Source: Planctomycetota bacterium (lineage in GTDB: Bacteria > Planctomycetota > UBA1135 > UBA2386). Taken from it: a stretch of 64,000 nucleotides of DNA. How positions within the stretch are numbered: position 1 is the stretch's first letter; each line of letters starts with the position of its first letter. The DNA is taken from contig OZ245006.1 of NCBI GenBank assembly GCA_965223545.1, positions 7,168,001 to 7,232,000 on the forward strand, read 5' to 3'. The notes under the pieces are model-generated. The model did not search any database. It was given only the letters and a program-made list of their open reading frames with translations, and was not told where the DNA came from. Below are positions 1 through 64,000 of this stretch, one piece after another. The translations under genes were made by a program, and so were the position numbers.

Positions 1-2233
1 TCGCGTCCTGCATCAGCGCCACCATCGTCGCGTTGGTGCCACTCGGATCGCCGGCGGTGGCCAGGCCGAGCAGCAGCAGGTCGTCGAGCAGGTCGGGCAC
101 GCCGTTTCGGTTGCGGTCCAGGTCGAACACCACGTGCACGACCTGAGGCAAGTCGAACGGCAGGCTGCCCGGCGTGGGTTCCTCGACGCGAATGCGCACG
201 ACCGCGCCGATGCCGGGATTGCCCGCCAGGTCGGCCGCGGTGGCGGTGATCTGGTAGTCGCCCGGCGCGAGCGCCAGATGCGGCGGCATCGCGAACCGCA
301 AGCCGGCGGGGTCGACGTCGGCTTCGGCGAAGATCGTCTCGGCCCCCGGTGCCGTGTGCGCGCCGCGGATCGTGACCACCACGCTGCCCGGGTCGAACGC
401 GTTCTCGGGGTCGAAGGCCGCGACGTCGATGGTGAAGCCGTGTGGCGGGACCACCATGTCCTGCGTGCGGGCCGTCGCCGTGCCGTTCGTCGACAGCTCG
501 ACCAACGGGGCGCGGAGGTCGGGCAGAGTGGCGGCGGTGAACGCGCGGAGCGCGTCGTCTTCGAGGGGTGTGCCGGCGCGGTCGGCGACGCCACGAGGCC
601 CGCCGACGACGACGAAGGTGTACGGCTGTCCCGGCGACCAGCCGCCGCTGGGATGCAGGCGGACGACGCGGCCGTCGCGGTCCAAGGACAGGCTGCTGGG
701 AACCGCAACCCCGTTGGCGTCGAGCGCCAAAACGCTGGTCGCCGTGACGGTGCTGGGCTCGACCGGGGCGTCGAAGATCGCGGCAAGGGTGCTGTTGGGG
801 GGCACCGCCGTCCCTGCCGGCGCCAGGAGCACCGACAGCTGGCGGGGGCTTGCGTCGGTCTCGAAGTCGATCGGTGACGGGGCCGCCAACGGGTTGCCGG
901 CGCGGTCGGTGACCGCGTCGTGGCCACCGGCGATCTGCACTTGCACGGTCGTGCTGGGTGGCAGCGGAGTGCGCGGTCGCAAGCGAAGCTCGCGCCCGCC
1001 GCGCTCGAGGCCGATGGCGGTATCGAGGCGACGCCCCTCCGCCCACAGCGACGCCGCGGTCGCGATCCGGTCGGGATCCAGGGGCTCGTCCAACTCGATG
1101 CGGATGCTGGCGGCGGGGGACACCGCGCGCTGACCGGGGGCGGGCCAGGTCGCCGCGATCGCCGGCGCCCGTACGTCGCTGCCCACGGTGAATCGCAGCT
1201 GCCGGCGCTGGCGCAGCAGGTTGCCGCTGAGGTCCCGCAGACTGTTCGGGCTACCGCCGACCAGGGTCAGGGTCTGGGTAGTGCCCACCGGCAGTGGAGT
1301 GATCGCCTGCAGGTGGACGTGGCGGCGGTCGCGGCTGGTCGCTGCGGTGAACGGCACCGCCGCGCCGCTAGCGTCGGTCCACTGCACGGCGTTCGGCGTC
1401 ACCGAGGTCGGATCGATCGACTCGTTGAACTCGAGTCTCAGGTCTGCCGTCGGTGAGATGAGCTCGTTGGTGTCGGGGCTGCTGCGGGTGAAGTGGGGTG
1501 GCGCGCGGTCGGGCGCGGTGGTGAACGACACGGAGAACTCCTGGCCGAGCCAGTTGCCGTGCCGATCCTGCACGCTGCCGGCGCGCAGCACGGCGCGGTG
1601 CGGCGTTCCGCCGGGGAGCTCGTACTCGGGCCGCAGTCGCAAGGTGTGGCCGGTGACGCGGGCGTCGGCGGCGATGCGCCCGCCGCTCTGGTCCTCGAAG
1701 AACGCCGTCGCGGTCGACGGAACGCCGGCCAAGGGTTCATCGAAGGTGATGACGAGCCACTGCCGGCGCGCGACGGCGGTGGCACCGGTCTGGATGCTCG
1801 CGCCGAGCACCACGGGACCGCGTTGATCGACGGTGCGGAACCGGATCTGCAGCGGTCGGTCCGCGATACGGCCGGCGCGGTCGGCGGTCAGCGGGGAGAG
1901 CTGGAACGTGTAGTCGGTCGCCGGGGCCAGCGCGCCCGATGGCCGGAACTCGATGGTCCTCGCCGTCGCCGTCGGCGCGATGGTGCCGGCGACCCGTTGT
2001 CTCTGCCCGTCGAACAAGCCGGTGCGCGGTGCGTCGAGCGAATCCGGGTGGACGTCGGCGTCGAGGGTGACGCGGATGGTCGCGTCGTACGGCACCTCGG
2101 TGGCTCCGTCCGCTGGCGACGCGGCGACCACGGTGAGAGTGGATGCGCCGCCGGGCGTGGCGCCGCCGCCACCCTGACCGCTGCAGCCAAGGACCGCGAG
2201 CAGCCCCAGCATCCCCCAGCGCGTTGTCTGCAT
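1..2233 (-). CDS. Lipoprotein with multiple bacterial Ig-like (Big_5/SbsA-type) domains; 3' end runs off the window
   Basis: Not in the ORF track because it has no stop. Manual translation of three stretches (start, middle, window edge), all in one frame: MQTTRWGMLGLLAVLGCSGQGGGG (lipobox LAVLG-C), Ig units such as LTVVAASPADGATEVPYDATIRVTLD and PAIAATWPAPGQRAVSPAASIRIELDEPL, and ...DLDRNRNGVPDLLDDL at the edge. Confidence 0.8.
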   Translation of the reverse strand, partial: MQTTRWGMLGLLAVLGCSGQGGGGATPGGASTLTVVAASPADGATEVPYDATIRVTLDADVHPDSLDAPRTGLFDGQRQRVAGTIAPTATARTIEFRPSGALAPATDYTFQLSPLTADRAGRIADRPLQIRFRTVDQRGPVVLGASIQTGATAVARRQWLVITFDEPLAGVPSTATAFFEDQSGGRIAADARVTGHTLRLRPEYELPGGTPHRAVLRAGSVQDRHGNWLGQEFSVSFTTAPDRAPPHFTRSSPDTNELISPTADLRLEFNESIDPTSVTPNAVQWTDASGAAVPFTAATSRDRRHVHLQAITPLPVGTTQTLTLVGGSPNSLRDLSGNLLRQRRQLRFTVGSDVRAPAIAATWPAPGQRAVSPAASIRIELDEPLDPDRIATAASLWAEGRRLDTAIGLERGGRELRLRPRTPLPPSTTVQVQIAGGHDAVTDRAGNPLAAPSPIDFETDASPRQLSVLLAPAGTAVPPNSTLAAIFDAPVEPSTVTATSVLALDANGVAVPSSLSLDRDGRVVRLHPSGGWSPGQPYTFVVVGGPRGVADRAGTPLEDDALRAFTAATLPDLRAPLVELSTNGTATARTQDMVVPPHGFTIDVAAFDPENAFDPGSVVVTIRGAHTAPGAETIFAEADVDPAGLRFAMPPHLALAPGDYQITATAADLAGNPGIGAVVRIRVEEPTPGSLPFDLPQVVHVVFDLDRNRNGVPDLLDDLLLLGLATAGDPSGTNATMVALMQDA

Positions 2234-2662
2234 CCCCGATGTCCCTCCGTGGTGACCGGACGCCTTCGTCCGGCGGAGTGGCATCGGCCATCAGTGCGTG
2301 GGAAAAAGAGTGCACTTGCGCCTGGGGATGTACGCTTCCCTGTCATGGGCGGATTCGGTGCGCGGTACGAGGTGTGGAAACTCCGCACACTTGCGAAAGT
2401 CGTGGTCTACCGGCCCTGCAAGAGCGCCCAACTCCTCGAGGCCGGAGGTTGGCGCGTGGTCCTGCCATGCGGGGAGGTGGCGCGTCGCGTGTGGAGGAGC
2501 CTGGTAGGCTTGTCGGGCGCAGTGCGCAGCGGAGACGTAGGCCATGGGGCATCGAGAAGGCAGGGGCACTTAGGCCGAGGTCCGTCAGCTGCGCCAACTT
2601 CCAAGCCGCTCCGGCAAAAGCGGCATCCGAGTTGGTTGCGGCCGTGGCTGCGCTGAGCCCGC

Positions 2663-3484
2663 CTACTTCTCCGAACGCTTGGGCAACTCTGGCCAGATCC
2701 TCGCCGCTTCAAGAATGACTGGCTCGCTCGCCCAACTGGGAATTCCAGCAACAAAGCTCTGTACTTCGGGCGAGGCACGATACTTTCGCATTGCCAGCAA
2801 AGCGCGCAAGCGTCTCCCTCCGTCCCAAGGCTGCTGCACGATCTCCATCAGAAGGGCTTCACCCCTGTGCAAGCCATCTGTTTGCGAAACGACAGCAATA
2901 ATCCTGTCGCAAAGCGGCCCCAAAGCCCGCTCATCAGCGGGGGAGGCCGCAACGCCAAGCATGAGGCCGTGCAGCTCCGCATCATGGGCAAAGCCGAAGC
3001 GAGATGGGAATCTTCGCAACATCTCCAAAGACTCGGCGCGCACCTTGGGAGGTTGCTCGTTATCAAAGAGTAGGTCTCGGTAGCGCTGCCAAGCATGGCG
3101 CGCCACCATATCGGAAACCTCCAAGACATCATCTCCCGATTCGACCCCACGGAGCAGACTCTCAACTCTGTCGAGCCGTTGTTTCAACTCCTGCCATACA
3201 CCACCGTCTGGGGCGGCAGCGGGGCCAGAGTCTGAATCGTCAGCCGGAGCCGAGGCATTACCGCGCAAGATAGAAGGTGTCTGCGAAGAAGTCTTGTCGC
3301 GCAGTCTGCGTACCTGCCGCTCCAGCTCATCGATATCGAATTTGATTCGAGCCACAAGTGCGTCGGATACCGCCGCGCCATCTCGAACGTCCCTCATTTT
3401 GCGGTTGGCTATGACACACATGACTACAGCACTCATGCTGAGTGCAAGAGAGAGCGTTCCGACCAACCCGGATCTATCGGCCAT
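2663..3484 (-). CDS. Hypothetical protein: N-terminal TM helix, coiled coil, HEAT-like helical C-terminus
   Basis: 273-aa ORF; hydrophobic LVGTLSLALSMSAVVMCVIA; overlaps the upstream gene by 11 nt; lower GC than the flanks. Confidence 0.6.
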   Translation of the reverse strand: MADRSGLVGTLSLALSMSAVVMCVIANRKMRDVRDGAAVSDALVARIKFDIDELERQVRRLRDKTSSQTPSILRGNASAPADDSDSGPAAAPDGGVWQELKQRLDRVESLLRGVESGDDVLEVSDMVARHAWQRYRDLLFDNEQPPKVRAESLEMLRRFPSRFGFAHDAELHGLMLGVAASPADERALGPLCDRIIAVVSQTDGLHRGEALLMEIVQQPWDGGRRLRALLAMRKYRASPEVQSFVAGIPSWASEPVILEAARIWPELPKRSEK

Positions 3485-4271
3485 TGCCTCTGTTTTTCAC
3501 GATGTCCTGAGCCATGGCTCGGACACGCTGCGATTCATCTTCGATCATCATTCTGCGGCACTCTCCCAGGAACGCTGGTAACCAAGCATCACCTTCGTTG
3601 CCACGCCGCTCCAGGGCCTCGAGTACACATTTCCGGACTGCCGCGTCGGGATGGCGCAACAGAACAGTTGATGCACCGAGCATGTCCACATCCAGCTCCA
3701 TGCCCAGCATAGAGATCGCAATATGGCGTGCCACGAGCTCATCTCCTGACTGCAGGAAGACATCCTCGATCCATTGCTCTTTCACGGCTCGCCCTAAGTC
3801 GGGGATGGTTGCCCCGATCTCACCCAGAAAGCGGTAGGCTTGCGCGCGGTCCAGAGGCGGTGCCTCCGGATTCACGATCACCGCCTTTGCTTTAGCCAAA
3901 GTTGCTTCGCGAACGACGACGTGCTGAACATCCACCAAGTCCTCAAGCGCTAGGGCAATGATTGCACGCGCCTCCAAGCTCGCGACCCTCGAGCGAATCA
4001 ACGCGACCCTGCGCGGGTCCGCTTCCTGATGTACCGATAGCATGCGCGTCGCGGAAGCTCGCAGCTGGTCTCTCTCGCTCGAGTGCCGGACTGCTCTTGT
4101 TTCGTGAAGCGCTGCCAGTGCGCGATCAGAAAGGGCTCGTAGCGAGCGGGCACTGGCGAACTCGCCCTGTGGCCCTGGACGAACGTGCAGGTCCCACAAT
4201 GTCGCCGAGCAGAATGTAACAGCCGCCAATGAGGCTGCGGCTGTAAAGACTCTGTAGACCAATGTCGCCAT
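3474..4271 (-). CDS. Hypothetical protein: N-terminal TM helix and HEAT-repeat-like C-terminus
   Basis: 265-aa ORF; LLRHPDAAVRKCVLEALE and IEDESQRVRAMAQDIV resemble HEAT repeats. Confidence 0.6.
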   Translation of the reverse strand: MATLVYRVFTAAASLAAVTFCSATLWDLHVRPGPQGEFASARSLRALSDRALAALHETRAVRHSSERDQLRASATRMLSVHQEADPRRVALIRSRVASLEARAIIALALEDLVDVQHVVVREATLAKAKAVIVNPEAPPLDRAQAYRFLGEIGATIPDLGRAVKEQWIEDVFLQSGDELVARHIAISMLGMELDVDMLGASTVLLRHPDAAVRKCVLEALERRGNEGDAWLPAFLGECRRMMIEDESQRVRAMAQDIVKNRGNGR

Positions 4272-4436
4272 GGAAGCATGACTTGCGGTACCGCAGGACA
4301 GGGCAAAGCAGAAGCTTGGGACACCGCCTCGCTACGCCGGACCCGGGATGCCGGTCGTTCAGGACGAGGCCGCGCTGGTCGAAGGGGGTCGTGGCAGCGG
4401 AACGCCGGCGTCCTGCGCCGGCGATCGAGCAGGCCG

Positions 4437-5288
4437 TCAGCCGCCGTCGCGATAGCGCTGCACGACCTCCTTGAATCGTGGCAGCGCACGCAGCGCATCC
4501 AAGTCGCGGTCGCTGTCGAGCATCTCGTCGGTGACCGAGTCGGTCCGCTTGCGCAGGGCTCGCTCCAGGGCGGCCAGCGCCTCTTCGGTCGCGCCGGCGC
4601 GGGCCAGGAAGCACGCGCGGTTGTAGTGCAGGGCGGCGGCGGGCAGCTCGGTGATCTTGGCCTTCTCGACGATCGTCGCCACCTCGGCGTAGTGGTCGGC
4701 GGCCTTGCGGTACTCGGCGGTGGCGTAGCGGATGTCGGCAGCCTCGAGGTGGGCGGAGACCTTCTGTCGCGGCGAGCCCGTCTTGATCGTCGCCCGCAGC
4801 TTTTCGAGTTTGGTCTCCAGCCGCTTCTTGTCGCCGAACCCGTACAGCGCGTAGACGGCCGCATTGCGGGTGTCTATGGGCGAAGTGTCGGCATCGGCGA
4901 TGGTGCGGAGCAGCGTCATCGTCTCGGCGGGCGCCTCGCCAGGGTGCAGGTCGCGGAGTGCGTGGATGGCCCCTTGGCGTGCGGCGTCGGTGTAGCTGGC
5001 GAGCGCGTCGGGTGCCTTCGTCGCCCAACCGTGCAGGATGGGGACGAGATCGTCGGCGCGTTTGCGCAGACTCTCGTATTGACCGGGGTAGGTGACGCCG
5101 ACCTTCAGGCGCTGCAAGAACAGCTTCTCGAGTGCGGTTTCGAGCTGCGCATCGGGCGCGGTCAACACCGCGGTCAGCAGTGGGTCGGCCGCCTCTTGGC
5201 CACGGGCCAGCGGGGCAAATGTCGACACCGAGAGGGCGACGACGAGCAAGGGGTGCCGTCGGCCGAACAGAGCGCACGCGTTGTACAT
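4437..5288 (-). CDS. Exported TPR-repeat protein
   Basis: Signal-like N-terminus; C-terminal LHYNRACFLARAGATEEALAALERAL...DSDRDLDALR is a typical TPR plus capping helix. Confidence 0.75.
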   Translation of the reverse strand: MYNACALFGRRHPLLVVALSVSTFAPLARGQEAADPLLTAVLTAPDAQLETALEKLFLQRLKVGVTYPGQYESLRKRADDLVPILHGWATKAPDALASYTDAARQGAIHALRDLHPGEAPAETMTLLRTIADADTSPIDTRNAAVYALYGFGDKKRLETKLEKLRATIKTGSPRQKVSAHLEAADIRYATAEYRKAADHYAEVATIVEKAKITELPAAALHYNRACFLARAGATEEALAALERALRKRTDSVTDEMLDSDRDLDALRALPRFKEVVQRYRDGG

Positions 5289-5352
5289 GCGCCGATCATA
5301 CGGCCAAGGCGCCGCCGGCGGGGCCGCGCCCGCCGGCGATCCGGCCCCGCTG

Positions 5353-8997
<3,645 letters not shown>

Positions 8998-9259
8998 GAA
9001 TCCTCCTCCTGATGGGGCTCGTGGGTCACTGGAGCCACGAGCACTGGGGACGCCGGCGCCCGGAGAGCGCATGGGTTCCCACGGCCGACGAAGGACCGCA
9101 GGCTGTTCGCCTTCGAAGATCGCGCCATGCCACCCGCTCCCGGGACCGCCGCCCGTGACCGACCGAATCTACCTGGACCCGCGGGTGCGGGCCCGACACC
9201 GGATCGAAGCACGTCCGCTCGCAAGAGGGCTGTCGAGCTGAGGGCTGTGCTCCGACAGA

Positions 9260-9307
9260 ACGCTATCTATTGTATGGCCGCCCCCGCTGCAATCCCAGGT
9301 GTTGAGA
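9260..9307. promoter_or_regulatory. Tandem NrdR-box-like operators upstream of nrdJ
   Basis: acgctatctattgtat (9260-9275, 13/16 to acaCwAtATaTwGtgt) and a weaker atcccaggtgttgaga (9292-9307), 32 bp apart. Confidence 0.7.
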
Positions 9308-9484
9308 AATCCCCTTGGCGTGGAGGGCACCGGCGCGCCAGCGCCCTAGCCATGCGGGATCCCGCCGAGTCGGGCGTCGTGCCAAAAAATCGCGACGCCG
9401 GAGCGCCCGCGACGCGGGCGCCGGTGGGGGGTGCCGGGGGGTCGCCCTTGCCTCGGTGTCGCGGTTGCGCTTCTCTCTTCGCCC

Positions 9485-10864
9485 ATGCCGGTCATGGGTG
9501 GGTGGCGGCGCGCGCTCGGCTGCGTCGCGGTGGTTTTGTCGGCACCGGGGCCGGCGACGGCCTCTCAGCAGGCGCTGCAGGAGGCCCTGGCCCGCGCGGC
9601 GGCGCTCGACGTGCGCTGTGGTGTTGCGGTGATCGCCGCCGACGGTGCGCCGCTGTTCGTGCACCGGGCCGACGAGCTGTTCATCCCGGCGAGCAACCAG
9701 AAGGTACTGACCGCCGCCGGCGCCCTGCACGCGCTCGGAGTCGACTACGAGTTCGAGACCGGGTTCGAGCTGGCCGGCGGCGTGCTGCGCGTGACCGCCG
9801 GCGGCGACCCGAACTTGGAATCGGGGTCGGCCCACGATGGGCGGCGGACGTTCACCGCCGTCGCGCGCCGGCTGCGCGAGCTCGGCGTGTCCTCGCTGGA
9901 CGGCGTCGCGCTCGACCGCGGCGTCTTCGTCGGTCCGGCGCGCCCGCGCGGTTGGCCCACCGACCAGCTGCACCGCCCCTACTGCGCGCCCACCGCGGGC
10001 CTGGCGCTCGACCGCGGCTGTTTCGAGGTCTGGGGTTCGGTCCGCGATGGCGCGGCCCGCCTCGAGGTGATCGCGCCGGTCGGCGTGCCGTTGATCGATC
10101 GCGTCACCGTCAGTCGGCGGCGCGCCACGTTCGGCGTGCACGAGCGCGATGGCGCGTTGGTCGCGGGCGGGAGGTTGCAGCCGGGGAAGGATGCGCGCAA
10201 GGTCGCCGGTAGCGTGGCCGACCCCGAGGCGGTCTTCGGTCGTGTGCTGCGTCGCGCGCTGCGCGACGGCGGGATCCGGGTGGGGGACGCCACCGTGGCT
10301 CCGGCGGGGGCGCCAGTCTCGGTGGTCGCCCTGCATCGTTCGCCGCTGCGGGCCGCGCTGCAGCCGATGCTGCACGACTCGAGCAACTTCCACGCCGAGC
10401 AGGTGCTGCGCACGATGGGCGCGGTGCGTGAAGGCGAGGGGAGCTTCGCCGCGGGCGGGCGCGCGCTGGGTGCCGCGCTGGCGGAGCTCGCCGGCCGACT
10501 GCCGGCCGGTGCGGTGATCGCGGACGGCTCGGGGCTGTCGCGCGACAACCGGGTTTCGCCGCGGTGGCTGGCGTCGGTGTTGGTGGCGGCCATGCGCGCG
10601 CCGCTGGGCCGGGTGCTGCACGGCGCCCTGCCCCGGCCGGGCGAGGGCTCGCTGCGGCGCCGGTTCGCGGGTTCGCCGGTGCGCGCCGAGGTGTCGGCCA
10701 AGACCGGGTGGATCGCGGGTGCCTCTTCGCTCTCGGGATGGGTGCGCGGCCGCGCCTTCGCCATCCTGATGAACTACGATCCCGCGGTGGCCGGCCTCAA
10801 CAAGGACCTCAAGCGGCTGCAGGAGCAGATCGTCGAGGCCGCGGCGGAGCTGTCGCTGCCGTGA
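9485..10864 (+). CDS. dacB: D-alanyl-D-alanine carboxypeptidase/endopeptidase (PBP4, peptidase S13)
   Basis: PASNQK (SxxK), SSN (SxN), DGSGLSR and KTG motifs; signal peptide; start approximate. Confidence 0.92.
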   Translation: MPVMGGWRRALGCVAVVLSAPGPATASQQALQEALARAAALDVRCGVAVIAADGAPLFVHRADELFIPASNQKVLTAAGALHALGVDYEFETGFELAGGVLRVTAGGDPNLESGSAHDGRRTFTAVARRLRELGVSSLDGVALDRGVFVGPARPRGWPTDQLHRPYCAPTAGLALDRGCFEVWGSVRDGAARLEVIAPVGVPLIDRVTVSRRRATFGVHERDGALVAGGRLQPGKDARKVAGSVADPEAVFGRVLRRALRDGGIRVGDATVAPAGAPVSVVALHRSPLRAALQPMLHDSSNFHAEQVLRTMGAVREGEGSFAAGGRALGAALAELAGRLPAGAVIADGSGLSRDNRVSPRWLASVLVAAMRAPLGRVLHGALPRPGEGSLRRRFAGSPVRAEVSAKTGWIAGASSLSGWVRGRAFAILMNYDPAVAGLNKDLKRLQEQIVEAAAELSLP

Positions 10865-11688
10865 CGCGAGCGAGTGATGAGTCGCCGCGGACGCTACGGG
10901 AGACCGCGGAGGTGCTGGCGCGGCGGGCCGGGGTCCTGTTGTTGGCGCGCCAGACCGAGCTCGGCGAGCGCGGCGTCGAGCACAAGAGCGACCGCGAGCT
11001 GGTCACCGCGGCCGATCGGGAGGCCGAGCGTCTCTTGGTGCGCGGCTTGCGCGAGGCGTACCCCGAGCACGCGATCTGCGCCGAGGAGGGGGTGCTCACC
11101 CCGGCCGGTCGCGCCGATCGGGACGCCGCGTGGCTGTGGCACATCGACCCCATCGACGGCACCGCCAACTTCGTCCGCGGGTTGCCGTTCTACTGCGTGG
11201 CGCTGTCGGCGAGCCTGCGCGGCGAGCTGATCGCCGCCGTGGTGCACGCGCCCGCTCTGCGGCAGACCTACACCGCGGAGTGCGACGGTGAGGCGCGGTG
11301 TGACGGACGCCGGCTGCAGGTCTCGCCGCGGACCGAGTTGCGCCAGGCGTTGCTGGCCACCGGCTTCAGCTACCACCGCGATCGCGAGGGGTTCGACGAC
11401 AACGCCGACCGGGTGCGCCGGGTGTTGCCGCAGTGCAGTGATCTGCGCCGGTTGGGCTCGGCCCAACTCGACCTTTGCCTGACGGCCGCGGGCGTCTTGG
11501 ATGGCTACTGGGAGCTGCACCTGCAGCCCTACGACCTGGCGGCGGGGGCGCTCATCGTCCGCCGCGCCGGCGGGCGCGTGACCGACCTCCGCGGCGGCGA
11601 CGACTGGTTGGCGACCGGCCACGTGCTGGCCAGCAACGGCCATCTGCACGGCGCGCTGCTCGAGATCGTCGGCGACGCGAAGTCCTGA
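10861..11688 (+). CDS. suhB: Inositol monophosphatase family protein
   Basis: AEE, IDPIDGTANF, RRLGSAQLDL and PYDLAAG motifs; GTGA overlap with the dacB stop. Confidence 0.88.
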   Translation: MTRASDESPRTLRETAEVLARRAGVLLLARQTELGERGVEHKSDRELVTAADREAERLLVRGLREAYPEHAICAEEGVLTPAGRADRDAAWLWHIDPIDGTANFVRGLPFYCVALSASLRGELIAAVVHAPALRQTYTAECDGEARCDGRRLQVSPRTELRQALLATGFSYHRDREGFDDNADRVRRVLPQCSDLRRLGSAQLDLCLTAAGVLDGYWELHLQPYDLAAGALIVRRAGGRVTDLRGGDDWLATGHVLASNGHLHGALLEIVGDAKS

Positions 11689-11723
11689 TCCACTCGACCC
11701 CTTCAGGAGGGTCGCGCCAAAGA

Positions 11724-11753
11724 GGGCCGGCTCAGAGTGGGCCGGCTCAGAGT
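11724..11753. repeat. Perfect 15-bp tandem duplication
   Basis: gggccggctcagagt at 11724-11738 and 11739-11753. Confidence 0.9.
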
Positions 11754-12112
11754 GGCGTCGCTTCGAGTTGCGCGTTGCGCAGGTTCAGCGTGTGAGTGCC
11801 AAGCGGGCTTGGCGAGTGCAGCGAAAAAGTGCCGGGGGGGAAAGAATTCGGGAAAAGGGGAAGAAGGAGAGTCAAGTGTTGTTCTTTTACGTCCGTGGCG
11901 GACAACCCCCGGCGTTGTACCCATATGTTGTGGCGCGAGGCGCCATCGGAGCGGGAAGGGGTGGTTGTGGTGGAGGGCGCTGCAGCCCCCCGCACACGCT
12001 GAAGGTTACCCTTCGATCGCTGGTTCTGCAAAGCCCGGGCGCAGAATGTTGAGCACCGAATTCGGCTGGTCGGCGCCCGCGGCGGTGGGGCCAAGGCGTT
12101 CTTCCGCGGACA

Positions 12113-13519
12113 TCAGGACGCGGGCGCGGGCGGAGCCGGGATCGATGGCGCGTGGCTGGGCGCCGCGCGGTAGCGGCGAGCGGCGGTGAACAGGAACCAC
12201 GCCGCGGCCGCCGGGGCCAGCAGCGCCAGACCGACCAGCGCCGCGTCGCCGAAACCGCCGATGTGATGGCGGGTGTGCAGCAGCAGCTGCAGCAGTCCCA
12301 AGCCGAGGTCGATCGTCGCGAGCACGCCGAGGGTGAGCGCCATCCGCACCGACCAGCGCCGCGCCAGTTGGAGTAGGCCGACGAACAGCAGCAGGTCGAA
12401 GACGGCCCAGCCCCATTGCACCACCGGGTGCGGAAACCAGAGCGGAGCGGCGATCAGCAGCAGCGCGGTCCACGGCACCAGCAGCGCCGCCAGCACGCAG
12501 GCGACCAGCGGCGCGCGGTGGATGACGGTGCGGCCGGCAAACCGCGTCAGGCTGCCCTCGGCGAAGGCGCGCAGCACATCGAGCACGGCGCCGGCGCCGG
12601 CCTGGTCGGGAGGGGTCGCCAGCCACACCGGGGTCCAGCCGTCCGGCCGCAGCTTCGCTTTGAACGCGCGCAGGCCGGCGAAGTCGTAGAGTGGCCTGCC
12701 GACCCGGGCGATCGCGCCCAACAGGCGCGACGGGGTGTCTGCCAGCGGCGCCAAGCCGAACGTCACGTGCGTCGCGCCCTCGTCGGCGAGCCGCTCGAGC
12801 ATGGCGAAGAACAGCGTCTCCATCGTGCCGTTGGGGGCGCTCGGATGGCGCAGCGCGTCCTCGAGCAGCCAGCCGTCGCGGGCGTAGATGGGCACGGCCA
12901 CGAGGAGGCCGACCAGCGTGCCATCGCGCACGGCGATCAGGTAGCGCCGCTCGGCGGCGTGGGCGAACGGCTCGATGCGGACCACGAAGCCGAGTGGCGG
13001 CATCGCGCGCCCGCGCAGCCAGGTCGCCACCAGCTGTTCGATCGCGGGTCGGATGGGTTGGTCCCGGCCGAGCTCGGCGGGAGCGAGCGCTCGCACCGTC
13101 ACCCCTTTGGCCGTGGCACGGCGCAGCTGCTCGCGCAGGCTGCGGTGCGCGGCCAGGATCTCGGCGCCGCGGCGCGGGTGCCAATGCGGCTGCGCGCCCA
13201 GCGGAGTGCGCGCCCAGCCCGGCGGCACCGTCGCTTCGAGACCGAACCAGCGCAGCCGCCGGCCGTGGCCCGCGGCGCTGCTGGCAAAGCGCTGCATTGC
13301 GCGGGCGGTGTGCTGCGGCGCGGCCAGCGGTCCCCCGACGGTCACCCAGGCGCGGCCGGTATCGCGGTAGGCGACGCAGGCATCGGTCGCCTCGTCGAAC
13401 CAGTAGTGCAGGCCCGGTTCGAGGACCTGGAACGAGGTCGCGGCGCGGCCGTTCCGGCGCAACGACGACCACAGCCGCGGGTGCACGAGTGGTCTCGCGC
13501 GGTCAGCGCGTTCCGCCAC
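12113..13519 (-). CDS. DUF2156 / aminoacyl-phosphatidylglycerol synthase C-terminal (LPG_synthase_C)-like domain protein with C-terminal TM helices
   Basis: SLREQLRRATAKGVTV, PPLGF, LRHPSAPNGTME, FGLAPLA and YDFAGLRAFKAK motifs; GTG start approximate, overlapping the upstream gene. Confidence 0.8.
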   Translation of the reverse strand: MAERADRARPLVHPRLWSSLRRNGRAATSFQVLEPGLHYWFDEATDACVAYRDTGRAWVTVGGPLAAPQHTARAMQRFASSAAGHGRRLRWFGLEATVPPGWARTPLGAQPHWHPRRGAEILAAHRSLREQLRRATAKGVTVRALAPAELGRDQPIRPAIEQLVATWLRGRAMPPLGFVVRIEPFAHAAERRYLIAVRDGTLVGLLVAVPIYARDGWLLEDALRHPSAPNGTMETLFFAMLERLADEGATHVTFGLAPLADTPSRLLGAIARVGRPLYDFAGLRAFKAKLRPDGWTPVWLATPPDQAGAGAVLDVLRAFAEGSLTRFAGRTVIHRAPLVACVLAALLVPWTALLLIAAPLWFPHPVVQWGWAVFDLLLFVGLLQLARRWSVRMALTLGVLATIDLGLGLLQLLLHTRHHIGGFGDAALVGLALLAPAAAAWFLFTAARRYRAAPSHAPSIPAPPAPAS

Positions 13520-14972
13520 GACACGCGGCGTACACCGCGGCCAGAAACTCGTGCATCGACCACGCGCCGCGGAGCTTGGTGCAGCCAAGGCGCACGACGA
13601 CGAGGCGCTCGCTGGGGAACACCGCCAAGACCTGTCCCTGGTAGCCGCTGGCGTAGTAGACGTCGCGCGGCAGACCGGGGAAGGGGCGCTGGTCGGGGGC
13701 GTCCTCGGGTCCGCGGTTGAGCCACCAGTGCAGGCCGTAGTTGCGCCGCGGCGCGGCGGGGGCCGGCGTGGTCGCGGCGTCGACCCATCCCGGTGGCAGC
13801 AGGCGCTGGCCGTCGCGCACTCCGTCGTCCAAGTACAGCTGGCCCAGCCGCGCCCAGTCGCGCGCGGTGGCGTGGCAGAACGACGAGCCGACGAAGGTGC
13901 CGCTGGCGTCCGTCTCCAGGACCGCGCTGAGCATGCCGGCCGGCGCGAACAGGGCACTTTGCGGATAGGCCAGCGCATCCGCGTGGTCGTCGAAGCTCTC
14001 GCGCAGCCATTGACACAACGCGTTGGTGGTGCCACTCGAGTAGGCGAAGTGCGTGCCCGGTGGCGCGACCAGCGGCCGCGCGGCGGCGAAGGCAGCGGCC
14101 GAGGGCGCGGCGAACAGCATGCGCGGCGGGTCGGCAGTCAGGTCGTCGTAGCGTTCGTCGAACTGCAATCCCGCACTCATCTGCAGCAGCTGGCGCAGAG
14201 TGATCGCGCCGCGGGCATCGTCGTCCGATGACCACGCCGCGAGACCCGCGGGCGCGTCCAGGTCGGCGCCGATCTCCGCCGCGCGCACGCCGACCAGCGT
14301 ACCGGCGACGCTCTTGGCCATCGACCAACCCGCCAGCGGCGTGGCGGCGTCGATGCCCGCGCCATAGCGCTCGACCAGCAGCCTCCCGTGCCGGGCGACG
14401 ACGACGGCGAAGGTGCGCACCGGGAGGGCGGGGTCCGGTTCGGCGAACGCCGCGTCCAGCGCCGCCTCCAGCTGTCGGCGGTCGACGTCTTTGGGCCACG
14501 GCCGGGAATCGGTGGCGTTGCCGAGCGGCCACGGCGCCCGCGCGCCGGCCGTGGACGCCGCGGTTGGCGCTGGGGCAGGGGCACGCTGCGCGGCGAGCGC
14601 CCGTGCCGTGTCGTCGTCGTCGGGCAGCACCAGCGCGCAGCCGAGGCCGGCACGCCAGACCGCGCGCCGGCGCACGCCGAGCACCGTTGCGCTGACGACG
14701 CCGGCGTCGGGGTCGGCCTCGAGCTCGAGGCCGGCCAGCAGGAGGGCCTCCAGAGGTGTGTCGGGGGCGAACTCGGTGGCGCGGACCGAGGCCAGCGAGC
14801 GCCCGCCGACGAGGACCGCCGAAGCCGCGATCTTGGCCGCGTAGGCGGCGCCGATCGCCGCGTGTGGCGGGGGCGCGTCTTCCTGCGCCGGAGTCGCGGT
14901 GGCGTTGGCGCAGGCGGACAGGATGGCGATCACGCGGCTGGTGGTGCGGGAGTGAAGCACGGCGTCGGCCAA
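13503..14972 (-). CDS. Serine hydrolase, beta-lactamase/penicillin-binding fold
   Basis: WSMAKS (SxxK), LLQMSAGL, FAYSSGTT, ARDWARLGQLYL and GYQGQ motifs; start uncertain. Confidence 0.88.
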   Translation of the reverse strand: MADAVLHSRTTSRVIAILSACANATATPAQEDAPPPHAAIGAAYAAKIAASAVLVGGRSLASVRATEFAPDTPLEALLLAGLELEADPDAGVVSATVLGVRRRAVWRAGLGCALVLPDDDDTARALAAQRAPAPAPTAASTAGARAPWPLGNATDSRPWPKDVDRRQLEAALDAAFAEPDPALPVRTFAVVVARHGRLLVERYGAGIDAATPLAGWSMAKSVAGTLVGVRAAEIGADLDAPAGLAAWSSDDDARGAITLRQLLQMSAGLQFDERYDDLTADPPRMLFAAPSAAAFAAARPLVAPPGTHFAYSSGTTNALCQWLRESFDDHADALAYPQSALFAPAGMLSAVLETDASGTFVGSSFCHATARDWARLGQLYLDDGVRDGQRLLPPGWVDAATTPAPAAPRRNYGLHWWLNRGPEDAPDQRPFPGLPRDVYYASGYQGQVLAVFPSERLVVVRLGCTKLRGAWSMHEFLAAVYAACRGGTR

Positions 14973-15088
14973 GACTATTCCCGCCCGCAGCCAAGGTCGT
15001 CGCCGAACTGCGCGAAGCCGCCGGTTCTCGCCGCTGCGCGTCCCCGTTTTCGCTCGCGTCGCGCTCCGGCGGGCGCTTGGCTTCGGGG

Positions 15089-16213
15089 ATGGCTCGTCAG
15101 GTCAAAGTGCCGATGCCGACCGCCGTCATCGACAGTGTCGCGCCGGACCCGCTGTCGGTGCGCGCGGTGCGGCGCGCGTTTCGCGAGCAACTCGCGGCCG
15201 GTGCCGCCGTGCAGCCCGCGGGCTCCGCGCGCGGTGGCGGTGCCGAGCTGGTGCGGCGCTACCCGCCGCTCGCGCGGATCGGTCTGTTCGACCACGTGTT
15301 CTTCGTCACCGGGCAACGGCGCGACAACCAGCTGCGCTTCCTCGTCGCCTACGTCGGGCGCGGCGCACCGCCACGGGTCTGGTACCCGCGCATCTTCTAC
15401 AAGGACTCGTCGCTGATCTGGCGCGTCGCGACGCATCTGATCGACACGCCCGAGGAGAACTGGATCGGCAAGGGCGACGTCAAGTGGGAGCGCCGTGCGG
15501 ACGGCTGGCTCGTGAGCAGCGCCGAAGAGACCACCAACCTGCCGTTCGAGCTGCAGGCGGCCCTCGACGAGGTCAGTCGGCGCCAATCGGTGGTGCGGCG
15601 CGACGACCACGCCCTGAATGCGATCCTGCGCGCCGCGCCGCCCGGTCGCATGCAGGCCTATGCCGACTTCGTCGCGCCCCGGAGCCGCGCGCAGCGCGAT
15701 CACGCCATCTACGGTGGCCGGCGCATCGCCCGCTTCACCCGGCGCAACGATCCCGGGTCGCTCCGCTTCGCGCGCGGCTTCGAGCCCGATTTCGGCGGTG
15801 GCCGGATCGATGTCTGCCGTTCGGCGAGTCGGTTGTACGGCGGCGTGGTGACCAAGGTGCGCGTGCTGTCGGCCAATCGGCGAGTGCAGTACCAGTTCGT
15901 CGCCGCTGGACGTCATGTCTGGCTCAACCCGCCACAGGCGTTGACCACCGAGCTCAACGGCTACGGCGTGCGCACGGTCGACGCGGTGGCCGACGAGGAG
16001 CTCTACATCCCGGGCTACGAGTACCACTTCCTCGACGAGGAGCGCCAGCCGCCGGAGCTGCACAGCCAGATCCCGCCTGGCTTCGCGGGGCCGCCGTGCG
16101 CGATGGACCCCGACCGCGCCGACGCGTCGCCGTGGATCGAGGCGATGCCCGTCGTGCGCCAGTTTCGGCGGCGGGTGTTGTCTCGCCTCGATGCTGGCGA
16201 CGCCGTGACTTGA
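15089..16213 (+). CDS. Hypothetical protein
   Basis: Protein-like, aromatic-rich sequence (RIFYKDSSLIWR, WIGKGD, PGYEYH) with host codon bias; no family recognised; alternative start at 15113. Confidence 0.75.
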   Translation: MARQVKVPMPTAVIDSVAPDPLSVRAVRRAFREQLAAGAAVQPAGSARGGGAELVRRYPPLARIGLFDHVFFVTGQRRDNQLRFLVAYVGRGAPPRVWYPRIFYKDSSLIWRVATHLIDTPEENWIGKGDVKWERRADGWLVSSAEETTNLPFELQAALDEVSRRQSVVRRDDHALNAILRAAPPGRMQAYADFVAPRSRAQRDHAIYGGRRIARFTRRNDPGSLRFARGFEPDFGGGRIDVCRSASRLYGGVVTKVRVLSANRRVQYQFVAAGRHVWLNPPQALTTELNGYGVRTVDAVADEELYIPGYEYHFLDEERQPPELHSQIPPGFAGPPCAMDPDRADASPWIEAMPVVRQFRRRVLSRLDAGDAVT

Positions 16214-16274
16214 TGCGCGTGACTCGTGCCGAACGAGCCTCGATTCAGGGTGCGACCGCCGTCGCCGGCATCGA

Positions 16275-18218
16275 TCACTCGGAGGCGAGCCGGAAACGGT
16301 GCGGCTGCGGGGCGTTGACCTTTGTCTTCGTCAGAAGCCCCCTTTTGGTGAGCCCGTTCAGGAATCGGTCTGCCGAGGAGCGGCTCACCCCGAGGAGTTC
16401 GGCGGCTCGGCGCACGGTGAACTCCTCGTGCCCCTTGGCCCGCAGCTTCTCGAGCAGCTCGAACTCGCGCAAAGGAAGCCGCTGCCCCCCTGTCTCCGGC
16501 AGAGTCGCGCGCCAAGAAGGCGCGTAGCGACAGTTCCACGTGCCGCCTTCGACGACGAGAGCGCCGTTGCGCACCAGCTCGGCGACATCGGCCTGCAGCA
16601 GCTCCTCCCCACTGTCGAGCGCAACCATCTCTTGCAACTCGCGTCTCTTGTGCCAACCCCCGTCTCGTTCGAGTCGCCGAAGGAGCATGAACTGCCGACT
16701 GTTCACCGTCCAACTCTGGCCGTCGGGGCTCTCGTAGCGCACCGTGCGAAAGTCCTTCCGTCGCGGAAGACCTGGTGGGGCCGGAGCCGCGGCTGCCCCC
16801 GGCACGCCTAAGCGCTCACGGTCGACGAGCTGGCCGACCCAGCGTTGCACGACAGCGTGTGCCGGTTCGCCGTCGATCGAGAGCTGTTCGTCGCTCAGCT
16901 CGAATTGATACCCGGCCACTTTGGTGCGCCCGCGTTCGGCGAGCCTCGGTACCGCTGCCAGGAGGGCCTCGGCACGGTCCCTTGTGAGGCCGATCGGCCG
17001 CAGCCAGGCGAAGAGGCCATCCCAATTGTGAAGCCTGCGCGGCAGGGCCGCCGCCGCGGAAGCGAGATGCGTGACCCCTTCGTGCGCGAGCAAGAACCGC
17101 ACCTGCGCGTCGAACGGGTCGGTCCGTTCGCCTGCGATCGTGAAAGCGGGGTTGGCACGGCCCGCGGCTGGGTCGGCGGGAACGAACCGAAACAGCTGGC
17201 CAGCCCGGCTCTTCCACCGGCCGCCGGCCAACGTCTCGGCATCCGCACGGAGTTCGACGGCCACCTCTCGGTTCAACGTGAGCAAACCCCATCGCAGCTC
17301 TCGCATGAGAGCTGCGGGCAGCGCGGGGTATGCGCTGCTGAAACAGGAGACGTCGGGGTGGGCCAAGAGGAACGCGACCTGGGCGTCGTCGGACTCGGTC
17401 GGAGTCCCGTTTACCGTGAACTCGCCGTCGCCGCGATGCACGATTCCGACCCGCTCACCGTCCGGCGTAGACCCCGTCCATTGCCCCGGCGCGTTCGATT
17501 TCGCCCTCAGCTTCCGCGCATCACGCACGAGCTCTTCGCGCACGAGCCACGGGCCCGCCGCGCCCCGGGCTCCCGACGCGATCAAGAGGTCGCCGACACC
17601 CTCGGCCAGCATGTTCGCCGGAGAGACTCCAGCCGCTGTGCCACTCCTGCGCATGTACGCGAGCCGCAGCGCGCCGAGCCAGTGCAGCAGCTCCAGGTCA
17701 CGGGCCAGCGCGTACATCGCGTGCTCGCACCCGTAGTAGGAGCGAAGATCGTTCACCCGAGTGAGATCGAGCTGGCCCCAGGGGGTCCGGACTCCCCGGA
17801 GCTCGTCGAGGTCGAAGACGAGCCGTTGCCCACCGCGAAGTCGAGCGTTCAGCGCATCGCGCGGGAGCACCTGCTGCAGAAACCGAAGTCGCATCGCGCT
17901 CTTGTCGCGCGGGTCGGGGCTGAGCTCCACCAAGCGCGCACGAACGGCCTGATACCCACCGGTCGTGTCGAGCTTGGCAAGGCCGCGAAGACGGTTGCGG
18001 AGTCCGATCAGCGCTGCGTGATCCACTCCCGATTCCTCGACTCTTCCCGATAGGCCTGCGGCGGAGCGCCTTGCGACGACCACGGCTGCCTCTCGGACAA
18101 TGCCCCATCTGTCTGATTCACACCGCTGGATGATAGCCGCGTCGAGGGCCCTTTGTAGCTCTCGAGCGGCTTCGCGCAGCCGTTTACGCTTCAACCGGAT
18201 CGCGCGTGAACGCGCCAT
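16275..18218 (-). CDS. Hypothetical protein with internal repeats and two C-terminal winged-helix-like domains
   Basis: 647 aa from ATG 18218; repeats DAQVAFLLAH / DAQVRFLLAH; FTVRRAAELLGVSRSSADRFLNGLTKRGLL is wHTH-like. Confidence 0.7.
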   Translation of the reverse strand: MARSRAIRLKRKRLREAARELQRALDAAIIQRCESDRWGIVREAAVVVARRSAAGLSGRVEESGVDHAALIGLRNRLRGLAKLDTTGGYQAVRARLVELSPDPRDKSAMRLRFLQQVLPRDALNARLRGGQRLVFDLDELRGVRTPWGQLDLTRVNDLRSYYGCEHAMYALARDLELLHWLGALRLAYMRRSGTAAGVSPANMLAEGVGDLLIASGARGAAGPWLVREELVRDARKLRAKSNAPGQWTGSTPDGERVGIVHRGDGEFTVNGTPTESDDAQVAFLLAHPDVSCFSSAYPALPAALMRELRWGLLTLNREVAVELRADAETLAGGRWKSRAGQLFRFVPADPAAGRANPAFTIAGERTDPFDAQVRFLLAHEGVTHLASAAAALPRRLHNWDGLFAWLRPIGLTRDRAEALLAAVPRLAERGRTKVAGYQFELSDEQLSIDGEPAHAVVQRWVGQLVDRERLGVPGAAAAPAPPGLPRRKDFRTVRYESPDGQSWTVNSRQFMLLRRLERDGGWHKRRELQEMVALDSGEELLQADVAELVRNGALVVEGGTWNCRYAPSWRATLPETGGQRLPLREFELLEKLRAKGHEEFTVRRAAELLGVSRSSADRFLNGLTKRGLLTKTKVNAPQPHRFRLASE

Positions 18219-18340
18219 TGCGCCCCGGAGAATCGGCAAGAACTGACGTGGCGACTGCCAACCCTACTGGCTTTCGTGGATCGGCTGTCCAGGGCCGCAA
18301 CTCCGCAGTCTCGGGACCTCCACCTCACGAACGGAACGCC

Positions 18341-19594
18341 ATGCCCCGATTCACTCTCGGTTCTATCCGGTCTCTGTTCTTGCTGATCCCGGCCGGCGCG
18401 CTCGCCGCCCAGACGACTTGGATCGTCGATCAGAACGGAACCCCTCCATTCAACTTCACCGACCTGCCACCGGCGGAAGCGGCTGCGCAGGATGGCGACA
18501 CGATCCTCGTCCGGGCCGGCACGTACACCGGCATCAGCACTGGCAAAGCACTCACGCTGTTGGGCGAATCGAGGGCGCGGATCAACCCGATCAGCTACGC
18601 GACCTTCGTGGTGACGGGCTTGCCGTTAGGCAAGTCCTTCGTGCTGCGCGGGTTCGATTTCATCGATCTGAACGGACCGAGTCGGGCGCACCTACAGTTG
18701 CGCAGCAACGCCGGTTCGATCCACATCGACCGCACCACCGTCACCAACCGGCGCTGGGGGGTGAACCCAACGACGTGGTTTCCCGTGCCCGGCATCGAGA
18801 TCGAGGACTGCGCCCACGTCACGATCAACGAGTGCACGCTCAATGGCTGGCCCAACGGTGGACTGTACATCAAGGACCGGAGCCGGGTCATCGCGACGAA
18901 TTGCGTGGTGTGGGGCATCGACCGGCGCGACGATGGTCGCACGGGACAGTGCGTTGGCGGTGGACCCGCGATTACGATCGCGGATTCGTCGCTGTGGCTC
19001 GCGGGTGGCAGCGTCACCGGTGGTCAAAGCGATTGCTGTTGCTTCCCGGTGAGCAGCGGGTTCCCGGCCATCGTCGCCACCAACGCGGTCGTCACCATCG
19101 GCGGTGACTCCACGACGAGCATCGCCGCGGGTGCGCTCATCGCCCCGCAGTACAACCCGGCTCAGCCCGCGATCTTTGGCGCCGGCACGCTGCTCTTGGA
19201 TCCGGACGTCGCCCTCGTTGCCAATGCCGGCGCTCCGCAGATCGCCGGCGGGATCGCCGCGACGACGGGCGAGCTGGTCAGCCAGCTCGCCACCGGCGCG
19301 CCGCCCGGTGGCGCGCTGACCTCGACGACGATCTCGCCGCAGGGCGATCTCGTCTGGCAGTTCGTCGGCTTGCCGAGTCCACCGGTTCCGACGAGTCTGG
19401 GCGAACTGGGCCTACTGCCGGCGGGCATCGCGGTCCTCAGCAGCGGGACCCAGGGGCCAACCGAGCGGTATACGACGAGCGTGACGCTGCCGAGCAGTCC
19501 AGCGCTGCGCGGTTTCGCCCTTGGCCTGCAGTCGGTGAGCGGTCAGGTTGGCCGCTTCGCGCTCAGCAACCCGGCGGTCGTGTCGCTCCATTAG
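18341..19594 (+). CDS. Secreted protein, probable beta-helix (pectin-lyase-like) plus C-terminal domain
   Basis: Signal peptide ending ALAAQ; TTWIVD...AAQDGDTILVRAGTY is a typical beta-helix cap. Confidence 0.75.
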   Translation: MPRFTLGSIRSLFLLIPAGALAAQTTWIVDQNGTPPFNFTDLPPAEAAAQDGDTILVRAGTYTGISTGKALTLLGESRARINPISYATFVVTGLPLGKSFVLRGFDFIDLNGPSRAHLQLRSNAGSIHIDRTTVTNRRWGVNPTTWFPVPGIEIEDCAHVTINECTLNGWPNGGLYIKDRSRVIATNCVVWGIDRRDDGRTGQCVGGGPAITIADSSLWLAGGSVTGGQSDCCCFPVSSGFPAIVATNAVVTIGGDSTTSIAAGALIAPQYNPAQPAIFGAGTLLLDPDVALVANAGAPQIAGGIAATTGELVSQLATGAPPGGALTSTTISPQGDLVWQFVGLPSPPVPTSLGELGLLPAGIAVLSSGTQGPTERYTTSVTLPSSPALRGFALGLQSVSGQVGRFALSNPAVVSLH

Positions 19595-19627
19595 CCGGGA
19601 CCGCGCCTCGGCGACGTCGCTGACCCA

Positions 19628-21067
19628 TCAGTTGTTCGAGAGCTCGCCGAGCCTGGCGTTGACCTCCACCTTCCACGCGCCGAGCAGCGACGCGAGCCGC
19701 AGCCGCGCTGCGGGCTGTTCGTCGGCGAGGTCGTGCCGCTCGCCCGGGTCGTCGGCGAGGTGGAACAGCTGGGTCTCGGTGACGTCGTGGGTCCGGAGCG
19801 AATACCACTGGATCAGCTTCCAGTCGCCGTCGACGACCGAGGAGCTGCGGGTGTCCCCGGTCCGCGTCGGCCGGCCGAGCGAAGAGTGCCAGAACATGGG
19901 CGGCCGCTGGTAATCCTCGCCAGCCAGCGCCGGCAGGTAGCTCACGGAGTCCTGCGGGTTGGCGTCCGCCACCGATGCACCGGCGATGTCCAGAATGGTC
20001 CGGAAGTGGTCGGTGCCGGTGACTTGCACGTGACTGACGTGGCCGGTCTTCGCTCCGCGCGGCCAGCGCACGATCAATGGAACCCGGGTGCCGCCTTCGT
20101 ACAGCCAGCCTTTGCCGTGGCGATACGGGAGGTTGGTGGTCGCGAGCTCGCGTCGGCTCCCCAGGCCTCGGGTCGAGAAACCCCCGTGATCGGAGGTCAC
20201 GATGACCACGGTGTTGTCGCGCGCACCGGCGCGATCGAGAGCCTGAAGCAAGCGGCCGAGGTTCTCGTCCACACTGTCGACCATCGCTGCATAGGTCGGG
20301 TGGTTCTGCTCCGTCTTGACCTGCCCGGTGCGGTCGACGACGAGGTCGAGGCTGGGGTGCGGCTGGAGGCCCCACGCCCGGGCCTTGCTGCGGTACTTGC
20401 GAATCGCTTCCGCTTTGGCCTGAATCGGCGTGTGCACCGCGTAGTGCGACAGAACCAACAGGAAGGGCCGGCCGTCGGCGCGCTCGACGAAGCGAATGGC
20501 CTCGTTGGTCAAGCGGTCCGTGAGATAATCACCGCGCACGCCTTTCGTGTAGGACGGAAAACCTCCGGTCGGCCTGCGTCTCTCATAGGGCTGAAAATGA
20601 CTGCCGGGTGCGCCGGTCTGCCCGGCGAACCGACTGACGTCGAATCCCTGGGCGTCGGGACCTCCCCCTCTCTCGCCGACGTGCCACTTGCCGATGTAGC
20701 CGGTGCGATAGCCGACATCCCGCAGTCGTTCGGCGAAGGTGACGGCCGACAGGGGCAGCGCGTGCGGCCCCTCGCTGCGGTCTTCGAAGCCGGGAACGCC
20801 GTAGCGCGCGGGGAATCGCCCCGAGAGCATGGCCACCCGGGACGGGGTACAGCGCGGGTGGGCGGCATACGCGTTGGTGAAGAGGACGCCGTCGCGGGCG
20901 AGCTGATCGATGACCGGCGTCTCGTGGAACCGACTCCCGTACACGCCGACATCCTGACGGCCGAGATCGTCCACGATCACCAACACGACGTTCGGCGGTC
21001 GGCCACCACAAGACATGGCCGCAAGCAATGACACCAGAACGACGTACCATCGTCTCGATGCTCTCAT
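19628..21067 (-). CDS. Formylglycine-dependent (S1) sulfatase, lipoprotein
   Basis: PNVVLVIVDDLG, CTPSR..LSGR, GKWH and SDHG motifs; lipobox-like LAAMSC. Confidence 0.93.
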   Translation of the reverse strand: MRASRRWYVVLVSLLAAMSCGGRPPNVVLVIVDDLGRQDVGVYGSRFHETPVIDQLARDGVLFTNAYAAHPRCTPSRVAMLSGRFPARYGVPGFEDRSEGPHALPLSAVTFAERLRDVGYRTGYIGKWHVGERGGGPDAQGFDVSRFAGQTGAPGSHFQPYERRRPTGGFPSYTKGVRGDYLTDRLTNEAIRFVERADGRPFLLVLSHYAVHTPIQAKAEAIRKYRSKARAWGLQPHPSLDLVVDRTGQVKTEQNHPTYAAMVDSVDENLGRLLQALDRAGARDNTVVIVTSDHGGFSTRGLGSRRELATTNLPYRHGKGWLYEGGTRVPLIVRWPRGAKTGHVSHVQVTGTDHFRTILDIAGASVADANPQDSVSYLPALAGEDYQRPPMFWHSSLGRPTRTGDTRSSSVVDGDWKLIQWYSLRTHDVTETQLFHLADDPGERHDLADEQPAARLRLASLLGAWKVEVNARLGELSNN

Positions 21068-21336
21068 CTCGGTCTCCGCTGACGTCGGCCACCGACGGCC
21101 AGTCGCCATGAGCACGGAGACGCCGGTCGGCGATGCGACTCAGCGGATTTGGGCGCGCGTCATGGAGCGCGAGGCAGGGGGCGGCAGGGTGGTTCGGGTC
21201 CTTCGCGGAGGACTCGGCGAACCACTCGCATGATAACCGCTCGCCCCGCTGCCCTGAAGTCAGTGGTGTCGGGGCCCGGGGAGCCCTGGTTCGGCGTGCC
21301 GAAATGGTGGCGCGGGCGGCGCCTGCCGCAGCGCCG

Positions 21337-22398
21337 TCACTCGTCGATCACGGTGCTGTCGGGGTAGTAAGTGCGCCAGGCGGGCAGGTAGGTCGGGATG
21401 TAGGCGAACCGCCGCAGGTCGCTGGTGTCGCTCGCCCCGGTCGCCGTGCCGGTGTTCAGGTTCCAGCGGTCATCGCTGGCGGTCGCGCGCAGGGCACCGT
21501 CCGCGATCTCGATGGCGCGGCCACCGCTCTCGTAGACGAAGGCTGCGCCATCTGCGCTGCTCCACACCACGAGCAGCGGCGTGTCTTCGAGCACCACGTC
21601 GACCGTCCCGCGCGCCTGCAGGGCGGCCAGCGTGACGGCGGCGGTGGCGTCGCCGTGCCGCAGACCGATCGCCAGGGGGGTGCCGCGCACTGCGCCACGG
21701 CGCAAATCAGCGGCAGTGAAGTGCCAGGGCTTGCGGCGGACCGGCTCGAGATCGAGCACTGCGGTTTCGGGGTGCATCGCCTTCCAGGTGCCGAGTCCGA
21801 CTAACACCGACGGCAGCATCGTGAGCCGCGCTCCCTTGTGCGGTCCGGTGAGCGCCTCGCCGCGCAGCTGGCCCCACAGCGAGTCGGTCTGTGGATCCCA
21901 CATCACCAAATTGCGGACGTCGACGCCGGTAGAGCGGCTCTGCTCGACGCCGAGCAGGCGGCCGGAGACGCCGAGGTGGACGACTTGGTCATCGATGGTG
22001 CCGGCATAGACCATGCCGTTGAAGGTCAGCGGTCACCAATTGACGGCGAACGGAACACCGGCGACCTCGTCGTTGACGATCTCGCGCTGCGGGCCACCGA
22101 GCATCTTGATCGGGTAGGCGAACGCGCGGCCGCCGACCTCGAGGCCGATCACCAGGTCTTCGTCGGTGACGGTGTCCGCGACCGCGTCGGCGGTCGCGTA
22201 GTCGGCGCCGACCATCGGCAGCCACTTGAACGCCGTGTCGCCGCGCTCTGCGACCTGCGTGCCGGGCGCGTCGGCGGGCCATTTGGCCTCCACTTGTCGC
22301 TGTGCATCGGTCGGCCGTTCGCTGGGGCGTGAGGTCGGCTGAGAGGTCGGGACCTGCAGGCACATGGTGAGGGCGAGCAGGACGGAGGGCGTGGTCAT
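21337..22398 (-). CDS. DUF3179-domain selenoprotein (353 aa, Sec122 at in-frame TGA 22033-22035)
   Basis: Track ORFs 22033..22398 and 21337..22014 are in the same frame. Joined they read ...AFAYP...EIVND...FAVNW-U-PLTFNGMVY...GVSGRL...NLVMWDPQTDSLWGQ...G, with a SECIS-like hairpin downstream of the TGA. Confidence 0.85.
22002..22018 (-). promoter_or_regulatory. Bacterial SECIS-like hairpin (DUF3179 gene)
   Basis: CGGCAU-GGUCU-AUGCCG starting 15 nt after the UGA. Confidence 0.75.
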
Positions 22399-22482
22399 GT
22401 CGGGAGTTGGGGTTGGTAGACTGGTGCGGATACGGCGCCCGCGCGGGACCGTTCCGCACGGCGGTGGCTTTCTCCTCTGCCG

Positions 22483-23136
22483 CTATCGCGGTTCCAGTCT
22501 GCGCCAGCGCACCGGCCCGATCCACGCCTGCGTCGAGAAGGCGGCGATGCCGAGCGGCTTGCTGGCGTCGACCTCGGGCCGCAGCTCGAAGCGGTGGCCG
22601 GCGCGCGGTTGGTCGACGATCTCCGCGCCGTCCACCCAGGCGCGGACCCGGTCCGGGCCGACCTCGAGGCGCACCGCGTAGCGTTGGCCCCGGGAGTAGG
22701 TCCGGTAGCTGGTCGTCGCGTTGTCGGAGGCGTCGCGGCCGTCGACGCACGAGAGGCCGGTGACGGCGCCGCCCCAACCGCCGAGCACGAGCGTCAGGTG
22801 CGCATCGTCGACCGGAAACGTCAGGCCGCAGAAGAAGTCATCGCCGTCGAGCCGTGCGGCGGTGAGCTCGAGCTCGTACGGCACCTTGGGTAGAGCGCCG
22901 GCGTAGGTGACGCCGGTGAGCGGAGCGCCGAAGTCGAGCACCATTCCACCGTCGGCCAATCGAACCGCGTCCGGCCCGCCGAAGTTGCTGATCGACCAAC
23001 CATCCAGCGAGTTTCCATCGAACAGCACCTGCCACGGTTCCTTCGGTGGGGCGACGGCCGCCGGAATGGGCGCCGGGGGAAGGCTGCTGCACGCCGCGAG
23101 CGCGCAGAGGGCGGCCGACGCTGCCGCGCGCCTCAT
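22483..23136 (-). CDS. DUF1080 (3-keto-disaccharide hydrolase-like) lipoprotein
   Basis: MRRAAASAALCALAAC lipobox; LFDGNSLDGW; DFFCGLTFPV...LGGWGG; ATGA overlap with the upstream gene. Confidence 0.85.
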   Translation of the reverse strand: MRRAAASAALCALAACSSLPPAPIPAAVAPPKEPWQVLFDGNSLDGWSISNFGGPDAVRLADGGMVLDFGAPLTGVTYAGALPKVPYELELTAARLDGDDFFCGLTFPVDDAHLTLVLGGWGGAVTGLSCVDGRDASDNATTSYRTYSRGQRYAVRLEVGPDRVRAWVDGAEIVDQPRAGHRFELRPEVDASKPLGIAAFSTQAWIGPVRWRRLEPR

Positions 23137-23999
23137 CGCGAGGCGGGAGCCAGCTTGCGACGCAGGGTGAGCAGCGGTCGCACCGCCATGGAGAACCAAG
23201 CGGTGTGTGCGTGGTACTGGATCCCCGGCGTCGGAAAGTGGAACCGCTTCAGCTTGGATGGCCAGAAGAACGTGATGTTGAAGTTGAACTCGGCGCAGCC
23301 AGTCGTGTGCCACCAGTGCACGGGGATGTAGAGCACCTCGCCCTCGTGCAGAGTGAAGGTGTAGGGCTGCGCGTCGGCAAACTTCGGAAAGCGCTCGAGG
23401 TCGGGGTTGCGCGGGTCGACTTGGCTGAACTGGTAGCGCTCGGTGTACCACGGATGTGCGTATAGACGTCGCCAGTCCTTCGGCGAGAACAGCGTCACTT
23501 CCTTGTCCGACCGCAGCTGGCACAGCAGTGCCTCGGTGTGGCCGTGGTAGTGGCAGGGCATGAAGGTGTGTTTGCCCATGAACATCGCCGGCTCGACGTC
23601 GCCCACGTACTGCGACAAGTCGACGTCGGCGAGCAGCTCGCGCGACACGTTGGCCAGCGGCTGTTCGGTGAGGTAGTAGCGCGGGTCCGGATCGCCGCCG
23701 GTGAGGCGGTCGACGAGCTCGCCGAAGCGCATGCGGAGCTCGACCCGACCCGGCTGATTGAACCAGGTGAAGAAATCGGCGTGGTCCTGGTACGGCACGC
23801 GGACCATCGAGTCGCCGGCGACCGCCCGGAAGTAGTCGGGGCCCCACTTCTCCATCGCCGGCCAACCGTCGGTGACACCGCGCAGGATCACTGGCCGACC
23901 TCGATCGATGTAGTCGCGCTGGAGGATCTCCAGCGACGGGCGATCGAGGCGGTCGACGGTGCGGGGCTGGGGGCCGGCGGCGGCAGGAGTCGTGGTCAT
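23133..23999 (-). CDS. JmjC/cupin_8 family 2-oxoglutarate-Fe(II) oxygenase-like protein
   Basis: RPVILRG...WPAMEKW, CHYHGH, FSQVDP.NPDLERFP and GEVLYIPVHWWH motifs. Confidence 0.85.
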   Translation of the reverse strand: MTTTPAAAGPQPRTVDRLDRPSLEILQRDYIDRGRPVILRGVTDGWPAMEKWGPDYFRAVAGDSMVRVPYQDHADFFTWFNQPGRVELRMRFGELVDRLTGGDPDPRYYLTEQPLANVSRELLADVDLSQYVGDVEPAMFMGKHTFMPCHYHGHTEALLCQLRSDKEVTLFSPKDWRRLYAHPWYTERYQFSQVDPRNPDLERFPKFADAQPYTFTLHEGEVLYIPVHWWHTTGCAEFNFNITFFWPSKLKRFHFPTPGIQYHAHTAWFSMAVRPLLTLRRKLAPASR

Positions 24000-24084
24000 G
24001 GGGGCGCCCCACGGAGTGACGGGGTGCACCCAAGCATACCGCGCTGCCGGGGCGGTCGCATGCGGGGGCGCGGAAGGCCCTCCC

Positions 24085-24984
24085 TCACGTGCGCGGGAAG
24101 GTGGCGCGGTCGATCGCCGACAGCTGCTCGGCCGTCAACCGCAGCCCGGCTGCTCCGATCGAGTCGAGGGCGTTCTGGGTGCTGCGCGCCGCGGGGATCG
24201 GAATCACGTTGTCACCCTGCGCCAACACCCAAGCGAGGACCACCGCGTGCGGCGAAGCGCCGGCCTGCGCGGCAACCTGCTGCACGACGGCGTGCTCGGG
24301 GATGCGATGGGCCAGCAGACCACCGACCGGACTGAAGGCGAGCAAGCCGATCCCGTGCCGCTCGCAGTGCGCGCGCAGGCTCTTGCGATACCACCGCGGC
24401 CTGCGGATCGACATGCGAAAGAACGGGTTGACGATGTTCTGTACCGATTGGATCGGCACGATCCGGCGGGCCGCCTCGATCTGTGGCACGGTCACGTTGG
24501 AGAGGCCGACCCAGCGGATCAGGCCGCGCTGGCGCAGCTCCGCGAGCGCGCCGACGCTGTCGGTGAACGGCACCGCCGGGTCCGGACCGTGCAGCTGGTA
24601 GAGGTCGATGCGTTCGACGCCGAGTGCCTGCAGTGATTGTTCGCAGGCGCGGTGCAGGTGCTCCGGCCGGCCGTTGACTTGCCAGCGGTCGGGCGACGGC
24701 TTGGTCGAGCCACCCTTGGTGGCCACGATCACCTCGTCGGCGTCCCCCGACCAGGTGCGTAGAGCTTTGGCGACCAAGCGCTCGTTGTGGCCCACCTCAC
24801 TGTTGTCGAGGCAGTAGCAATCGGCGGTGTCGATCAGCCGCACACCGGCGTCCAGCACTGCGTGCAGCACGCCGATGGCGACGTCCTCGGTAGGGCGGTC
24901 AGCCAGCGAAAGCGGCATGGCGCCGAAACCGGGGGTCGGAATTGTCGGGGCGTCGGGACCCAGCGAGCGTTGCAGCATCGCCAC
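24085..24984 (-). CDS. Aldo/keto reductase
   Basis: GFGAMPLS, IDTADCY, VATKGG, IDLYQLHGPD, GLSN motifs. Confidence 0.93.
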   Translation of the reverse strand: MAMLQRSLGPDAPTIPTPGFGAMPLSLADRPTEDVAIGVLHAVLDAGVRLIDTADCYCLDNSEVGHNERLVAKALRTWSGDADEVIVATKGGSTKPSPDRWQVNGRPEHLHRACEQSLQALGVERIDLYQLHGPDPAVPFTDSVGALAELRQRGLIRWVGLSNVTVPQIEAARRIVPIQSVQNIVNPFFRMSIRRPRWYRKSLRAHCERHGIGLLAFSPVGGLLAHRIPEHAVVQQVAAQAGASPHAVVLAWVLAQGDNVIPIPAARSTQNALDSIGAAGLRLTAEQLSAIDRATFPRT

Positions 24985-25048
24985 CCATGGTCGGCGCGCC
25001 GCCGGGAGCCGTCAACGCGCCGTCGGCCGCTCGAAGACTCTAGGCCCC

Positions 25049-27220
25049 TCAGGGTGACGCCGTCAGCGCCTCGAGCAGTTGGTCCTGTGGCTGCCGGCTG
25101 CCACCGGTGCGGCGGTAGGAGCCGTCGGCCTGCAGGTCCCAGCCATCGACGTCCTCGCCGAGGTAGACCTCGAGGCCCTCGTGCAGCACGCGCTGCCGCA
25201 GTACCGGGTCCTCGATCGGAAAGGCGAGCTCGATCCGCCGGAAGAAGTTGCGCGGCATCCAGTCGGCGCTGGCCAGGTAGGTCAGGCGCTTGCCGCCGGC
25301 GTGGAAGTGGTAGATGCGGTGGTGCTCGAGAAAGCGGCCGAGCACCGAGCGGACGCGGATGTTGTCCGACAGACCCGGCAGACCGGGCCGCAGACAACAG
25401 ATACCGCGCACCACGAGGTCGACTTCGACCCCGGCCTGCGACGCGCGGTAGAGCGCGGCGATCACGTCGGGCTCGATCAGCGCGTTCATCTTGGCGCGGA
25501 TCCTCGCCGGTTGACCGGCGGCGGCGGCGGCGGTCTCGCGCTCGATCAGGTCCATGACCAGCGCGTGCAGCGCGAACGGAGCCTGCACGGCCTTGCGCAG
25601 TGGCCGCACCGCGCCCAGCCCGGTGAGCTGTTGGAACAGCTCGTGCGCGTCCGCCGTCAGGTCGGGGTCGCAGGTCAGCAGGCCGAAATCGGTGTACGAA
25701 CCCGTCGTCTTGTAGTGGTAGTTGCCGGTGCCGAGATGGACGTAGCGGCGGATGCCATCCGCCTCGCGGCGGACGATCAGCACCATCTTGGCGTGCGTCT
25801 TGAAGCCGCCGACGCCGTACACCACCTTTGCGCCCACATCCTGCAGTCGCATCGCGGTGTCGATGTTCTGTTCCTCGTCGAACCGCGCGCGCAGCTCGAT
25901 CACCGCGGTGACCTCCTTGCCGTTGCGAGCCGCTTGCAGCAGAGCCTCGGTGAACGGCGAATCGCGGCCGGTGCGGTAGAGGGTCGCCTTGATCGCCAGC
26001 ACGTCGGGGTCGCTGGCCGCCCGGCGCACGAGATCGACGACCGGCTCGAAGGGCTGGAATGGGTGGTGCAGCAGGACGTCGTTGGCGCGGATCGCGGCGA
26101 ACGGGTCCTCGAGCATCGCCGCTCCACCGGGCGGCTGCGGCCGGAAGCGCGGGAACTTGAGCTCCGGCCGGTCGACCAGATCGTACAGCGCTGAGAGGCG
26201 ATGCATGTTGACCGGTCCGTCGACCCGGTACAGATCGTCCTCGCCGAGGCCGAACTCGCGCAGTAGCTGCTGCTGGATCTCTGGCGGGCAGGTCTCGTCT
26301 ACCTCCAGCCGGACCGAGTTGCCGTAGCGCCGCCGCGGCAGCTCGCCTTGCAGGGCGCGCAGCAGGTCGTCGATCTCCTCCTCGTTGAGCCACAGATTGC
26401 TGTCGCGGGTGACCCGGAACGCGTGGCAGCCGCGCACTGTCATGCCCGGAAACAGCAGATCCACGTTGGCGCGGATCATGCTGGACAGGGTCACGAATGC
26501 CTCGCCGCCCGCCGGCATCGGTGCGGGGACGGCGATCAGTCGCGGCAGCAGGCGCGGCGCCTGGACCACCGCGACGCGGCTGTCGCGGTCGTAGCCGTCC
26601 ACGCCCTCGAGCGTGACCAGGAAGTTGAGGCTCTTGTTGACGATGGCCGGAAACGGGTGTGAGGGGTCGAGGCCGACCGGCGTCAGCACCGGCAGGACTT
26701 CGCGCTCGAAGGCGGCCGAGATGGCGCGGTGCATGGAGGCGTTCCACTCCGAACTCGACAAGACGTGAATGCCGTGCTCGGCGAGCGCGGGCAAGATCTC
26801 GCGGTTGAGCAGCGCGTACTGCTCGGCGACCAGCTGTTTGGCGCGGCGGCTCACCTGGTCCAGAACCTCGAGCGAGCTGTCCTCGTGGTGGGTCGAGTCG
26901 GTGATTCCCAGCGCGATGCGCTGCCGCAGCCCGGCGACGCGCACCTCGAAGAACTCGTCGAGGTTGGTCGAGCAGATGGCGAGGAACTGCAGCCGCTCGA
27001 GGAGTGGCAGGCGCACGTCCTCGGCCAGGGCCAGCACGCGCCGGTTGAACTCGAGCAGGCTGATCTCGCGGTTGATCAGCTGGCTGCGGTCGAGGGCGAT
27101 CCGCGGTTGCTGTCGCCGTTCGTCACCGTCGCCGACGCCCGCCGCGGCGGAGGACGCGGGTGCGCCGCGGTCTGGTGCGCGGTCCGGTGTGCCGTTGCGC
27201 GGCTCGCGGGAAGTGCTCAC
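25049..27220 (-). CDS. ppk1: Polyphosphate kinase 1
   Basis: NREISLLEFN.RVL, NLDEFFEVRVA, SHPFP, ARFDEEQNI, KTHAK, GTGNY, GRFLEH.R and SADWMPRN motifs. Confidence 0.97.
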   Translation of the reverse strand: MSTSREPRNGTPDRAPDRGAPASSAAAGVGDGDERRQQPRIALDRSQLINREISLLEFNRRVLALAEDVRLPLLERLQFLAICSTNLDEFFEVRVAGLRQRIALGITDSTHHEDSSLEVLDQVSRRAKQLVAEQYALLNREILPALAEHGIHVLSSSEWNASMHRAISAAFEREVLPVLTPVGLDPSHPFPAIVNKSLNFLVTLEGVDGYDRDSRVAVVQAPRLLPRLIAVPAPMPAGGEAFVTLSSMIRANVDLLFPGMTVRGCHAFRVTRDSNLWLNEEEIDDLLRALQGELPRRRYGNSVRLEVDETCPPEIQQQLLREFGLGEDDLYRVDGPVNMHRLSALYDLVDRPELKFPRFRPQPPGGAAMLEDPFAAIRANDVLLHHPFQPFEPVVDLVRRAASDPDVLAIKATLYRTGRDSPFTEALLQAARNGKEVTAVIELRARFDEEQNIDTAMRLQDVGAKVVYGVGGFKTHAKMVLIVRREADGIRRYVHLGTGNYHYKTTGSYTDFGLLTCDPDLTADAHELFQQLTGLGAVRPLRKAVQAPFALHALVMDLIERETAAAAAGQPARIRAKMNALIEPDVIAALYRASQAGVEVDLVVRGICCLRPGLPGLSDNIRVRSVLGRFLEHHRIYHFHAGGKRLTYLASADWMPRNFFRRIELAFPIEDPVLRQRVLHEGLEVYLGEDVDGWDLQADGSYRRTGGSRQPQDQLLEALTASP

Positions 27221-27383
27221 GGTGGCGGCAGTGTACAGGCGAAACTACTAGGAGGCGGTTGGAGCCACCCGGGCTGGGCGAAACGTCGCGCGGTCTCGGC
27301 TTCTGCGCGCTTTCCCCTGTGGATACGTTGCCCGCCACCGGAGGCTTCTACTGCAGACTTTCGACCATCGACGCTACGGAGCC

Positions 27384-27791
27384 GTGCCGATTCGCGTCAA
27401 CGCCCGCGGCGCGGTCGAGATCCTGCTGGTGCGCACCAGCGCGGGTCGCTGGATCATTCCCAAGGGGAAGCGCGAGGCCGGTGAATCGGCGAAGCGTGCC
27501 GCGCGGCGCGAGTGCCGCGAGGAGGCCGGCGTCGATGGCGTGATCATCGGCTCCTCCATCCACGTCGAGCTCGAAGCCCTGGCCGGGCCCGCCGGGCCGG
27601 AGAGCGCACAGCACCTACAGGTCTATTGCCTGCTGGTCGACGACGACGGCTTTCGACCCGAGCCAGCGCGCGAGCCGCGCTGGTTCAAGCCCAAGGCCGC
27701 CAAGCGGGCGCTCGCCGAGCGGCGGCGCCGGCCGACGGCCAAGGCGTTGGCGGCGATGATCGATTGGGCGGTGATGGGCGTGCGCGATTGA
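27384..27791 (+). CDS. NUDIX hydrolase
   Basis: EILLV...WIIPKGKREAGESAKRAARRECREEAGV Nudix box. Confidence 0.88.
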   Translation: MPIRVNARGAVEILLVRTSAGRWIIPKGKREAGESAKRAARRECREEAGVDGVIIGSSIHVELEALAGPAGPESAQHLQVYCLLVDDDGFRPEPAREPRWFKPKAAKRALAERRRRPTAKALAAMIDWAVMGVRD

Positions 27792-27801
27792 GTGCGGTGC
27801 C

Positions 27802-30800
27802 TCAGCCGGCCCGCCGCAACCAGTCCTCGGCGACCCGCCGCAAGTCGTCTCCGTCGCCCGGCTCGTCGTTGCCGAAGTAGCGCCGCTCGATGTCGTCGAT
27901 CGTCTGGCGGAGCTCGCCGTGGGTCGCGTCGGACAGCCCGCCGCAGCGCTGCAGGTCGCGCAGCAGGCCGAGGACGGTGAACGGCGTGATCGTGTCGGGC
28001 AAGGTCCTGCCGGCGGCCACCGGAGCGCGCCGCGCACTGCGCAACCCGTGCCAGAGCAGCAAGGCCAGCAAGGCCAAGAGCAGGGCGCCGCCGACGAGCC
28101 AGGGCCAACGGCTGCTGGGCTCGCCGTAGCGCTCGTCGAGGTTGGCGACGCGCTCGGCGGTCACCAGGTCGGCGTCGGCATAGCGCTGGTAGACGACCTC
28201 GGTGAGCGAGTCGGTGGCCTCGGCGAACTCGAACGTGGTGGGGTGCGCCGGCAGACCGGGCTTGGCCTGCAGCGTGACCATCCACGTGCGCTCGGAGATC
28301 ACCGCCTCCTGGCCCTCGTCGAACTGTGAGACCAAGACGCCCCGGTCGTCGACCTTCTGCACGTCGAACTCGCTCGGCGCCAAGTCCACGATCTCCTCGA
28401 GATCGGGCACCAGCCCCTTGGCGGTTCCCTTGATTTCGAGAACGAGCACGCCCTCGTCGGCGCGGCGTTCGTCGAGGATCTGGGTGACCTCGAGGTCCTC
28501 GTACGGCCGCGGCTCGGCAACCGTGGAGCTGGCATCGATGGCGACGGGGGCCGAGCCCACCGGCAGCACGGCGTAGCCGGACGTGTCGAGGAAGTCCATG
28601 TCGAGCTGCAGCGTGGGGATCGTGTCGATCTGCGGTCCGCGCGCGCGCAGCAGCAGATAGGCGTAGGGCGTGACCCGCCAGCCGTACTCCTCGGTGGCCT
28701 TGGAGTGCACGTCTTCGCTGTTGAACGTCACCGACAGCACCTCGAAGTGCTCCATCAGCGCGCGGCTGGCCGCCTCTTGGAACTTGTCGCGGTAGTTCTC
28801 CGTCGGCCGGCCGTAGTTGTAGGCGTACGGCGTGTTGTTCTGGTTCTGCAGGTACTTGGCGAAGCCGCCGCTCTCGCGCTCGATCTCTCGAGTGTGGCGC
28901 AAGTCGATGCGCACGCCGAACGGCTCGGTGCCGACGCGGCTGTCGCCGTCGACGTTCGCCACCAGCTGGATCTCGGTGACCAGGTCGCTGTAGTAGTCGA
29001 ACACCTTGCGCGCCTCGTGCGCCGCCGGGTGGTCGCCGACGATGGCAAAGCCGTGCTCCAGGTAGCGGTGCTTGACCTGCGGGCGCACTGCGCTGAGGCG
29101 GTTGAAAAGGCTGGACGCGAACTTGGCGCGGTGGCGCTCACCGATCTCGCCGGGCAGCGCGGCAAGCGAGTCGCGGATCATGCCGATGTGGCGCGGAACG
29201 GCGGTGCTGCGTTCGTCGAGCTGGCTCAGCTCGCAGCTGCCCAGGGCCGCGTAGAACCAGGTCTCGAACGCCTCGGTCGACTCGTCTTCCTGCGACATGT
29301 CGGTGGTCGCCTCGGTGTAGAGGCGGGCGGCCTCGACGAACTGCTGCAGCGCAGCGAGTCGCCGGGGGGCGAACTCGGAGCTCTTCTGCGCCTCCTGGCG
29401 GAAGTCGTTCTCGTCGTGGGCGAGCGCCGCGTCGGCGACGTGCAAGGCCCATTCGTCGGGATGCCGGGTCAACGCCTGGGCGATGACTTCGCGGGCGACG
29501 CTGTAGCCGCGCAGCACTTCCTGCTGGAGGTCTTTCTGTCGCCGTTTGGTCTTGTTCTGTTCTTGGACGGCGGGCTGCCGCCAGACGCTCACCAAGTTGC
29601 TGCGCATCTGCTGCACGAGCTTCGCCAGGGTCTGGGGCTCGATTGCGTCGAGCTCGCCGAACACCTCGCGCACGGCCTCGAGGCGGTAGACCTCCGCTTG
29701 GCTGTGGCTGGCGGTGAATGCCGACACCAGCAGCTGCTCGTCGAGGTCCTCGATCGGCAGGCTCCGCAGCTTGCGCACCCAGCCGGCGAGATCCTTGAGG
29801 TTGCGCTGCTGCTTGGAGCGGGTCAGCGGAATGCCGTTGGCGCGCTGGTTGAATCCGTACATGAACATGTACGGATCCGTCATGTTGTTGCTGTTGGGGT
29901 TGTGGTTCTTGGTCCACACCCGCAGGAACTCTTCGGCGAGCTCGCCGGCGGCTTCGGCGTGGGTGGCGGCCAGCTTCTCGATGAATGGGAACGCCAGCGC
30001 CTCTTCGTTGACCTTGAGGTAGAGCTTGGCGACCACGGTGGCGAAGCGCGGCGTCAAGCTGTCGTCGAGCTGGGCCTGCCAGGCCTCGCTGGGGGTGATC
30101 TTGAGCAGCTCGCCCGGATCGATCGCGCGCACCGGGGATTGCGGGCCGCGGTTGCCGCTGTAGCCGATGTAGAAGATGTTGCCATAGGCGTCGCGCTGCA
30201 TGCGGGGGCCCAGGCTCTCGGCGCTGGAAAAGCGATACGCGTGGTTGGCCTCGGCCAGCCAGTTGGCCGCCAGCAGGTTCAGGCTGGGACGCCACTCGCG
30301 GGCGCGCTCCGGTGCTCGGCCGAGTAGGGCCTCGACCGCCGTCTGCTGCAGCTGCAGGCCAGTCAGGCGCCAGCTGGTCGCCTGGGCGTGGGTCTCCATC
30401 GCCTTGGATGCCTGTGCGCCGATGGTGGCGATCACTTCCATGCCGCGCTCGGGGCGCTCGGTGAAGCTCTCGGCGAGCCACGCCTCGCCCAGCTCCTCGC
30501 GAATCTTCGGTGCCAACTCGACAGCGCGCCGCAGCGCCTCTTGCTTGGCGTCTTCTTCGATCTCGCCGTCGGCGAGCGCCGCCTGCACGATGTGCCAGGC
30601 GTCTTCGAGGTGGGCGACTTTCTGCTCGCGGCCGTACAGCGCGAGGTGGTAGCGCGAGAGCAAATTGAGGGCCTCGCGGTCGTTGGCCGCAACCGCCGCT
30701 TCGCGGTCGGGCAAGAACTCGCCGAGAAAGCGGTCGTTGCCGGTCGCCGCGAGGAGGAGCGCGGCGTGGCGGTCCTGCACGACGCGCTCCGCTTGGTCGC

Positions 30801-31890
30801 GGGCGGTCTCCTCGCGCAGCAGCACGAGCAGCTCTTCGATCGCGTGGCCATCCTGCAGGGCGCGTTGCGCGATTCCGCCGAGGAGTGCGACCTGTTCGCT
30901 CTTCAGCTCCGCGGGCGCCGCCGCCAGCAGCCCGACGAGGTCTTGGAAGTCGAAGGTGTTCTGCTCCAGCAGGTTGGCGGGGACGCGGTTGTTGCCGCCG
31001 GCGCGGGGCGCGGTCGGCAGCGCCTTGAGCAGTTGCTCGTACAGCTGCATCGCCTGCTTCTCCTCGAACTCGTCCAACGTCTCTCCGACCCGCACCCAGC
31101 GGCCCAGAGTCACGTGGCGCTGGTAGAGCTCGAGCTCGGCCTTCTTCTTCTCGGCTTGCAGCTCGGTGAGCTCCTTCTGCCAGGCGGCGAGCTCGGGGTC
31201 GGCGGCCGGCTGGGGAGCGGGCGTCGGCGTCGCGGTGGGCGCCGCCGTGGCCGGCTCTGCCGGGGTGGGCGCGGCCTCGGCGGTGCTCGGCGTTTCCTCC
31301 ACCGTGGGGTCGGCCGCCGGTGGTGTTGTCGGTTGGGCCGGAACGAACACGCCGGTCGCAGCCGAGGTGCTCGGCGCGAGCGTGAGCGTGCCCGCGGGCG
31401 TCGCTGGTTCCTCGCCGCCTACCGGCGCGGGCTCGGTGGCCTCGGGTCCTTCGGTGATGGTCGAGGGTGCGTCCGCGTCGTCCTCGCTCGGCGGCGTTTG
31501 CGCGCCGGTGCCCTCGCCCGGTGTCTGCGCCGGCGTGGCGGTGCCGAGCTCCTTCTGCCGGGCTTCGATCTTGGCCTGCAGCGCGTCGATCTTCTCCTGG
31601 ATCGAGGCTGGGCTCTCCGGCTCGGCGGCCGCCCACGCGGCGAGCCTAGCGGAAGGCCGGCGGTCGAACTTGAGCTGCATCATCGGCTGCAGCCTGGGGT
31701 CGGGCGGGGCGTCGGTCGCTGCCGCTGCCGGAGCCGGCCCACCGCCCTGGACGATGCTCACGGCCGGGGTGCCCGGCGCGGTGACGACGCGGCCGGGCAG
31801 ACTGCGGATGATGACGGGCTGCTGGGCGGTGACCGTGGTCACCGCGCCGAGCGCGAGGAGACCGGCGAGACATTGGAGCGAAGCGTGCAT
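27802..31890 (-). CDS. Large exported protein (1362 aa): Pro/Ala/Thr linker, alpha-solenoid core, beta-rich (BatD-like) region, C-terminal TM anchor; last gene of the MoxR/VWA operon
   Basis: Signal peptide MHASLQCLAGLLALGAVTTVTA; TM WPWLVGGALLLALLALLLW; co-oriented with the operon. Confidence 0.85.
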   Translation of the reverse strand: MHASLQCLAGLLALGAVTTVTAQQPVIIRSLPGRVVTAPGTPAVSIVQGGGPAPAAAATDAPPDPRLQPMMQLKFDRRPSARLAAWAAAEPESPASIQEKIDALQAKIEARQKELGTATPAQTPGEGTGAQTPPSEDDADAPSTITEGPEATEPAPVGGEEPATPAGTLTLAPSTSAATGVFVPAQPTTPPAADPTVEETPSTAEAAPTPAEPATAAPTATPTPAPQPAADPELAAWQKELTELQAEKKKAELELYQRHVTLGRWVRVGETLDEFEEKQAMQLYEQLLKALPTAPRAGGNNRVPANLLEQNTFDFQDLVGLLAAAPAELKSEQVALLGGIAQRALQDGHAIEELLVLLREETARDQAERVVQDRHAALLLAATGNDRFLGEFLPDREAAVAANDREALNLLSRYHLALYGREQKVAHLEDAWHIVQAALADGEIEEDAKQEALRRAVELAPKIREELGEAWLAESFTERPERGMEVIATIGAQASKAMETHAQATSWRLTGLQLQQTAVEALLGRAPERAREWRPSLNLLAANWLAEANHAYRFSSAESLGPRMQRDAYGNIFYIGYSGNRGPQSPVRAIDPGELLKITPSEAWQAQLDDSLTPRFATVVAKLYLKVNEEALAFPFIEKLAATHAEAAGELAEEFLRVWTKNHNPNSNNMTDPYMFMYGFNQRANGIPLTRSKQQRNLKDLAGWVRKLRSLPIEDLDEQLLVSAFTASHSQAEVYRLEAVREVFGELDAIEPQTLAKLVQQMRSNLVSVWRQPAVQEQNKTKRRQKDLQQEVLRGYSVAREVIAQALTRHPDEWALHVADAALAHDENDFRQEAQKSSEFAPRRLAALQQFVEAARLYTEATTDMSQEDESTEAFETWFYAALGSCELSQLDERSTAVPRHIGMIRDSLAALPGEIGERHRAKFASSLFNRLSAVRPQVKHRYLEHGFAIVGDHPAAHEARKVFDYYSDLVTEIQLVANVDGDSRVGTEPFGVRIDLRHTREIERESGGFAKYLQNQNNTPYAYNYGRPTENYRDKFQEAASRALMEHFEVLSVTFNSEDVHSKATEEYGWRVTPYAYLLLRARGPQIDTIPTLQLDMDFLDTSGYAVLPVGSAPVAIDASSTVAEPRPYEDLEVTQILDERRADEGVLVLEIKGTAKGLVPDLEEIVDLAPSEFDVQKVDDRGVLVSQFDEGQEAVISERTWMVTLQAKPGLPAHPTTFEFAEATDSLTEVVYQRYADADLVTAERVANLDERYGEPSSRWPWLVGGALLLALLALLLWHGLRSARRAPVAAGRTLPDTITPFTVLGLLRDLQRCGGLSDATHGELRQTIDDIERRYFGNDEPGDGDDLRRVAEDWLRRAG

Positions 31891-32013
31891 GCGAGTTCGG
31901 CGGTTCGCTTGAAAGGGGGTGGAAAGAGAAACGGCGGCGGGCGCGAAGTCGTTCCGCGCCGCCGCCGGGTCATGGTTGGGGGCAGGTCTGGGTCGAGACG
32001 ACGGTGGGCTGCG

Positions 32014-32715
32014 TCAGGATCCGCTGCCGTCCGGCGGCGGGCCGGAGCTGGCCCCGCGCGCATCCTTCTTGCCCTTTGGCTTGCTCATGCTCTTGCGACC
32101 GCGACCGCGGCCACTGCCACAACCCTCTCACTGACTGGGGAGGGGGAGGCCTTGCAACTCCTCGAGCTCGAGCCGCGCCAGGCGGATCGAGGACTCGAGA
32201 TCCTCTCGGTGTTCGGTGGCCTTGGCGTCGTCGCCCCGCGCCTCGGCCTGCTCGGCGAGCAATCGGTAGGTCTGCCGCGAGGCCTCGATCTCGGCTTCCC
32301 ATCGGGTGCGCTCGACGCCCTCGAGCCGCATCAGCCAGGTCATGTAGTACTGGGCGTTGGCGAGCGCGGCGCGCGCGTCGGCCAGCAGTGCTGCGTCGTC
32401 GGTGTCGGCCAGGTCGGCGACCAAGATCTCGAGGTCGGCGCGTGCCTGCGGCAGCTGGCTGACCTGCATCTGGGCCTTGGCCCGCGCCAGGCGGATCCGC
32501 TGTGCGTCGACTTCGTGCCCGTCCGGCAGCTCCGCCAACGCGGCCTCGTAGGCGGTCACCGCCGCGGCCCAGTCGCCGTCGGTCGTCGCGCGGTGCGCGT
32601 CGGCCAGGTAGTCGTCGGCGCGGTCCAGCGCCATCCGATCTTGGCCGGGACCCTCGTGATAGGCCCAGGCGCCGATCGGCAGGAGGGCCCAAGCGGCCAG
32701 CAACGGTTTTCTCAT
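32014..32715 (-). CDS. Exported TPR-like protein, probable selenoprotein (233 aa, Sec196, UxxC motif)
   Basis: ATG 32715 with GAGGAG SD; TPR-like helices; ...LQGLPLPSQ-TGA(32128-32130)-EGCGSGRGRGRKSMSKPKGKKDARGASSGPPPDGSGS-stop(32014); SECIS-like stem-loop after the TGA. Confidence 0.8.
32095..32114 (-). promoter_or_regulatory. Bacterial SECIS-like hairpin (TPR selenoprotein gene)
   Basis: GUGGCCGC-GGUC-GCGGUCGC: 8-bp stem (2 G.U pairs) starting 14 nt after the UGA, GGUC loop as in the E. coli fdhF SECIS. Confidence 0.78.
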
Positions 32716-32798
32716 CGGCAGCACTCCTCGGTGCGGGTTTGCGCGGTCTGCGAGGGACGCAGACCCTTGGATCTTATCGTTTCGCGGCCGGATTGGCC

Positions 32799-33845
32799 TT
32801 ACGCTCGATCTGCGGTAGCCGGGTGATTTTGCCGGCGTGCCGCCGCAGCCGGCCGCGCCGTGGCCGTCTTGGCGGGCGCCGCGCCGGTCGCGGGCACGCC
32901 GGGCCGCCACAGCGTGCCGGCGAAGTGCAGCAGCAGCGGCAGCACGGCCAGCAGCGCCGCGCCGATCAGCACGGCCAGCAGCGCGTACTCGCGCAGAGTC
33001 AACCGCTCCAGCATCGACTTGCCGCCGCTGTCCGTGATCTGGCGAATGGTGTCGGTTGGCAGGTGCTTGGCATTGCCGTCGTGGAACACGCCGTCGAGGC
33101 GGGTGGCGATCTGGCGCAGCGTCGAGGTGTCCTGCCGGGACTGTCGCCCGTCGATGAACGTGCCCGCCATCGGATCGCCGACCCCGATGACCAGCACCTC
33201 GGCGACCGACGGCGGCATCTGCGGCATGCCGGTGGCCGGCACGGTGTCGCCGTCGCTGATGACGATCAGGATCGTGCTCTTGGCGCGCCATGCCTTGGCG
33301 ACCGAGGCCGCTTCTTCCAGGCCAGCGAACAGCTTGGTCTTGCCCGAGCGGAACGCGTAGTGCATCGGCAGGTCGGTGAGGATGTTGCGCACGACCTCCG
33401 AGTCCTGCGTGCCGATCACCACCGGCTTGGCACCGGTGTAGGTGGCGATCACCGAGATCTTGTAGTGGCCGAGCGACACGCGGCTGAACAGCGAGTCCAA
33501 CACGTCGCGTGCCCGCTCTTGCCGGGCTTGCTTCTGGGTCGGGCCCGCGTCCGCCAGCCGCATGCTCGGTGAGACGTCGAGGACGATCAGCAGATTGCGC
33601 ATCTCCTCGTCCTTGATCGCATCGCTCTTGTGCACCTTGGGCTCGACGGTGAGCAGCGTGGCGAGCCCCCAGGTCATCAAGCCGCTGGCGACCACGCGCA
33701 GCAACGGGACCGCCCGCGTCCAGGCCGCGGCGCGGGCGCGCGGGCCGAACGCCAACCGCGCGATCCGGCGGATGCGGCGGGAGTGCCATGCCTCGCCGGC
33801 GAGTACGAGCAGGCAAACCGCCGCCGTGGCCAGGCCGATCACCAC
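32799..33845 (-). CDS. VWA domain membrane protein (BatB-like)
   Basis: MIDAS LDVSPSM and ISDGD; N- and C-terminal TM helices; GTG start overlapping the upstream stop. Confidence 0.88.
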   Translation of the reverse strand: MVIGLATAAVCLLVLAGEAWHSRRIRRIARLAFGPRARAAAWTRAVPLLRVVASGLMTWGLATLLTVEPKVHKSDAIKDEEMRNLLIVLDVSPSMRLADAGPTQKQARQERARDVLDSLFSRVSLGHYKISVIATYTGAKPVVIGTQDSEVVRNILTDLPMHYAFRSGKTKLFAGLEEAASVAKAWRAKSTILIVISDGDTVPATGMPQMPPSVAEVLVIGVGDPMAGTFIDGRQSRQDTSTLRQIATRLDGVFHDGNAKHLPTDTIRQITDSGGKSMLERLTLREYALLAVLIGAALLAVLPLLLHFAGTLWRPGVPATGAAPAKTATARPAAAARRQNHPATADRA

Positions 33846-34756
33846 GGCGTGTACCTCAAGAACAGCTGGGTGAGGGCGAACAGGCCCAGCAGCGACAGCC
33901 CGATGACGCACAGGGCGACGAAGTCGTCGACGTACTCGGCGGCACCCTTCTCCAACTCGGCCTTGGCCATCTCGTCGATGCGCCGAAAGACGTCCTCCAG
34001 ACTGGCCGGGTCGCCGGGTTGGAACACGTGTCCGCCGGTCTGCGCGGTGATGTTGACGATGTCGCCGGGAACCTCCGACTCCGAGATGTGCACGCCGTAG
34101 ACCGAGATGTTGTCGCGCTGCATGTCGCGGGCGATCTCGGTGGCGCGGTCGCCGAACAGGTCGGCGCTGACGCCGTCGGAGACCAGGATGATCATGCGGT
34201 CGCCCTCTTCGCGCTGGACCAGCACTTCGCGGCAGGCGAGCAGCGCCTTGCCGATCTCGGTACCGCCGAACCAGGGCGGTGCGCGATCGGGCCGCATGAA
34301 CGGCGGCGCGCAGCGGAAGGCGGAGACGTCATTGGTCAGGGGCACCCAGTGCAGGACCGAGTTGCCGAAGAAGGTCAAGCCAAAGGCGTCTCCCTCGCGG
34401 TAGTCGAGGAACTGATTGATCGCCCTCATCGCCGCGTCGTAGCGCGTGCCGCCGCCGAACTGCGCCGACATGCTGCCCGAGATGTCGACGCAGAACTCGA
34501 TGTTGGTCAGCGCCCGCTGCACTTTCGGCGCGGTCAGCTTCTGTGGCTCTGCCCACAGCAGGATCGCCACGGCCAGGCCGAGGGCCGGCAGCGACTCGGC
34601 GCTTTGCACTGCACCGGCCAACCAGCGGCCGCTGCCGGCGACTGCGTGGTCGAACGGCAGCACGGTGCGCCGGCCGCGCCGGCGCCAGGTGAACCACACC
34701 AACAGGGCGGGGAACACCAAGAACAGCAACACCCAGGGCTTGCCGAACAGCTCCAT
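33839..34756 (-). CDS. VWA domain membrane protein (BatA-like)
   Basis: N-terminal F.KPWVLLFL BatA-type TM; MIDAS VDISGSM, GTEIG.AL, LVSDG. Confidence 0.9.
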   Translation of the reverse strand: MELFGKPWVLLFLVFPALLVWFTWRRRGRRTVLPFDHAVAGSGRWLAGAVQSAESLPALGLAVAILLWAEPQKLTAPKVQRALTNIEFCVDISGSMSAQFGGGTRYDAAMRAINQFLDYREGDAFGLTFFGNSVLHWVPLTNDVSAFRCAPPFMRPDRAPPWFGGTEIGKALLACREVLVQREEGDRMIILVSDGVSADLFGDRATEIARDMQRDNISVYGVHISESEVPGDIVNITAQTGGHVFQPGDPASLEDVFRRIDEMAKAELEKGAAEYVDDFVALCVIGLSLLGLFALTQLFLRYTPW

Positions 34757-34759
34757 CGT

Positions 34760-35629
34760 CTACGCCGCCCCCGCGGCGCCGGTGGAGTCCCGCGCCTCGG
34801 GGTCCGGCGCGTTCCGGTAGGGCTCGAGCAGAGCGTTGATGTCGACCGGCGCGGTGGGGGCGGGGCGGTGCAGCCATTCTTCGAGCTGGCGCACCAGAGC
34901 GCCGGCTTGCTCGTGTTCGCGCAGCGCGGCCATCGCCGCACTCGCCTTGGCTTCGGTGAGCCCCAAGCGCTCGCGCCAATAGCCGACCAGCAGCCGCTCC
35001 AGAGTGGCCTTGCCGCCGTCGTCGAGCCGCCCGTGCATCGCGTCTTCGACCATCGGCCGCAAGCGGTCGGCGAGAGTACGCGGCCGGGCGGCCACTGCGG
35101 CCTCGTTCTTGCGGCGCCGCCGACCGGCGAACAGGATTGCGAGGAGGCCGATGCCCCAGACGATCCCGGCGACGACCAGCCACGTGCGGTAGCCGCCGAT
35201 CGCCGGCGGCCTTTCGACCTGCAGCGGATTGGGTTCGATCTCGTGCGGCGGCCGCACCGGCACCACGGTGACGGCTACGGGAGGCAGGGCCTGCACCGCG
35301 CTGCCGTCGGCGCGGACCAGCAACGCGCCGAGGTCGTACTGTCCCGGCTCCAAGCCGTAGTACTCGAAGTCGTAGCGCGTGGCGGTGCCGTGCGGATAGT
35401 GGTCGACGATGTGCAGCACCAACGGCGCGCCGCGCTGGCGCGGCGCCACGATCAGGGCGGGCCCCGGCAGCACGACCGAGTCGAGGCGCGCCCGCATGCC
35501 GACCGGCACCTCGGGCGGTGAGGCGTCCGTCCCGTCGGCCTGAGCAGCGGCGCTCGCGCACAGCAGGGCGGTGGACAACACGGCGAGGACCGGCCCGCCC
35601 GACGGGCGGCTCTTGGACGTGGGCATCAT
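34760..35629 (-). CDS. Hypothetical exported membrane-anchored protein of the MoxR/VWA operon
   Basis: Signal peptide, Ig-like beta region (YDFEYYGLEPGQYDL), one TM, helical tail; ATGA overlap with DUF58. Confidence 0.8.
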   Translation of the reverse strand: MMPTSKSRPSGGPVLAVLSTALLCASAAAQADGTDASPPEVPVGMRARLDSVVLPGPALIVAPRQRGAPLVLHIVDHYPHGTATRYDFEYYGLEPGQYDLGALLVRADGSAVQALPPVAVTVVPVRPPHEIEPNPLQVERPPAIGGYRTWLVVAGIVWGIGLLAILFAGRRRRKNEAAVAARPRTLADRLRPMVEDAMHGRLDDGGKATLERLLVGYWRERLGLTEAKASAAMAALREHEQAGALVRQLEEWLHRPAPTAPVDINALLEPYRNAPDPEARDSTGAAGAA

Positions 35630-36486
35630 CGCGCTCCGCGGCCGAGCAGGCCGCGCGATGCAAAGAAGTGGCGCAGCCGGTGGGCGAACGGCCGGTCGGT
35701 GCGGATCACGAAGTGGTCGATGCCGCCGCGGCGCAGCTCGGCGACGACGGCCTCCTGGTCGAGCCAGCGCCGCCGGCCGTGCGTGGCGAACGCGGCCCCG
35801 GTCTCCGCCTCCCGGACGCGCAAGAAGCCGGCACCGCGCAGGTCGATCTCGGCGGGGTCGCGCAGCTGCACCGCGACACAGTCGTGCACTTGTCCCAGCA
35901 GCTTCAGCGCCGGCAGGGCTGTGTCATCGTGCAGGTCGCTCAACACGATCACCAGCGACCGATGGGTGAGGCTCGGCTGCAGCTCGCCGATGCGCTGCGC
36001 CAGGGTCGTCTTCTCGTCGTAGCGGAACCGGCGCAGCTCGAGCAGCCAGCGCAGGATCTGGTCCTTCGCCAAGCTGGGTTGGATGCGCAGCTCGCGCTGG
36101 CCGACGCCGATCACGCCGACCGGGCTGACGCGTTCCAGGCAGGCCAGCGCCAGGCCTCCGGCGACGTGCAGCGCGACCGCGTACTTGCTTCGCTGCGTCG
36201 ACTGGATCGTCATCGACGCCGAGGTGTCCAGCAGCAGGTAGCAGGGCATGCGCTTGGGCGCCTCGTAGTCCTTGACGTGGACGCGGCCGGTGCGCGCGGT
36301 GACGCGCCAGTCGATGGCGCGGATCGGGTCGCCGTACTGGTAGGGGCGGGACTGGACGTACTCGATGCCGGAGCCGAGGAAGCGCGAGTGGTCGGTGCCG
36401 TAGCTCAACGTGTCCGCCAGCTTGCGGATGGCGATGAAGAACTGGCGCGCGTCGAGGGTGTCGACCGTTTGCAGCTGGCCTTCCAC
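35626..36486 (-). CDS. DUF58 domain protein
   Basis: GSGIEY.QSRPYQYGDPIRAIDWRVTAR, LLDTSASM and LSDL motifs; GTG start approximate. Confidence 0.92.
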   Translation of the reverse strand: MEGQLQTVDTLDARQFFIAIRKLADTLSYGTDHSRFLGSGIEYVQSRPYQYGDPIRAIDWRVTARTGRVHVKDYEAPKRMPCYLLLDTSASMTIQSTQRSKYAVALHVAGGLALACLERVSPVGVIGVGQRELRIQPSLAKDQILRWLLELRRFRYDEKTTLAQRIGELQPSLTHRSLVIVLSDLHDDTALPALKLLGQVHDCVAVQLRDPAEIDLRGAGFLRVREAETGAAFATHGRRRWLDQEAVVAELRRGGIDHFVIRTDRPFAHRLRHFFASRGLLGRGAR

Positions 36487-36497
36487 GCCGCCGCTCG

Positions 36498-37514
36498 CTA
36501 CGGCGCCCCCATCTCGGACAGCATCTCCTGCAAGGTTTGCGGTCCGCTGAGTCCGTCCGCCAGCGCCTCGTAGCTCAGGCGGATGCGGTGCAGGATGACG
36601 TCCTCTGCCAGCGCGAACAAATCCTCGGGCACCGCGTAGTCGCGGCCGCAGATCAGCGCGCGCGCGCGCGAGGCCTTGACCAGGGCGATGCCGGCGCGCG
36701 GACTGCAGCCCAGCTCCAGGGCGGGGTGGCGCCGGGTGCGGTCGACGATCTCGACGACGTGCTCCATGAACGTCTCGCTGACGTGCACGGCTTGCACACA
36801 CTCCATCGCCGCGGCGAGTTCTTCGGGGCCGCCGACCGCTTCGTCCTTGATCACGTCGAACTCGGTGCGCGCCACTGCGCCGCCGCCGTCTTCGCGGCGC
36901 ACGCCGAGATTGGCGTTGCGGCGCAGCACCTCTTTCTCCTGCGCCGTGGTGAGGTACTCGAGCCGGTGCAGCAGCATGAAGCGGTCGAGCTGCGCCTCCG
37001 GCAGCTCGAAGGTGCCGGATTGTTCAACCGGGTTCTGCGTGGCGATCACCAAGAACGGCGCCGGCAGCCCGTAGGTCTGGTTGCCGATCGTGACCTTGCG
37101 CTCCTGCATCGCCTCGAGCAGCGCGCTCTGCACCTTCGGCGCGGCGCGGTTGATCTCGTCGGCGAGGAGCAGGTTGGTGAACACCGGCCCCTTGTGGGTG
37201 CGGAACTCGTGCGTCTTCTGGTCCAGGATCTCCGAGCCGAGGATGTCGGAGGGCAGTAGGTCGATGGTGAACTGGATGCGGGCGAAGTCGAGCTTGACGG
37301 TCTTCGACACGGCCGCCACCAGCAGAGTCTTGGCCAAGCCGGGGACGCCCTGCAGCAGCAGGTGGCCCGAGGTCAGCATCGCGATCAAGATGCGCTCGAC
37401 GACCACGTCTTGGCCGACGACGACCTCGCCGACGCGTTCACGGATGGCGCTGACGAACTCCGCGGTCTGTTCGAACTGTTGACTGCGGCTCGCGGGTTGG
37501 GTTTGCGTCGGCAT
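36498..37514 (-). CDS. moxR: MoxR family AAA+ ATPase
   Basis: GVPGLAKT, RIQFT.DLLPSD, LADEINRA, ATQNPVEQ.GT..LPEAQLDRF and GCSPR motifs. Confidence 0.95.
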   Translation of the reverse strand: MPTQTQPASRSQQFEQTAEFVSAIRERVGEVVVGQDVVVERILIAMLTSGHLLLQGVPGLAKTLLVAAVSKTVKLDFARIQFTIDLLPSDILGSEILDQKTHEFRTHKGPVFTNLLLADEINRAAPKVQSALLEAMQERKVTIGNQTYGLPAPFLVIATQNPVEQSGTFELPEAQLDRFMLLHRLEYLTTAQEKEVLRRNANLGVRREDGGGAVARTEFDVIKDEAVGGPEELAAAMECVQAVHVSETFMEHVVEIVDRTRRHPALELGCSPRAGIALVKASRARALICGRDYAVPEDLFALAEDVILHRIRLSYEALADGLSGPQTLQEMLSEMGAP

Positions 37515-37649
37515 TCTTCCCCGTCGGGTCGGTGCGGGAACTGGTGAGGGGCGGATCCGGCGGTGCGAGGACCGGACGGGGCGGGGGGATTGTGCGGGCC
37601 GCCCCGGGCCCGTGCAAGGGGTGTCGTCGATCGGCGGGCGCGCGGTCCG

Positions 37650-39824
37650 TCACTCGCCGACGACGGCGCGCAGGCCCTGCGTCCATCGCAGGGTGGCCGG
37701 GCCGAGCACGGCCGACTGGGCGTGGACCGCGATGCCGCGCACGGCGATGGCCCCGGCGATGGGCAAGGGCAGGTGCGCGATGCCGTGCGAATTCGAGACC
37801 CACGGCACTGCGGTCCACAGCATCGCCGGGTCGACCAGCAGTGTACAGCCGGCGCCGATCGGAGTGGCGGCGGCGGCGCCCCCGAGCAGCGTGGCGCCGG
37901 CGGTGCTGGCCGTCGACGCCGTGCGCAAGGCGAAGCTGCCGTTGCCGCGCCACGGGCGGCCGTAGGCCTCGAGCACGGCAGTCGGCGTTCCACAGCCGGT
38001 GCCGTACTGCGTCGCGATCGCCGCCGGCGTCGAGCCGTACACCCAGAGGTCGTCGGCGGTATTGCACGACATTCCGAGCGCGCAGGCGTGGCCACCGTAG
38101 AGCACGATCTGCTGGCGTGCGTGGTCATAGACCATGGCGTGCGCGATCCGCGGGGCCGGCGCCGCGGCGCCACCGGTGCGAGCCCAGTCGGTACCATCCC
38201 ACTCCCAAGTGTTGCTGCTGCTGGGCAGACCCGGGCTGGTGCGCGCACCGCCGAACAGGACGACGCGCTGGCGCGAAGCGTCGTACGCCAGCGCCGCTTG
38301 GCCGTCGGTGTCCGGAACCGTGGCGGGAGTGCGTTGCTGCCAGTCGCTGCCATCCCATTCCCAGGTCTCGCCGTTGAACAGCAGAACGTTTCCGCGCGCC
38401 GCGTCGTGGACCAGGGGGCCGTTGGCGAGCGGTTGGTTGGCAGGAGTGTGCAGGGTCCAGCCGGTGCCGTCCCACTCCCACGTCTGCAGTGCCGGATCAC
38501 CGCCGAACAGCACGACGCGATCGCGGGCGGAGTCGTACGCGAGACCGTGGCCGGCGCGCGGTGACGGGGCGGGAGTGGCCGTGTGCTGCGTCCACGCTGC
38601 GCCGTCGAACGACCAGAAGTCCCCGAATAGCTGCACCGGGGTACGACCGCCGAACAGCAGCAGCCGCTGGCGCCGGCTGTCGTAGACCAACGGCGAGAAG
38701 CGACGCGCCGGCGGGGCCACCGCTGGAGTGACATGGTGCCACGCACTGCCGTCCCATTCCCAGGTGCGGGCATTGACCGCGAGGAGGTCGCCAAACAGGA
38801 CGACTCGCTGGCGTGCTTGGTCGTAGCCGAGGGAGTGGCCACTGCGGCCCAGCGGGGCGTCGTCGATGCGACGCCAAAGCGCGCCATCCCACTCCCAGGT
38901 GTCGCGCAAGAACCCGCTCGGTGGCCAAATGCCGCCCCAGCCGCAGGTGAGAACGGTGCGTCGTCGGGCCGCGTCGTAGGCCATCGCCGCGCCGGTGCGA
39001 CCGCCGGGACCGGGTCCGGTGCGCTCGATCCAGCGCGCGCCGTCCCATTCCCAAGTGTCGTCCAGGAGCACTCCAGTGGGGCGGGTGCCACCGTGCAACA
39101 CGATGCGCTGCCGGTCCGAGTCGTAGCTCATGGCCGCGCCGCTCCGCACAGGCGGCTGGGGGTTGGCGGGATGCTCGCGCCAGGTGATGCCGTCCCAAAG
39201 CCAGGTCGGCGCGCCGGTCGCGGGACCCCTGGGAGAGCCGCCGAACAGCAGCATGATTTGACGAGAGGCGTCGTAGGCCAACGTCGCTCCGCTCAGTCGG
39301 GGCGGGCGAGCGGTTGGCGACAGCTGGGTCCAGGTGCCGCCGTCCCAGGTCCAAGTCTCCATGCCGAGGTTGCCCTGGTTGACCGCGATCACCAGGCCGC
39401 GGGCCACGTCGTACGCCATCGCCACCCAGTTGGTGACCCACGGCATGACCGCGACCTGGAGGTCGGTCCAATCATGGCCGTCCCACTCGAACGTGCGCGG
39501 GCGGCTGCCGTCGTAGCCGACCACCACGACGCGCCCACGGCGGCTGTCGTAGGCGCTGGCCAGATTCTTGAGCCGTGGTGGAGACGTGGCCGCCACGCGC
39601 GGGGTCCAGCGCGCCCCGTCCCACTCCCACGAATCGGTCAACCTGCCGTTGATCGCGTCGCCGCCGTGGAGGAGTACGTGGCCGCGCGCGGGATCGAACT
39701 CCGCGGCGGCGAGGCGCCGGCCGGTGGGCCACTCTTTGGCGACCCATTCCTGCGCGATGGCGCGGCAATCCGGACCCGAGACGATCGCCAGCATGGCCAA
39801 GAGGTAGTGCGGCCGGGAGAGCAT
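37650..39824 (-). CDS. Secreted Kelch-like beta-propeller repeat protein
   Basis: About 12 repeats of AYD..R.RVVLFGG...DTWEWDG..W; signal peptide; C-terminal YGTGC domain. Confidence 0.88.
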   Translation of the reverse strand: MLSRPHYLLAMLAIVSGPDCRAIAQEWVAKEWPTGRRLAAAEFDPARGHVLLHGGDAINGRLTDSWEWDGARWTPRVAATSPPRLKNLASAYDSRRGRVVVVGYDGSRPRTFEWDGHDWTDLQVAVMPWVTNWVAMAYDVARGLVIAVNQGNLGMETWTWDGGTWTQLSPTARPPRLSGATLAYDASRQIMLLFGGSPRGPATGAPTWLWDGITWREHPANPQPPVRSGAAMSYDSDRQRIVLHGGTRPTGVLLDDTWEWDGARWIERTGPGPGGRTGAAMAYDAARRRTVLTCGWGGIWPPSGFLRDTWEWDGALWRRIDDAPLGRSGHSLGYDQARQRVVLFGDLLAVNARTWEWDGSAWHHVTPAVAPPARRFSPLVYDSRRQRLLLFGGRTPVQLFGDFWSFDGAAWTQHTATPAPSPRAGHGLAYDSARDRVVLFGGDPALQTWEWDGTGWTLHTPANQPLANGPLVHDAARGNVLLFNGETWEWDGSDWQQRTPATVPDTDGQAALAYDASRQRVVLFGGARTSPGLPSSSNTWEWDGTDWARTGGAAAPAPRIAHAMVYDHARQQIVLYGGHACALGMSCNTADDLWVYGSTPAAIATQYGTGCGTPTAVLEAYGRPWRGNGSFALRTASTASTAGATLLGGAAAATPIGAGCTLLVDPAMLWTAVPWVSNSHGIAHLPLPIAGAIAVRGIAVHAQSAVLGPATLRWTQGLRAVVGE

Positions 39825-39990
39825 CGTTCGCGATGGTAGTCCAACGCAGGCGAAATGCCTTGCAGGTCCGGCAGGCCCTGCGGTGGGCGCACGCTTTCGC
39901 TAGGATCGTCGAGACAACCTCCACGTGCGCGCCGGTTGCGAGGTGCTCCTCGTGCAGGGGCGCGTTGACCATCGGGAGAGGAGCGACCGA

Positions 39991-42603
39991 ATGCAGTGCG
40001 ATACGCGTGTCTGGTCCGTTCTGGCGGCTGCGGCTGCCCTGCTCTCGCCCGGCGCGCTCGCCCAGCGCCAGTTCGCCGAAGAGAGCCACCTGAAGAGCTA
40101 TCTGCCAGCCGGGGGAGGCCTCACTTACGACTACGTCGCTTTCGACGTCGACGGTGATGGCGATGTCGATCTGGTCGAGGCGACGTCATCGCAGAACCGC
40201 CTCTACTTGAACGATGGCGCCGGCATCTTCACCGACGTCTCCTCCCAGCGGATGCCGAGCGGTCGCGACACGTCGACGTCGGTGGCCGCAGGAGATGTCG
40301 ATGGCGACGGTGACGTCGACCTGCTGTTCGGCAACGCCGTCAACTCCGTCCGCCAGAACCGGCTCTACCTGAACGACGGAAGTGGTCGTTTCGAGGACTT
40401 CACCACGGCGCGCATGCCTGCGGATGCCGAGCAGACGACGGCGGTCGAGCTCGTCGATGTCGACGGTGATGGCGATCTGGACGCGCTGATTGCCAATTCC
40501 GAGTTCGGGGCCGGTCGCAACCAGCTCTACCTGAACGATGGCGCTGGTACCTTCGTCGACGTCACCACGACGCACATGCCGGAGGATTTCGACGCCTCGA
40601 CGGCCCTGGCAGTCGGCGATGTCGACGGCGATGGCGACGCCGACGTGGTCGTGGCCAACAACACGTACTTCGGGCCTGGTGGTCAGCCAAACCGCTTGTA
40701 TCTGAACGATGGAAGTGGCCGGTTCACGGACGGTAGCACCGGGCGGCTGCCGGCCGAGCAGAACTTCTCACGGAGCGTCGCACTCGGCGACCTCGACGGG
40801 GACGGCGACCTCGATCTGGTCGTCGGCAACTCGACCCGCTTCAGCGGCAACAACCGGCTCTACCTCAACGACGGCAACGGCGTGTTCGGCGAGGCGCCGC
40901 CCGGCCGGCTGCCCTTGGTGGCGACCTTTCGACCAAACGTCCTCCTCGTCGACGTCGACGCGGACGGCGATCTCGACATGCTGTGGGGCGTGTCCGGTCA
41001 GGGCCTGCTGTTCCTCAACCAGGGTGGGGTCTTCGATGACGCGACCGCGACTTGGTTGCCGCCGATCAGCGGCACGACCGGTGCGCTGGCCGCCGCCGAC
41101 GTCAACGGCGACGGTCGCGTCGACGTCGTCTTCGGCAAGGACTCGGTGGTCGGCGACAACCAGCTCCTGCTGCAGAGCGGCGCCGGTCGCTTCATCGACA
41201 CCAACGTGCCGCGGTTCAACAACCGCCGCGGCGGCAACGTCGTGGCGGCGATCGACGCCGATGGGGACGGCGATCAAGACCTCGTGGCGGGCGGCTTCTC
41301 CACCAGCGGCGCGGTCACCTACAACGATGGCAACGGCGTGTTCCGCGTGGTCCCCGGTAGCTTCCCCGGCGTGGCGACTACGGCCATGGACATCGCCATC
41401 GCCGATGTCGATGGCGATGGTGACCCCGACGTCGTGTTCGCCAATTTCCAAGGGACGAATCGGCTGTTCCTCAACAATGGTGGTCGCTTCACCGATGCCA
41501 CCGTCGGCCGCTTGCCCCCCGATGCCGATGACAGCTTCGGCGTCGCGGTCGGCGATGTCGACGGCGACGGCGACGTCGATCTGCTGTTCGGCAACGGCGC
41601 TGGGGACCTCGACCGCCTCTACCTGAACGATGGCGCGGCTCGGTTCACCGATGTCACCGGGGCGCGGATGCCGTTCGAGTTCGAGACCACGCGGGCCGTC
41701 CGCCTGGCAGACGTGGACGCGGACGGTGATCTCGACTGCGTCCTCGCCTCTTGGGGGCAGACGCGCTTGCTCCTCAACGATGGCGAAGGCACGTTCGCCA
41801 ACGCCACCGCGGGGCGCATGCCGGTGGACACGGAGTTCTCCTCGGGGCTGACGATCGCCGACATCGACGCCGACGGCGACGCCGACTTGCTGATCTCGAA
41901 CTCGGTGGGGTCGGGGCCCGTGGAGGAAAACCAACTCTACGTCAATGACGGCATGGGCAACTTCACCGACGTGAGCGCGGCGCAGCTGCCAACCACCGGT
42001 GAATCGACCGCGCGGATCGAAATCGGCGATGTCGACCTCGATGGCGATCCCGATCTGCTGCTGGTCAACCCTCGGGGTACCGTTCGCCTGCTGCTCAACG
42101 ATGGCGGCGGAACGTTCACCGACGCCACCGATTCGCGTTTGCCGAGCCGGCGGGCGTCGGCGGCGTCGGCGGCGCTGGCCGACTTCGACGGCGATGGCGA
42201 CCTCGACTACGTGCTCGGTGCGCTCGATCGGCTGTTCGTCAACCGGCACCGGCAGCTGAGCGCGCCGCTGTTCGCGGGCCCGTCGCGCGGCTTCGAACTG
42301 GTGTTCCACGCGGAGCCCGGCTACGCCAACGCGTCGCACACCGCGATCCCGGCGCTCTCTCTTTCGCTTGCACCAGCGCCGCTGGTGCTGTCGCCGTGGG
42401 GGCGGTTGTACTTGTCGCCGACCGCGCTGATCCCGCTGCCACCGGTGTTGATCGACCAGGTGACCGGAACGGCGCAGCTGAACGTGCCGGTGCCGCCCTT
42501 GCCGGCGTTGGCCGGTCGAGCGCTGTTCGGGCAGGCCCTGATCGTCGATGGCGCCACGGAGCGGGCCCGGTTCACCAGCTACACGGCGGATCTGTTCCTC
42601 TGA
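39991..42603 (+). CDS. Secreted FG-GAP/VCBS repeat protein
   Basis: Many GDVDGDGDVDL...NRLYLNDG.G.F repeats; ATG 39991 with GAGGAG SD; signal peptide. Confidence 0.92.
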   Translation: MQCDTRVWSVLAAAAALLSPGALAQRQFAEESHLKSYLPAGGGLTYDYVAFDVDGDGDVDLVEATSSQNRLYLNDGAGIFTDVSSQRMPSGRDTSTSVAAGDVDGDGDVDLLFGNAVNSVRQNRLYLNDGSGRFEDFTTARMPADAEQTTAVELVDVDGDGDLDALIANSEFGAGRNQLYLNDGAGTFVDVTTTHMPEDFDASTALAVGDVDGDGDADVVVANNTYFGPGGQPNRLYLNDGSGRFTDGSTGRLPAEQNFSRSVALGDLDGDGDLDLVVGNSTRFSGNNRLYLNDGNGVFGEAPPGRLPLVATFRPNVLLVDVDADGDLDMLWGVSGQGLLFLNQGGVFDDATATWLPPISGTTGALAAADVNGDGRVDVVFGKDSVVGDNQLLLQSGAGRFIDTNVPRFNNRRGGNVVAAIDADGDGDQDLVAGGFSTSGAVTYNDGNGVFRVVPGSFPGVATTAMDIAIADVDGDGDPDVVFANFQGTNRLFLNNGGRFTDATVGRLPPDADDSFGVAVGDVDGDGDVDLLFGNGAGDLDRLYLNDGAARFTDVTGARMPFEFETTRAVRLADVDADGDLDCVLASWGQTRLLLNDGEGTFANATAGRMPVDTEFSSGLTIADIDADGDADLLISNSVGSGPVEENQLYVNDGMGNFTDVSAAQLPTTGESTARIEIGDVDLDGDPDLLLVNPRGTVRLLLNDGGGTFTDATDSRLPSRRASAASAALADFDGDGDLDYVLGALDRLFVNRHRQLSAPLFAGPSRGFELVFHAEPGYANASHTAIPALSLSLAPAPLVLSPWGRLYLSPTALIPLPPVLIDQVTGTAQLNVPVPPLPALAGRALFGQALIVDGATERARFTSYTADLFL

Positions 42604-42668
42604 CTCCGGCCTCCGATCGGCAACAAGTTCTGGAACGCGGGCCGCCCGGCGGCAACGATGCGCCGCCG

Positions 42669-43310
42669 ATGGTCTCCGCCACCGAAGCGCTGCAACGTTT
42701 GATCGCCGGCAACCGCCGGTTCGTCGCCGACGCTCCTCAGAGCGCGGGCTTCACCAGTGCCGCGCGGCGCGCCCAGCTCGCCGGAGGTCAGCAGCCGTTC
42801 GCCATCGTGTTGGGTTGCTCGGATTCGCGAGTGCCGGCCGAGATCGTCTTCGACCAGGGCTTGGGCGACCTGTTCGTCATTCGCGTCGCCGGCAATGTCG
42901 TTGCGCCGTCGCTGGTCGGCAGCGTCGAATTCGCCGCCGAACAGTTTGGCACCCGGTTGGTGGTCGTGCTCGGTCATTCGCGTTGTGGCGCGGTGATGGC
43001 CACTCTGGCCCAGATGGAGCAGTCGGAACCTGCGTCGCCGCCGTCGGCCAACGTCGGCTCGATCGTCGACCGCATCCGGCCCGCGCTGCTGCCGCTGCGC
43101 GGTGCGCCCGCCGAGGATGGCGACGCGGCCTTGGCGGCTGCAGTGCGCGCCAACATTCGCGCCTCGGCCGACCACTTGCGGCACGGCTCCGCCGTCCTCG
43201 AGCGGTTGATTGCCGAGGACGGCTTGCTGGTGGTGGGCGCGGAGTACGAGCTGGGAACCGGCGAAGTGCAGTTCTTCGACGGCGTGCCGGCCGGAGTCGG
43301 GCCGGCGTGA
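42669..43310 (+). CDS. Beta-class carbonic anhydrase
   Basis: GCSDSRV, DLFVIRVAGN and GHSRCGA motifs. Confidence 0.95.
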   Translation: MVSATEALQRLIAGNRRFVADAPQSAGFTSAARRAQLAGGQQPFAIVLGCSDSRVPAEIVFDQGLGDLFVIRVAGNVVAPSLVGSVEFAAEQFGTRLVVVLGHSRCGAVMATLAQMEQSEPASPPSANVGSIVDRIRPALLPLRGAPAEDGDAALAAAVRANIRASADHLRHGSAVLERLIAEDGLLVVGAEYELGTGEVQFFDGVPAGVGPA

Positions 43311-43684
43311 GCGTGCCGGCAGGCCGTTGGCTGCTCGGCGCCGCCGTGGGGACGGCGGTCGGGGTCGCAATCTACTGGCTCAGTTTACGCAACGGGATCC
43401 ACGTGCTCGTCGCAGTCGGCGCCGGGCTGGCGGTGGGGGCGCGGTTGGGCACTCGCGACCGCAGCATCGCGCGCGGCGTGCTGGTGGCCGTCCTGGCAGT
43501 GGTCGCGAGCATCCTCTGCGAGTGGTGGTTTCGACCGTTCTCCGCCGACGGCTCGCTCGGCTACTTCGTGCGCCACCTCGGTGACCTGTCGGCCAACTCG
43601 ATCGCGTCGCTGATCGGCGCCGCAGCGCTGGGCTTGTACTTCGGCAGCGGCCGGCACGCGCGCCCGCCATCGCCGACTCATTGA
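43307..43684 (+). CDS. Small hypothetical membrane protein (about 4 TM)
   Basis: GTGA overlap with the carbonic anhydrase stop; hydrophobic 125-aa product. Confidence 0.7.
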   Translation: MSVPAGRWLLGAAVGTAVGVAIYWLSLRNGIHVLVAVGAGLAVGARLGTRDRSIARGVLVAVLAVVASILCEWWFRPFSADGSLGYFVRHLGDLSANSIASLIGAAALGLYFGSGRHARPPSPTH

Positions 43685-43805
43685 CGCGCCGAGGCGAGCC
43701 TTCAGCTCTGGAGCTGGAGGTTGGTGGGAGCCGTTGAGCCCGGAGGATGCGGAGCGCGCGCACCCTCGGCCTCTGGATCGAGAGCAGCGGGGCCGCCCGC
43801 AGCTC

Positions 43806-45838
43806 GCCGAGTAGCCGCGGGGGGTTGCCCCCCCGCAGCTCTCACAGAACCGGACTTGTGGGTCACACATCCGGCTCTTCAGGACGGTATCCCCCAAAGG
43901 GGCCGCCAGTCGTAGCGGCGCTCGTCCCAGAGCTTGGAAAGCGACACCAGCCGCTCAGCAAACCACTGATTGGGATAAGCGCGTTTGATCGCTCCCGAGT
44001 TGCTCTGCCACCACGTGCCACGCCGGCCAAACGCGGTGCGTGCAGCCGACTGCCAGCTGCACCCACGGGCGACAAGGTCTCGGAAGAGGTATCGCGGTCT
44101 CTTCTTCTGCCGAATGATGATCGCCCGCAGGCGTCGTCGAATATGGCCATCGAGATTCCGCAAGGTCCGCCACGCGGCCTTCGTGATCAGCTTGAAGTAG
44201 CCGATCCAACCACGGAGGTAACGGTTCAGTCGTTCGATGCACCAGGACAGCCGACCACCCCAGGACCGCGGCGTAAGCTCACGGATTCGGGCGTCGATGC
44301 GATCCAGAGTGCGACGGGACAACTGCACCGTCAGCCAGCCCTTTCGAGTTGCGCCTACGCGAAACCCGAGGAAGTGCCGGCGATGGGCCAGGTCGACGGA
44401 ACTCTTCGCTTCGTTCACTTTCAGTCGCACGCGACGTTCGATGAACCTGCGAATCGAAGCCATGACCCGGTGTCCTGAGCGCTCGCTACCGACGTAGATA
44501 TTGCAGTCGTCGGCGTAGCGCACAAAACGCAACCCGCGTCGTTCCAACTCCCAGTCCAGTTCGTCCAGGACGATGTTGGACAGCAGAGGTGATAGCGGGC
44601 CGCCCTGGGGCGTTCCTTCTTCCGTGATGACGCGGGTGCCATCTGGAAGAACCACGTTCGCTTTCAGCATCAGGCGGATGATCCGCAGCACCCGACGGTC
44701 CTTCACCTTCTGAGCCAGCCGGTCCAGGAGGCGTTGGTGATGGACACGGTCGAAGAACTTCTCCAAATCGATGTCCACCGTGTACCGCCGACCCTGCTTC
44801 ACGTAACCCGCTGCTTCGGCGATCGCTGTGTGGGCTCCCCGCCTCGGCCGGAAGCCGTGGCTGCTGTCGTGGAACGTCGGGTCGTAGATCGGCTCCAGAA
44901 TCTGGCGCACGGCCTGTTGGACCCAGCGGTCGATCACGGTTGGAATCCCGAGACCCCGCTGCCCACCACTGGGCTTCGGGATCCACACCCGACGAATATC
45001 GCCGGGCGCGTAGGTCTCCATGAGCAGAGCATCGCGGAGTTTCGGGAGCAGGTGTTTCGCATGACGCTTGACCTCTGACACCGTCTGTCCGTCGACGCCC
45101 GGGGCGCCCTTCTTGCTTACGACATGTGCCAGTGCGCTTCGCAGGTTGCCCTGCTCCGCGACCAGCTCCAGCAGATGGCAGTAGCCGTCCGCTGGCGGCG
45201 GAGCCGATTCCGATCGATGGCTGCAATCCGTCGTAGGCACCGACGTGGACTTCGTGGCAGATTCGTCTGCCCTTCCGGCCACGCCGTCCCCTTGCGGGCT
45301 CTCGGCGAAAGCGAACTGCAGTTGCCGTGGTTTCGGCTTTCTCATCCTGTCACCCCCTTCGCTCCACCGGCATTACCCGGCTTCATCACTACTACGGGGT
45401 GATCCGACTTCTCTGCATGCCTTGGTGGGTCGTCGTTGCCTCCTCCCCACCTACCGCTCGAAGCGGACACACAGAGATCTCCCTGGGTAAGAACGCAGAG
45501 TTTCGCGCCGCCGCCGGTTCCAGTACTCCGAGGTCGCGACTGGATATCGGGCGTCACGTTGGATGGCACGCTGACCCAGACCTCGAGAGCCTTACGGAAC
45601 TTCGCTTTCGCTCGGTGCTGCGCTGCGTCTAGGGCTTCCATCCCACACGACCTCGCGGGAACAGCACGGCACGGTGTCCGTCCTGTTCTGGCATCCCGGA
45701 TCAACACCGCGCACCGCCCTCTCGGACGGCACACGGCTCCCCTTTCTGCCTCGTGCAGCTGCCTTCGACTCATGGTTTCCTCCAGTACGGATCCATAAAG
45801 AACTTTCATCTTCAACTCTGCGCCCATGCCAGGCGCAA
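43806..45838 (-). mobile_element. Group II intron, class IIC-like, 2033 nt
   Basis: 5' end TTGCGCCTGGCATGGGCG; TTCTTACCCAGGGAGATCT at the DI/DII junction; short DV GAGCCGGATGTG-TGACC-CACAAGTCCGGTTC; DVI ending CTACTCGGC. Removing it restores a 34-bp inverted repeat, which fixes the boundaries. Confidence 0.9.
43879..45345 (-). CDS. ltrA: Group II intron reverse transcriptase/maturase (no endonuclease domain)
   Basis: GAPGVDG, RxLGIPTVIDR, GFRP, GTPQGGPLSPLLSNI, RYADD, FLGF; maturase region LRGWIGYF. Confidence 0.96.
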   Translation of the reverse strand: MRKPKPRQLQFAFAESPQGDGVAGRADESATKSTSVPTTDCSHRSESAPPPADGYCHLLELVAEQGNLRSALAHVVSKKGAPGVDGQTVSEVKRHAKHLLPKLRDALLMETYAPGDIRRVWIPKPSGGQRGLGIPTVIDRWVQQAVRQILEPIYDPTFHDSSHGFRPRRGAHTAIAEAAGYVKQGRRYTVDIDLEKFFDRVHHQRLLDRLAQKVKDRRVLRIIRLMLKANVVLPDGTRVITEEGTPQGGPLSPLLSNIVLDELDWELERRGLRFVRYADDCNIYVGSERSGHRVMASIRRFIERRVRLKVNEAKSSVDLAHRRHFLGFRVGATRKGWLTVQLSRRTLDRIDARIRELTPRSWGGRLSWCIERLNRYLRGWIGYFKLITKAAWRTLRNLDGHIRRRLRAIIIRQKKRPRYLFRDLVARGCSWQSAARTAFGRRGTWWQSNSGAIKRAYPNQWFAERLVSLSKLWDERRYDWRPLWGIPS

Positions 45839-46120
45839 CATCACCATCAGCGCCGGTCCAAGACGAGGCACAGGGTGCGACCGACGCCGATGGTGACGGA
45901 GCTGCGGGCGGCGGTCCCGGTTCGTGGTGCTTGGATGTGCCGCTTCGACTGAAGGTCGCGGCATCGAAAGAGCGCGTTTCATCGCGAAACGGTTCGCACT
46001 CGCCTCAGCCTTGGAGCTCGAGATTGTTGGGAGCAGGAGTGCGTGCGATTCACCGGCCGGTTTCGCGGATTGTCGGATTCTTGCATGCTGACTTCCTTTT
46101 GAGTAAGGTCGCTAATTCAA

Positions 46121-46819
46121 ATGACGGGCAAGGCAGTTCGATCGGGGCGCGGGGGACGACGCCGTGGGGTGGTGCAGGGCGAGCTGCCGTTTCGGCAGTG
46201 GGGTGGGGCTCGGGAGGGGGCTGGGCGGCCCAAGGTGAGTGATGAGACGGTGCCGCACTTGGCGCGGGGGGTGTTGGTGGCGCGGTATCCGTTGCACTTG
46301 ACGGTGCGGTTGCGTCGGGGGTTGCCGGGCTTACGGAATGCGCGGACGTACTGGATGTTGGTGGAGCGGATCCGGGCGGGGTGTGGGCGGTTCGGGTTTC
46401 GGTTGGTGGAGTTCTCGGTGCAGCGCGATCACTTCCACCTCTTGGTGGAGGCGAAGGACCGGGAGGCGTTGACGCGGGGGATGACCGGGCTGTTGGTGCG
46501 GATGGCGCGGGGGTTGAACAAGCTGTGGGGGCGCTCGGGGCGGGTGTTTGCCGAGCGGTTCCACGAGCGGGTGCTGCGCTCGCCGACGGAGGTGCGGCGG
46601 GCGTTGGTGTATGTGCTGCAGAATGCTTGGCATCACCGGCAGCGGCCTCGGCAGGCGATCGACGTCTACTCGTCGGGGCCTTGGTTCGACGGGTGGCGTG
46701 AGGTGGTGGAGCTGTCGGAGCCGGTGGCGCGGCCGACGGTGCGGGCGCGGACTTGGCTGCTGAAGGGTGGATGGCGGCGATCGCGGGGGCGGTTGGACTT
46801 CCGCGAGCGGCCGGCGTAG
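46121..46819 (+). mobile_element. Y1 HUH transposase (IS200-like / REP-associated tyrosine transposase, RAYT-like)
   Basis: LHLTVR, FSVQRDHFHLLVEA (HUH), G.VFAERFH and catalytic YVLQN. Confidence 0.85.
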
Positions 46820-47065
46820 AGCCCGGAGTCCGGGCAAGTCCTTCATCAACACTGGCGCGCGCGACCGAGCGCGACGACGTCGAGGGTCGGTTGGTCGAGA
46901 AGTTCGCGTGGCCTCTGGGCGCGCCGGTCGTGACCGCTCCGTGAGACGCGGCGCCTTCGGGCAGGGAAAGGTGTCCGCTGCCCGGCTATCCCGCTGCTAC
47001 GCGATTAGGTCGCAATCGCCCGCCCCCCGGATGGAGTCTGATCAGTGGCGACGGTGCTGGCGGCG

Positions 47066-49177
47066 TCAGCTCTCGCCGAACCAGCGCGCCAACCAACCGT
47101 GCAGCTCCTGCCAGAAGTAACGCGCCTCCGCGCCGTTCATGATCCAGTGGTTGGCACGGTGGAAGACGAGCAGTCGGCTCTCGACCTGTTGGCGCTGTAG
47201 CATGGACCACATCCCCAGCGTCTGGTTGAGCGGCACGCGATAGTCGCGTTCGCCGATCGTCAGCAGCATCGGCGTCCGGAAGTTGCCGGCATACGTGGCT
47301 GGGCTCTGCTCGCGCCAGATCGGGTCGCCGGCCCACGGCGGGCCACCGAGGTTGCGCTCGCGGTGATAGATCACGTCGCTGGTGGCCCACTGTCCCTCGA
47401 GCGATGCCAGGCCCGCGTGGGATACCAGACAGCGGTAGCGCTCGGTGGTGGCCTCCAGCCAGTTGGCCATGTGGCCACCGTAGCTGGCGCCGAGCGCGGC
47501 CTGACGGGTTTCGTCGACGAAGGCGAAGCGGGTGATGGCAACGGTGGCCGCTTCGTTGATCTCCGCGCACGGTGTGCGCAGGGGATCGCCCTGGATGGCC
47601 CGCGAGAACGCCTCCCCGTAGCCGACCGACCCGGTGTAGTCGGGGGCCACGACGACGTACCCAGGTGCGGCGAGGAGCTGCATGCTCCAGCGGATGTGTC
47701 CTTGGTCGAGCGACGACGAGTGTGGGCCGCCGTGCATCATCATCACCAGTGGGTAGCGCTCGGCCTCGTCGAAGGCCGGCGGCAACGCCATCCAGCAGTG
47801 GATCTTGCGCCCCGCGCTGCTGTCGAACCAGAACTCGCGAAACGGCTGCCAATCGAGCTCTGCCGCGCGGTCGCGGTTGAACGTGGTGAGGGGTGCCTTA
47901 CTTCCGTCATCGCCGTCGACCTGCACGATCTCCGCGGGCGCGGCCGAGCCCTCGTAGCGCGTCACCAGCACGGTGCGGTCGGCGGACACCGACAGGCCGG
48001 AATGCACTCCGCGGGAGCTCGGATCCAGCAATCGTGGCGGTCCGTCGCCCGCCCGCCAAGTGAACAGGCGGCGGCGGCCGTGCTCGGTGGCAATCCAGAA
48101 GTAGGCCGTGCCGCCATCGCCGGTGCCCGCGGCGAAGTCGTGGATCGGGCGATCGAACTCTCCGGCCAACACCTGCCAGCCGTCCGGATCGGCGGGCCAG
48201 GCACAGCGCGCCAACCGCGGCAGGTTGTAGACGAATTCGGTCTGCTCCGTGCGCATCGCCACCAGCGCGCCGTCCGGCGCGAACTGGGGTGCGCTCCAGG
48301 ACGCGCCGTCCGGCGTCAGCCGGCGCGGTGCGTCACCTTCGCGCGACGCAAAGTACAGGTGTGATGGCGTGTGCGCGTGCGCCGCTTGGTGCCGGTTCGC
48401 GGTCGCGGCGAACACCACGCCACTGCCGTCCGGCGCCCACTCCGGCGCGAGACTGCTGCCGTCGTACCCCGGCCCGCGTACCAGCGCGGTGCCGTGCAAC
48501 AGATCGCGTGGCTCCCCGGCGTTGGCGCCGTCGTCCAGCTCGAGGACGAAGGGCCGCTTCTGCGTGTCGTCCAACCAGCGGTCCCAGGCCCGCACCGGAA
48601 AGTGGTCGTAGGCGGTGGCGTGCACGTCGCGCTTGGCGCGGCGTTCGGCTTCCGCCTTGTTCTCGGCATCGTCGGCGGCGGCGGGAAACACGGTGCTCTC
48701 GAACGCCAACCAGCGGCCGTCCGGGCTCCAGATCGGCGCGGCGGCGCCGGTCGACAAGGTCGTCAGCCGCCGTGCTTCGCCCGGGCCGTCGAGCGGCAGC
48801 AGGTAGAGCTGCGGCTTCTCGTCGTCCCCGCGCTTGGCGGAGAACACCACGGCGCTGCCGTCCGGCCGGATCGCCGCCCCGGTCTCGGCGGCCGCAGTGC
48901 TCGTCAGCCGTCGCGGCGCCGGCGCGCCGCCCGCGGTCGACAGCAGCCACAGATCCGACTGCGTCTCATCGGCGTCATAGCTCGGCTCGGTGACCGACAC
49001 CACGACCCGACGGCCGTCGCGGCTCAGCACAGGAGACCCCAAGCGCCGCATCAACCAGAGATCCTCGTGGCTCATCGGCCGGACAGTCACTCCGGCGGCT
49101 TGCGGTTCGGCCTGAGCGGCGATCGCGCCGTGGGCAACAACCGGCAGGAGGGCGAGCAAAACGAAACGGCATGTCAT
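47066..49177 (-). CDS. S9 family peptidase (acylaminoacyl/dipeptidyl peptidase-like), exported
   Basis: PD40-type propeller repeats; HGGP, GASYGG, D.RVP and NHW catalytic motifs. Confidence 0.93.
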   Translation of the reverse strand: MTCRFVLLALLPVVAHGAIAAQAEPQAAGVTVRPMSHEDLWLMRRLGSPVLSRDGRRVVVSVTEPSYDADETQSDLWLLSTAGGAPAPRRLTSTAAAETGAAIRPDGSAVVFSAKRGDDEKPQLYLLPLDGPGEARRLTTLSTGAAAPIWSPDGRWLAFESTVFPAAADDAENKAEAERRAKRDVHATAYDHFPVRAWDRWLDDTQKRPFVLELDDGANAGEPRDLLHGTALVRGPGYDGSSLAPEWAPDGSGVVFAATANRHQAAHAHTPSHLYFASREGDAPRRLTPDGASWSAPQFAPDGALVAMRTEQTEFVYNLPRLARCAWPADPDGWQVLAGEFDRPIHDFAAGTGDGGTAYFWIATEHGRRRLFTWRAGDGPPRLLDPSSRGVHSGLSVSADRTVLVTRYEGSAAPAEIVQVDGDDGSKAPLTTFNRDRAAELDWQPFREFWFDSSAGRKIHCWMALPPAFDEAERYPLVMMMHGGPHSSSLDQGHIRWSMQLLAAPGYVVVAPDYTGSVGYGEAFSRAIQGDPLRTPCAEINEAATVAITRFAFVDETRQAALGASYGGHMANWLEATTERYRCLVSHAGLASLEGQWATSDVIYHRERNLGGPPWAGDPIWREQSPATYAGNFRTPMLLTIGERDYRVPLNQTLGMWSMLQRQQVESRLLVFHRANHWIMNGAEARYFWQELHGWLARWFGES

Positions 49178-49187
49178 GCCGCCATCT

Positions 49188-50369
49188 TCAGCGAAAGTAC
49201 CGAGTCTGACTCGATTTTCTCGGCGCGCGCTTCTGCACCACACCCGCCGCCGCGAGCTCTTGCGCCAGCGATCGCATGTACGCATCGACGGCGCGCGGAT
49301 TGAGGTGGCGGTTCGTCGCGCTGGCGAACGGTTGTTCGATGCATAGATCGATCTCGATGGTGCGCTGCCCCGCGGTAATTGCCGCGAGGTTGTCGCGCAT
49401 CTGCCGCGGATTGGTGCGGTAGTAGTGTCCGTTCAACCGCATGACGGTCTCGCGATCACCCCCCTCCCGCCAACGCCAACGCGTCACCGCGAACCCGGCC
49501 CCGTGCGCCGCACTGAGTGAGCGCATCTCCGCGAGCAGCGCGCGCGTCAGGGCGATGCCGTAGCGGGTTCGCGGACTCGGTGGAGTCAAGTAGAGCTGAC
49601 AGTGCACCTTCTCGCTGGCGAAATGCTCGTTGCGAAACGCCGGTTGTGTGTCCCAGCGCTGTTGCCAGGTGTCGGCCGCGACCGCTCCGCAGTCCGGCGC
49701 CGGCTGATAGGGTGCGGGCAGGTGTCGCCGTTCCCAGTCTCCGTCCCGGTCGAGGTGACGTGCGAGAAGCAGCGTGAGAAGGTTCAGTCCAGCGTCGCCG
49801 ACCGGATCTCCCATTTGCTCGGACGGCCCGCACAGCACGCCTTCCTCGAGCCAGAACGTCGGCTTCGGCACGCCGTTGCGCGGATAGTGGGTCGGAAACA
49901 GGTTGTTCCAGACGTCGTTGGCGGGCGATAGCCAGACCAGGACGAGGTCGGCACCGAATGCAGCGAAGTACTCCCGCAGGACCAGCAATTGCTGATCCTG
50001 GCCCCAGCCGCGTGCGCCCAGCGAAACGACCGTGACGCCGGGGATGTGGCGCCGCAAGTGGTACTCGAGCCGTGCCTCCGGCATCTCCTCCGGTCCACAG
50101 GCCGATGCTTCGACCTGCGAATCGCCGACCAGCAACACGACCGGATCGTCCCGCGCCATCGCGAAAGGCCGCCCCCGCAGGCCGAGCTGATTCAAGGGGT
50201 GGGTTGCCGAAGGCGCGCGCCACCCCGCGCGGACCAACGGCGGTTCGCAGCACAGCTCGGCGAACAGAGCTGCTATCATCAACGCCGCGAACGTGCTCCC
50301 CAAGACGAGAGCCGCCCGCAGTACGGGCCGAGGACGGAGATGGTAGCCAGAGTGGACGGAACGAGGCAA
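49188..50369 (-). CDS. SGNH/GDSL hydrolase-like membrane-anchored protein
   Basis: C-terminal part of the 1229-aa track ORF: NQLGLRG, VGDSQVE, GWGQDQQ, NDVWNN, RHLN; start (TTG 50369) uncertain. Confidence 0.72.
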   Translation of the reverse strand: MPRSVHSGYHLRPRPVLRAALVLGSTFAALMIAALFAELCCEPPLVRAGWRAPSATHPLNQLGLRGRPFAMARDDPVVLLVGDSQVEASACGPEEMPEARLEYHLRRHIPGVTVVSLGARGWGQDQQLLVLREYFAAFGADLVLVWLSPANDVWNNLFPTHYPRNGVPKPTFWLEEGVLCGPSEQMGDPVGDAGLNLLTLLLARHLDRDGDWERRHLPAPYQPAPDCGAVAADTWQQRWDTQPAFRNEHFASEKVHCQLYLTPPSPRTRYGIALTRALLAEMRSLSAAHGAGFAVTRWRWREGGDRETVMRLNGHYYRTNPRQMRDNLAAITAGQRTIEIDLCIEQPFASATNRHLNPRAVDAYMRSLAQELAAAGVVQKRAPRKSSQTRYFR

Positions 50370-50420
50370 CGTGACTCGAGACGACGTCCGGTGTTCGGAA
50401 CGCGTGCGACCGATAGCCGC

Positions 50421-52586
50421 GTGCTCCCGCGGCGTCACAGCAATTGGACTGCCGCCGCGGTTGTGCTCGGTTCTTCGCTCGCGGCGCAGTCGACCTGGGC
50501 CGATGCGTCGCGGCACGTGGTCGCCGATCCGTGGGCAGTGGAGATGGCCTACGACACGGTGCGTCAACGACTGGTCGCCACTATCAGTCGCACGCCGAAT
50601 CCTTCCTACTCCGGGTTGCTCGAGACCTGGGAGCACACCGCGGGGTGGACGCGGGCACTGCCGGCGGCCGGCCCGCCGGACGGCGTCGGGTCCGCGATGG
50701 CCTTCGATGAGCAAAGAGGGCGCACGGTCCGCTTCGGTGGCATCACCGGCAGCTGGATCTCGCACGATGAGCACTGGGAGTACGACGGCTTGCAATGGGT
50801 CTCTCGAGGAGGGACCCGGCCGCCCGCGCGTCGCGGGCATTGCATGGTGTTCGATTCCGGCCGTGGAGTGATCGTGCTCCACGGTGGGGAGGACTCGGCC
50901 ACTCGACAGGCGCACTCCGACACGTGGGAGTTCGACGGGAGCGCCTGGACCCGCGCCAGTGCGGTCGCGAGTCCGTCCGTCGACGCGGCGATGGCGTACG
51001 ATCCGCTGCGGCGGCGCGTCGTGCGCTACGGTGGCTGGCAGTCCGGCCTGTCGATGGCGCGCACTCTGGAGTGGGACGGAAGCGTGTGGCGTCGTGGGCC
51101 CGATGGGCCCGGGGCGCGCCATGGCAGTCGGCTCGCGTTCGACGCTGCCCGAGGGGTCATGGTGATGTTCGGTGGCACCGATGGGACCCGTGTGTTCGAT
51201 GACACTTGGCTCTACGACGGCGTGTCGTGGCGACAGGCCAGCCCGTCCGCGCCCATGGGGGCGCTGCACAGCGGCGCGATGGCCTACGATGCAGGCCGCG
51301 GCCGCGTCCAGTACTACGGAGGACTGACGGCAGCACGGCGGCCGGCAACCGGGTTGTGGGAGTGGGACGGCAGCGACTGGGTCGCGCGCACGGTTCCGGT
51401 GTTGCCGGGCGGTGGTGTCGGTGTCGCGACTTGTTACGACGCATTGCGCGGGCGGGTCGTGCTGCACGGCGCCGCGGGGACCCACGAATGGGATGGCTAT
51501 CGGTGGCACCGCTCGGTCGCTGCGTCCGCGCCGAGTTCCGCCGGCAACCCGGCGATGGCCTTCGACCACACCACCGGCCGCAGTGTCCTGTTCACCGCGC
51601 ACGAGCCGGGGAATCCGACTTGGTGGTACGACGGCGCGCGGTGGTGGCCCGCCGCCGCGGCGGTCTCTCCCCCAGTGCGCGATGCCGCGGCGCTCGCCTT
51701 CGATGCGGCGCGGGGTGACATCGTGCTGTTCGGTGGGCGCGTGCCGGGATCGAGCACGCTGATGGCGGACACCTGGCTGTTCGATGGCAGCACGTGGCGG
51801 GCGCACGCGGGCAGCGGTCCTCTGGGCGCATGGGGCAATGCGATGGTCTACGACCCGGGCCGGCAACGCGTGGTTCTGGTCACCGGCCGGAGCTCCGCGC
51901 TGGGGACGGACACGTGGGAATGGGATGGCACGCAGTGGAGCTTGCGCGCGGTCGGGGCTGCTCTCCAGTGGAGCGATCCGAGTCTCGCGTACGACCCGCG
52001 GATCGGGCGGGTGGTGTCGTGGGTCGGCGCCGCCGGTGCCGGTGGTGCTCTTTGGCAATGGGACGGCACGTCGTGGACCGCGGTCTCGATCCAAGAGGGA
52101 CCGGGGGCGGGGACGGGCCAGAGGCTCGAGTTCGACGCGCGGAGCAACCGCCTGTTGCTCTACGAGGGAGGCCGGGACAAGACTTGGGTGCACGACGACG
52201 CCGGCCGCGTGGCCCTCGAGCTCGCCTACGGCACGAGCTGCCCGCCAGCCGGTGGGCTGGTGATGCGCGCCCTGGGACCGGCCTCGGTCTTCGCTCCGGG
52301 CTTCGTGCTGGATCTGCACGGTGTTCCGCCGGGCGGCGCGGCCACGATCGGGCTGAGCGGCGGGCCTGCGCAGCTGCAGCTCGCCGGGTGCACGCTGTTC
52401 CTCGACCCGAGCCGCTGGTTGGCGGCGCTGCCCTTGGCGCCACGGGCCAATGGCTTCGCTGCGGTCTCGGTGCCGACCCCACCGGCGGCGTTGGGAGTGG
52501 AGCTGTTTGGCCAAGCGTTCGCCCTCGACGCGAGCGCGCTCCGATTGCTCGGTTCGCGCGCCTTGCGCTTGCGGATCGGCTTGTAG
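50421..52586 (+). CDS. Secreted Kelch-like beta-propeller repeat protein (paralog of 37650-39824)
   Basis: Repeats MAYD..R.RVV..GG...TWEWDG..W; C-terminal YGTSC domain; GTG start approximate. Confidence 0.87.
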   Translation: MLPRRHSNWTAAAVVLGSSLAAQSTWADASRHVVADPWAVEMAYDTVRQRLVATISRTPNPSYSGLLETWEHTAGWTRALPAAGPPDGVGSAMAFDEQRGRTVRFGGITGSWISHDEHWEYDGLQWVSRGGTRPPARRGHCMVFDSGRGVIVLHGGEDSATRQAHSDTWEFDGSAWTRASAVASPSVDAAMAYDPLRRRVVRYGGWQSGLSMARTLEWDGSVWRRGPDGPGARHGSRLAFDAARGVMVMFGGTDGTRVFDDTWLYDGVSWRQASPSAPMGALHSGAMAYDAGRGRVQYYGGLTAARRPATGLWEWDGSDWVARTVPVLPGGGVGVATCYDALRGRVVLHGAAGTHEWDGYRWHRSVAASAPSSAGNPAMAFDHTTGRSVLFTAHEPGNPTWWYDGARWWPAAAAVSPPVRDAAALAFDAARGDIVLFGGRVPGSSTLMADTWLFDGSTWRAHAGSGPLGAWGNAMVYDPGRQRVVLVTGRSSALGTDTWEWDGTQWSLRAVGAALQWSDPSLAYDPRIGRVVSWVGAAGAGGALWQWDGTSWTAVSIQEGPGAGTGQRLEFDARSNRLLLYEGGRDKTWVHDDAGRVALELAYGTSCPPAGGLVMRALGPASVFAPGFVLDLHGVPPGGAATIGLSGGPAQLQLAGCTLFLDPSRWLAALPLAPRANGFAAVSVPTPPAALGVELFGQAFALDASALRLLGSRALRLRIGL

Positions 52587-52692
52587 CAGCCCGCGTCGCT
52601 CGGTATCTCTCGGCAAGGTTGCCCGGGCCGTGATGTGCAATCGGCGGCGGCGTCCGCACCGTGGGGGCGCGTGTGCGTACACTCTCCGCCCA

Positions 52693-54039
52693 ATGACAAC
52701 GGCACCAGTGCGGTGTCTGGGCCCCTTGCTGTGCGCGACGGCTCTCGCCGCCGCCCAGCCGATCGGCCCGGGCTTCTGGGAATCGCGAGCGGATCTCGGC
52801 ACGGCGCGCCAGGAGGTCGGCGCCGCGGTCCTCAACGGGTTGGTCTGCGTGGTGGGCGGTCTGTTGCCGTCGCGCACTGCGACCGACTCGGTCGAGCGCT
52901 ACGACCCGAGCAGCGGCCAATGGAGTCGGGTGCCGCCGATGCCGGTCGCACTACACCATTTGGGCGTGGCCTCGGCGCAGGGCCGGCTCTACGCGATCGG
53001 CGGCTATCGCAGCGGTTTCGTCGGCCGTGCCGAGTGCTACGCGTTCGACTCGGTGGCGGGGGGATGGGCGCGCGTCGCCGACCTGCCGCGGCCGCGCGGT
53101 GCGCTGGCGGCGGTGGAGATCGGCGGCCTGGTCTACGCGGTGGGAGGCGTCGACCCGCAGCGCGGCGTCGTCGGTGATCTCACCGTGTACGACCCTGCGA
53201 CCAACGCGTGGCGAGCGCTGGCCCCGATGCCGACCGCGCGCGAGCATCTCTCCGCCGCGGCCCTCGGCGGCAAGCTGTACGTCGCCGGTGGTCGGGTCGG
53301 TGGCAGCCGCCTGTTCGACGTGCTCGAGTGCTACGACCCGGCGACCGACACCTGGACCCCGCGCGCGCCGATGCCGACCGCGCGCGGCGGCGCGGGGGCC
53401 GCGGTGCTGGATGGGCGGCTGCTGGTCATGGGCGGTGAGGGTTCGGCGCTGCCGAGCGGGATCTTCCACCAGACCGAGGAGTACGATCCAGTGGCCGACC
53501 GCTGGACCGCCCGCGCCGACATGTCGGTCGGGCTGCACGGCATCTATCCGGTCGGCCTGTCGCAGGAGATTCTGGTGGCGGGTGGCGCGACCATCGCGGG
53601 CTTCCGCGCGGTGGCGACCGTGCTCGCCTTCCGCAACCTGCCGACCGGCGTGCAGCGCTACGGGGCGTCGACCCCGGGTTGCGCTGGCCCGATCTGGGCA
53701 TTGCCGAGTGGGATGGCGATGGCGGGGGCGATGCTCGGCATCGCGACTGCCACGCCTGCGGCACCGCCGGCCGCGGCCGGTGCGTTGCTGGTCGGCGGTC
53801 AGGCGGACGTCGCCGGGACTCCCGTGCTGGGCGCCGGTGTCCACGTTGGGCTGGGCGGCGGGGTGGTCGTGCTGCCGCTGACCACGAGCGCCGCCGGCGG
53901 GGCGGCGACGGCCTTCACCATCCCGGCTGGTGTCGCCGGGGCGCAGGCGTTCGCACAGTTGTTGTTCGCGACCACGCCGGTCTGTGGTGGCGGAGCTACG
54001 CTGGCCGGCACCGACGCGCTGCAGATCACGGTGCAGTAG
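52693..54039 (+). CDS. Secreted Kelch-repeat protein
   Basis: Six canonical Kelch repeats (LYVAGG...YDPATDTW...PMPTAR); C-terminal YGASTPGC domain. Confidence 0.9.
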   Translation: MTTAPVRCLGPLLCATALAAAQPIGPGFWESRADLGTARQEVGAAVLNGLVCVVGGLLPSRTATDSVERYDPSSGQWSRVPPMPVALHHLGVASAQGRLYAIGGYRSGFVGRAECYAFDSVAGGWARVADLPRPRGALAAVEIGGLVYAVGGVDPQRGVVGDLTVYDPATNAWRALAPMPTAREHLSAAALGGKLYVAGGRVGGSRLFDVLECYDPATDTWTPRAPMPTARGGAGAAVLDGRLLVMGGEGSALPSGIFHQTEEYDPVADRWTARADMSVGLHGIYPVGLSQEILVAGGATIAGFRAVATVLAFRNLPTGVQRYGASTPGCAGPIWALPSGMAMAGAMLGIATATPAAPPAAAGALLVGGQADVAGTPVLGAGVHVGLGGGVVVLPLTTSAAGGAATAFTIPAGVAGAQAFAQLLFATTPVCGGGATLAGTDALQITVQ

Positions 54040-55994
54040 GCGAGGTCGCCCGCGCCATCGTCGGTCGCAGTCAGCCTCCGGGGGCCGGTTCCTCGATGCG
54101 CAGCGTGCGGTCGGCCGCCTGCTGCGGCAAGCGCTGCACTTGGCCGCTCGGCCAGTGCACCTCGATCGCGTCGACCTGGCGGTCGGGCCCGAGGCCGAAG
54201 TGCAGCCGCTTGTCGTCCTGCGTGGCCCGGCGGACCCCGCCGTCCTGCAGACGGAACTGGCGCCGCCCACCGGCTTCGACGAAGACGCGCGCGCCGATCG
54301 CGTCGCGGTTGGTGCCGCGGCCGATCAGCTCGACGCGCAGCCAGTGGTTGCCGTTGGGCAGGCCTCGATAGAGCTGCGTGATCCCGCGGGCCAGCGGCCC
54401 TTCGCCTTCTCCATTGGTGACGCACAGATCGAGAAAACCGTCGCCGTCGAAGTCGGCCACTGCGACGGTGTCGCCGCGACCGCCGCCGTCGCCAGGTGCG
54501 CCGGCGGCGCCGCGGTGAACGTGGAAGTGGCCGCCACCGAGGTTCTCGAGCAGCAGGTTCGGGCGGTTCTGGGCTGGACGGCTGGCGACGACGTACAGAT
54601 CGACATCCATGTCGTTGTCGAAGTCGCCGGCGGCGACCGACGTGGCGTCGAGCTTGAGGTCGAGGCCGGCGGCGGCCGTGCGGTCCCGGAGGCGGTCGCC
54701 GTCCCAGGTCATCAGCAGCGGGCGTGCGCTCACCGTGCGTAGGTCGAATCCCTCTGGCACGACGCGGGTGATCGGGAGCGTGCTGCGCAGGGCGCCGCGC
54801 AGTGCGTACTGGATCGGCCAGTGCGCCCGGACGTGCCAGGCCTCCCGTTCGCGGTCGTAGCGAACCCACAGGCCGTCCGCCGCTTGGCCGATGGTCGCCG
54901 TGGCGGCCTCCGCAGTGACCGCGAAGGTCGTCGCCGCCGGCCGCTCGCGGCCGGCTCCGATGCGGACGTCACGGGGCCGCACGGCGTTGGGCCGGGATTC
55001 CGCCGGCAGTAGCTGGCCCTCCACGTGCACCGCGAGTTCCCCGGGGGCGGTGTGCAGCCAGATTCCCTGGCCGCCGTTCGGGGCGTGCAGCTCGAACAAC
55101 ACGGCGTCGGGGCTGACGACGGCCACGTCCGAGCCATAGTGGCGTCGGGCGACGAACAGGTCGGCCCGGCAGTCGCCATCGAGGTCGTGCCAGACGCTGT
55201 CGAACACCGCCGTGCAGGGCGGGAGGCCCAACGCGGGGCCGACCTCGCGCAGGCCGCTGGCATTGGCGGCGTAGAGCCGGGGCGGGTGGCCGTGCAACCA
55301 CACGGCGGCGCCGTGGCCGTCGATGTGGGTGAGCTGCGCGTAGTCGTTGCCTGCCGGCGGCAGCTGCCAGCCGTCGCCGGCCGGGGAGAACGGTGGCGTT
55401 CCATCGCGATCGTGCAAGAATACGGTGGTTGGAGCCCCCTCGCGCTCCAGTGCGGCGCACAACGCGTCGAGATCGCCGTCGCCGTCGAGGTCGAACATCG
55501 AGATCGCGCGGCCGCGCGCGCGCTCGTTGCGCAGGCCGAGCTCGGTGGCGCGGTCGACGAAGCCCTCGGGCTCGCGCACGAACCAGCTCGCGCCGCCGGT
55601 GCCAAAGCCGAAGGACGCACCTCGGCTGAGGGCGAGGTCCTGGTCGCCGTCGCCGTCCCAGTCCCAGAACGTCGCCGCGTGCCGATCGCCGCGCAGTTGG
55701 GTCCGTGGCTCGGCGAACTCCTCGGTGAGCACGTCGTGCCACTGGCCGTCGGTGGAGCGGCGCAGCAGCTGCGCGGCGCCAAACTCGAAGTGGTTGGCGA
55801 GGAACAGCTCGGGCGTGCCGTCGCCATCGACGTCACCCCAGGCGGCGCCGAACGTCATCCTCGGCTCGTCGAGCGGCGCGGCCATCACGCGCGCGAAGCG
55901 CGGCGAGGCGGTCGGTGGCTGCAGCGGCGCCGGTGCCTCACCGCAGCCGGCGGCGAGCGCGGCGCCCAGCAGCAGCAACCGGCGCCCGTGGCGC

Positions 55995-58697
<2,703 letters not shown>

Positions 58698-58779
58698 GCG
58701 CAGCACGGTAGCGGAGCCGCGCTGCCGGCGGAACGGTCTGTCGACGCGAATCGCGCATCCGCGTAGCCTGGTGCATCGC

Positions 58780-59265
58780 ATGGCTTCCCGCGGTCGCCGC
58801 TACTGGCTGTTCAAGTCCGAGCCGGACGTCTACTCCTATGCCGACCTCGTGCGCGACGGGGTGACGCACTGGGACGGCGTGCGCAACTTCCAAGCGCGCA
58901 ACCTGCTGCGCGACGAGATGCAGGTCGGCGACGGTGTGCTCTACTACCACTCGAACGCCAAGCCGATGTGCATCGCGGGCGTGGCGCAGATCGTCCGCGC
59001 GGGCTATCCCGACCACACCGCCTGGGACCCGCGGTCGAAGTACCACGATCCCAAGAGCGATGCCGACGACCCGACGTGGTACATGGTCGACATCGAGCCG
59101 CGGGCGGAGCTGCCCGAGCCGTTGACGCGGGATGCGCTCAAGCAGATGCCCGCGCTGGCGGATATGATGCTGCTGCGCCGTGGTGCCCGGTTGTCGGTGC
59201 AGCCGGTGACGGCGGACGAATGGAAAGCGATCCTGAGGGCGGGCGGAGTCTCGGTGCGGCTGTAG
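58780..59265 (+). CDS. EVE domain protein
   Basis: YWLFKSEP...[11 protein letters not shown]...YYHS...RLSVQPV motifs. Confidence 0.93.
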
Positions 59266-59583
59266 CTCGCTCGTTCGCCGGAGGCGGGCGGGGTCGCAAG
59301 CTACTGCGTCACAACGTTGGGGCTGTTGGGGTTGGGGATCTGGTTGGGACAGTTGACGGCTGTCGGTCAGTTGGCCCAGAGCACAAGTCGTGAAGCCGAC
59401 GGCGTAGCGCTGGGTGGCCAGGTCCACGAACTCGCCGCTGGAAGCTCGTGACTGGGCCGGAGGGGGGGGCGCGGGCATTTCACTTCTTTCGCCGCAGGCT
59501 TCGATTTGTTGGGACGGTTGAGTCCCTTGCGGAGATTTGTGCGGTGGGATCTCATCCGCACCCCGTCATAAGTATTTGCACCT

Positions 59584-61920
59584 ATGCCGCCGCTGCCTCC
59601 TGATGTCCGTCGACGCGTGTTCGAGATGCTGGCGCGGGAGGCGAATGCGCTGCACGAGTTCGCTCTTCGGGTTACGGGAGACCCGAACGAGGCCGCGGAT
59701 GTCTCGCAGGATGCCCTCCTCAAGGCAATGGAGCTGGCCGATCGCGTTGATCCTGCCCGACGGCCTGCGCACTACCTGCGCGGCATCATGATGAACTTGT
59801 GGCGTCGGCGGCGCGCTGAGCGCCGGCGCACGGTAGATCTGCGGCGGGTGCTGGCGCGGCCCTCGGCCTCGCCAGCCGAAGTCGCCGCGATGGCCGAGTT
59901 CGACGAGAGCGTCGCCCGCGCGCTGCACCGGCTGCCAAGCTCGCAGCGGGAGGTCATCGAGTGCCGGCTGTCGCTGGGCGAGGGGCCGGAGCAGATCGCG
60001 AAACGGCTGGGGCGCAACCCGAGTACGGTTCGCACCCAGCTGCACCGCGGCACGGCCGCACTGCGGCGCACGTTGGCTCCAGCCTTCTTGGCCATGTTGG
60101 TCTCTTGCAAGAGGGGAACTTCGTCCAAACCGCTGACGGTCGTTCCACGTCGCGCGTGGCCGGTCGGCGGGCGTGCCGCGGCCGCGATGGTCGCGCTGGT
60201 TGCGGCGCTCGGTGTGGTTCTCATTTGGCCCTCCGGTGCGTCGGTGCCGGCGGCCGCAGACCCTCCCGAGCAGCCGTTGGCGCGGACTGATGCCTTCCTT
60301 CCCGCGCGGCTGCCGGTGCCGTCTCGCGCGGTCCCGTCCCCAACAGAGAACGGCGTGCGTGGCTCGGCGCCAGCTTCGTCTCTGACCGTGGTTGCGCGAT
60401 GGCAGAACGGTGAGCCGGCTCACGGAGTTCCGATTCGCTTGGTGAACGCTCAGCGGCGCGATGCGCGGGCGCTTTCCAGTGGGTTCGTCGAACGGCGAAC
60501 CGACCCACGCGGCGAGGCGGTGTTCACGGGGCCAATCGATCGCGACGACTCCGTGTTCGTCGGCAGCTATGCCTTGGAGGAGAGGCTCGGCGAAGCCGAG
60601 ATCAGCGGCTTTGGATTGGTCCTGCCGGTGCGGTTGTCGGCGGAGTTCTCGCAGCGGGTTCGCGTGATCGATCACGATGGCGCACCAGTGGCGGAGGCGT
60701 GCGTACTGACGTCGTTCGACAACGCTTCGTTCGGCCCTGGGTTCGAGCTAGGGCAAACCGACAAAGACGGGAACTGCACGGTCCCGATCACGACGCGGCG
60801 TGCGTTCGTATGGGCCCGGTCTCCGTCCGGCGATCTGTCTTCCTCGTATCGCGCAACCGGGAATGATGAGATCGTCATCCCGTTGGGGGAGATGCCTTGG
60901 GGCCTGGTCGGAGTGGTCACGGGAGTTGATGGACGCCCCGCGGCCGGGGCCGAGCTCGTGCTGTCGCAACGGCCGTTCCCACAGCAACACACGGTGGCGG
61001 ATGCGGAGGGTTGCTACCGGTTCCGGGGCCACATGGATCGTCCTTTGTTCATCGTGGCGCGGTCGGCCGACTTCGGCGCAATCGCCTGCGCACGCCGCAC
61101 GCCGAGCGAGGAGGCCGAGCGACTCGATGTGCTCTTGCAGTCCACTGCGAGTGTCGTTGGCACGGTCCCCGGGGAGGTCATGGCGTCCGAGGTGGAGATC
61201 GTTGCCAAACCGATCTTCGGTCCGGAATTCGACGAGTTTGCTGGGCTGACGGTCAAGCTCGACCCGGACGCCAACGGGGCATTCGAGATTGGCGGGCTGT
61301 TGCCAGGAGATTCGAGCGTCGGGCTTTGGGATCGGGGCAGACAGAAGTGGATCCACACCGTGAGCCAGATGCTGCAACCGGGCGAACGCGCACCCATCTC
61401 GTTCGTGGGGCAACATCGCTGGCTTCGTGGTCGGGTCGTCGAGCCGGATGGGGCGCCGGCCGCCGGGTATGTCGTGCGGATCTGGAGGTCGAAGTTGGTC
61501 GCCGTGCAGACAACGGATGCCAACGGCAGGTTTGCGTTCGAGTTGTCGCCAGGCCAGCGGCACAAGGTCGTCGTGCTGCCACGGAGCTCGCCCGACGTGA
61601 TCACCCCGATGCCTGCCGCCATACGCAAAGCGGTCGTTCCGTCTGAGGCGCCCATCCGGATCGAGCTGCGGCGTTGGCAAGGCGGTGTCGTCGGGTGTTT
61701 GCGGCCCGGCCCGGGCGCATTGATGCCAGATCGAGTCCGCATCGCCGCCAACGGGGGGCGCCTCAAGACGGTGGTCCGAGTTGCGCAGGACGGTCGCTTC
61801 GCGGCAACCAACCTCATGCCGCTGACCTACCGAGTCTGGCTGCCCGAACACGATGAACCGATCGCGACCGCACGCGTCCGTGAGGCGATCCACGATCTGG
61901 GCACAGTGCTCGTCCCATAA
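59584..61920 (+). CDS. ECF sigma-70 factor fused to a TM helix and carboxypeptidase-regulatory-like (Ig) repeats
   Basis: Sigma2 (FALRVTGDPNEAADVSQD) and sigma4 (LPSSQREVI...IAKRLGRNPSTVRTQLHRG); TM near aa 200-218; repeats G.V...DG.PAAG...TDANGRF. Confidence 0.85.
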   Translation: MPPLPPDVRRRVFEMLAREANALHEFALRVTGDPNEAADVSQDALLKAMELADRVDPARRPAHYLRGIMMNLWRRRRAERRRTVDLRRVLARPSASPAEVAAMAEFDESVARALHRLPSSQREVIECRLSLGEGPEQIAKRLGRNPSTVRTQLHRGTAALRRTLAPAFLAMLVSCKRGTSSKPLTVVPRRAWPVGGRAAAAMVALVAALGVVLIWPSGASVPAAADPPEQPLARTDAFLPARLPVPSRAVPSPTENGVRGSAPASSLTVVARWQNGEPAHGVPIRLVNAQRRDARALSSGFVERRTDPRGEAVFTGPIDRDDSVFVGSYALEERLGEAEISGFGLVLPVRLSAEFSQRVRVIDHDGAPVAEACVLTSFDNASFGPGFELGQTDKDGNCTVPITTRRAFVWARSPSGDLSSSYRATGNDEIVIPLGEMPWGLVGVVTGVDGRPAAGAELVLSQRPFPQQHTVADAEGCYRFRGHMDRPLFIVARSADFGAIACARRTPSEEAERLDVLLQSTASVVGTVPGEVMASEVEIVAKPIFGPEFDEFAGLTVKLDPDANGAFEIGGLLPGDSSVGLWDRGRQKWIHTVSQMLQPGERAPISFVGQHRWLRGRVVEPDGAPAAGYVVRIWRSKLVAVQTTDANGRFAFELSPGQRHKVVVLPRSSPDVITPMPAAIRKAVVPSEAPIRIELRRWQGGVVGCLRPGPGALMPDRVRIAANGGRLKTVVRVAQDGRFAATNLMPLTYRVWLPEHDEPIATARVREAIHDLGTVLVP

Positions 61921-61949
61921 CCCAAGGCGTCGCTGGCCGGACGCCTCGT

Positions 61950-63284
61950 CTAGGCCAGCAAGCGGCGGATGAAGCGCACGGTGAGCCAGGACGCCACCGC
62001 ACTGCCAACGATCAGGCCCGTGACCATCCCGAGCAGGCCGGAGCTCCCGGCAAGCGGCGCGATGTACCGTCCGGCGACCGCCAGCGGGATCGACAGCAGC
62101 ACGTAGCGCACGACGGTCAGGCGCACCCCGGCGCGGGGTTGCTGCACGCCTTCGAACACTGGCCGGAGGATCAAGAAGGGCAGCGCGGCGAGGGCGGCCA
62201 CCGGCAACAGACGGAGAGTGGCGAGGGTCGTATCGCTGATCGGCGCGGTGTCGTCCTGGATGAAGTACGAGACCAGCGGGGCGGCGAACGCGTAGCCCAT
62301 CGCGATGGTCATCAGCAGCGCCGCGATCGCCATCGCCCGCGCCGTTTGCCAGAGTTCGCGCCGCACCCGCGCCGTCTCTCCCTGCGGGCACAGCCGGGCC
62401 ACGTACGGCACCACCGCCACCGCGGTGGCGACCGCCGGCATCAGCGCGAGCATCAGCATGCGCTCGTACACGCCCCAGGAGGCGATCGCCGTCGTCGCGT
62501 CGGGGAGCGTCGTCAGCAGGGCGTTGACCACCGCGCCTTCGATGGCCGCCAGCACGTAGGTCAGGGCGCCCGGCAGTGCCAGGGCCAGGATCGCGGGCAC
62601 CGCTGCCTTCCACTCGCCGGCGGCTTCTGGCCACGGCTGCGCGCGGCGCGCCCGTTCGAGCACCGCGGCCCGCCAGCCGGCGTAGCCGAGCCCCACCAGA
62701 CGCGACACCACGGTGGCCAGGGCGATGCCGAACAGGCCGAGTTCGAGGCCGAAGACGAACCACGCGTTGAGGGCGACGTTGGCGGCCGTCGATGCCAAGC
62801 CGGCGATCATCGTGTCCCGGGTCGAGTGGTGTGCCTTGACGATCGAGTCCGGGTAGATCGACCAGAAACCGGTCAGCGGCATGCCGACCATGACCGTGGT
62901 CGCGTAGAGCGCGATCGCGTCGACCAGGTCCGGCTCCAGGTCGAGGTGTTGCGCCAGCGGCCAAATCGCGGCGCCCAGCAGCATCATCACCGGGACCACG
63001 ACCGACAACAGCTTCAGCATGGCGCGCTTGAGAGCGACCACGCGGGCTTCGTCGCGCCGCCCGAACGCAGCCGACAGCGCGGCGGTGAAGCCGGCCGACA
63101 GACCCACCCACACTGCGATCGAGATCGCCTGGAGTGGCGCGTAGAAGGAGATCGCGGCGACTCCGACCACGCCGTCCGGCAGGGCGGCGGCAAACCCCAT
63201 GTCGACGAACGTGAACAAGAACCGCAGGGTGAACGAGATCACCAGCGGAATTGCGATCCTCGTGAGCGACTTCGACGGTGACAA
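61950..63284 (-). CDS. MATE family efflux transporter
   Basis: RIAIPLVIS...FVDMGF, NVALN.WFVFG..LGLFGIALAT; about 12 TM; start approximate. Confidence 0.87.
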   Translation of the reverse strand: MSPSKSLTRIAIPLVISFTLRFLFTFVDMGFAAALPDGVVGVAAISFYAPLQAISIAVWVGLSAGFTAALSAAFGRRDEARVVALKRAMLKLLSVVVPVMMLLGAAIWPLAQHLDLEPDLVDAIALYATTVMVGMPLTGFWSIYPDSIVKAHHSTRDTMIAGLASTAANVALNAWFVFGLELGLFGIALATVVSRLVGLGYAGWRAAVLERARRAQPWPEAAGEWKAAVPAILALALPGALTYVLAAIEGAVVNALLTTLPDATTAIASWGVYERMLMLALMPAVATAVAVVPYVARLCPQGETARVRRELWQTARAMAIAALLMTIAMGYAFAAPLVSYFIQDDTAPISDTTLATLRLLPVAALAALPFLILRPVFEGVQQPRAGVRLTVVRYVLLSIPLAVAGRYIAPLAGSSGLLGMVTGLIVGSAVASWLTVRFIRRLLA

Positions 63285-63359
63285 GCGGGGAGAGGCGTCG
63301 GGGCGGAAGGCCGCGCAGGATACCCACGCCCGCAGCGCTTGGATACGATGCCGGCGCCG

Positions 63360-63674
63360 ATGAGCCCGCCCGTCCCCGTCCGCGCCGCCGCGACCGAAAC
63401 CGTCGAGCAGCCGAAGACCTCGACGCGCACCCAGCTGGCTCCGCCGTGGAACGTCGTCGTGCACGATGACCCGGTGACGCTGATGAGCTACGTGACGCGC
63501 GTCTTCGTCCGGGTCTTCGGCTACAGCGAGCAGAAGGCCCGCCGGCTGATGCTCGAGGTGCACAACACCGGGCGTTCGGTGGTGTGGACCGGCGCGCGCG
63601 AGCAGGCCGAGGCCTACGCGCAGAAACTGCAGGGCTTCCACTTGCGCACCACCCTCGAGCCCGGCACCGAGTGA
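63360..63674 (+). CDS. clpS: ATP-dependent Clp protease adaptor ClpS
   Basis: WNVVVHDDPVTLMSYVT.V...LMLEVH..GRSVV; alternative start at 63348. Confidence 0.93.
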   Translation: MSPPVPVRAAATETVEQPKTSTRTQLAPPWNVVVHDDPVTLMSYVTRVFVRVFGYSEQKARRLMLEVHNTGRSVVWTGAREQAEAYAQKLQGFHLRTTLEPGTE

Positions 63675-64000
63675 TGCGGGTGGTGCGCCAAACGGACGGG
63701 GAGCTGCGGGTCAGCGGGTTGGCGCCGCTGCACGTCGACACCCTGATGCAGGTACCGGGCTGGCTCCGGTCCGACGACCCCGCTGTGCGCGGACGGCTCC
63801 TACCCGAGACCTACGAAGATCGCGACGCCGAGGAGCAGTGGCGCCGGTACGCCGCGCCCGAGCTCGAGCACCTGTTCCAATCGCGCGCCGAGATCCTGGC
63901 CAAGGATCTCGAGAGCCTGGAGCAGGAGGGCGCGTTGGCGTTCTCGCTGAGCATTCCCGCGGCGCACGGCACCGCCTGGCTGTCGGCGCTCAACGCGGCC
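63674..64000 (+). CDS. DUF2017-like protein (partial, runs off the window)
   Basis: TGATG overlap with clpS; manual translation DPAVRGRLLPETYED...WRRYAAPEL...AWLSALNAA; typical clpS neighbour. Confidence 0.75.
   Translation, partial: MRVVRQTDGELRVSGLAPLHVDTLMQVPGWLRSDDPAVRGRLLPETYEDRDAEEQWRRYAAPELEHLFQSRAEILAKDLESLEQEGALAFSLSIPAAHGTAWLSALNAA

What the first reader, a model, noticed from the sequence alone, without database searches (positions are those of the whole stretch)
32014..32715. Hidden selenoprotein (UxxC) inside a Bat-like MoxR/DUF58/VWA operon
Seen: the TPR-like gene appears to stop at TGA 32128-32130, but the frame continues for 37 codons (LPLPSQ-U-EGC-GSGRGRGRK...DARGASSGPPPDGSGS). 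The TGA sits exactly three residues before a Cys, giving UxxC. Fourteen nt downstream is an 8-bp stem with a GGUC loop (GUGGCCGC-GGUC-GCGGUCGC). Known: UxxC is the usual selenoprotein redox motif, and the loop and spacing resemble the E. coli fdhF SECIS read by SelB. Inference: this is a selenoprotein family I do not recognise as described, with an N-terminal membrane/export signal, TPR helices and a Sec-bearing basic tail. Pipelines would truncate it at 195 aa.
Basis: partly seen in the sequence, partly recalled or inferred. Interest (0 to 1): 0.92.

Follow-up and report, generated by a model that had tools for sequence, protein, structure and literature searches.

The report
New planctomycete selenoprotein in Bat operon
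The apparent stop codon in this small helical-repeat gene almost certainly encodes selenocysteine, revealing a widespread but uncatalogued selenoprotein family inside a long-puzzling MoxR/von Willebrand "Bat-type" envelope operon.

Summary
The minus-strand gene 32715..32014 has an in-frame TGA at 32128-32130, in the motif U-E-G-C. An 8-bp hairpin with a GGUC tetraloop follows, then 37 more in-frame codons.

- **Conservation of the TGA:** In a sample of 401 genomes of the phylum, 46 carry the gene and 33 of these keep a TGA here. Among the 80 best of 496 named loci, mostly titled Planctomycetota, 63 are TGA forms and 17 are Cys forms.
- **Stop codon identity:** All 76 in-frame stops are TGA. 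The real terminators are TGA, TAG or TAA.
- **Hairpin:** It accompanies the TGA (83 of 85 distinct Sec forms against 0 of 28 Cys forms) and its stem covaries.
- **Tail:** It shows codon-position conservation up to a shared ...GPPPDGSGS end.
- **Machinery:** The genome has selA, selB, selD and tRNA-Sec. Four classical selenoprotein genes in it use the same loop.
- **Novelty:** No Pfam or NCBIfam model and no entry in a 2026 catalogue of 119 families covers it.

It occupies the BatC position of a conserved MoxR-DUF58-BatA-BatB operon. Its function, a redox or metal-binding arm, is inferred only.

The parts
32014..32715 (-). Whole selenoprotein gene: ATG 32713-32715, 233 codons including one Sec codon, terminator TGA 32014-32016.
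   Evidence: The full-length match (residues 1-233) with one TGA inside is found in 17 relatives.
32659..32715 (-). N-terminal hydrophobic helix (MRKPLLAAWALLPIGAWAY). It is a predicted export signal or N-in membrane anchor and is followed by the invariant H-x-GPGQ.
   Evidence: Sequence and invariant columns H20, G22, P23, G24, Q25 in A1. No signal-peptide predictor was available, so the topology is inferred.
32146..32658 (-). TPR-like all-helical domain, about residues 20-190.
   Evidence: AlphaFold2 gives mean pLDDT 86.5 and block means of 81-98 for residues 21-190, with helices from residue 2 to 189. Only generic TPR matches were found.
32128..32130 (-). In-frame UGA, read as selenocysteine (residue 196).
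   Evidence: TGA at this column in 33 of 46 gene-bearing genomes of the phylum sample and in 63 of 80 named loci. Cys occupies the same column in the others.
32119..32121 (-). Cys199, the partner in U-x-G-C.
   Evidence: C199 is at least 90% conserved in A1. It is replaced by Sec, Ser, Thr, Ala or Asn in some relatives.
32095..32114 (-). SECIS hairpin: 8-bp stem with GGUC tetraloop (loop 32103-32106). It simultaneously encodes the peptide SGRGRGR.
32017..32127 (-). 37-codon tail translated only after read-through. It is a Gly/Arg/Lys-rich disordered linker ending in the conserved DARGASSGPPPDGSGS.
   Evidence: Block-mean pLDDT is 64 for residues 191-200 and below 50 after that. Mismatch by codon position is 0.30/0.26/0.60 before the terminator against 0.73/0.71/0.72 after it.
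32799..33845 (-). BatB-like membrane VWA protein with an invariant DVSPSM MIDAS motif. The likely true start is the GTG at 33843-33845.
   Evidence: Pfam VWA_2, a weak NCBIfam BatB match and alignment A3. It lies upstream on the same strand in 67 of 76 loci.
33839..34756 (-). BatA-like membrane VWA protein.
   Evidence: Pfam VWA and VWA_2. NCBIfam VWA_BatA_Lepto gives E = 1e-16, below its cut-off.
34760..35629 (-). Conserved 289-aa operon protein of no known family.
   Evidence: No Pfam or NCBIfam hit. It is syntenic in most loci.
35626..36801 (-). DUF58 protein. The listed ORF start is probably too far upstream.
   Evidence: Pfam DUF58, E = 1e-37. Present in 52 of 60 loci.
36498..37514 (-). 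MoxR-type AAA+ ATPase.
   Evidence: Pfam AAA_3, E = 7.9e-63, plus AAA_lid_2. Present in 49 of 60 loci.
27802..31890 (-). 1362-aa downstream protein in the BatD position, with an N-terminal signal-like segment and a C-terminal hydrophobic helix. No family matches it.
   Evidence: It lies downstream on the same strand in 50 of 67 loci. No in-frame stop was seen in its homologues.

Best explanation
The gene encodes a 233-residue selenoprotein, not a 195-residue protein.

**Decoding.** UGA196 is most likely read as selenocysteine by SelB and tRNA-Sec. The guide is an 8-bp hairpin with a GGUC tetraloop that starts 14 nt after the codon and lies inside the coding sequence. This step is supported by comparative evidence only.

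**Architecture.**
- An N-terminal hydrophobic helix, either an export signal or a membrane anchor.
- A TPR-like helical domain of about 170 residues.
- The motif LQGLPLP-x-x-U-x-G-C at the end of that domain.
- A disordered basic arm of about 35 residues ending in the conserved ...DARGASSGPPPDGSGS.

**Context.** It sits where BatC sits in a conserved operon: MoxR, DUF58, a small protein, BatA-like VWA, BatB-like VWA, this gene, then a large BatD-position protein. I infer that it is a subunit on the periplasmic side of that complex.

**Function (inferred).** My preferred reading, at about 0.45, is a flexible redox-active arm. Its selenol and thiol would form and resolve a selenenylsulfide to pass reducing equivalents to or from partner proteins. 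It would work like the C-terminal Gly-Cys-Sec-Gly arm of mammalian thioredoxin reductase (recalled from memory). A soft-metal-binding arm is nearly as likely, at about 0.35.

The confidence given below refers to the selenoprotein claim.
For: 1. **Conserved TGA.**
   - 17 of the 19 relatives that gave a full-length match, out of 40 searched, align over residues 1-233 with a TGA inside.
   - 33 of 46 gene-bearing genomes among 401 of the phylum have a TGA inside the match.
   - 63 of the 80 best named loci, out of 496 found, are TGA forms.
2. **Stop identity.** 76 of 76 in-frame stops are TGA, whereas the terminators of the same 80 genes are TGA 48, TAG 21 and TAA 11.
3. **Sec/Cys pairs.** Cys occupies the same column in 28 distinct loci and in many database proteins. 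In the Cys-form alignment A4 the motif is C-x2-C-x4-C: two Cys are invariant and the third is at least 90% conserved.
4. **SECIS.**
   - A GGUY-loop hairpin of at least 5 bp follows the codon in 83 of 85 distinct Sec forms and in 0 of 28 Cys forms.
   - On 36 distinct hairpins the inner 5 pairs are always paired and 6 of 7 pairs show double changes. The covariation score is 0.605 against 0.211 shuffled (0 of 500), and at most 0.27 when the partner is slid.
   - There are 14 different stem sequences.
   - The hairpin meets all four criteria of the published bacterial SECIS model.
   - In two-Sec variants the hairpin shifts so that it also serves the second UGA, and L006 carries two hairpins.
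5. **Second origin.** A separate clade has Sec one residue later (C-U-QGSG), with an unrelated stem and a GGUU loop at +22. It forms one clade (SH-aLRT 100) inside an otherwise Cys-form basal group.
6. **Tail is translated.** In 86 distinct Sec-form tails the last 16 codons differ at codon positions 1/2/3 by 0.30/0.26/0.60. The 16 triplets after the terminator differ by 0.73/0.71/0.72.
7. **Machinery.** SelA scores 384 bits. The SelB wing domain lies in a 659-aa frame. tRNA-SeC(tca) is present. SelD scores 346 bits and itself contains a TGA. SelA at E <= 1e-40 (my own threshold) is found in 32 of 33 TGA-form genomes against 6 of 13 Cys-form genomes.
8. **Same loop elsewhere in this genome.** Two deiodinase-like genes and two AhpC/TSA-thioredoxin-like genes have Pfam domains running through their TGA and GGUC-loop hairpins with 7-bp stems.
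9. **Context and function.** Synteny is conserved. Tang et al. 1999 proposed that Bat proteins reduce oxidised periplasmic proteins or export reducing power, as reported in passages of PMC3557215.
Against: - No experiment shows selenium in this protein. No RNA run was listed, and there are no proteomic data.
- In the window alone the hairpin is only moderately unusual for G+C-rich sequence (z = -2.09).
- One TGA-form genome, G265 (83% complete), showed no SelA.
- If any SelA match at E <= 0.001 is counted, 9 of 13 Cys-form genomes have one, so the contrast is weaker. Related genomes are also not independent.
- SelD's own SECIS in this genome is not a GGUC tetraloop, so that loop is not universal here.
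- Against the redox reading in particular:
  - Two relatives lack the partner Cys (U-x-G-T and U-x-G-S; L045 and L046).
  - The fold is not thioredoxin-like.
  - Cys forms carry three to six clustered Cys.
  - The CU and UxxU motifs resemble families named metal-binding in the 2026 catalogue.
  - Deleting the bat genes in Leptospira biflexa gave no oxidative-stress phenotype (PMC3557215 passages).
- Periplasmic topology is inferred from charge and hydrophobicity only.
Confidence: 0.92

Rival explanations
1. The gene is a genuine selenoprotein, but the Sec/Cys cluster is a soft-metal site (Cu, Zn, Hg or a bridged cluster) rather than a redox couple. The arm would capture or deliver a metal for a chelatase-like MoxR/VWA machine.
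For: - Cys forms have C-x2-C-x4-C with two invariant Cys and one conserved at 90% or more. Some have up to about six clustered Cys, such as CQGCCSSNCQCKGKC.
- The Sec variants UxxU, UxxxU, Ux5U and C-U occur, and two variants lack any partner Cys.
- In the 2026 catalogue several UxxU and CU families are named metal-binding or mercury-related.
- The neighbouring VWA proteins keep an intact metal-ion-dependent adhesion motif, DVSPSM.
- BatA gives a weak match to the cobaltochelatase subunit model TIGR02442 (E = 0.0016).
- MoxR/VWA pairs acting in metal-cofactor insertion (CoxD/E, NorQ/D, BchI/D) are recalled from memory.
Against: - No metal-binding domain model matches the protein.
- The region is predicted disordered.
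- The N-terminus has no twin-arginine motif, so an exported protein would arrive without a cofactor (sequence; inference).
- The spacing between the two chalcogens varies widely, which fits a floppy redox arm as well as a metal site.
Confidence: 0.35
2. The TGA is a true stop. The protein ends at Gln195, and the conserved downstream sequence is an RNA element, such as a terminator or regulatory hairpin, or a separate small gene.
For: - Gene callers end the protein here (P0001). About 31 of the 150 representatives end at this column.
- The window tail contains an ATG (MSKPKG...).
- G+C-rich hairpins are common in this DNA (z only -2.09).
Against: - The tail keeps its reading frame through many indels. 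Tail length ranges from 35 to 50 codons yet always ends at the same G-S/N/H terminus.
- It shows third-position-biased divergence that stops at the terminator.
- Cys-form homologues are uninterrupted ORFs across the same alignment.
- Relatives do not share an internal start codon.
- The in-frame stop is TGA in 76 of 76 cases while real terminators vary.
- The hairpin is not followed by a U-run and lies about 80 nt before the real stop.
Confidence: 0.03
3. The UGA is read through, but with a standard amino acid (Trp, Cys or Arg by near-cognate suppression, or a local recoding signal) and not with selenocysteine.
For: Sequence alone cannot tell which residue is inserted. The hairpin could in principle stimulate plain read-through.
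Against: - The hairpin fits the SelB-type SECIS model.
- The same loop is used by four classical selenoprotein genes of the same genome.
- The TGA form was found in SelA-bearing genomes in 32 of 33 cases.
- The aligned residue in homologues is always Cys, which is the signature of Sec/Cys pairs.
- TGA still terminates this very gene at 32014-32016.
Confidence: 0.03

Closest known systems
Bacterial selenoprotein genes decoded by SelB through an in-ORF SECIS (prototype E. coli fdhF; consensus model in PMC13188914)
   Same: - An in-frame UGA is followed at once by a stem-loop.
- The apical loop is small and begins with G-G/U.
- The spacing is within 16-37 nt.
- Cys-containing homologues exist.
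- The genome has selA, selB, selC and selD.
- That the fdhF loop also reads GGUC is recalled from memory, not tested here.
   Different: The host protein is a new family. It matches no Pfam or NCBIfam model and is not among the 119 catalogued families or subfamilies. Sec lies at the edge of a disordered arm and not in an enzyme active-site fold.
BatC of the Bacteroides fragilis Bat (aerotolerance) operon and its spirochaete relatives
   Same: - It holds the same position in a MoxR-DUF58-x-BatA-BatB-[this gene]-BatD-like gene order.
- It is a small TPR-type helical protein with a hydrophobic N-terminus.
[quoted passage not shown]
   Different: Sequence homology to B. fragilis BatC was not tested, because no BatC model or sequence was on hand. 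No Sec or Cys-rich arm came up for BatC in my searches. Only passages of two Bat papers were read.
Thioredoxin-fold UxxC selenoproteins (TlpA/AhpC-like, DsbA-like and thioredoxin-like families)
   Same: It has a UxxC motif and Cys-form homologues, and it is probably exported. The same genome holds two W-U-G-P-C members with signal-like N-termini.
   Different: The fold is all-helical and TPR-like, not thioredoxin-like. The second Cys is dispensable in some relatives.
C-terminal Gly-Cys-Sec-Gly arm of mammalian thioredoxin reductase (recalled from memory)
   Same: This is a works-like comparison only: a Sec/Cys pair on a flexible C-terminal extension of a folded scaffold.
   Different: There is no homology and no flavin or NADPH domain. 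The Sec lies about 37 residues from the C-terminus, not at the penultimate position.
[quoted passage not shown]
   Same: Variants of this family carry UxxU, UxxxU, Ux5U or C-U.
   Different: None of their NCBIfam models matches. The operon context is different.

Membership tests
SelB/SECIS-decoded bacterial selenoprotein | An in-frame UGA conserved among orthologues | tested here: met
   33 of 46 gene-bearing genomes and 63 of 80 loci. All 76 in-frame stops are TGA.
SelB/SECIS-decoded bacterial selenoprotein | Homologues with Cys aligned to the UGA | tested here: met
   28 distinct Cys-form loci. The C196 column is invariant in A1 and C198 is invariant in A4.
SelB/SECIS-decoded bacterial selenoprotein | A bSECIS element: 3-9 nt loop, 4-16 bp stem, G in the first two loop positions, 16-37 nt spacing, MFE <= -7.5 kcal/mol (PMC13188914, section 5) | tested here: met
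   The loop is GGUC, the stem is 8 bp and 21 nt lie between the UGA and the loop. The 51-nt stretch folds at -17.7 kcal/mol. The stem covaries. The hairpin is present in 83 of 85 Sec forms and 0 of 28 Cys forms.
SelB/SECIS-decoded bacterial selenoprotein | Coding sequence conserved downstream of the UGA | tested here: met
   Codon-position mismatch is 0.30/0.26/0.60 before the terminator and 0.73/0.71/0.72 after it. The C-terminus is shared.
SelB/SECIS-decoded bacterial selenoprotein | The genome encodes selA, selB, selC and selD | tested here: met
SelB/SECIS-decoded bacterial selenoprotein | Selenium demonstrated in the protein (75Se labelling or mass spectrometry) | not testable with these tools
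Any catalogued prokaryotic selenoprotein family | A match to the family's Pfam or NCBIfam model, or an entry in the catalogue | tested here: not met
   No Pfam family at E <= 0.01. NCBIfam gave only chance-level rows, the best at 13.9 bits against a cut-off of 750. Table 1 of PMC13188914 has no TPR, Bat, MoxR or VWA entry.
BatC (Bat operon TPR protein) | The gene follows batB in a MoxR-DUF58-BatA-BatB operon | tested here: met
   BatB-like lies upstream in 67 of 76 loci, MoxR in 49 of 60 and DUF58 in 52 of 60.
BatC (Bat operon TPR protein) | A TPR-type helical repeat fold | tested here: met
   AlphaFold2 gives an all-helical model. TPR chains match weakly by sequence (E = 2e-4 and weaker) and by fold (E about 1e-2).
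BatC (Bat operon TPR protein) | Sequence homology to B. fragilis BatC | not tested
   No BatC sequence or model was available in the libraries used.
Thioredoxin-fold thiol/selenol oxidoreductase | A thioredoxin fold carrying the UxxC motif | tested here: not met
   The model is all-helical and the motif lies in a low-confidence linker. No thioredoxin-family Pfam hit.

The most novel reading that the evidence does not exclude
The Sec/Cys arm is the long-sought chemically active group of Bat-type MoxR/VWA envelope complexes. Under this reading the planctomycete complex is a periplasmic selenol-based reductase or metal-handling machine, powered or remodelled by the MoxR ATPase. Selenocysteine was recruited to this arm at least twice independently, at adjacent positions, because the chemistry is under strong selection. 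That would turn a 25-year-old 'function elusive' operon into a testable redox or metal system.
Probability: 0.3. Interest if true: 0.85.

Novelty: new variant of a known kind. Interest (0 to 1): 0.8.

Why it matters
- **Scale.** This adds a widespread selenoprotein family. 496 loci were found among species-representative genomes, and 191 clusters at 50% identity match at E <= 1e-30. Gene callers systematically cut its members short, and current catalogues and NCBI models do not list it.
- **Unusual architecture.** The Sec sits at the hinge of a TPR-like scaffold and a disordered arm, not in a thioredoxin fold.
- **Dual coding.** The SECIS hairpin dictates the peptide after the Sec: GRGRG, KAGRP or LLGSRG, depending on the stem.
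- **Natural experiment.** Sec lies at two adjacent columns in two clades, and several Sec/Cys switches occur.
- **A handle on Bat operons.** It places a candidate redox or metal-binding group inside the Bat-type MoxR/VWA operon, whose biochemical function is still described as elusive. That gives a concrete residue to mutate.

Tried and rejected
- **Complex prediction.**
  - A job with natural Cys-form homologues (BatB-like VWA domain, Mg and the Cys-form protein) returned 'no answer', score 0.00. It counts neither for nor against binding.
- **Expression.** No RNA holder was listed for the stretch, so nothing can be said about expression.
- **Rfam.** No family reached any meaningful score at 31900-32300.
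- **Structure and sequence searches.**
  - Foldseek against PDB gave only generic TPR matches at E about 1e-2.
  - The PDB sequence search gave only weak TPR rows.
  - The protein atlas gave unnamed Planctomycetota and Verrucomicrobiota clusters.
- **More selenoproteins in the operon.** I looked for further in-frame TGAs in the other operon genes across 80 loci. None was conserved. The stops seen in the DUF58 query come from an over-long ORF start that overlaps moxR, and those in BatB are true ends over-run by tblastn.
- **Genome-wide SECIS scan.** Scanning for TGA plus a GGUC hairpin gave 95 rows, mostly chance ORFs in G+C-rich DNA. I judged only five convincing.
- **Biased count replaced.** A first count of synonymous changes used tails picked by a peptide pattern and is therefore biased. 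I replaced it with the unselected count.
- **Literature searches that found nothing relevant.**
  - selenocysteine + MoxR + von Willebrand: 0 papers.
  - selenoprotein + Planctomycetota: 10 papers, none relevant judging by title and abstract start.
  - selenoprotein + aerotolerance + Bat: 2 unrelated reviews.
- **Limits of the literature check.** Subscription-only papers are not covered. A 'hypothetical' candidate with a Rhodopirellula Cys homologue in Table S9 of PMC4807772 could be this family, but I could not check it.
Full report
**1. What is in the sequence**

- On the minus strand an ORF starts at ATG 32713-32715.
- It reads 195 codons to ...LQGLPLPSQ, meets TGA at 32128-32130, and continues in frame for 37 codons (EGCGSGRGRGRKSMSKPKGKKDARGASSGPPPDGSGS) to TGA at 32014-32016.
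- The TGA, two residues and a Cys give U-x-x-C.
- Counting U of the UGA as 1, nucleotides 17-36 (window 32095-32114) form an 8-bp stem, two pairs of it G-U, closed by the tetraloop GGUC at nt 25-28.
- Alone this hairpin is only moderately unusual for such G+C-rich DNA (z = -2.09, 8 of 200 shuffles as good). The argument therefore rests on comparison.
- Upstream on the same strand Pfam finds a MoxR AAA+ ATPase, a DUF58 protein and two VWA proteins. A 1362-aa protein of no family follows downstream.
- Contigs of three public runs from two studies cover the TGA with no difference. Two of these runs may be the source sample.

**2. The TGA and the tail are conserved**

Close relatives:
- I searched the read-through protein in 40 relatives' genomes.
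- 17 genomes, from 17 genera, matched over essentially the whole 233 residues with a TGA inside. Two more distant genomes matched with no stop.
- Reading the DNA shows the TGA at the same column after LQGLPLP-x-x. The two distant genomes have Cys there (LPLPKD-C-KCNC...).

Phylum sample:
- 46 of 401 genomes carry the gene at E <= 1e-10.
- 33 genomes have a TGA inside the match and 13 have none.

Named records:
- 496 loci encode a relative. Most titles say Planctomycetota, a few Verrucomicrobiales.
- Of the 80 best, a set biased towards the Sec-form query, 63 are TGA forms and 17 are Cys forms.
- All 76 in-frame stops are TGA, while the terminators of the same genes are TGA 48, TAG 21 and TAA 11.
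- The tail varies from 35 to 50 codons yet always returns to a shared ...G-P-P-P-D-G-x-G-S/N/H end.

Translation of the tail:
- In 86 distinct Sec-form tails taken without any peptide filter, the last 16 codons differ at positions 1/2/3 by 0.30/0.26/0.60.
- The 16 triplets after the terminator differ by 0.73/0.71/0.72.
- So the sequence after the TGA is translated.

**3. The hairpin behaves as a SECIS**

- **Association with the TGA.** A GGUY-loop hairpin of at least 5 bp lies at the right distance in 83 of 85 distinct Sec forms and in 0 of 28 distinct Cys forms.
- **Covariation.**
  - On 36 distinct main-clade hairpins the loop and its closing pair are invariant.
  - The inner five pairs are always paired, and 6 of 7 pairs show compensatory double changes.
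  - The covariation score is 0.605 against 0.211 in shuffles (0 of 500 reach it), and at most 0.27 when partners are slid.
  - Much of this signal comes from a few stem types that many relatives inherited. Still, 14 different stems occur among the 80 loci.
- **Position.**
  - The loop sits at +25 in most genes.
  - Where a second TGA lies three codons later (U-x-G-U), the hairpin is displaced by 6 nt, to +31 from the first TGA and +22 from the second.
  - L006 (U-x5-U) carries two hairpins, and the loop of the first contains the second UGA.
- **Published model.** The element meets all four criteria printed in section 5 of PMC13188914.
- **Dual coding.** The hairpin dictates the peptide: GGCCGC-GGUC-GCGGCC gives G-R-G-R-G, AAGGCC-GGUC-GGCCU gives K-A-G-R-P, and CUCCUC-GGUU-CGAGGG gives L-L-G-S-R-G. 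This explains why that stretch differs between Sec and Cys forms.

**4. A second, shifted Sec**

- One family of small genomes (8 loci) has LPLPGG-C-U-QGSG. Cys occupies the usual column and the TGA is one codon later.
- It has an unrelated stem and a GGUU loop at +22.
- My simple rule scores only 3 of these 8 as hairpins, but RNAfold draws a hairpin in all 8.
- On a quick maximum-likelihood tree of the helical domain (114 distinct rows), this C-U group is one clade (SH-aLRT 100) inside a basal group that is otherwise Cys-form.
- The Sec/Cys/CU label needs at least 7 changes on that tree. Well-supported branches force only 2-3 changes for the Sec and Cys labels.
- I read this as Cys being ancestral, Sec being gained at least twice, and several reversions. 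The root is a midpoint root and support is moderate.

**5. The organism can make selenoproteins**

- The genome has SelA (384 bits) and a SelB wing domain in a 659-aa frame.
- It has tRNA-SeC with anticodon tca.
- SelD lies next to selA and itself contains a TGA.
- A scan for TGA followed by a GGUC hairpin gave 95 rows, mostly noise. It recovered this gene and four classical ones:
  - two EF-hand/deiodinase-like proteins (FGSYT-U-PPF; loop at +25, 7-bp stem);
  - two AhpC/TSA-thioredoxin-like proteins (W-U-GPC; loop at +35);
  - in all four the Pfam domain runs through the TGA.
- SelD's own element differs.
- Across the phylum sample, SelA passes Pfam's cut-off in 298 of 401 genomes.
  - With my own stricter threshold of E <= 1e-40, SelA is present in 32 of 33 TGA-form genomes. 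The exception is 83% complete.
  - By the same threshold it is present in 6 of 13 Cys-form genomes. Fisher p = 2e-4, though relatives are not independent.
  - Counting any match at E <= 0.001 raises the Cys-form figure to 9 of 13.

**6. What the protein is**

- **Fold.** AlphaFold2 on 31 sequences gives mean pLDDT 86.5. The model has helices from residue 2 to 189. Confidence falls to 64 around the Sec motif and below 50 in the tail. Sequence and fold searches return only generic TPR proteins.
- **N-terminus.** The segment MRK + LLAAWALLPIGAWA looks like an export signal or an N-in anchor, and it is followed by an invariant H-x-GPGQ. No predictor was available, so this is inferred.
- **Cys content.** The window protein has no Cys outside the motif. 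Cys forms keep C-x2-C-x4-C, with two Cys invariant and one at least 90% conserved, and some have up to about six Cys.
- **Sec variants among the 63 Sec forms.** UxxC 45, UxxCC 5, Ux5U 11 and UxxxU 2. Elsewhere there are UxxU and two cases with Thr or Ser in place of the Cys.
- **Synteny.**
  - BatB-like lies upstream in 67 of 76 loci with enough flank.
  - MoxR is present in 49 of 60 loci and DUF58 in 52 of 60.
  - The large protein lies downstream in 50 of 67 loci.
- **Other operon genes.** No other gene of the operon has a conserved in-frame TGA.

**7. How it most likely works**

Supported by comparison:
- SelB-type recoding of UGA196, directed by the in-ORF hairpin, yields a 233-residue protein.

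Inferred:
- The protein is exported or anchored with its body outside the cytoplasmic membrane.
- It joins the BatA-like and BatB-like VWA proteins. By the positive-inside rule their VWA domains also face outward.
- It presents a Sec/Cys centre on a flexible basic arm.

For redox chemistry (about 0.45):
- UxxC is the commonest redox motif among selenoproteins.
- The other selenoproteins of this genome are thiol-redox enzymes, apart from SelD. Two of the thioredoxin-like ones have signal-like N-termini.
- Tang et al. 1999 proposed that Bat proteins reduce oxidised periplasmic proteins or export reducing power (seen only as passages of PMC3557215).

For metal binding (about 0.35):
- The clustered Cys of the Cys forms.
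- The CU and UxxU variants.
- The relatives without a partner Cys.
- The recalled metal-insertion theme of MoxR/VWA systems.

The remaining 0.2 covers other roles. The conserved acidic C-terminus could dock on a VWA metal site. The one complex job gave no verdict, so that idea is untested.

**8. Comparison with what is known**

- The decoding mechanism is the known bacterial one. The protein family is not known.
- No Pfam or NCBIfam (June 2026) model matches.
- Table 1 of the 2026 review PMC13188914 lists 119 families or subfamilies. I read sections 5 and 7 (parts 1 and 2) and found nothing like it. The words Planctomyc-, TPR, von Willebrand, MoxR and aerotolerance do not occur in that paper.
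- The deep-Sep paper (passages only) lists nine other new families.
- Three further searches found no link.
- A 2016 planctomycete genome paper lists one 'hypothetical' candidate with a Rhodopirellula Cys homologue (Table S9). It might be this family, but I could not verify that.
- A 195-aa protein identical to the part before the TGA is held in public collections (P0001). About 31 of the 150 best cluster representatives end at the same column.
- Earlier notes of this scan describe the same family in another genome (e1-7687003) and other candidate selenoproteins near planctomycete Bat-like clusters. They are AI notes, not independent evidence.

**9. Verdict**

- I put about 0.92 on a genuine selenocysteine codon.
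- The function is inferred only.
- It is a new family, with an unusual architecture, of a known kind of system, and of clear interest to the selenoprotein and MoxR/VWA fields.

Noticed in passing
G000:C1:1874881 and G000:C1:6713570 (outside the window; loci L145, L146): Two EF-hand plus iodothyronine-deiodinase-like/AhpC-TSA proteins carry FGSYT-U-PPF. Each has a GGUC-loop hairpin at +25 with a 7-bp stem, and the Pfam domain runs through the TGA.
   Followed up: partly
G000:C1:6226245 (+) and G000:C1:5051261 (-) (loci L147, L148): Two AhpC/TSA-thioredoxin-like proteins carry W-U-G-P-C with a GGUC-loop hairpin at +35. L147 has a signal-like N-terminus.
   Followed up: partly
G000:C1:1264004-1264921 (locus L149): SelD lies next to selA and is itself a selenoprotein (GGG-U-AAK). 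Its downstream hairpin is not a GGUC tetraloop, so this genome uses more than one SECIS type.
   Followed up: partly
window 32095-32114 and the equivalent stretch in loci L004-L144: This stretch is dual-coded: the SECIS stem dictates the peptide after the Sec (GRGRG, KAGRP or LLGSRG depending on the stem). Cys forms have Cys-rich sequence there instead.
   Followed up: yes
proteins P0104 and P0124 (251 aa) against P0121 (211 aa, seen on 38 contigs): These are near-identical proteins in one 90% cluster. The 211-aa form ends at LPLPSQ. The 251-aa form continues C-KGCGSGRGRG..., with the same tail as the TGA-form locus L031. This is either a very recent TGA-to-Cys change that keeps the SECIS-coded peptide, or records in which U is stored as C. 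The DNA could not be fetched.
   Followed up: partly
window 33843-33911: The listed ORF of the BatB-like gene starts at GTG 33911. Alignment with 29 homologues suggests the real start is the GTG at 33843-33845, which overlaps the BatA-like stop by a few bases. The listed DUF58 ORF start (36801) likewise overlaps moxR by about 300 nt and is probably too long.
   Followed up: partly
loci L084, L101, L116, L119, L128, L139 (titles 'Verrucomicrobiales/Verrucomicrobiia') and L135 (title 'Alcaligenaceae'): Records with non-planctomycete labels carry the same operon and mostly Sec forms. The atlas search also shows Verrucomicrobiota clusters. The family may extend into Verrucomicrobiota, or some labels or bins may be wrong.
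   Followed up: no
window 37650-39824 (-) and 39925-42603 (+): Next to the operon are a 724-aa protein with Kelch-like 'WEWDG' repeats and an 892-aa protein with many 'DVDGDGDxD' FG-GAP/VCBS-like repeats. I judged both by eye from the translations and did not scan them.
   Followed up: no
window 25049-27220 (-): The 723-aa ORF downstream of the operon looks like polyphosphate kinase by eye. This rests on recalled resemblance and was not scanned.
   Followed up: no

Follow-up and report, generated by a model that had tools for sequence, protein, structure and literature searches.

A recently mobile class C group II intron in Y1-associated hairpins, and a probable clade-wide shift from terminators to palindromes of other selfish elements

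The 64,000-nt stretch of DNA analysed here (the window, G000:C1:7168001-7232000) lies in an 8.1-Mb genome of 70% GC, probably that of a planctomycete to judge by the sources of near Y1 homologues, and carries a group II intron inserted into one arm of a long hairpin upstream of a Y1 transposase gene. Judged by its sequence, the intron belongs to class C (IIC), as its reverse transcriptase (RT) groups with class C and an endonuclease domain was not detected. The explanation that we hold likely is that a recently active class C intron retrohomes by the IIC rule (an upstream DNA stem plus a four-base EBS1-IBS1 pairing), that its clade targets palindromes other than terminators, and that its landing pad here is formed by hairpins of Y1 leaders that were also captured in the end of an ISL3-like element. 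On a wider scale, it is likely that a multi-phylum clade of class C introns has shifted from terminators to the DNA hairpins of other selfish elements, namely REP-type repeats, insertion sequence (IS) ends and Y1-associated palindromes. Hairpin targeting by IIC introns is itself known; it is the class of target that is shifted. The literature searched yielded no description of this clade or of IIC targeting of REP, RAYT or Y1 hairpins, and an earlier description is possible. The elements of the locus, in window coordinates, are the following.

43688..43791, plus strand: left modules of the mosaic leader common to the Y1 copies, with two short hairpins (left boundary approximate; BLAST matches to other Y1 loci begin at about 43688-43693)
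43792..43805, minus strand: final 14 nt of the 3' arm of the rebuilt hairpin (hairpin A), with G 43805 as the 3' exon position
43806..45838, minus strand: class C (IIC) group II intron, 2,033 nt, TTGCG...CTCGGC, present in 14 copies of 99.5-100% identity; Rfam RF02001 at 45492-45662, 73 bits
43806..43845, minus strand: domain VI, with the bulged A at position -7 (43812) in the domain V-VI fold
43846..43878, minus strand: domain V, short class C form, AGC triad at 43874-43876; fold of domains V-VI z -6.5
43879..45345, minus strand: intron-encoded RT/maturase, 488 aa, YADD motif; Pfam RVT_1 and GIIM only; TIGR04416 373 bits
45562..45565, minus strand: EBS1 (CAUC) in a domain I loop, complement of the G(A/G)TG in which 14/14 sites end
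45839..45912, minus strand: 5' exon part of the rebuilt hairpin A (5' arm, 20-nt spacer, 20 nt of the 3' arm)
45839-45842, minus strand: IBS1 (GATG), within the 5' exon part of hairpin A
45913..46120, plus strand: linker and proximal leader of the Y1 element, recurring at other Y1 loci
46121..46819, plus strand: Y1 (HUH) transposase, 232 aa, HFH at 104-106, Y164-x-x-x-N; Pfam Y1_Tnp E 1.1e-5

Elsewhere in the window, read from the sequence without a family scan, 37650-42603 and 49989-54039 encode large, apparently secreted beta-propeller proteins that contain Kelch-like and VCBS-like repeats, and 42669-43310 a beta carbonic anhydrase.

Deletion of positions 43806-45838 by script restores an 88-nt inverted repeat with 34-bp arms (31/34 matched) and a 20-nt spacer, in agreement with a sequence-only reading of the window. 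As that reading also proposed, the three mismatches become G.T wobbles on the minus (intron-sense) strand, giving 31 Watson-Crick and 3 G.T pairs and a DNA folding energy of -46.4 kcal/mol compared to -40.4 kcal/mol on the plus strand. Its position within the 3' arm leaves 20 bp of stem above the intron and 14 nt below; the arm pieces 43792-43805 and 45899-45912 are 100% complementary, and the end of hairpin A is 208 nt upstream of the Y1 start codon (46121), close to the roughly 210 bp first estimated. No T run and no attC core are present in the rebuilt hairpin, and a terminator scan of 43600-46200 returned one site against 2.1 expected and none at the hairpin, which upholds the early description of a hairpin lacking a U-tract and attC cores.

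The boundaries of the intron are fixed independently of the hairpin, as all 14 copies have the same ends (5' TTGCG, 3' CTCGGC) while their flanks differ. The empty 88-mer occurs at 100% identity at three further places in the genome. A contig of run X4 contains a joint that omits exactly the 2,033 intron bases, but since this contig may derive from an empty hairpin elsewhere in the genome, and since X4 comes from the same study as the best holders, the joint is not counted as independent support. In the same run a loose contig end at window 43805 has a flank absent from the 14 assembled sites, which suggests at least one further insertion site in the X4 sample. A kin search of 60 related genomes detected class C RTs in four, all of canonical types and 46-49% identical, and hence offered no orthologous empty locus.

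The RT/maturase scores above the TIGR04416 cut-off of 300 bits, and a Pfam scan found RVT_1 and GIIM alone, without an endonuclease domain. Its closest solved relative is the GsI-IIC RT (E 2.8e-119), with the E.r. maturase also near, and the RT phylogeny bears out the IIC-like identity proposed at the outset, placing the protein in class C and outside the attC branch. A short domain V with a CGC triad is a feature of class C and is also seen in the control loci. The present intron keeps the short form and has AGC instead of the canonical CGC, a mark of its subclade, whereas the compared loci behind terminators have CGC. The first and penultimate bases covary, with G opposite A in 93 distinct introns and U opposite G in seven introns and the present one (window 45838 and 43807). 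The U/G type occurs on several branches (loci L028, L099, L100, L118, L128, L167 and L168); the penultimate base of L028 is G despite a misassigned 3' end in this comparison. The first and penultimate bases of group II introns are in contact, and the observed covariation fits this. Class C introns are characterised by an EBS1-IBS1 pairing of only 3-4 bp, an EBS3-IBS3 pair and the lack of an EBS2; EBS3 was not located in the intron, and the +1 base is a purine at 14/14 sites. A clade member on a Novosphingobium plasmid (L250) is listed as plain class C in the supplement of PMC8919778, and the 5' end catalogued there for this member falls within one base of the 5' end called here. Assignment to g6 or to the U1/U2 classes was considered and rejected, as g6 introns are described from clostridia and gammaproteobacteria and outside class C (PMC4244168) and a member of the clade is catalogued as C; the intron is thus set apart from g6 by description. 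The genome also encodes a second, single-copy group II-type RT with an FADD motif (G000:C1:4530512-4532117), 37% identical over the matched part, which served as outgroup.

Eleven of the 14 full copies occupy hairpins upstream of Y1 transposase genes. Two others occupy a related hairpin located immediately within one end of an ISL3-like element, of which a third copy is empty, and the last lies antisense within a sulfatase-like ORF, where no hairpin is convincing (local folds of -7.0 kcal/mol at best); both the ISL3-like and the sulfatase-like label are readings of translated ORFs. A census of the intron-free genome yielded 27 hairpins of the family, 23 in Y1 leaders, three at the ISL3 end and one solitary, of which 13 are occupied and 14 empty. 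The expectation that the hairpin would be multicopy and enriched near Y1 genes was therefore correct, with 23/27 no more than about 1.1 kb upstream of a Y1 start once the introns are removed from the coordinates. All 14 junctions read G(A/G)TG|purine, and EBS1 (CAUC) pairs with G(A/G)TG at each of them. The GTGATG|GAGCTG position anticipated for other copies accounts for part of the set: eight junctions are GTGATG|G, and the remainder fall at four others (two TCGGTG|A, two AGGGTG|G, one TCGATG|G and one TTGGTG|G). Since some 98,600 G(A/G)TG|purine sites are available genome-wide and 13/14 copies nevertheless sit within 27 family hairpins, this concentration is not due to chance. A T tract (at least four T in the last 10 nt) precedes none of the 14 sites, so that, as predicted, the other copies do not follow ordinary terminators; a cGNAg mini-hairpin is likewise found at 0/14 sites of this genome.

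All 13 hairpin insertions are on the better-folding strand, even though the opposite strand has matching sites too. The energies of the two strands are -46.4 and -40.4 kcal/mol for hairpin A, -35.5 and -28.6 for hairpin B, and -40.6 and -36.1 for the ISL3 type. A wobble T converts GACG into the matching GATG, and in one copy that retains GACG the intron is inserted 3 nt earlier. With the origin placed near 4.02 Mb by GC skew, 9/13 hairpins with the lagging-strand template as their receptive strand are occupied, compared to 4/14 others (p 0.057), a suggestive, non-significant bias in the same direction as that reported for class C in PMC8919778.

The 14 introns differ at only 16 columns, which at different sites points to recent mobility, and one identical haplotype is found in hairpin A, in hairpin B and in the sulfatase-like gene. 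As the Y1 genes are only 92-97% identical, most intron insertions appear to be independent and younger than the spread of the Y1 copies. For the two ISL3 copies with an intron, site and haplotype are the same and each copy has an 8-bp target duplication, so that the two may have moved as a pair. One Y1 leader (G000:C1:6350460-6357308) contains three stacked intron copies in both orientations.

The Y1 transposase is present in 12 full copies and one fragment, and the 12 genes are intact, with a dN/dS of about 0.18. The RAYT-like label originally given to it was dropped, as the protein scores 35.7 bits against NF047646 (RAYT), for which the cut-off is 80. Its signature, read from the sequence, is HFH with Y-x-x-x-NA, compared to Y-x-x-x-NP as given for RAYTs in PMC6006769. 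No match to the protein was found among PDB sequences, nor to the hairpin in the plasmids searched. In the leaders, repeated modules form mosaics, with hairpins A and B in alternating orientation; the left end differs from copy to copy, similarity ceases at about the stop codon, and no tnpB was seen after it. Among 61 genomes searched, 20 contain the Y1 family, with up to 47 matches, some in tandem, in one related genome. A degenerate hairpin pattern matched three of the 61, all among those 20, and the reversed control matched none. The hairpin is also found with homologous Y1 genes of three related genera. The genome G017 has 23 hairpins and 27 Y1 matches, with 19/23 hairpins at most 700 bp upstream of a Y1 gene among the matches listed; its homologous hairpins carry cGNAg in the loop, and it gave no intron match. 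In G030 a hairpin variant flanks the Y1 gene on both sides. Family hairpins measure 62-100 nt, have a CGTC motif paired inside the stem, and lie away from a Y1 gene in only 4/27 cases. By these features the hairpin is a Y1-associated palindrome, REP- or TIR-like by association and not a dispersed REP as defined in PMC3733652, and the multicopy Y1 family with its mosaic leaders matches neither the IS200 nor the low-copy RAYT description. A member of the hairpin family lies just inside the end of the ISL3-like element (G000:C1:2607059-2608501 and the two intron-bearing copies), and locus L100 has a similar hairpin at an IS1182-like end, as if palindromes like those of the Y1 family had been captured by other IS.

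Related loci were collected by scans covering the best 78 of 590 and the best 80 of 595 confirmed stretches, and searches of genomes and plasmids added more. Typing of 236 loci by domain V gave 188 AGC, 28 CGC and 20 unassigned. The target set, which required a called 5' end and a 60-nt flank and from which duplicates and four tandem-intron sites were removed, comprised 96 AGC and 14 CGC sites. A cGNAg mini-hairpin within 30 nt of the junction was found at 55/96 AGC and 0/14 CGC sites (19/410 random flank positions), a T tract at 4/96 AGC and 8/14 CGC sites, and a 3' exon pairing back at 34/92 AGC and 0/11 CGC sites (background 75/410). When the sites were reduced to one for each 80% RT cluster and controls from plasmids were included, the T tract was present at 2/44 AGC compared to 17/21 CGC sites and the mini-hairpin at 30/44 compared to 0/21, contrasts to be read with an AGC set gathered by similarity to the query intron, related introns that are non-independent and controls partly from low-GC hosts. 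The EBS1-IBS1 match extends across the clade, holding in 61/97 introns compared to a mean of 15.8 and a maximum of 27 in 2,000 permutations. In an RT tree of 63 rows (30 sampled AGC, 30 CGC and 3 outgroups) a single clade unites the AGC rows (SH-aLRT 100); it is nested in class C and separate from two integron-borne introns. The latter, L285 and L286, lie between class 1 integron cassettes or adjoin blaIMP-4 and form a separate branch; their attC label is taken from context, their 5' ends not having been found by pattern.

The targets of the clade include CGTC-type REPs and IS ends. In the alphaproteobacterial genome G061, 5/8 copies lie in or are stacked at a repeat with CGTC-type REP anatomy, for which 16 empty pattern matches were found. 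A Sinorhizobium plasmid copy is located in a hairpin whose neighbour we take to be an IS21-type end. Relatives of 88% and 75% identity lie in 3' arms of long hairpins, and the hairpin of the latter resembles the family described here. Conversely, CGC introns of the same order and phylum lie behind T-rich hairpins, so targets of that kind do exist in these hosts. A clade-wide association with IS is unsupported, with transposase neighbours at 21/75 AGC and 1/14 CGC loci (p 0.17; based on a single ORF picked heuristically on each side). At several loci (L037/L188 in G061, L225, L227 and L232) the intron directly follows domain VI of another intron, forming tandem copies; at L232 it is a CGC intron that lies behind a different one. 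The suggestion of a lineage homing to REP/REPIN-like or transposon-end hairpins stands for the clade, which shuns terminators and uses REP-like and IS-end palindromes, but not for the hairpin in the window, which is no dispersed REP or REPIN.

The retrohoming explanation takes from the comparisons above the number of copies, the sites and strand used, the match of EBS1 to IBS1, the independence of most insertions, the placement of the clade and its shift in targets; its steps of binding, stem opening, reverse splicing and priming come from known IIC biochemistry. IIC recognition consists of a DNA stem and a 4-bp EBS1 pairing (PMC10190682, PMC1702495). The solved IIC particle is described as holding a DNA stem of about 12 bp and pairing four EBS1 bases, with a fifth pair that skips one base (PMC10190682). 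A G at -6, able to make this fifth pair, is present at the eight commonest sites. By analogy, the RT-RNA particle would bind the folded single strand, probably on the lagging-strand template; the lower stem would open and free G(A/G)TG for pairing with EBS1; the intron RNA would then reverse-splice into the hairpin strand; and cDNA synthesis may be primed at the replication fork, a primer proposed because the protein lacks an endonuclease. Opening of the stem is an assumed step, as the solved target has a single-stranded spacer between its stem of about 12 bp and IBS1 (PMC10190682), whereas IBS1 here is predicted to be paired inside a longer stem. Preference for the G.T strand is proposed because it offers a longer continuous stem and the wobble T makes the commonest site. 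The intron would gain an intergenic, self-renewing target. Counting against this explanation are the one copy of 14 that lacks a convincing hairpin, the 0/14 sites with the cGNAg motif typical of the clade and a replication-strand bias that is no more than suggestive (p 0.057).

An ordinary IIC intron of no special preference, hitting the most stable intergenic G(A/G)TG hairpins that a genome of 70% GC supplies, is an improbable alternative. It accords with the class being described behind terminators "or other inverted repeats" (PMC1702495), with the variable insertion position within the arm and the ectopic copy, and with the simple class C entry of a clade member in the PMC8919778 supplement; it does not account for the T-rich targets of CGC introns in the same order and phylum or for a target contrast that tracks the RT clade. 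The retrohoming explanation also has to be separated from the descent of all copies from one or two old insertions that were copied along with a duplicating or transposing Y1 leader, which is very improbable. The leaders are indeed tandem mosaics with clearly duplicated modules, and at one locus two adjacent units carry the intron at the same position. Those two copies, however, differ in haplotype, divergence among the introns is far below that of their Y1 hosts, and there are five junctions across three hairpin types and one gene, so that this origin is largely refuted, the two ISL3 copies excepted.

A functional coupling to the Y1 element, in which the intron would exploit products of the HUH transposase (single-stranded DNA, nicks or 3' ends) or simply ride along, is judged quite unlikely. 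We grant equally small odds to the sublineage being a hyperparasite that uses a single-stranded substrate or primer from the HUH transposase whose hairpins it occupies. The Y1 leaders hold 11/14 copies, the Y1 genes are intact at a dN/dS of about 0.18, and the hairpin also occurs with Y1 homologues in three related genera; the two ISL3 copies, with their 8-bp target duplications and common haplotype, may have ridden on an IS. Against coupling, the Y1 of this family was found at only 1/158 related intron loci (many with short flanks), the 75% identical relative occupies its similar hairpin at an IS1182-like end without Y1, G017 has 23 such hairpins and 27 Y1 matches and gave no intron match, and intron haplotypes do not track Y1 loci. 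The original link between hairpin and transposase is thereby narrowed: 13/14 copies are in the Y1-hairpin family, but two of these are in the ISL3 end, one further copy is in a gene, and a Y1 of this family is almost absent from the flanks of the related loci.

Reviews distinguish three target modes of bacterial group II introns, namely homing sites, terminators and attC (PMC4424553). The locus and its clade suggest a fourth niche that is reached with the same IIC machinery. The 13 filled and 14 empty near-identical hairpins, used on one strand and in several registers, form a natural series for how IIC particles read DNA shape, and present a three-level nesting of selfish elements, an intron in a hairpin in a Y1 or ISL3 element. 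Such an intron, which recognises hairpin shape together with four bases and whose EBS1 varies in nature, could serve for programmable insertion into structured DNA. Described classes are, moreover, a poor match for the multicopy Y1 family and its mosaic leaders.

Compared to the terminator-type IIC introns (B.h.I1, GsI-IIC and the E.r. intron), the intron has an RT closest to the GsI-IIC RT and E.r. maturase among solved structures, and shares the lack of an endonuclease domain, the short domain V, the 4-nt EBS1-IBS1 pairing, the 5'-exon hairpin and the many near-identical copies. It differs in its AGC triad (CGC in the loci compared), in 14/14 sites without a T tract, in its ends (U...G-C instead of G...A-Y), and in inserting within the 3' arm of a long palindrome, whereas terminator-type introns insert after the hairpin. 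The IIC-attC introns (S.ma.I2 type) insert into attC arms (PMC7923331, PMC4424553) and, as described in PMC7923331, likewise enter a long, imperfect DNA hairpin in its 3' arm, on a single strand only, and exploit a recombination-type substrate of another mobile system. In contrast to these, the present sites have no attC cores, the junction is G(A/G)TG|purine where attC introns have TTGT|T, and the RT falls apart from the two integron-borne introns.

The REP, REPIN, BIME and TIRtron systems with their RAYT or TIRYT genes (PMC3733652, PMC6006769) resemble the Y1 family in that palindromes of alternating orientation cluster next to a Y1 gene, that this gene has a class 2-like Y-x-x-x-N motif and that the conserved core begins with a CGTC motif. 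A REP is described as a palindrome of 20-40 bp with an unpaired GTAG or CGTC foot and many dispersed copies (PMC3733652), whereas here the arms are at least 34 bp long, CGTC is paired in the stem and only 4/27 copies lie away from Y1. Class 2 RAYT genes are given as low-copy (PMC6006769), unlike the multicopy, 92-97% identical gene found here. The IS200/IS605 elements, described with fixed ends, copies of about 99% identity and a Y-x-x-x-Q motif (PMC6006769), share the multicopy Y1 transposase. The Y1 element differs from them in its variable mosaic left ends, its lower identity between copies, its Y-x-x-x-N motif and in that no tnpB was seen. Finally, RmInt1 is a group II intron resident in an IS, and introns of this type likewise live in another mobile element; the intron described here instead recognises a non-coding hairpin shape plus four to five bases, and not a long homing sequence in a transposase gene.
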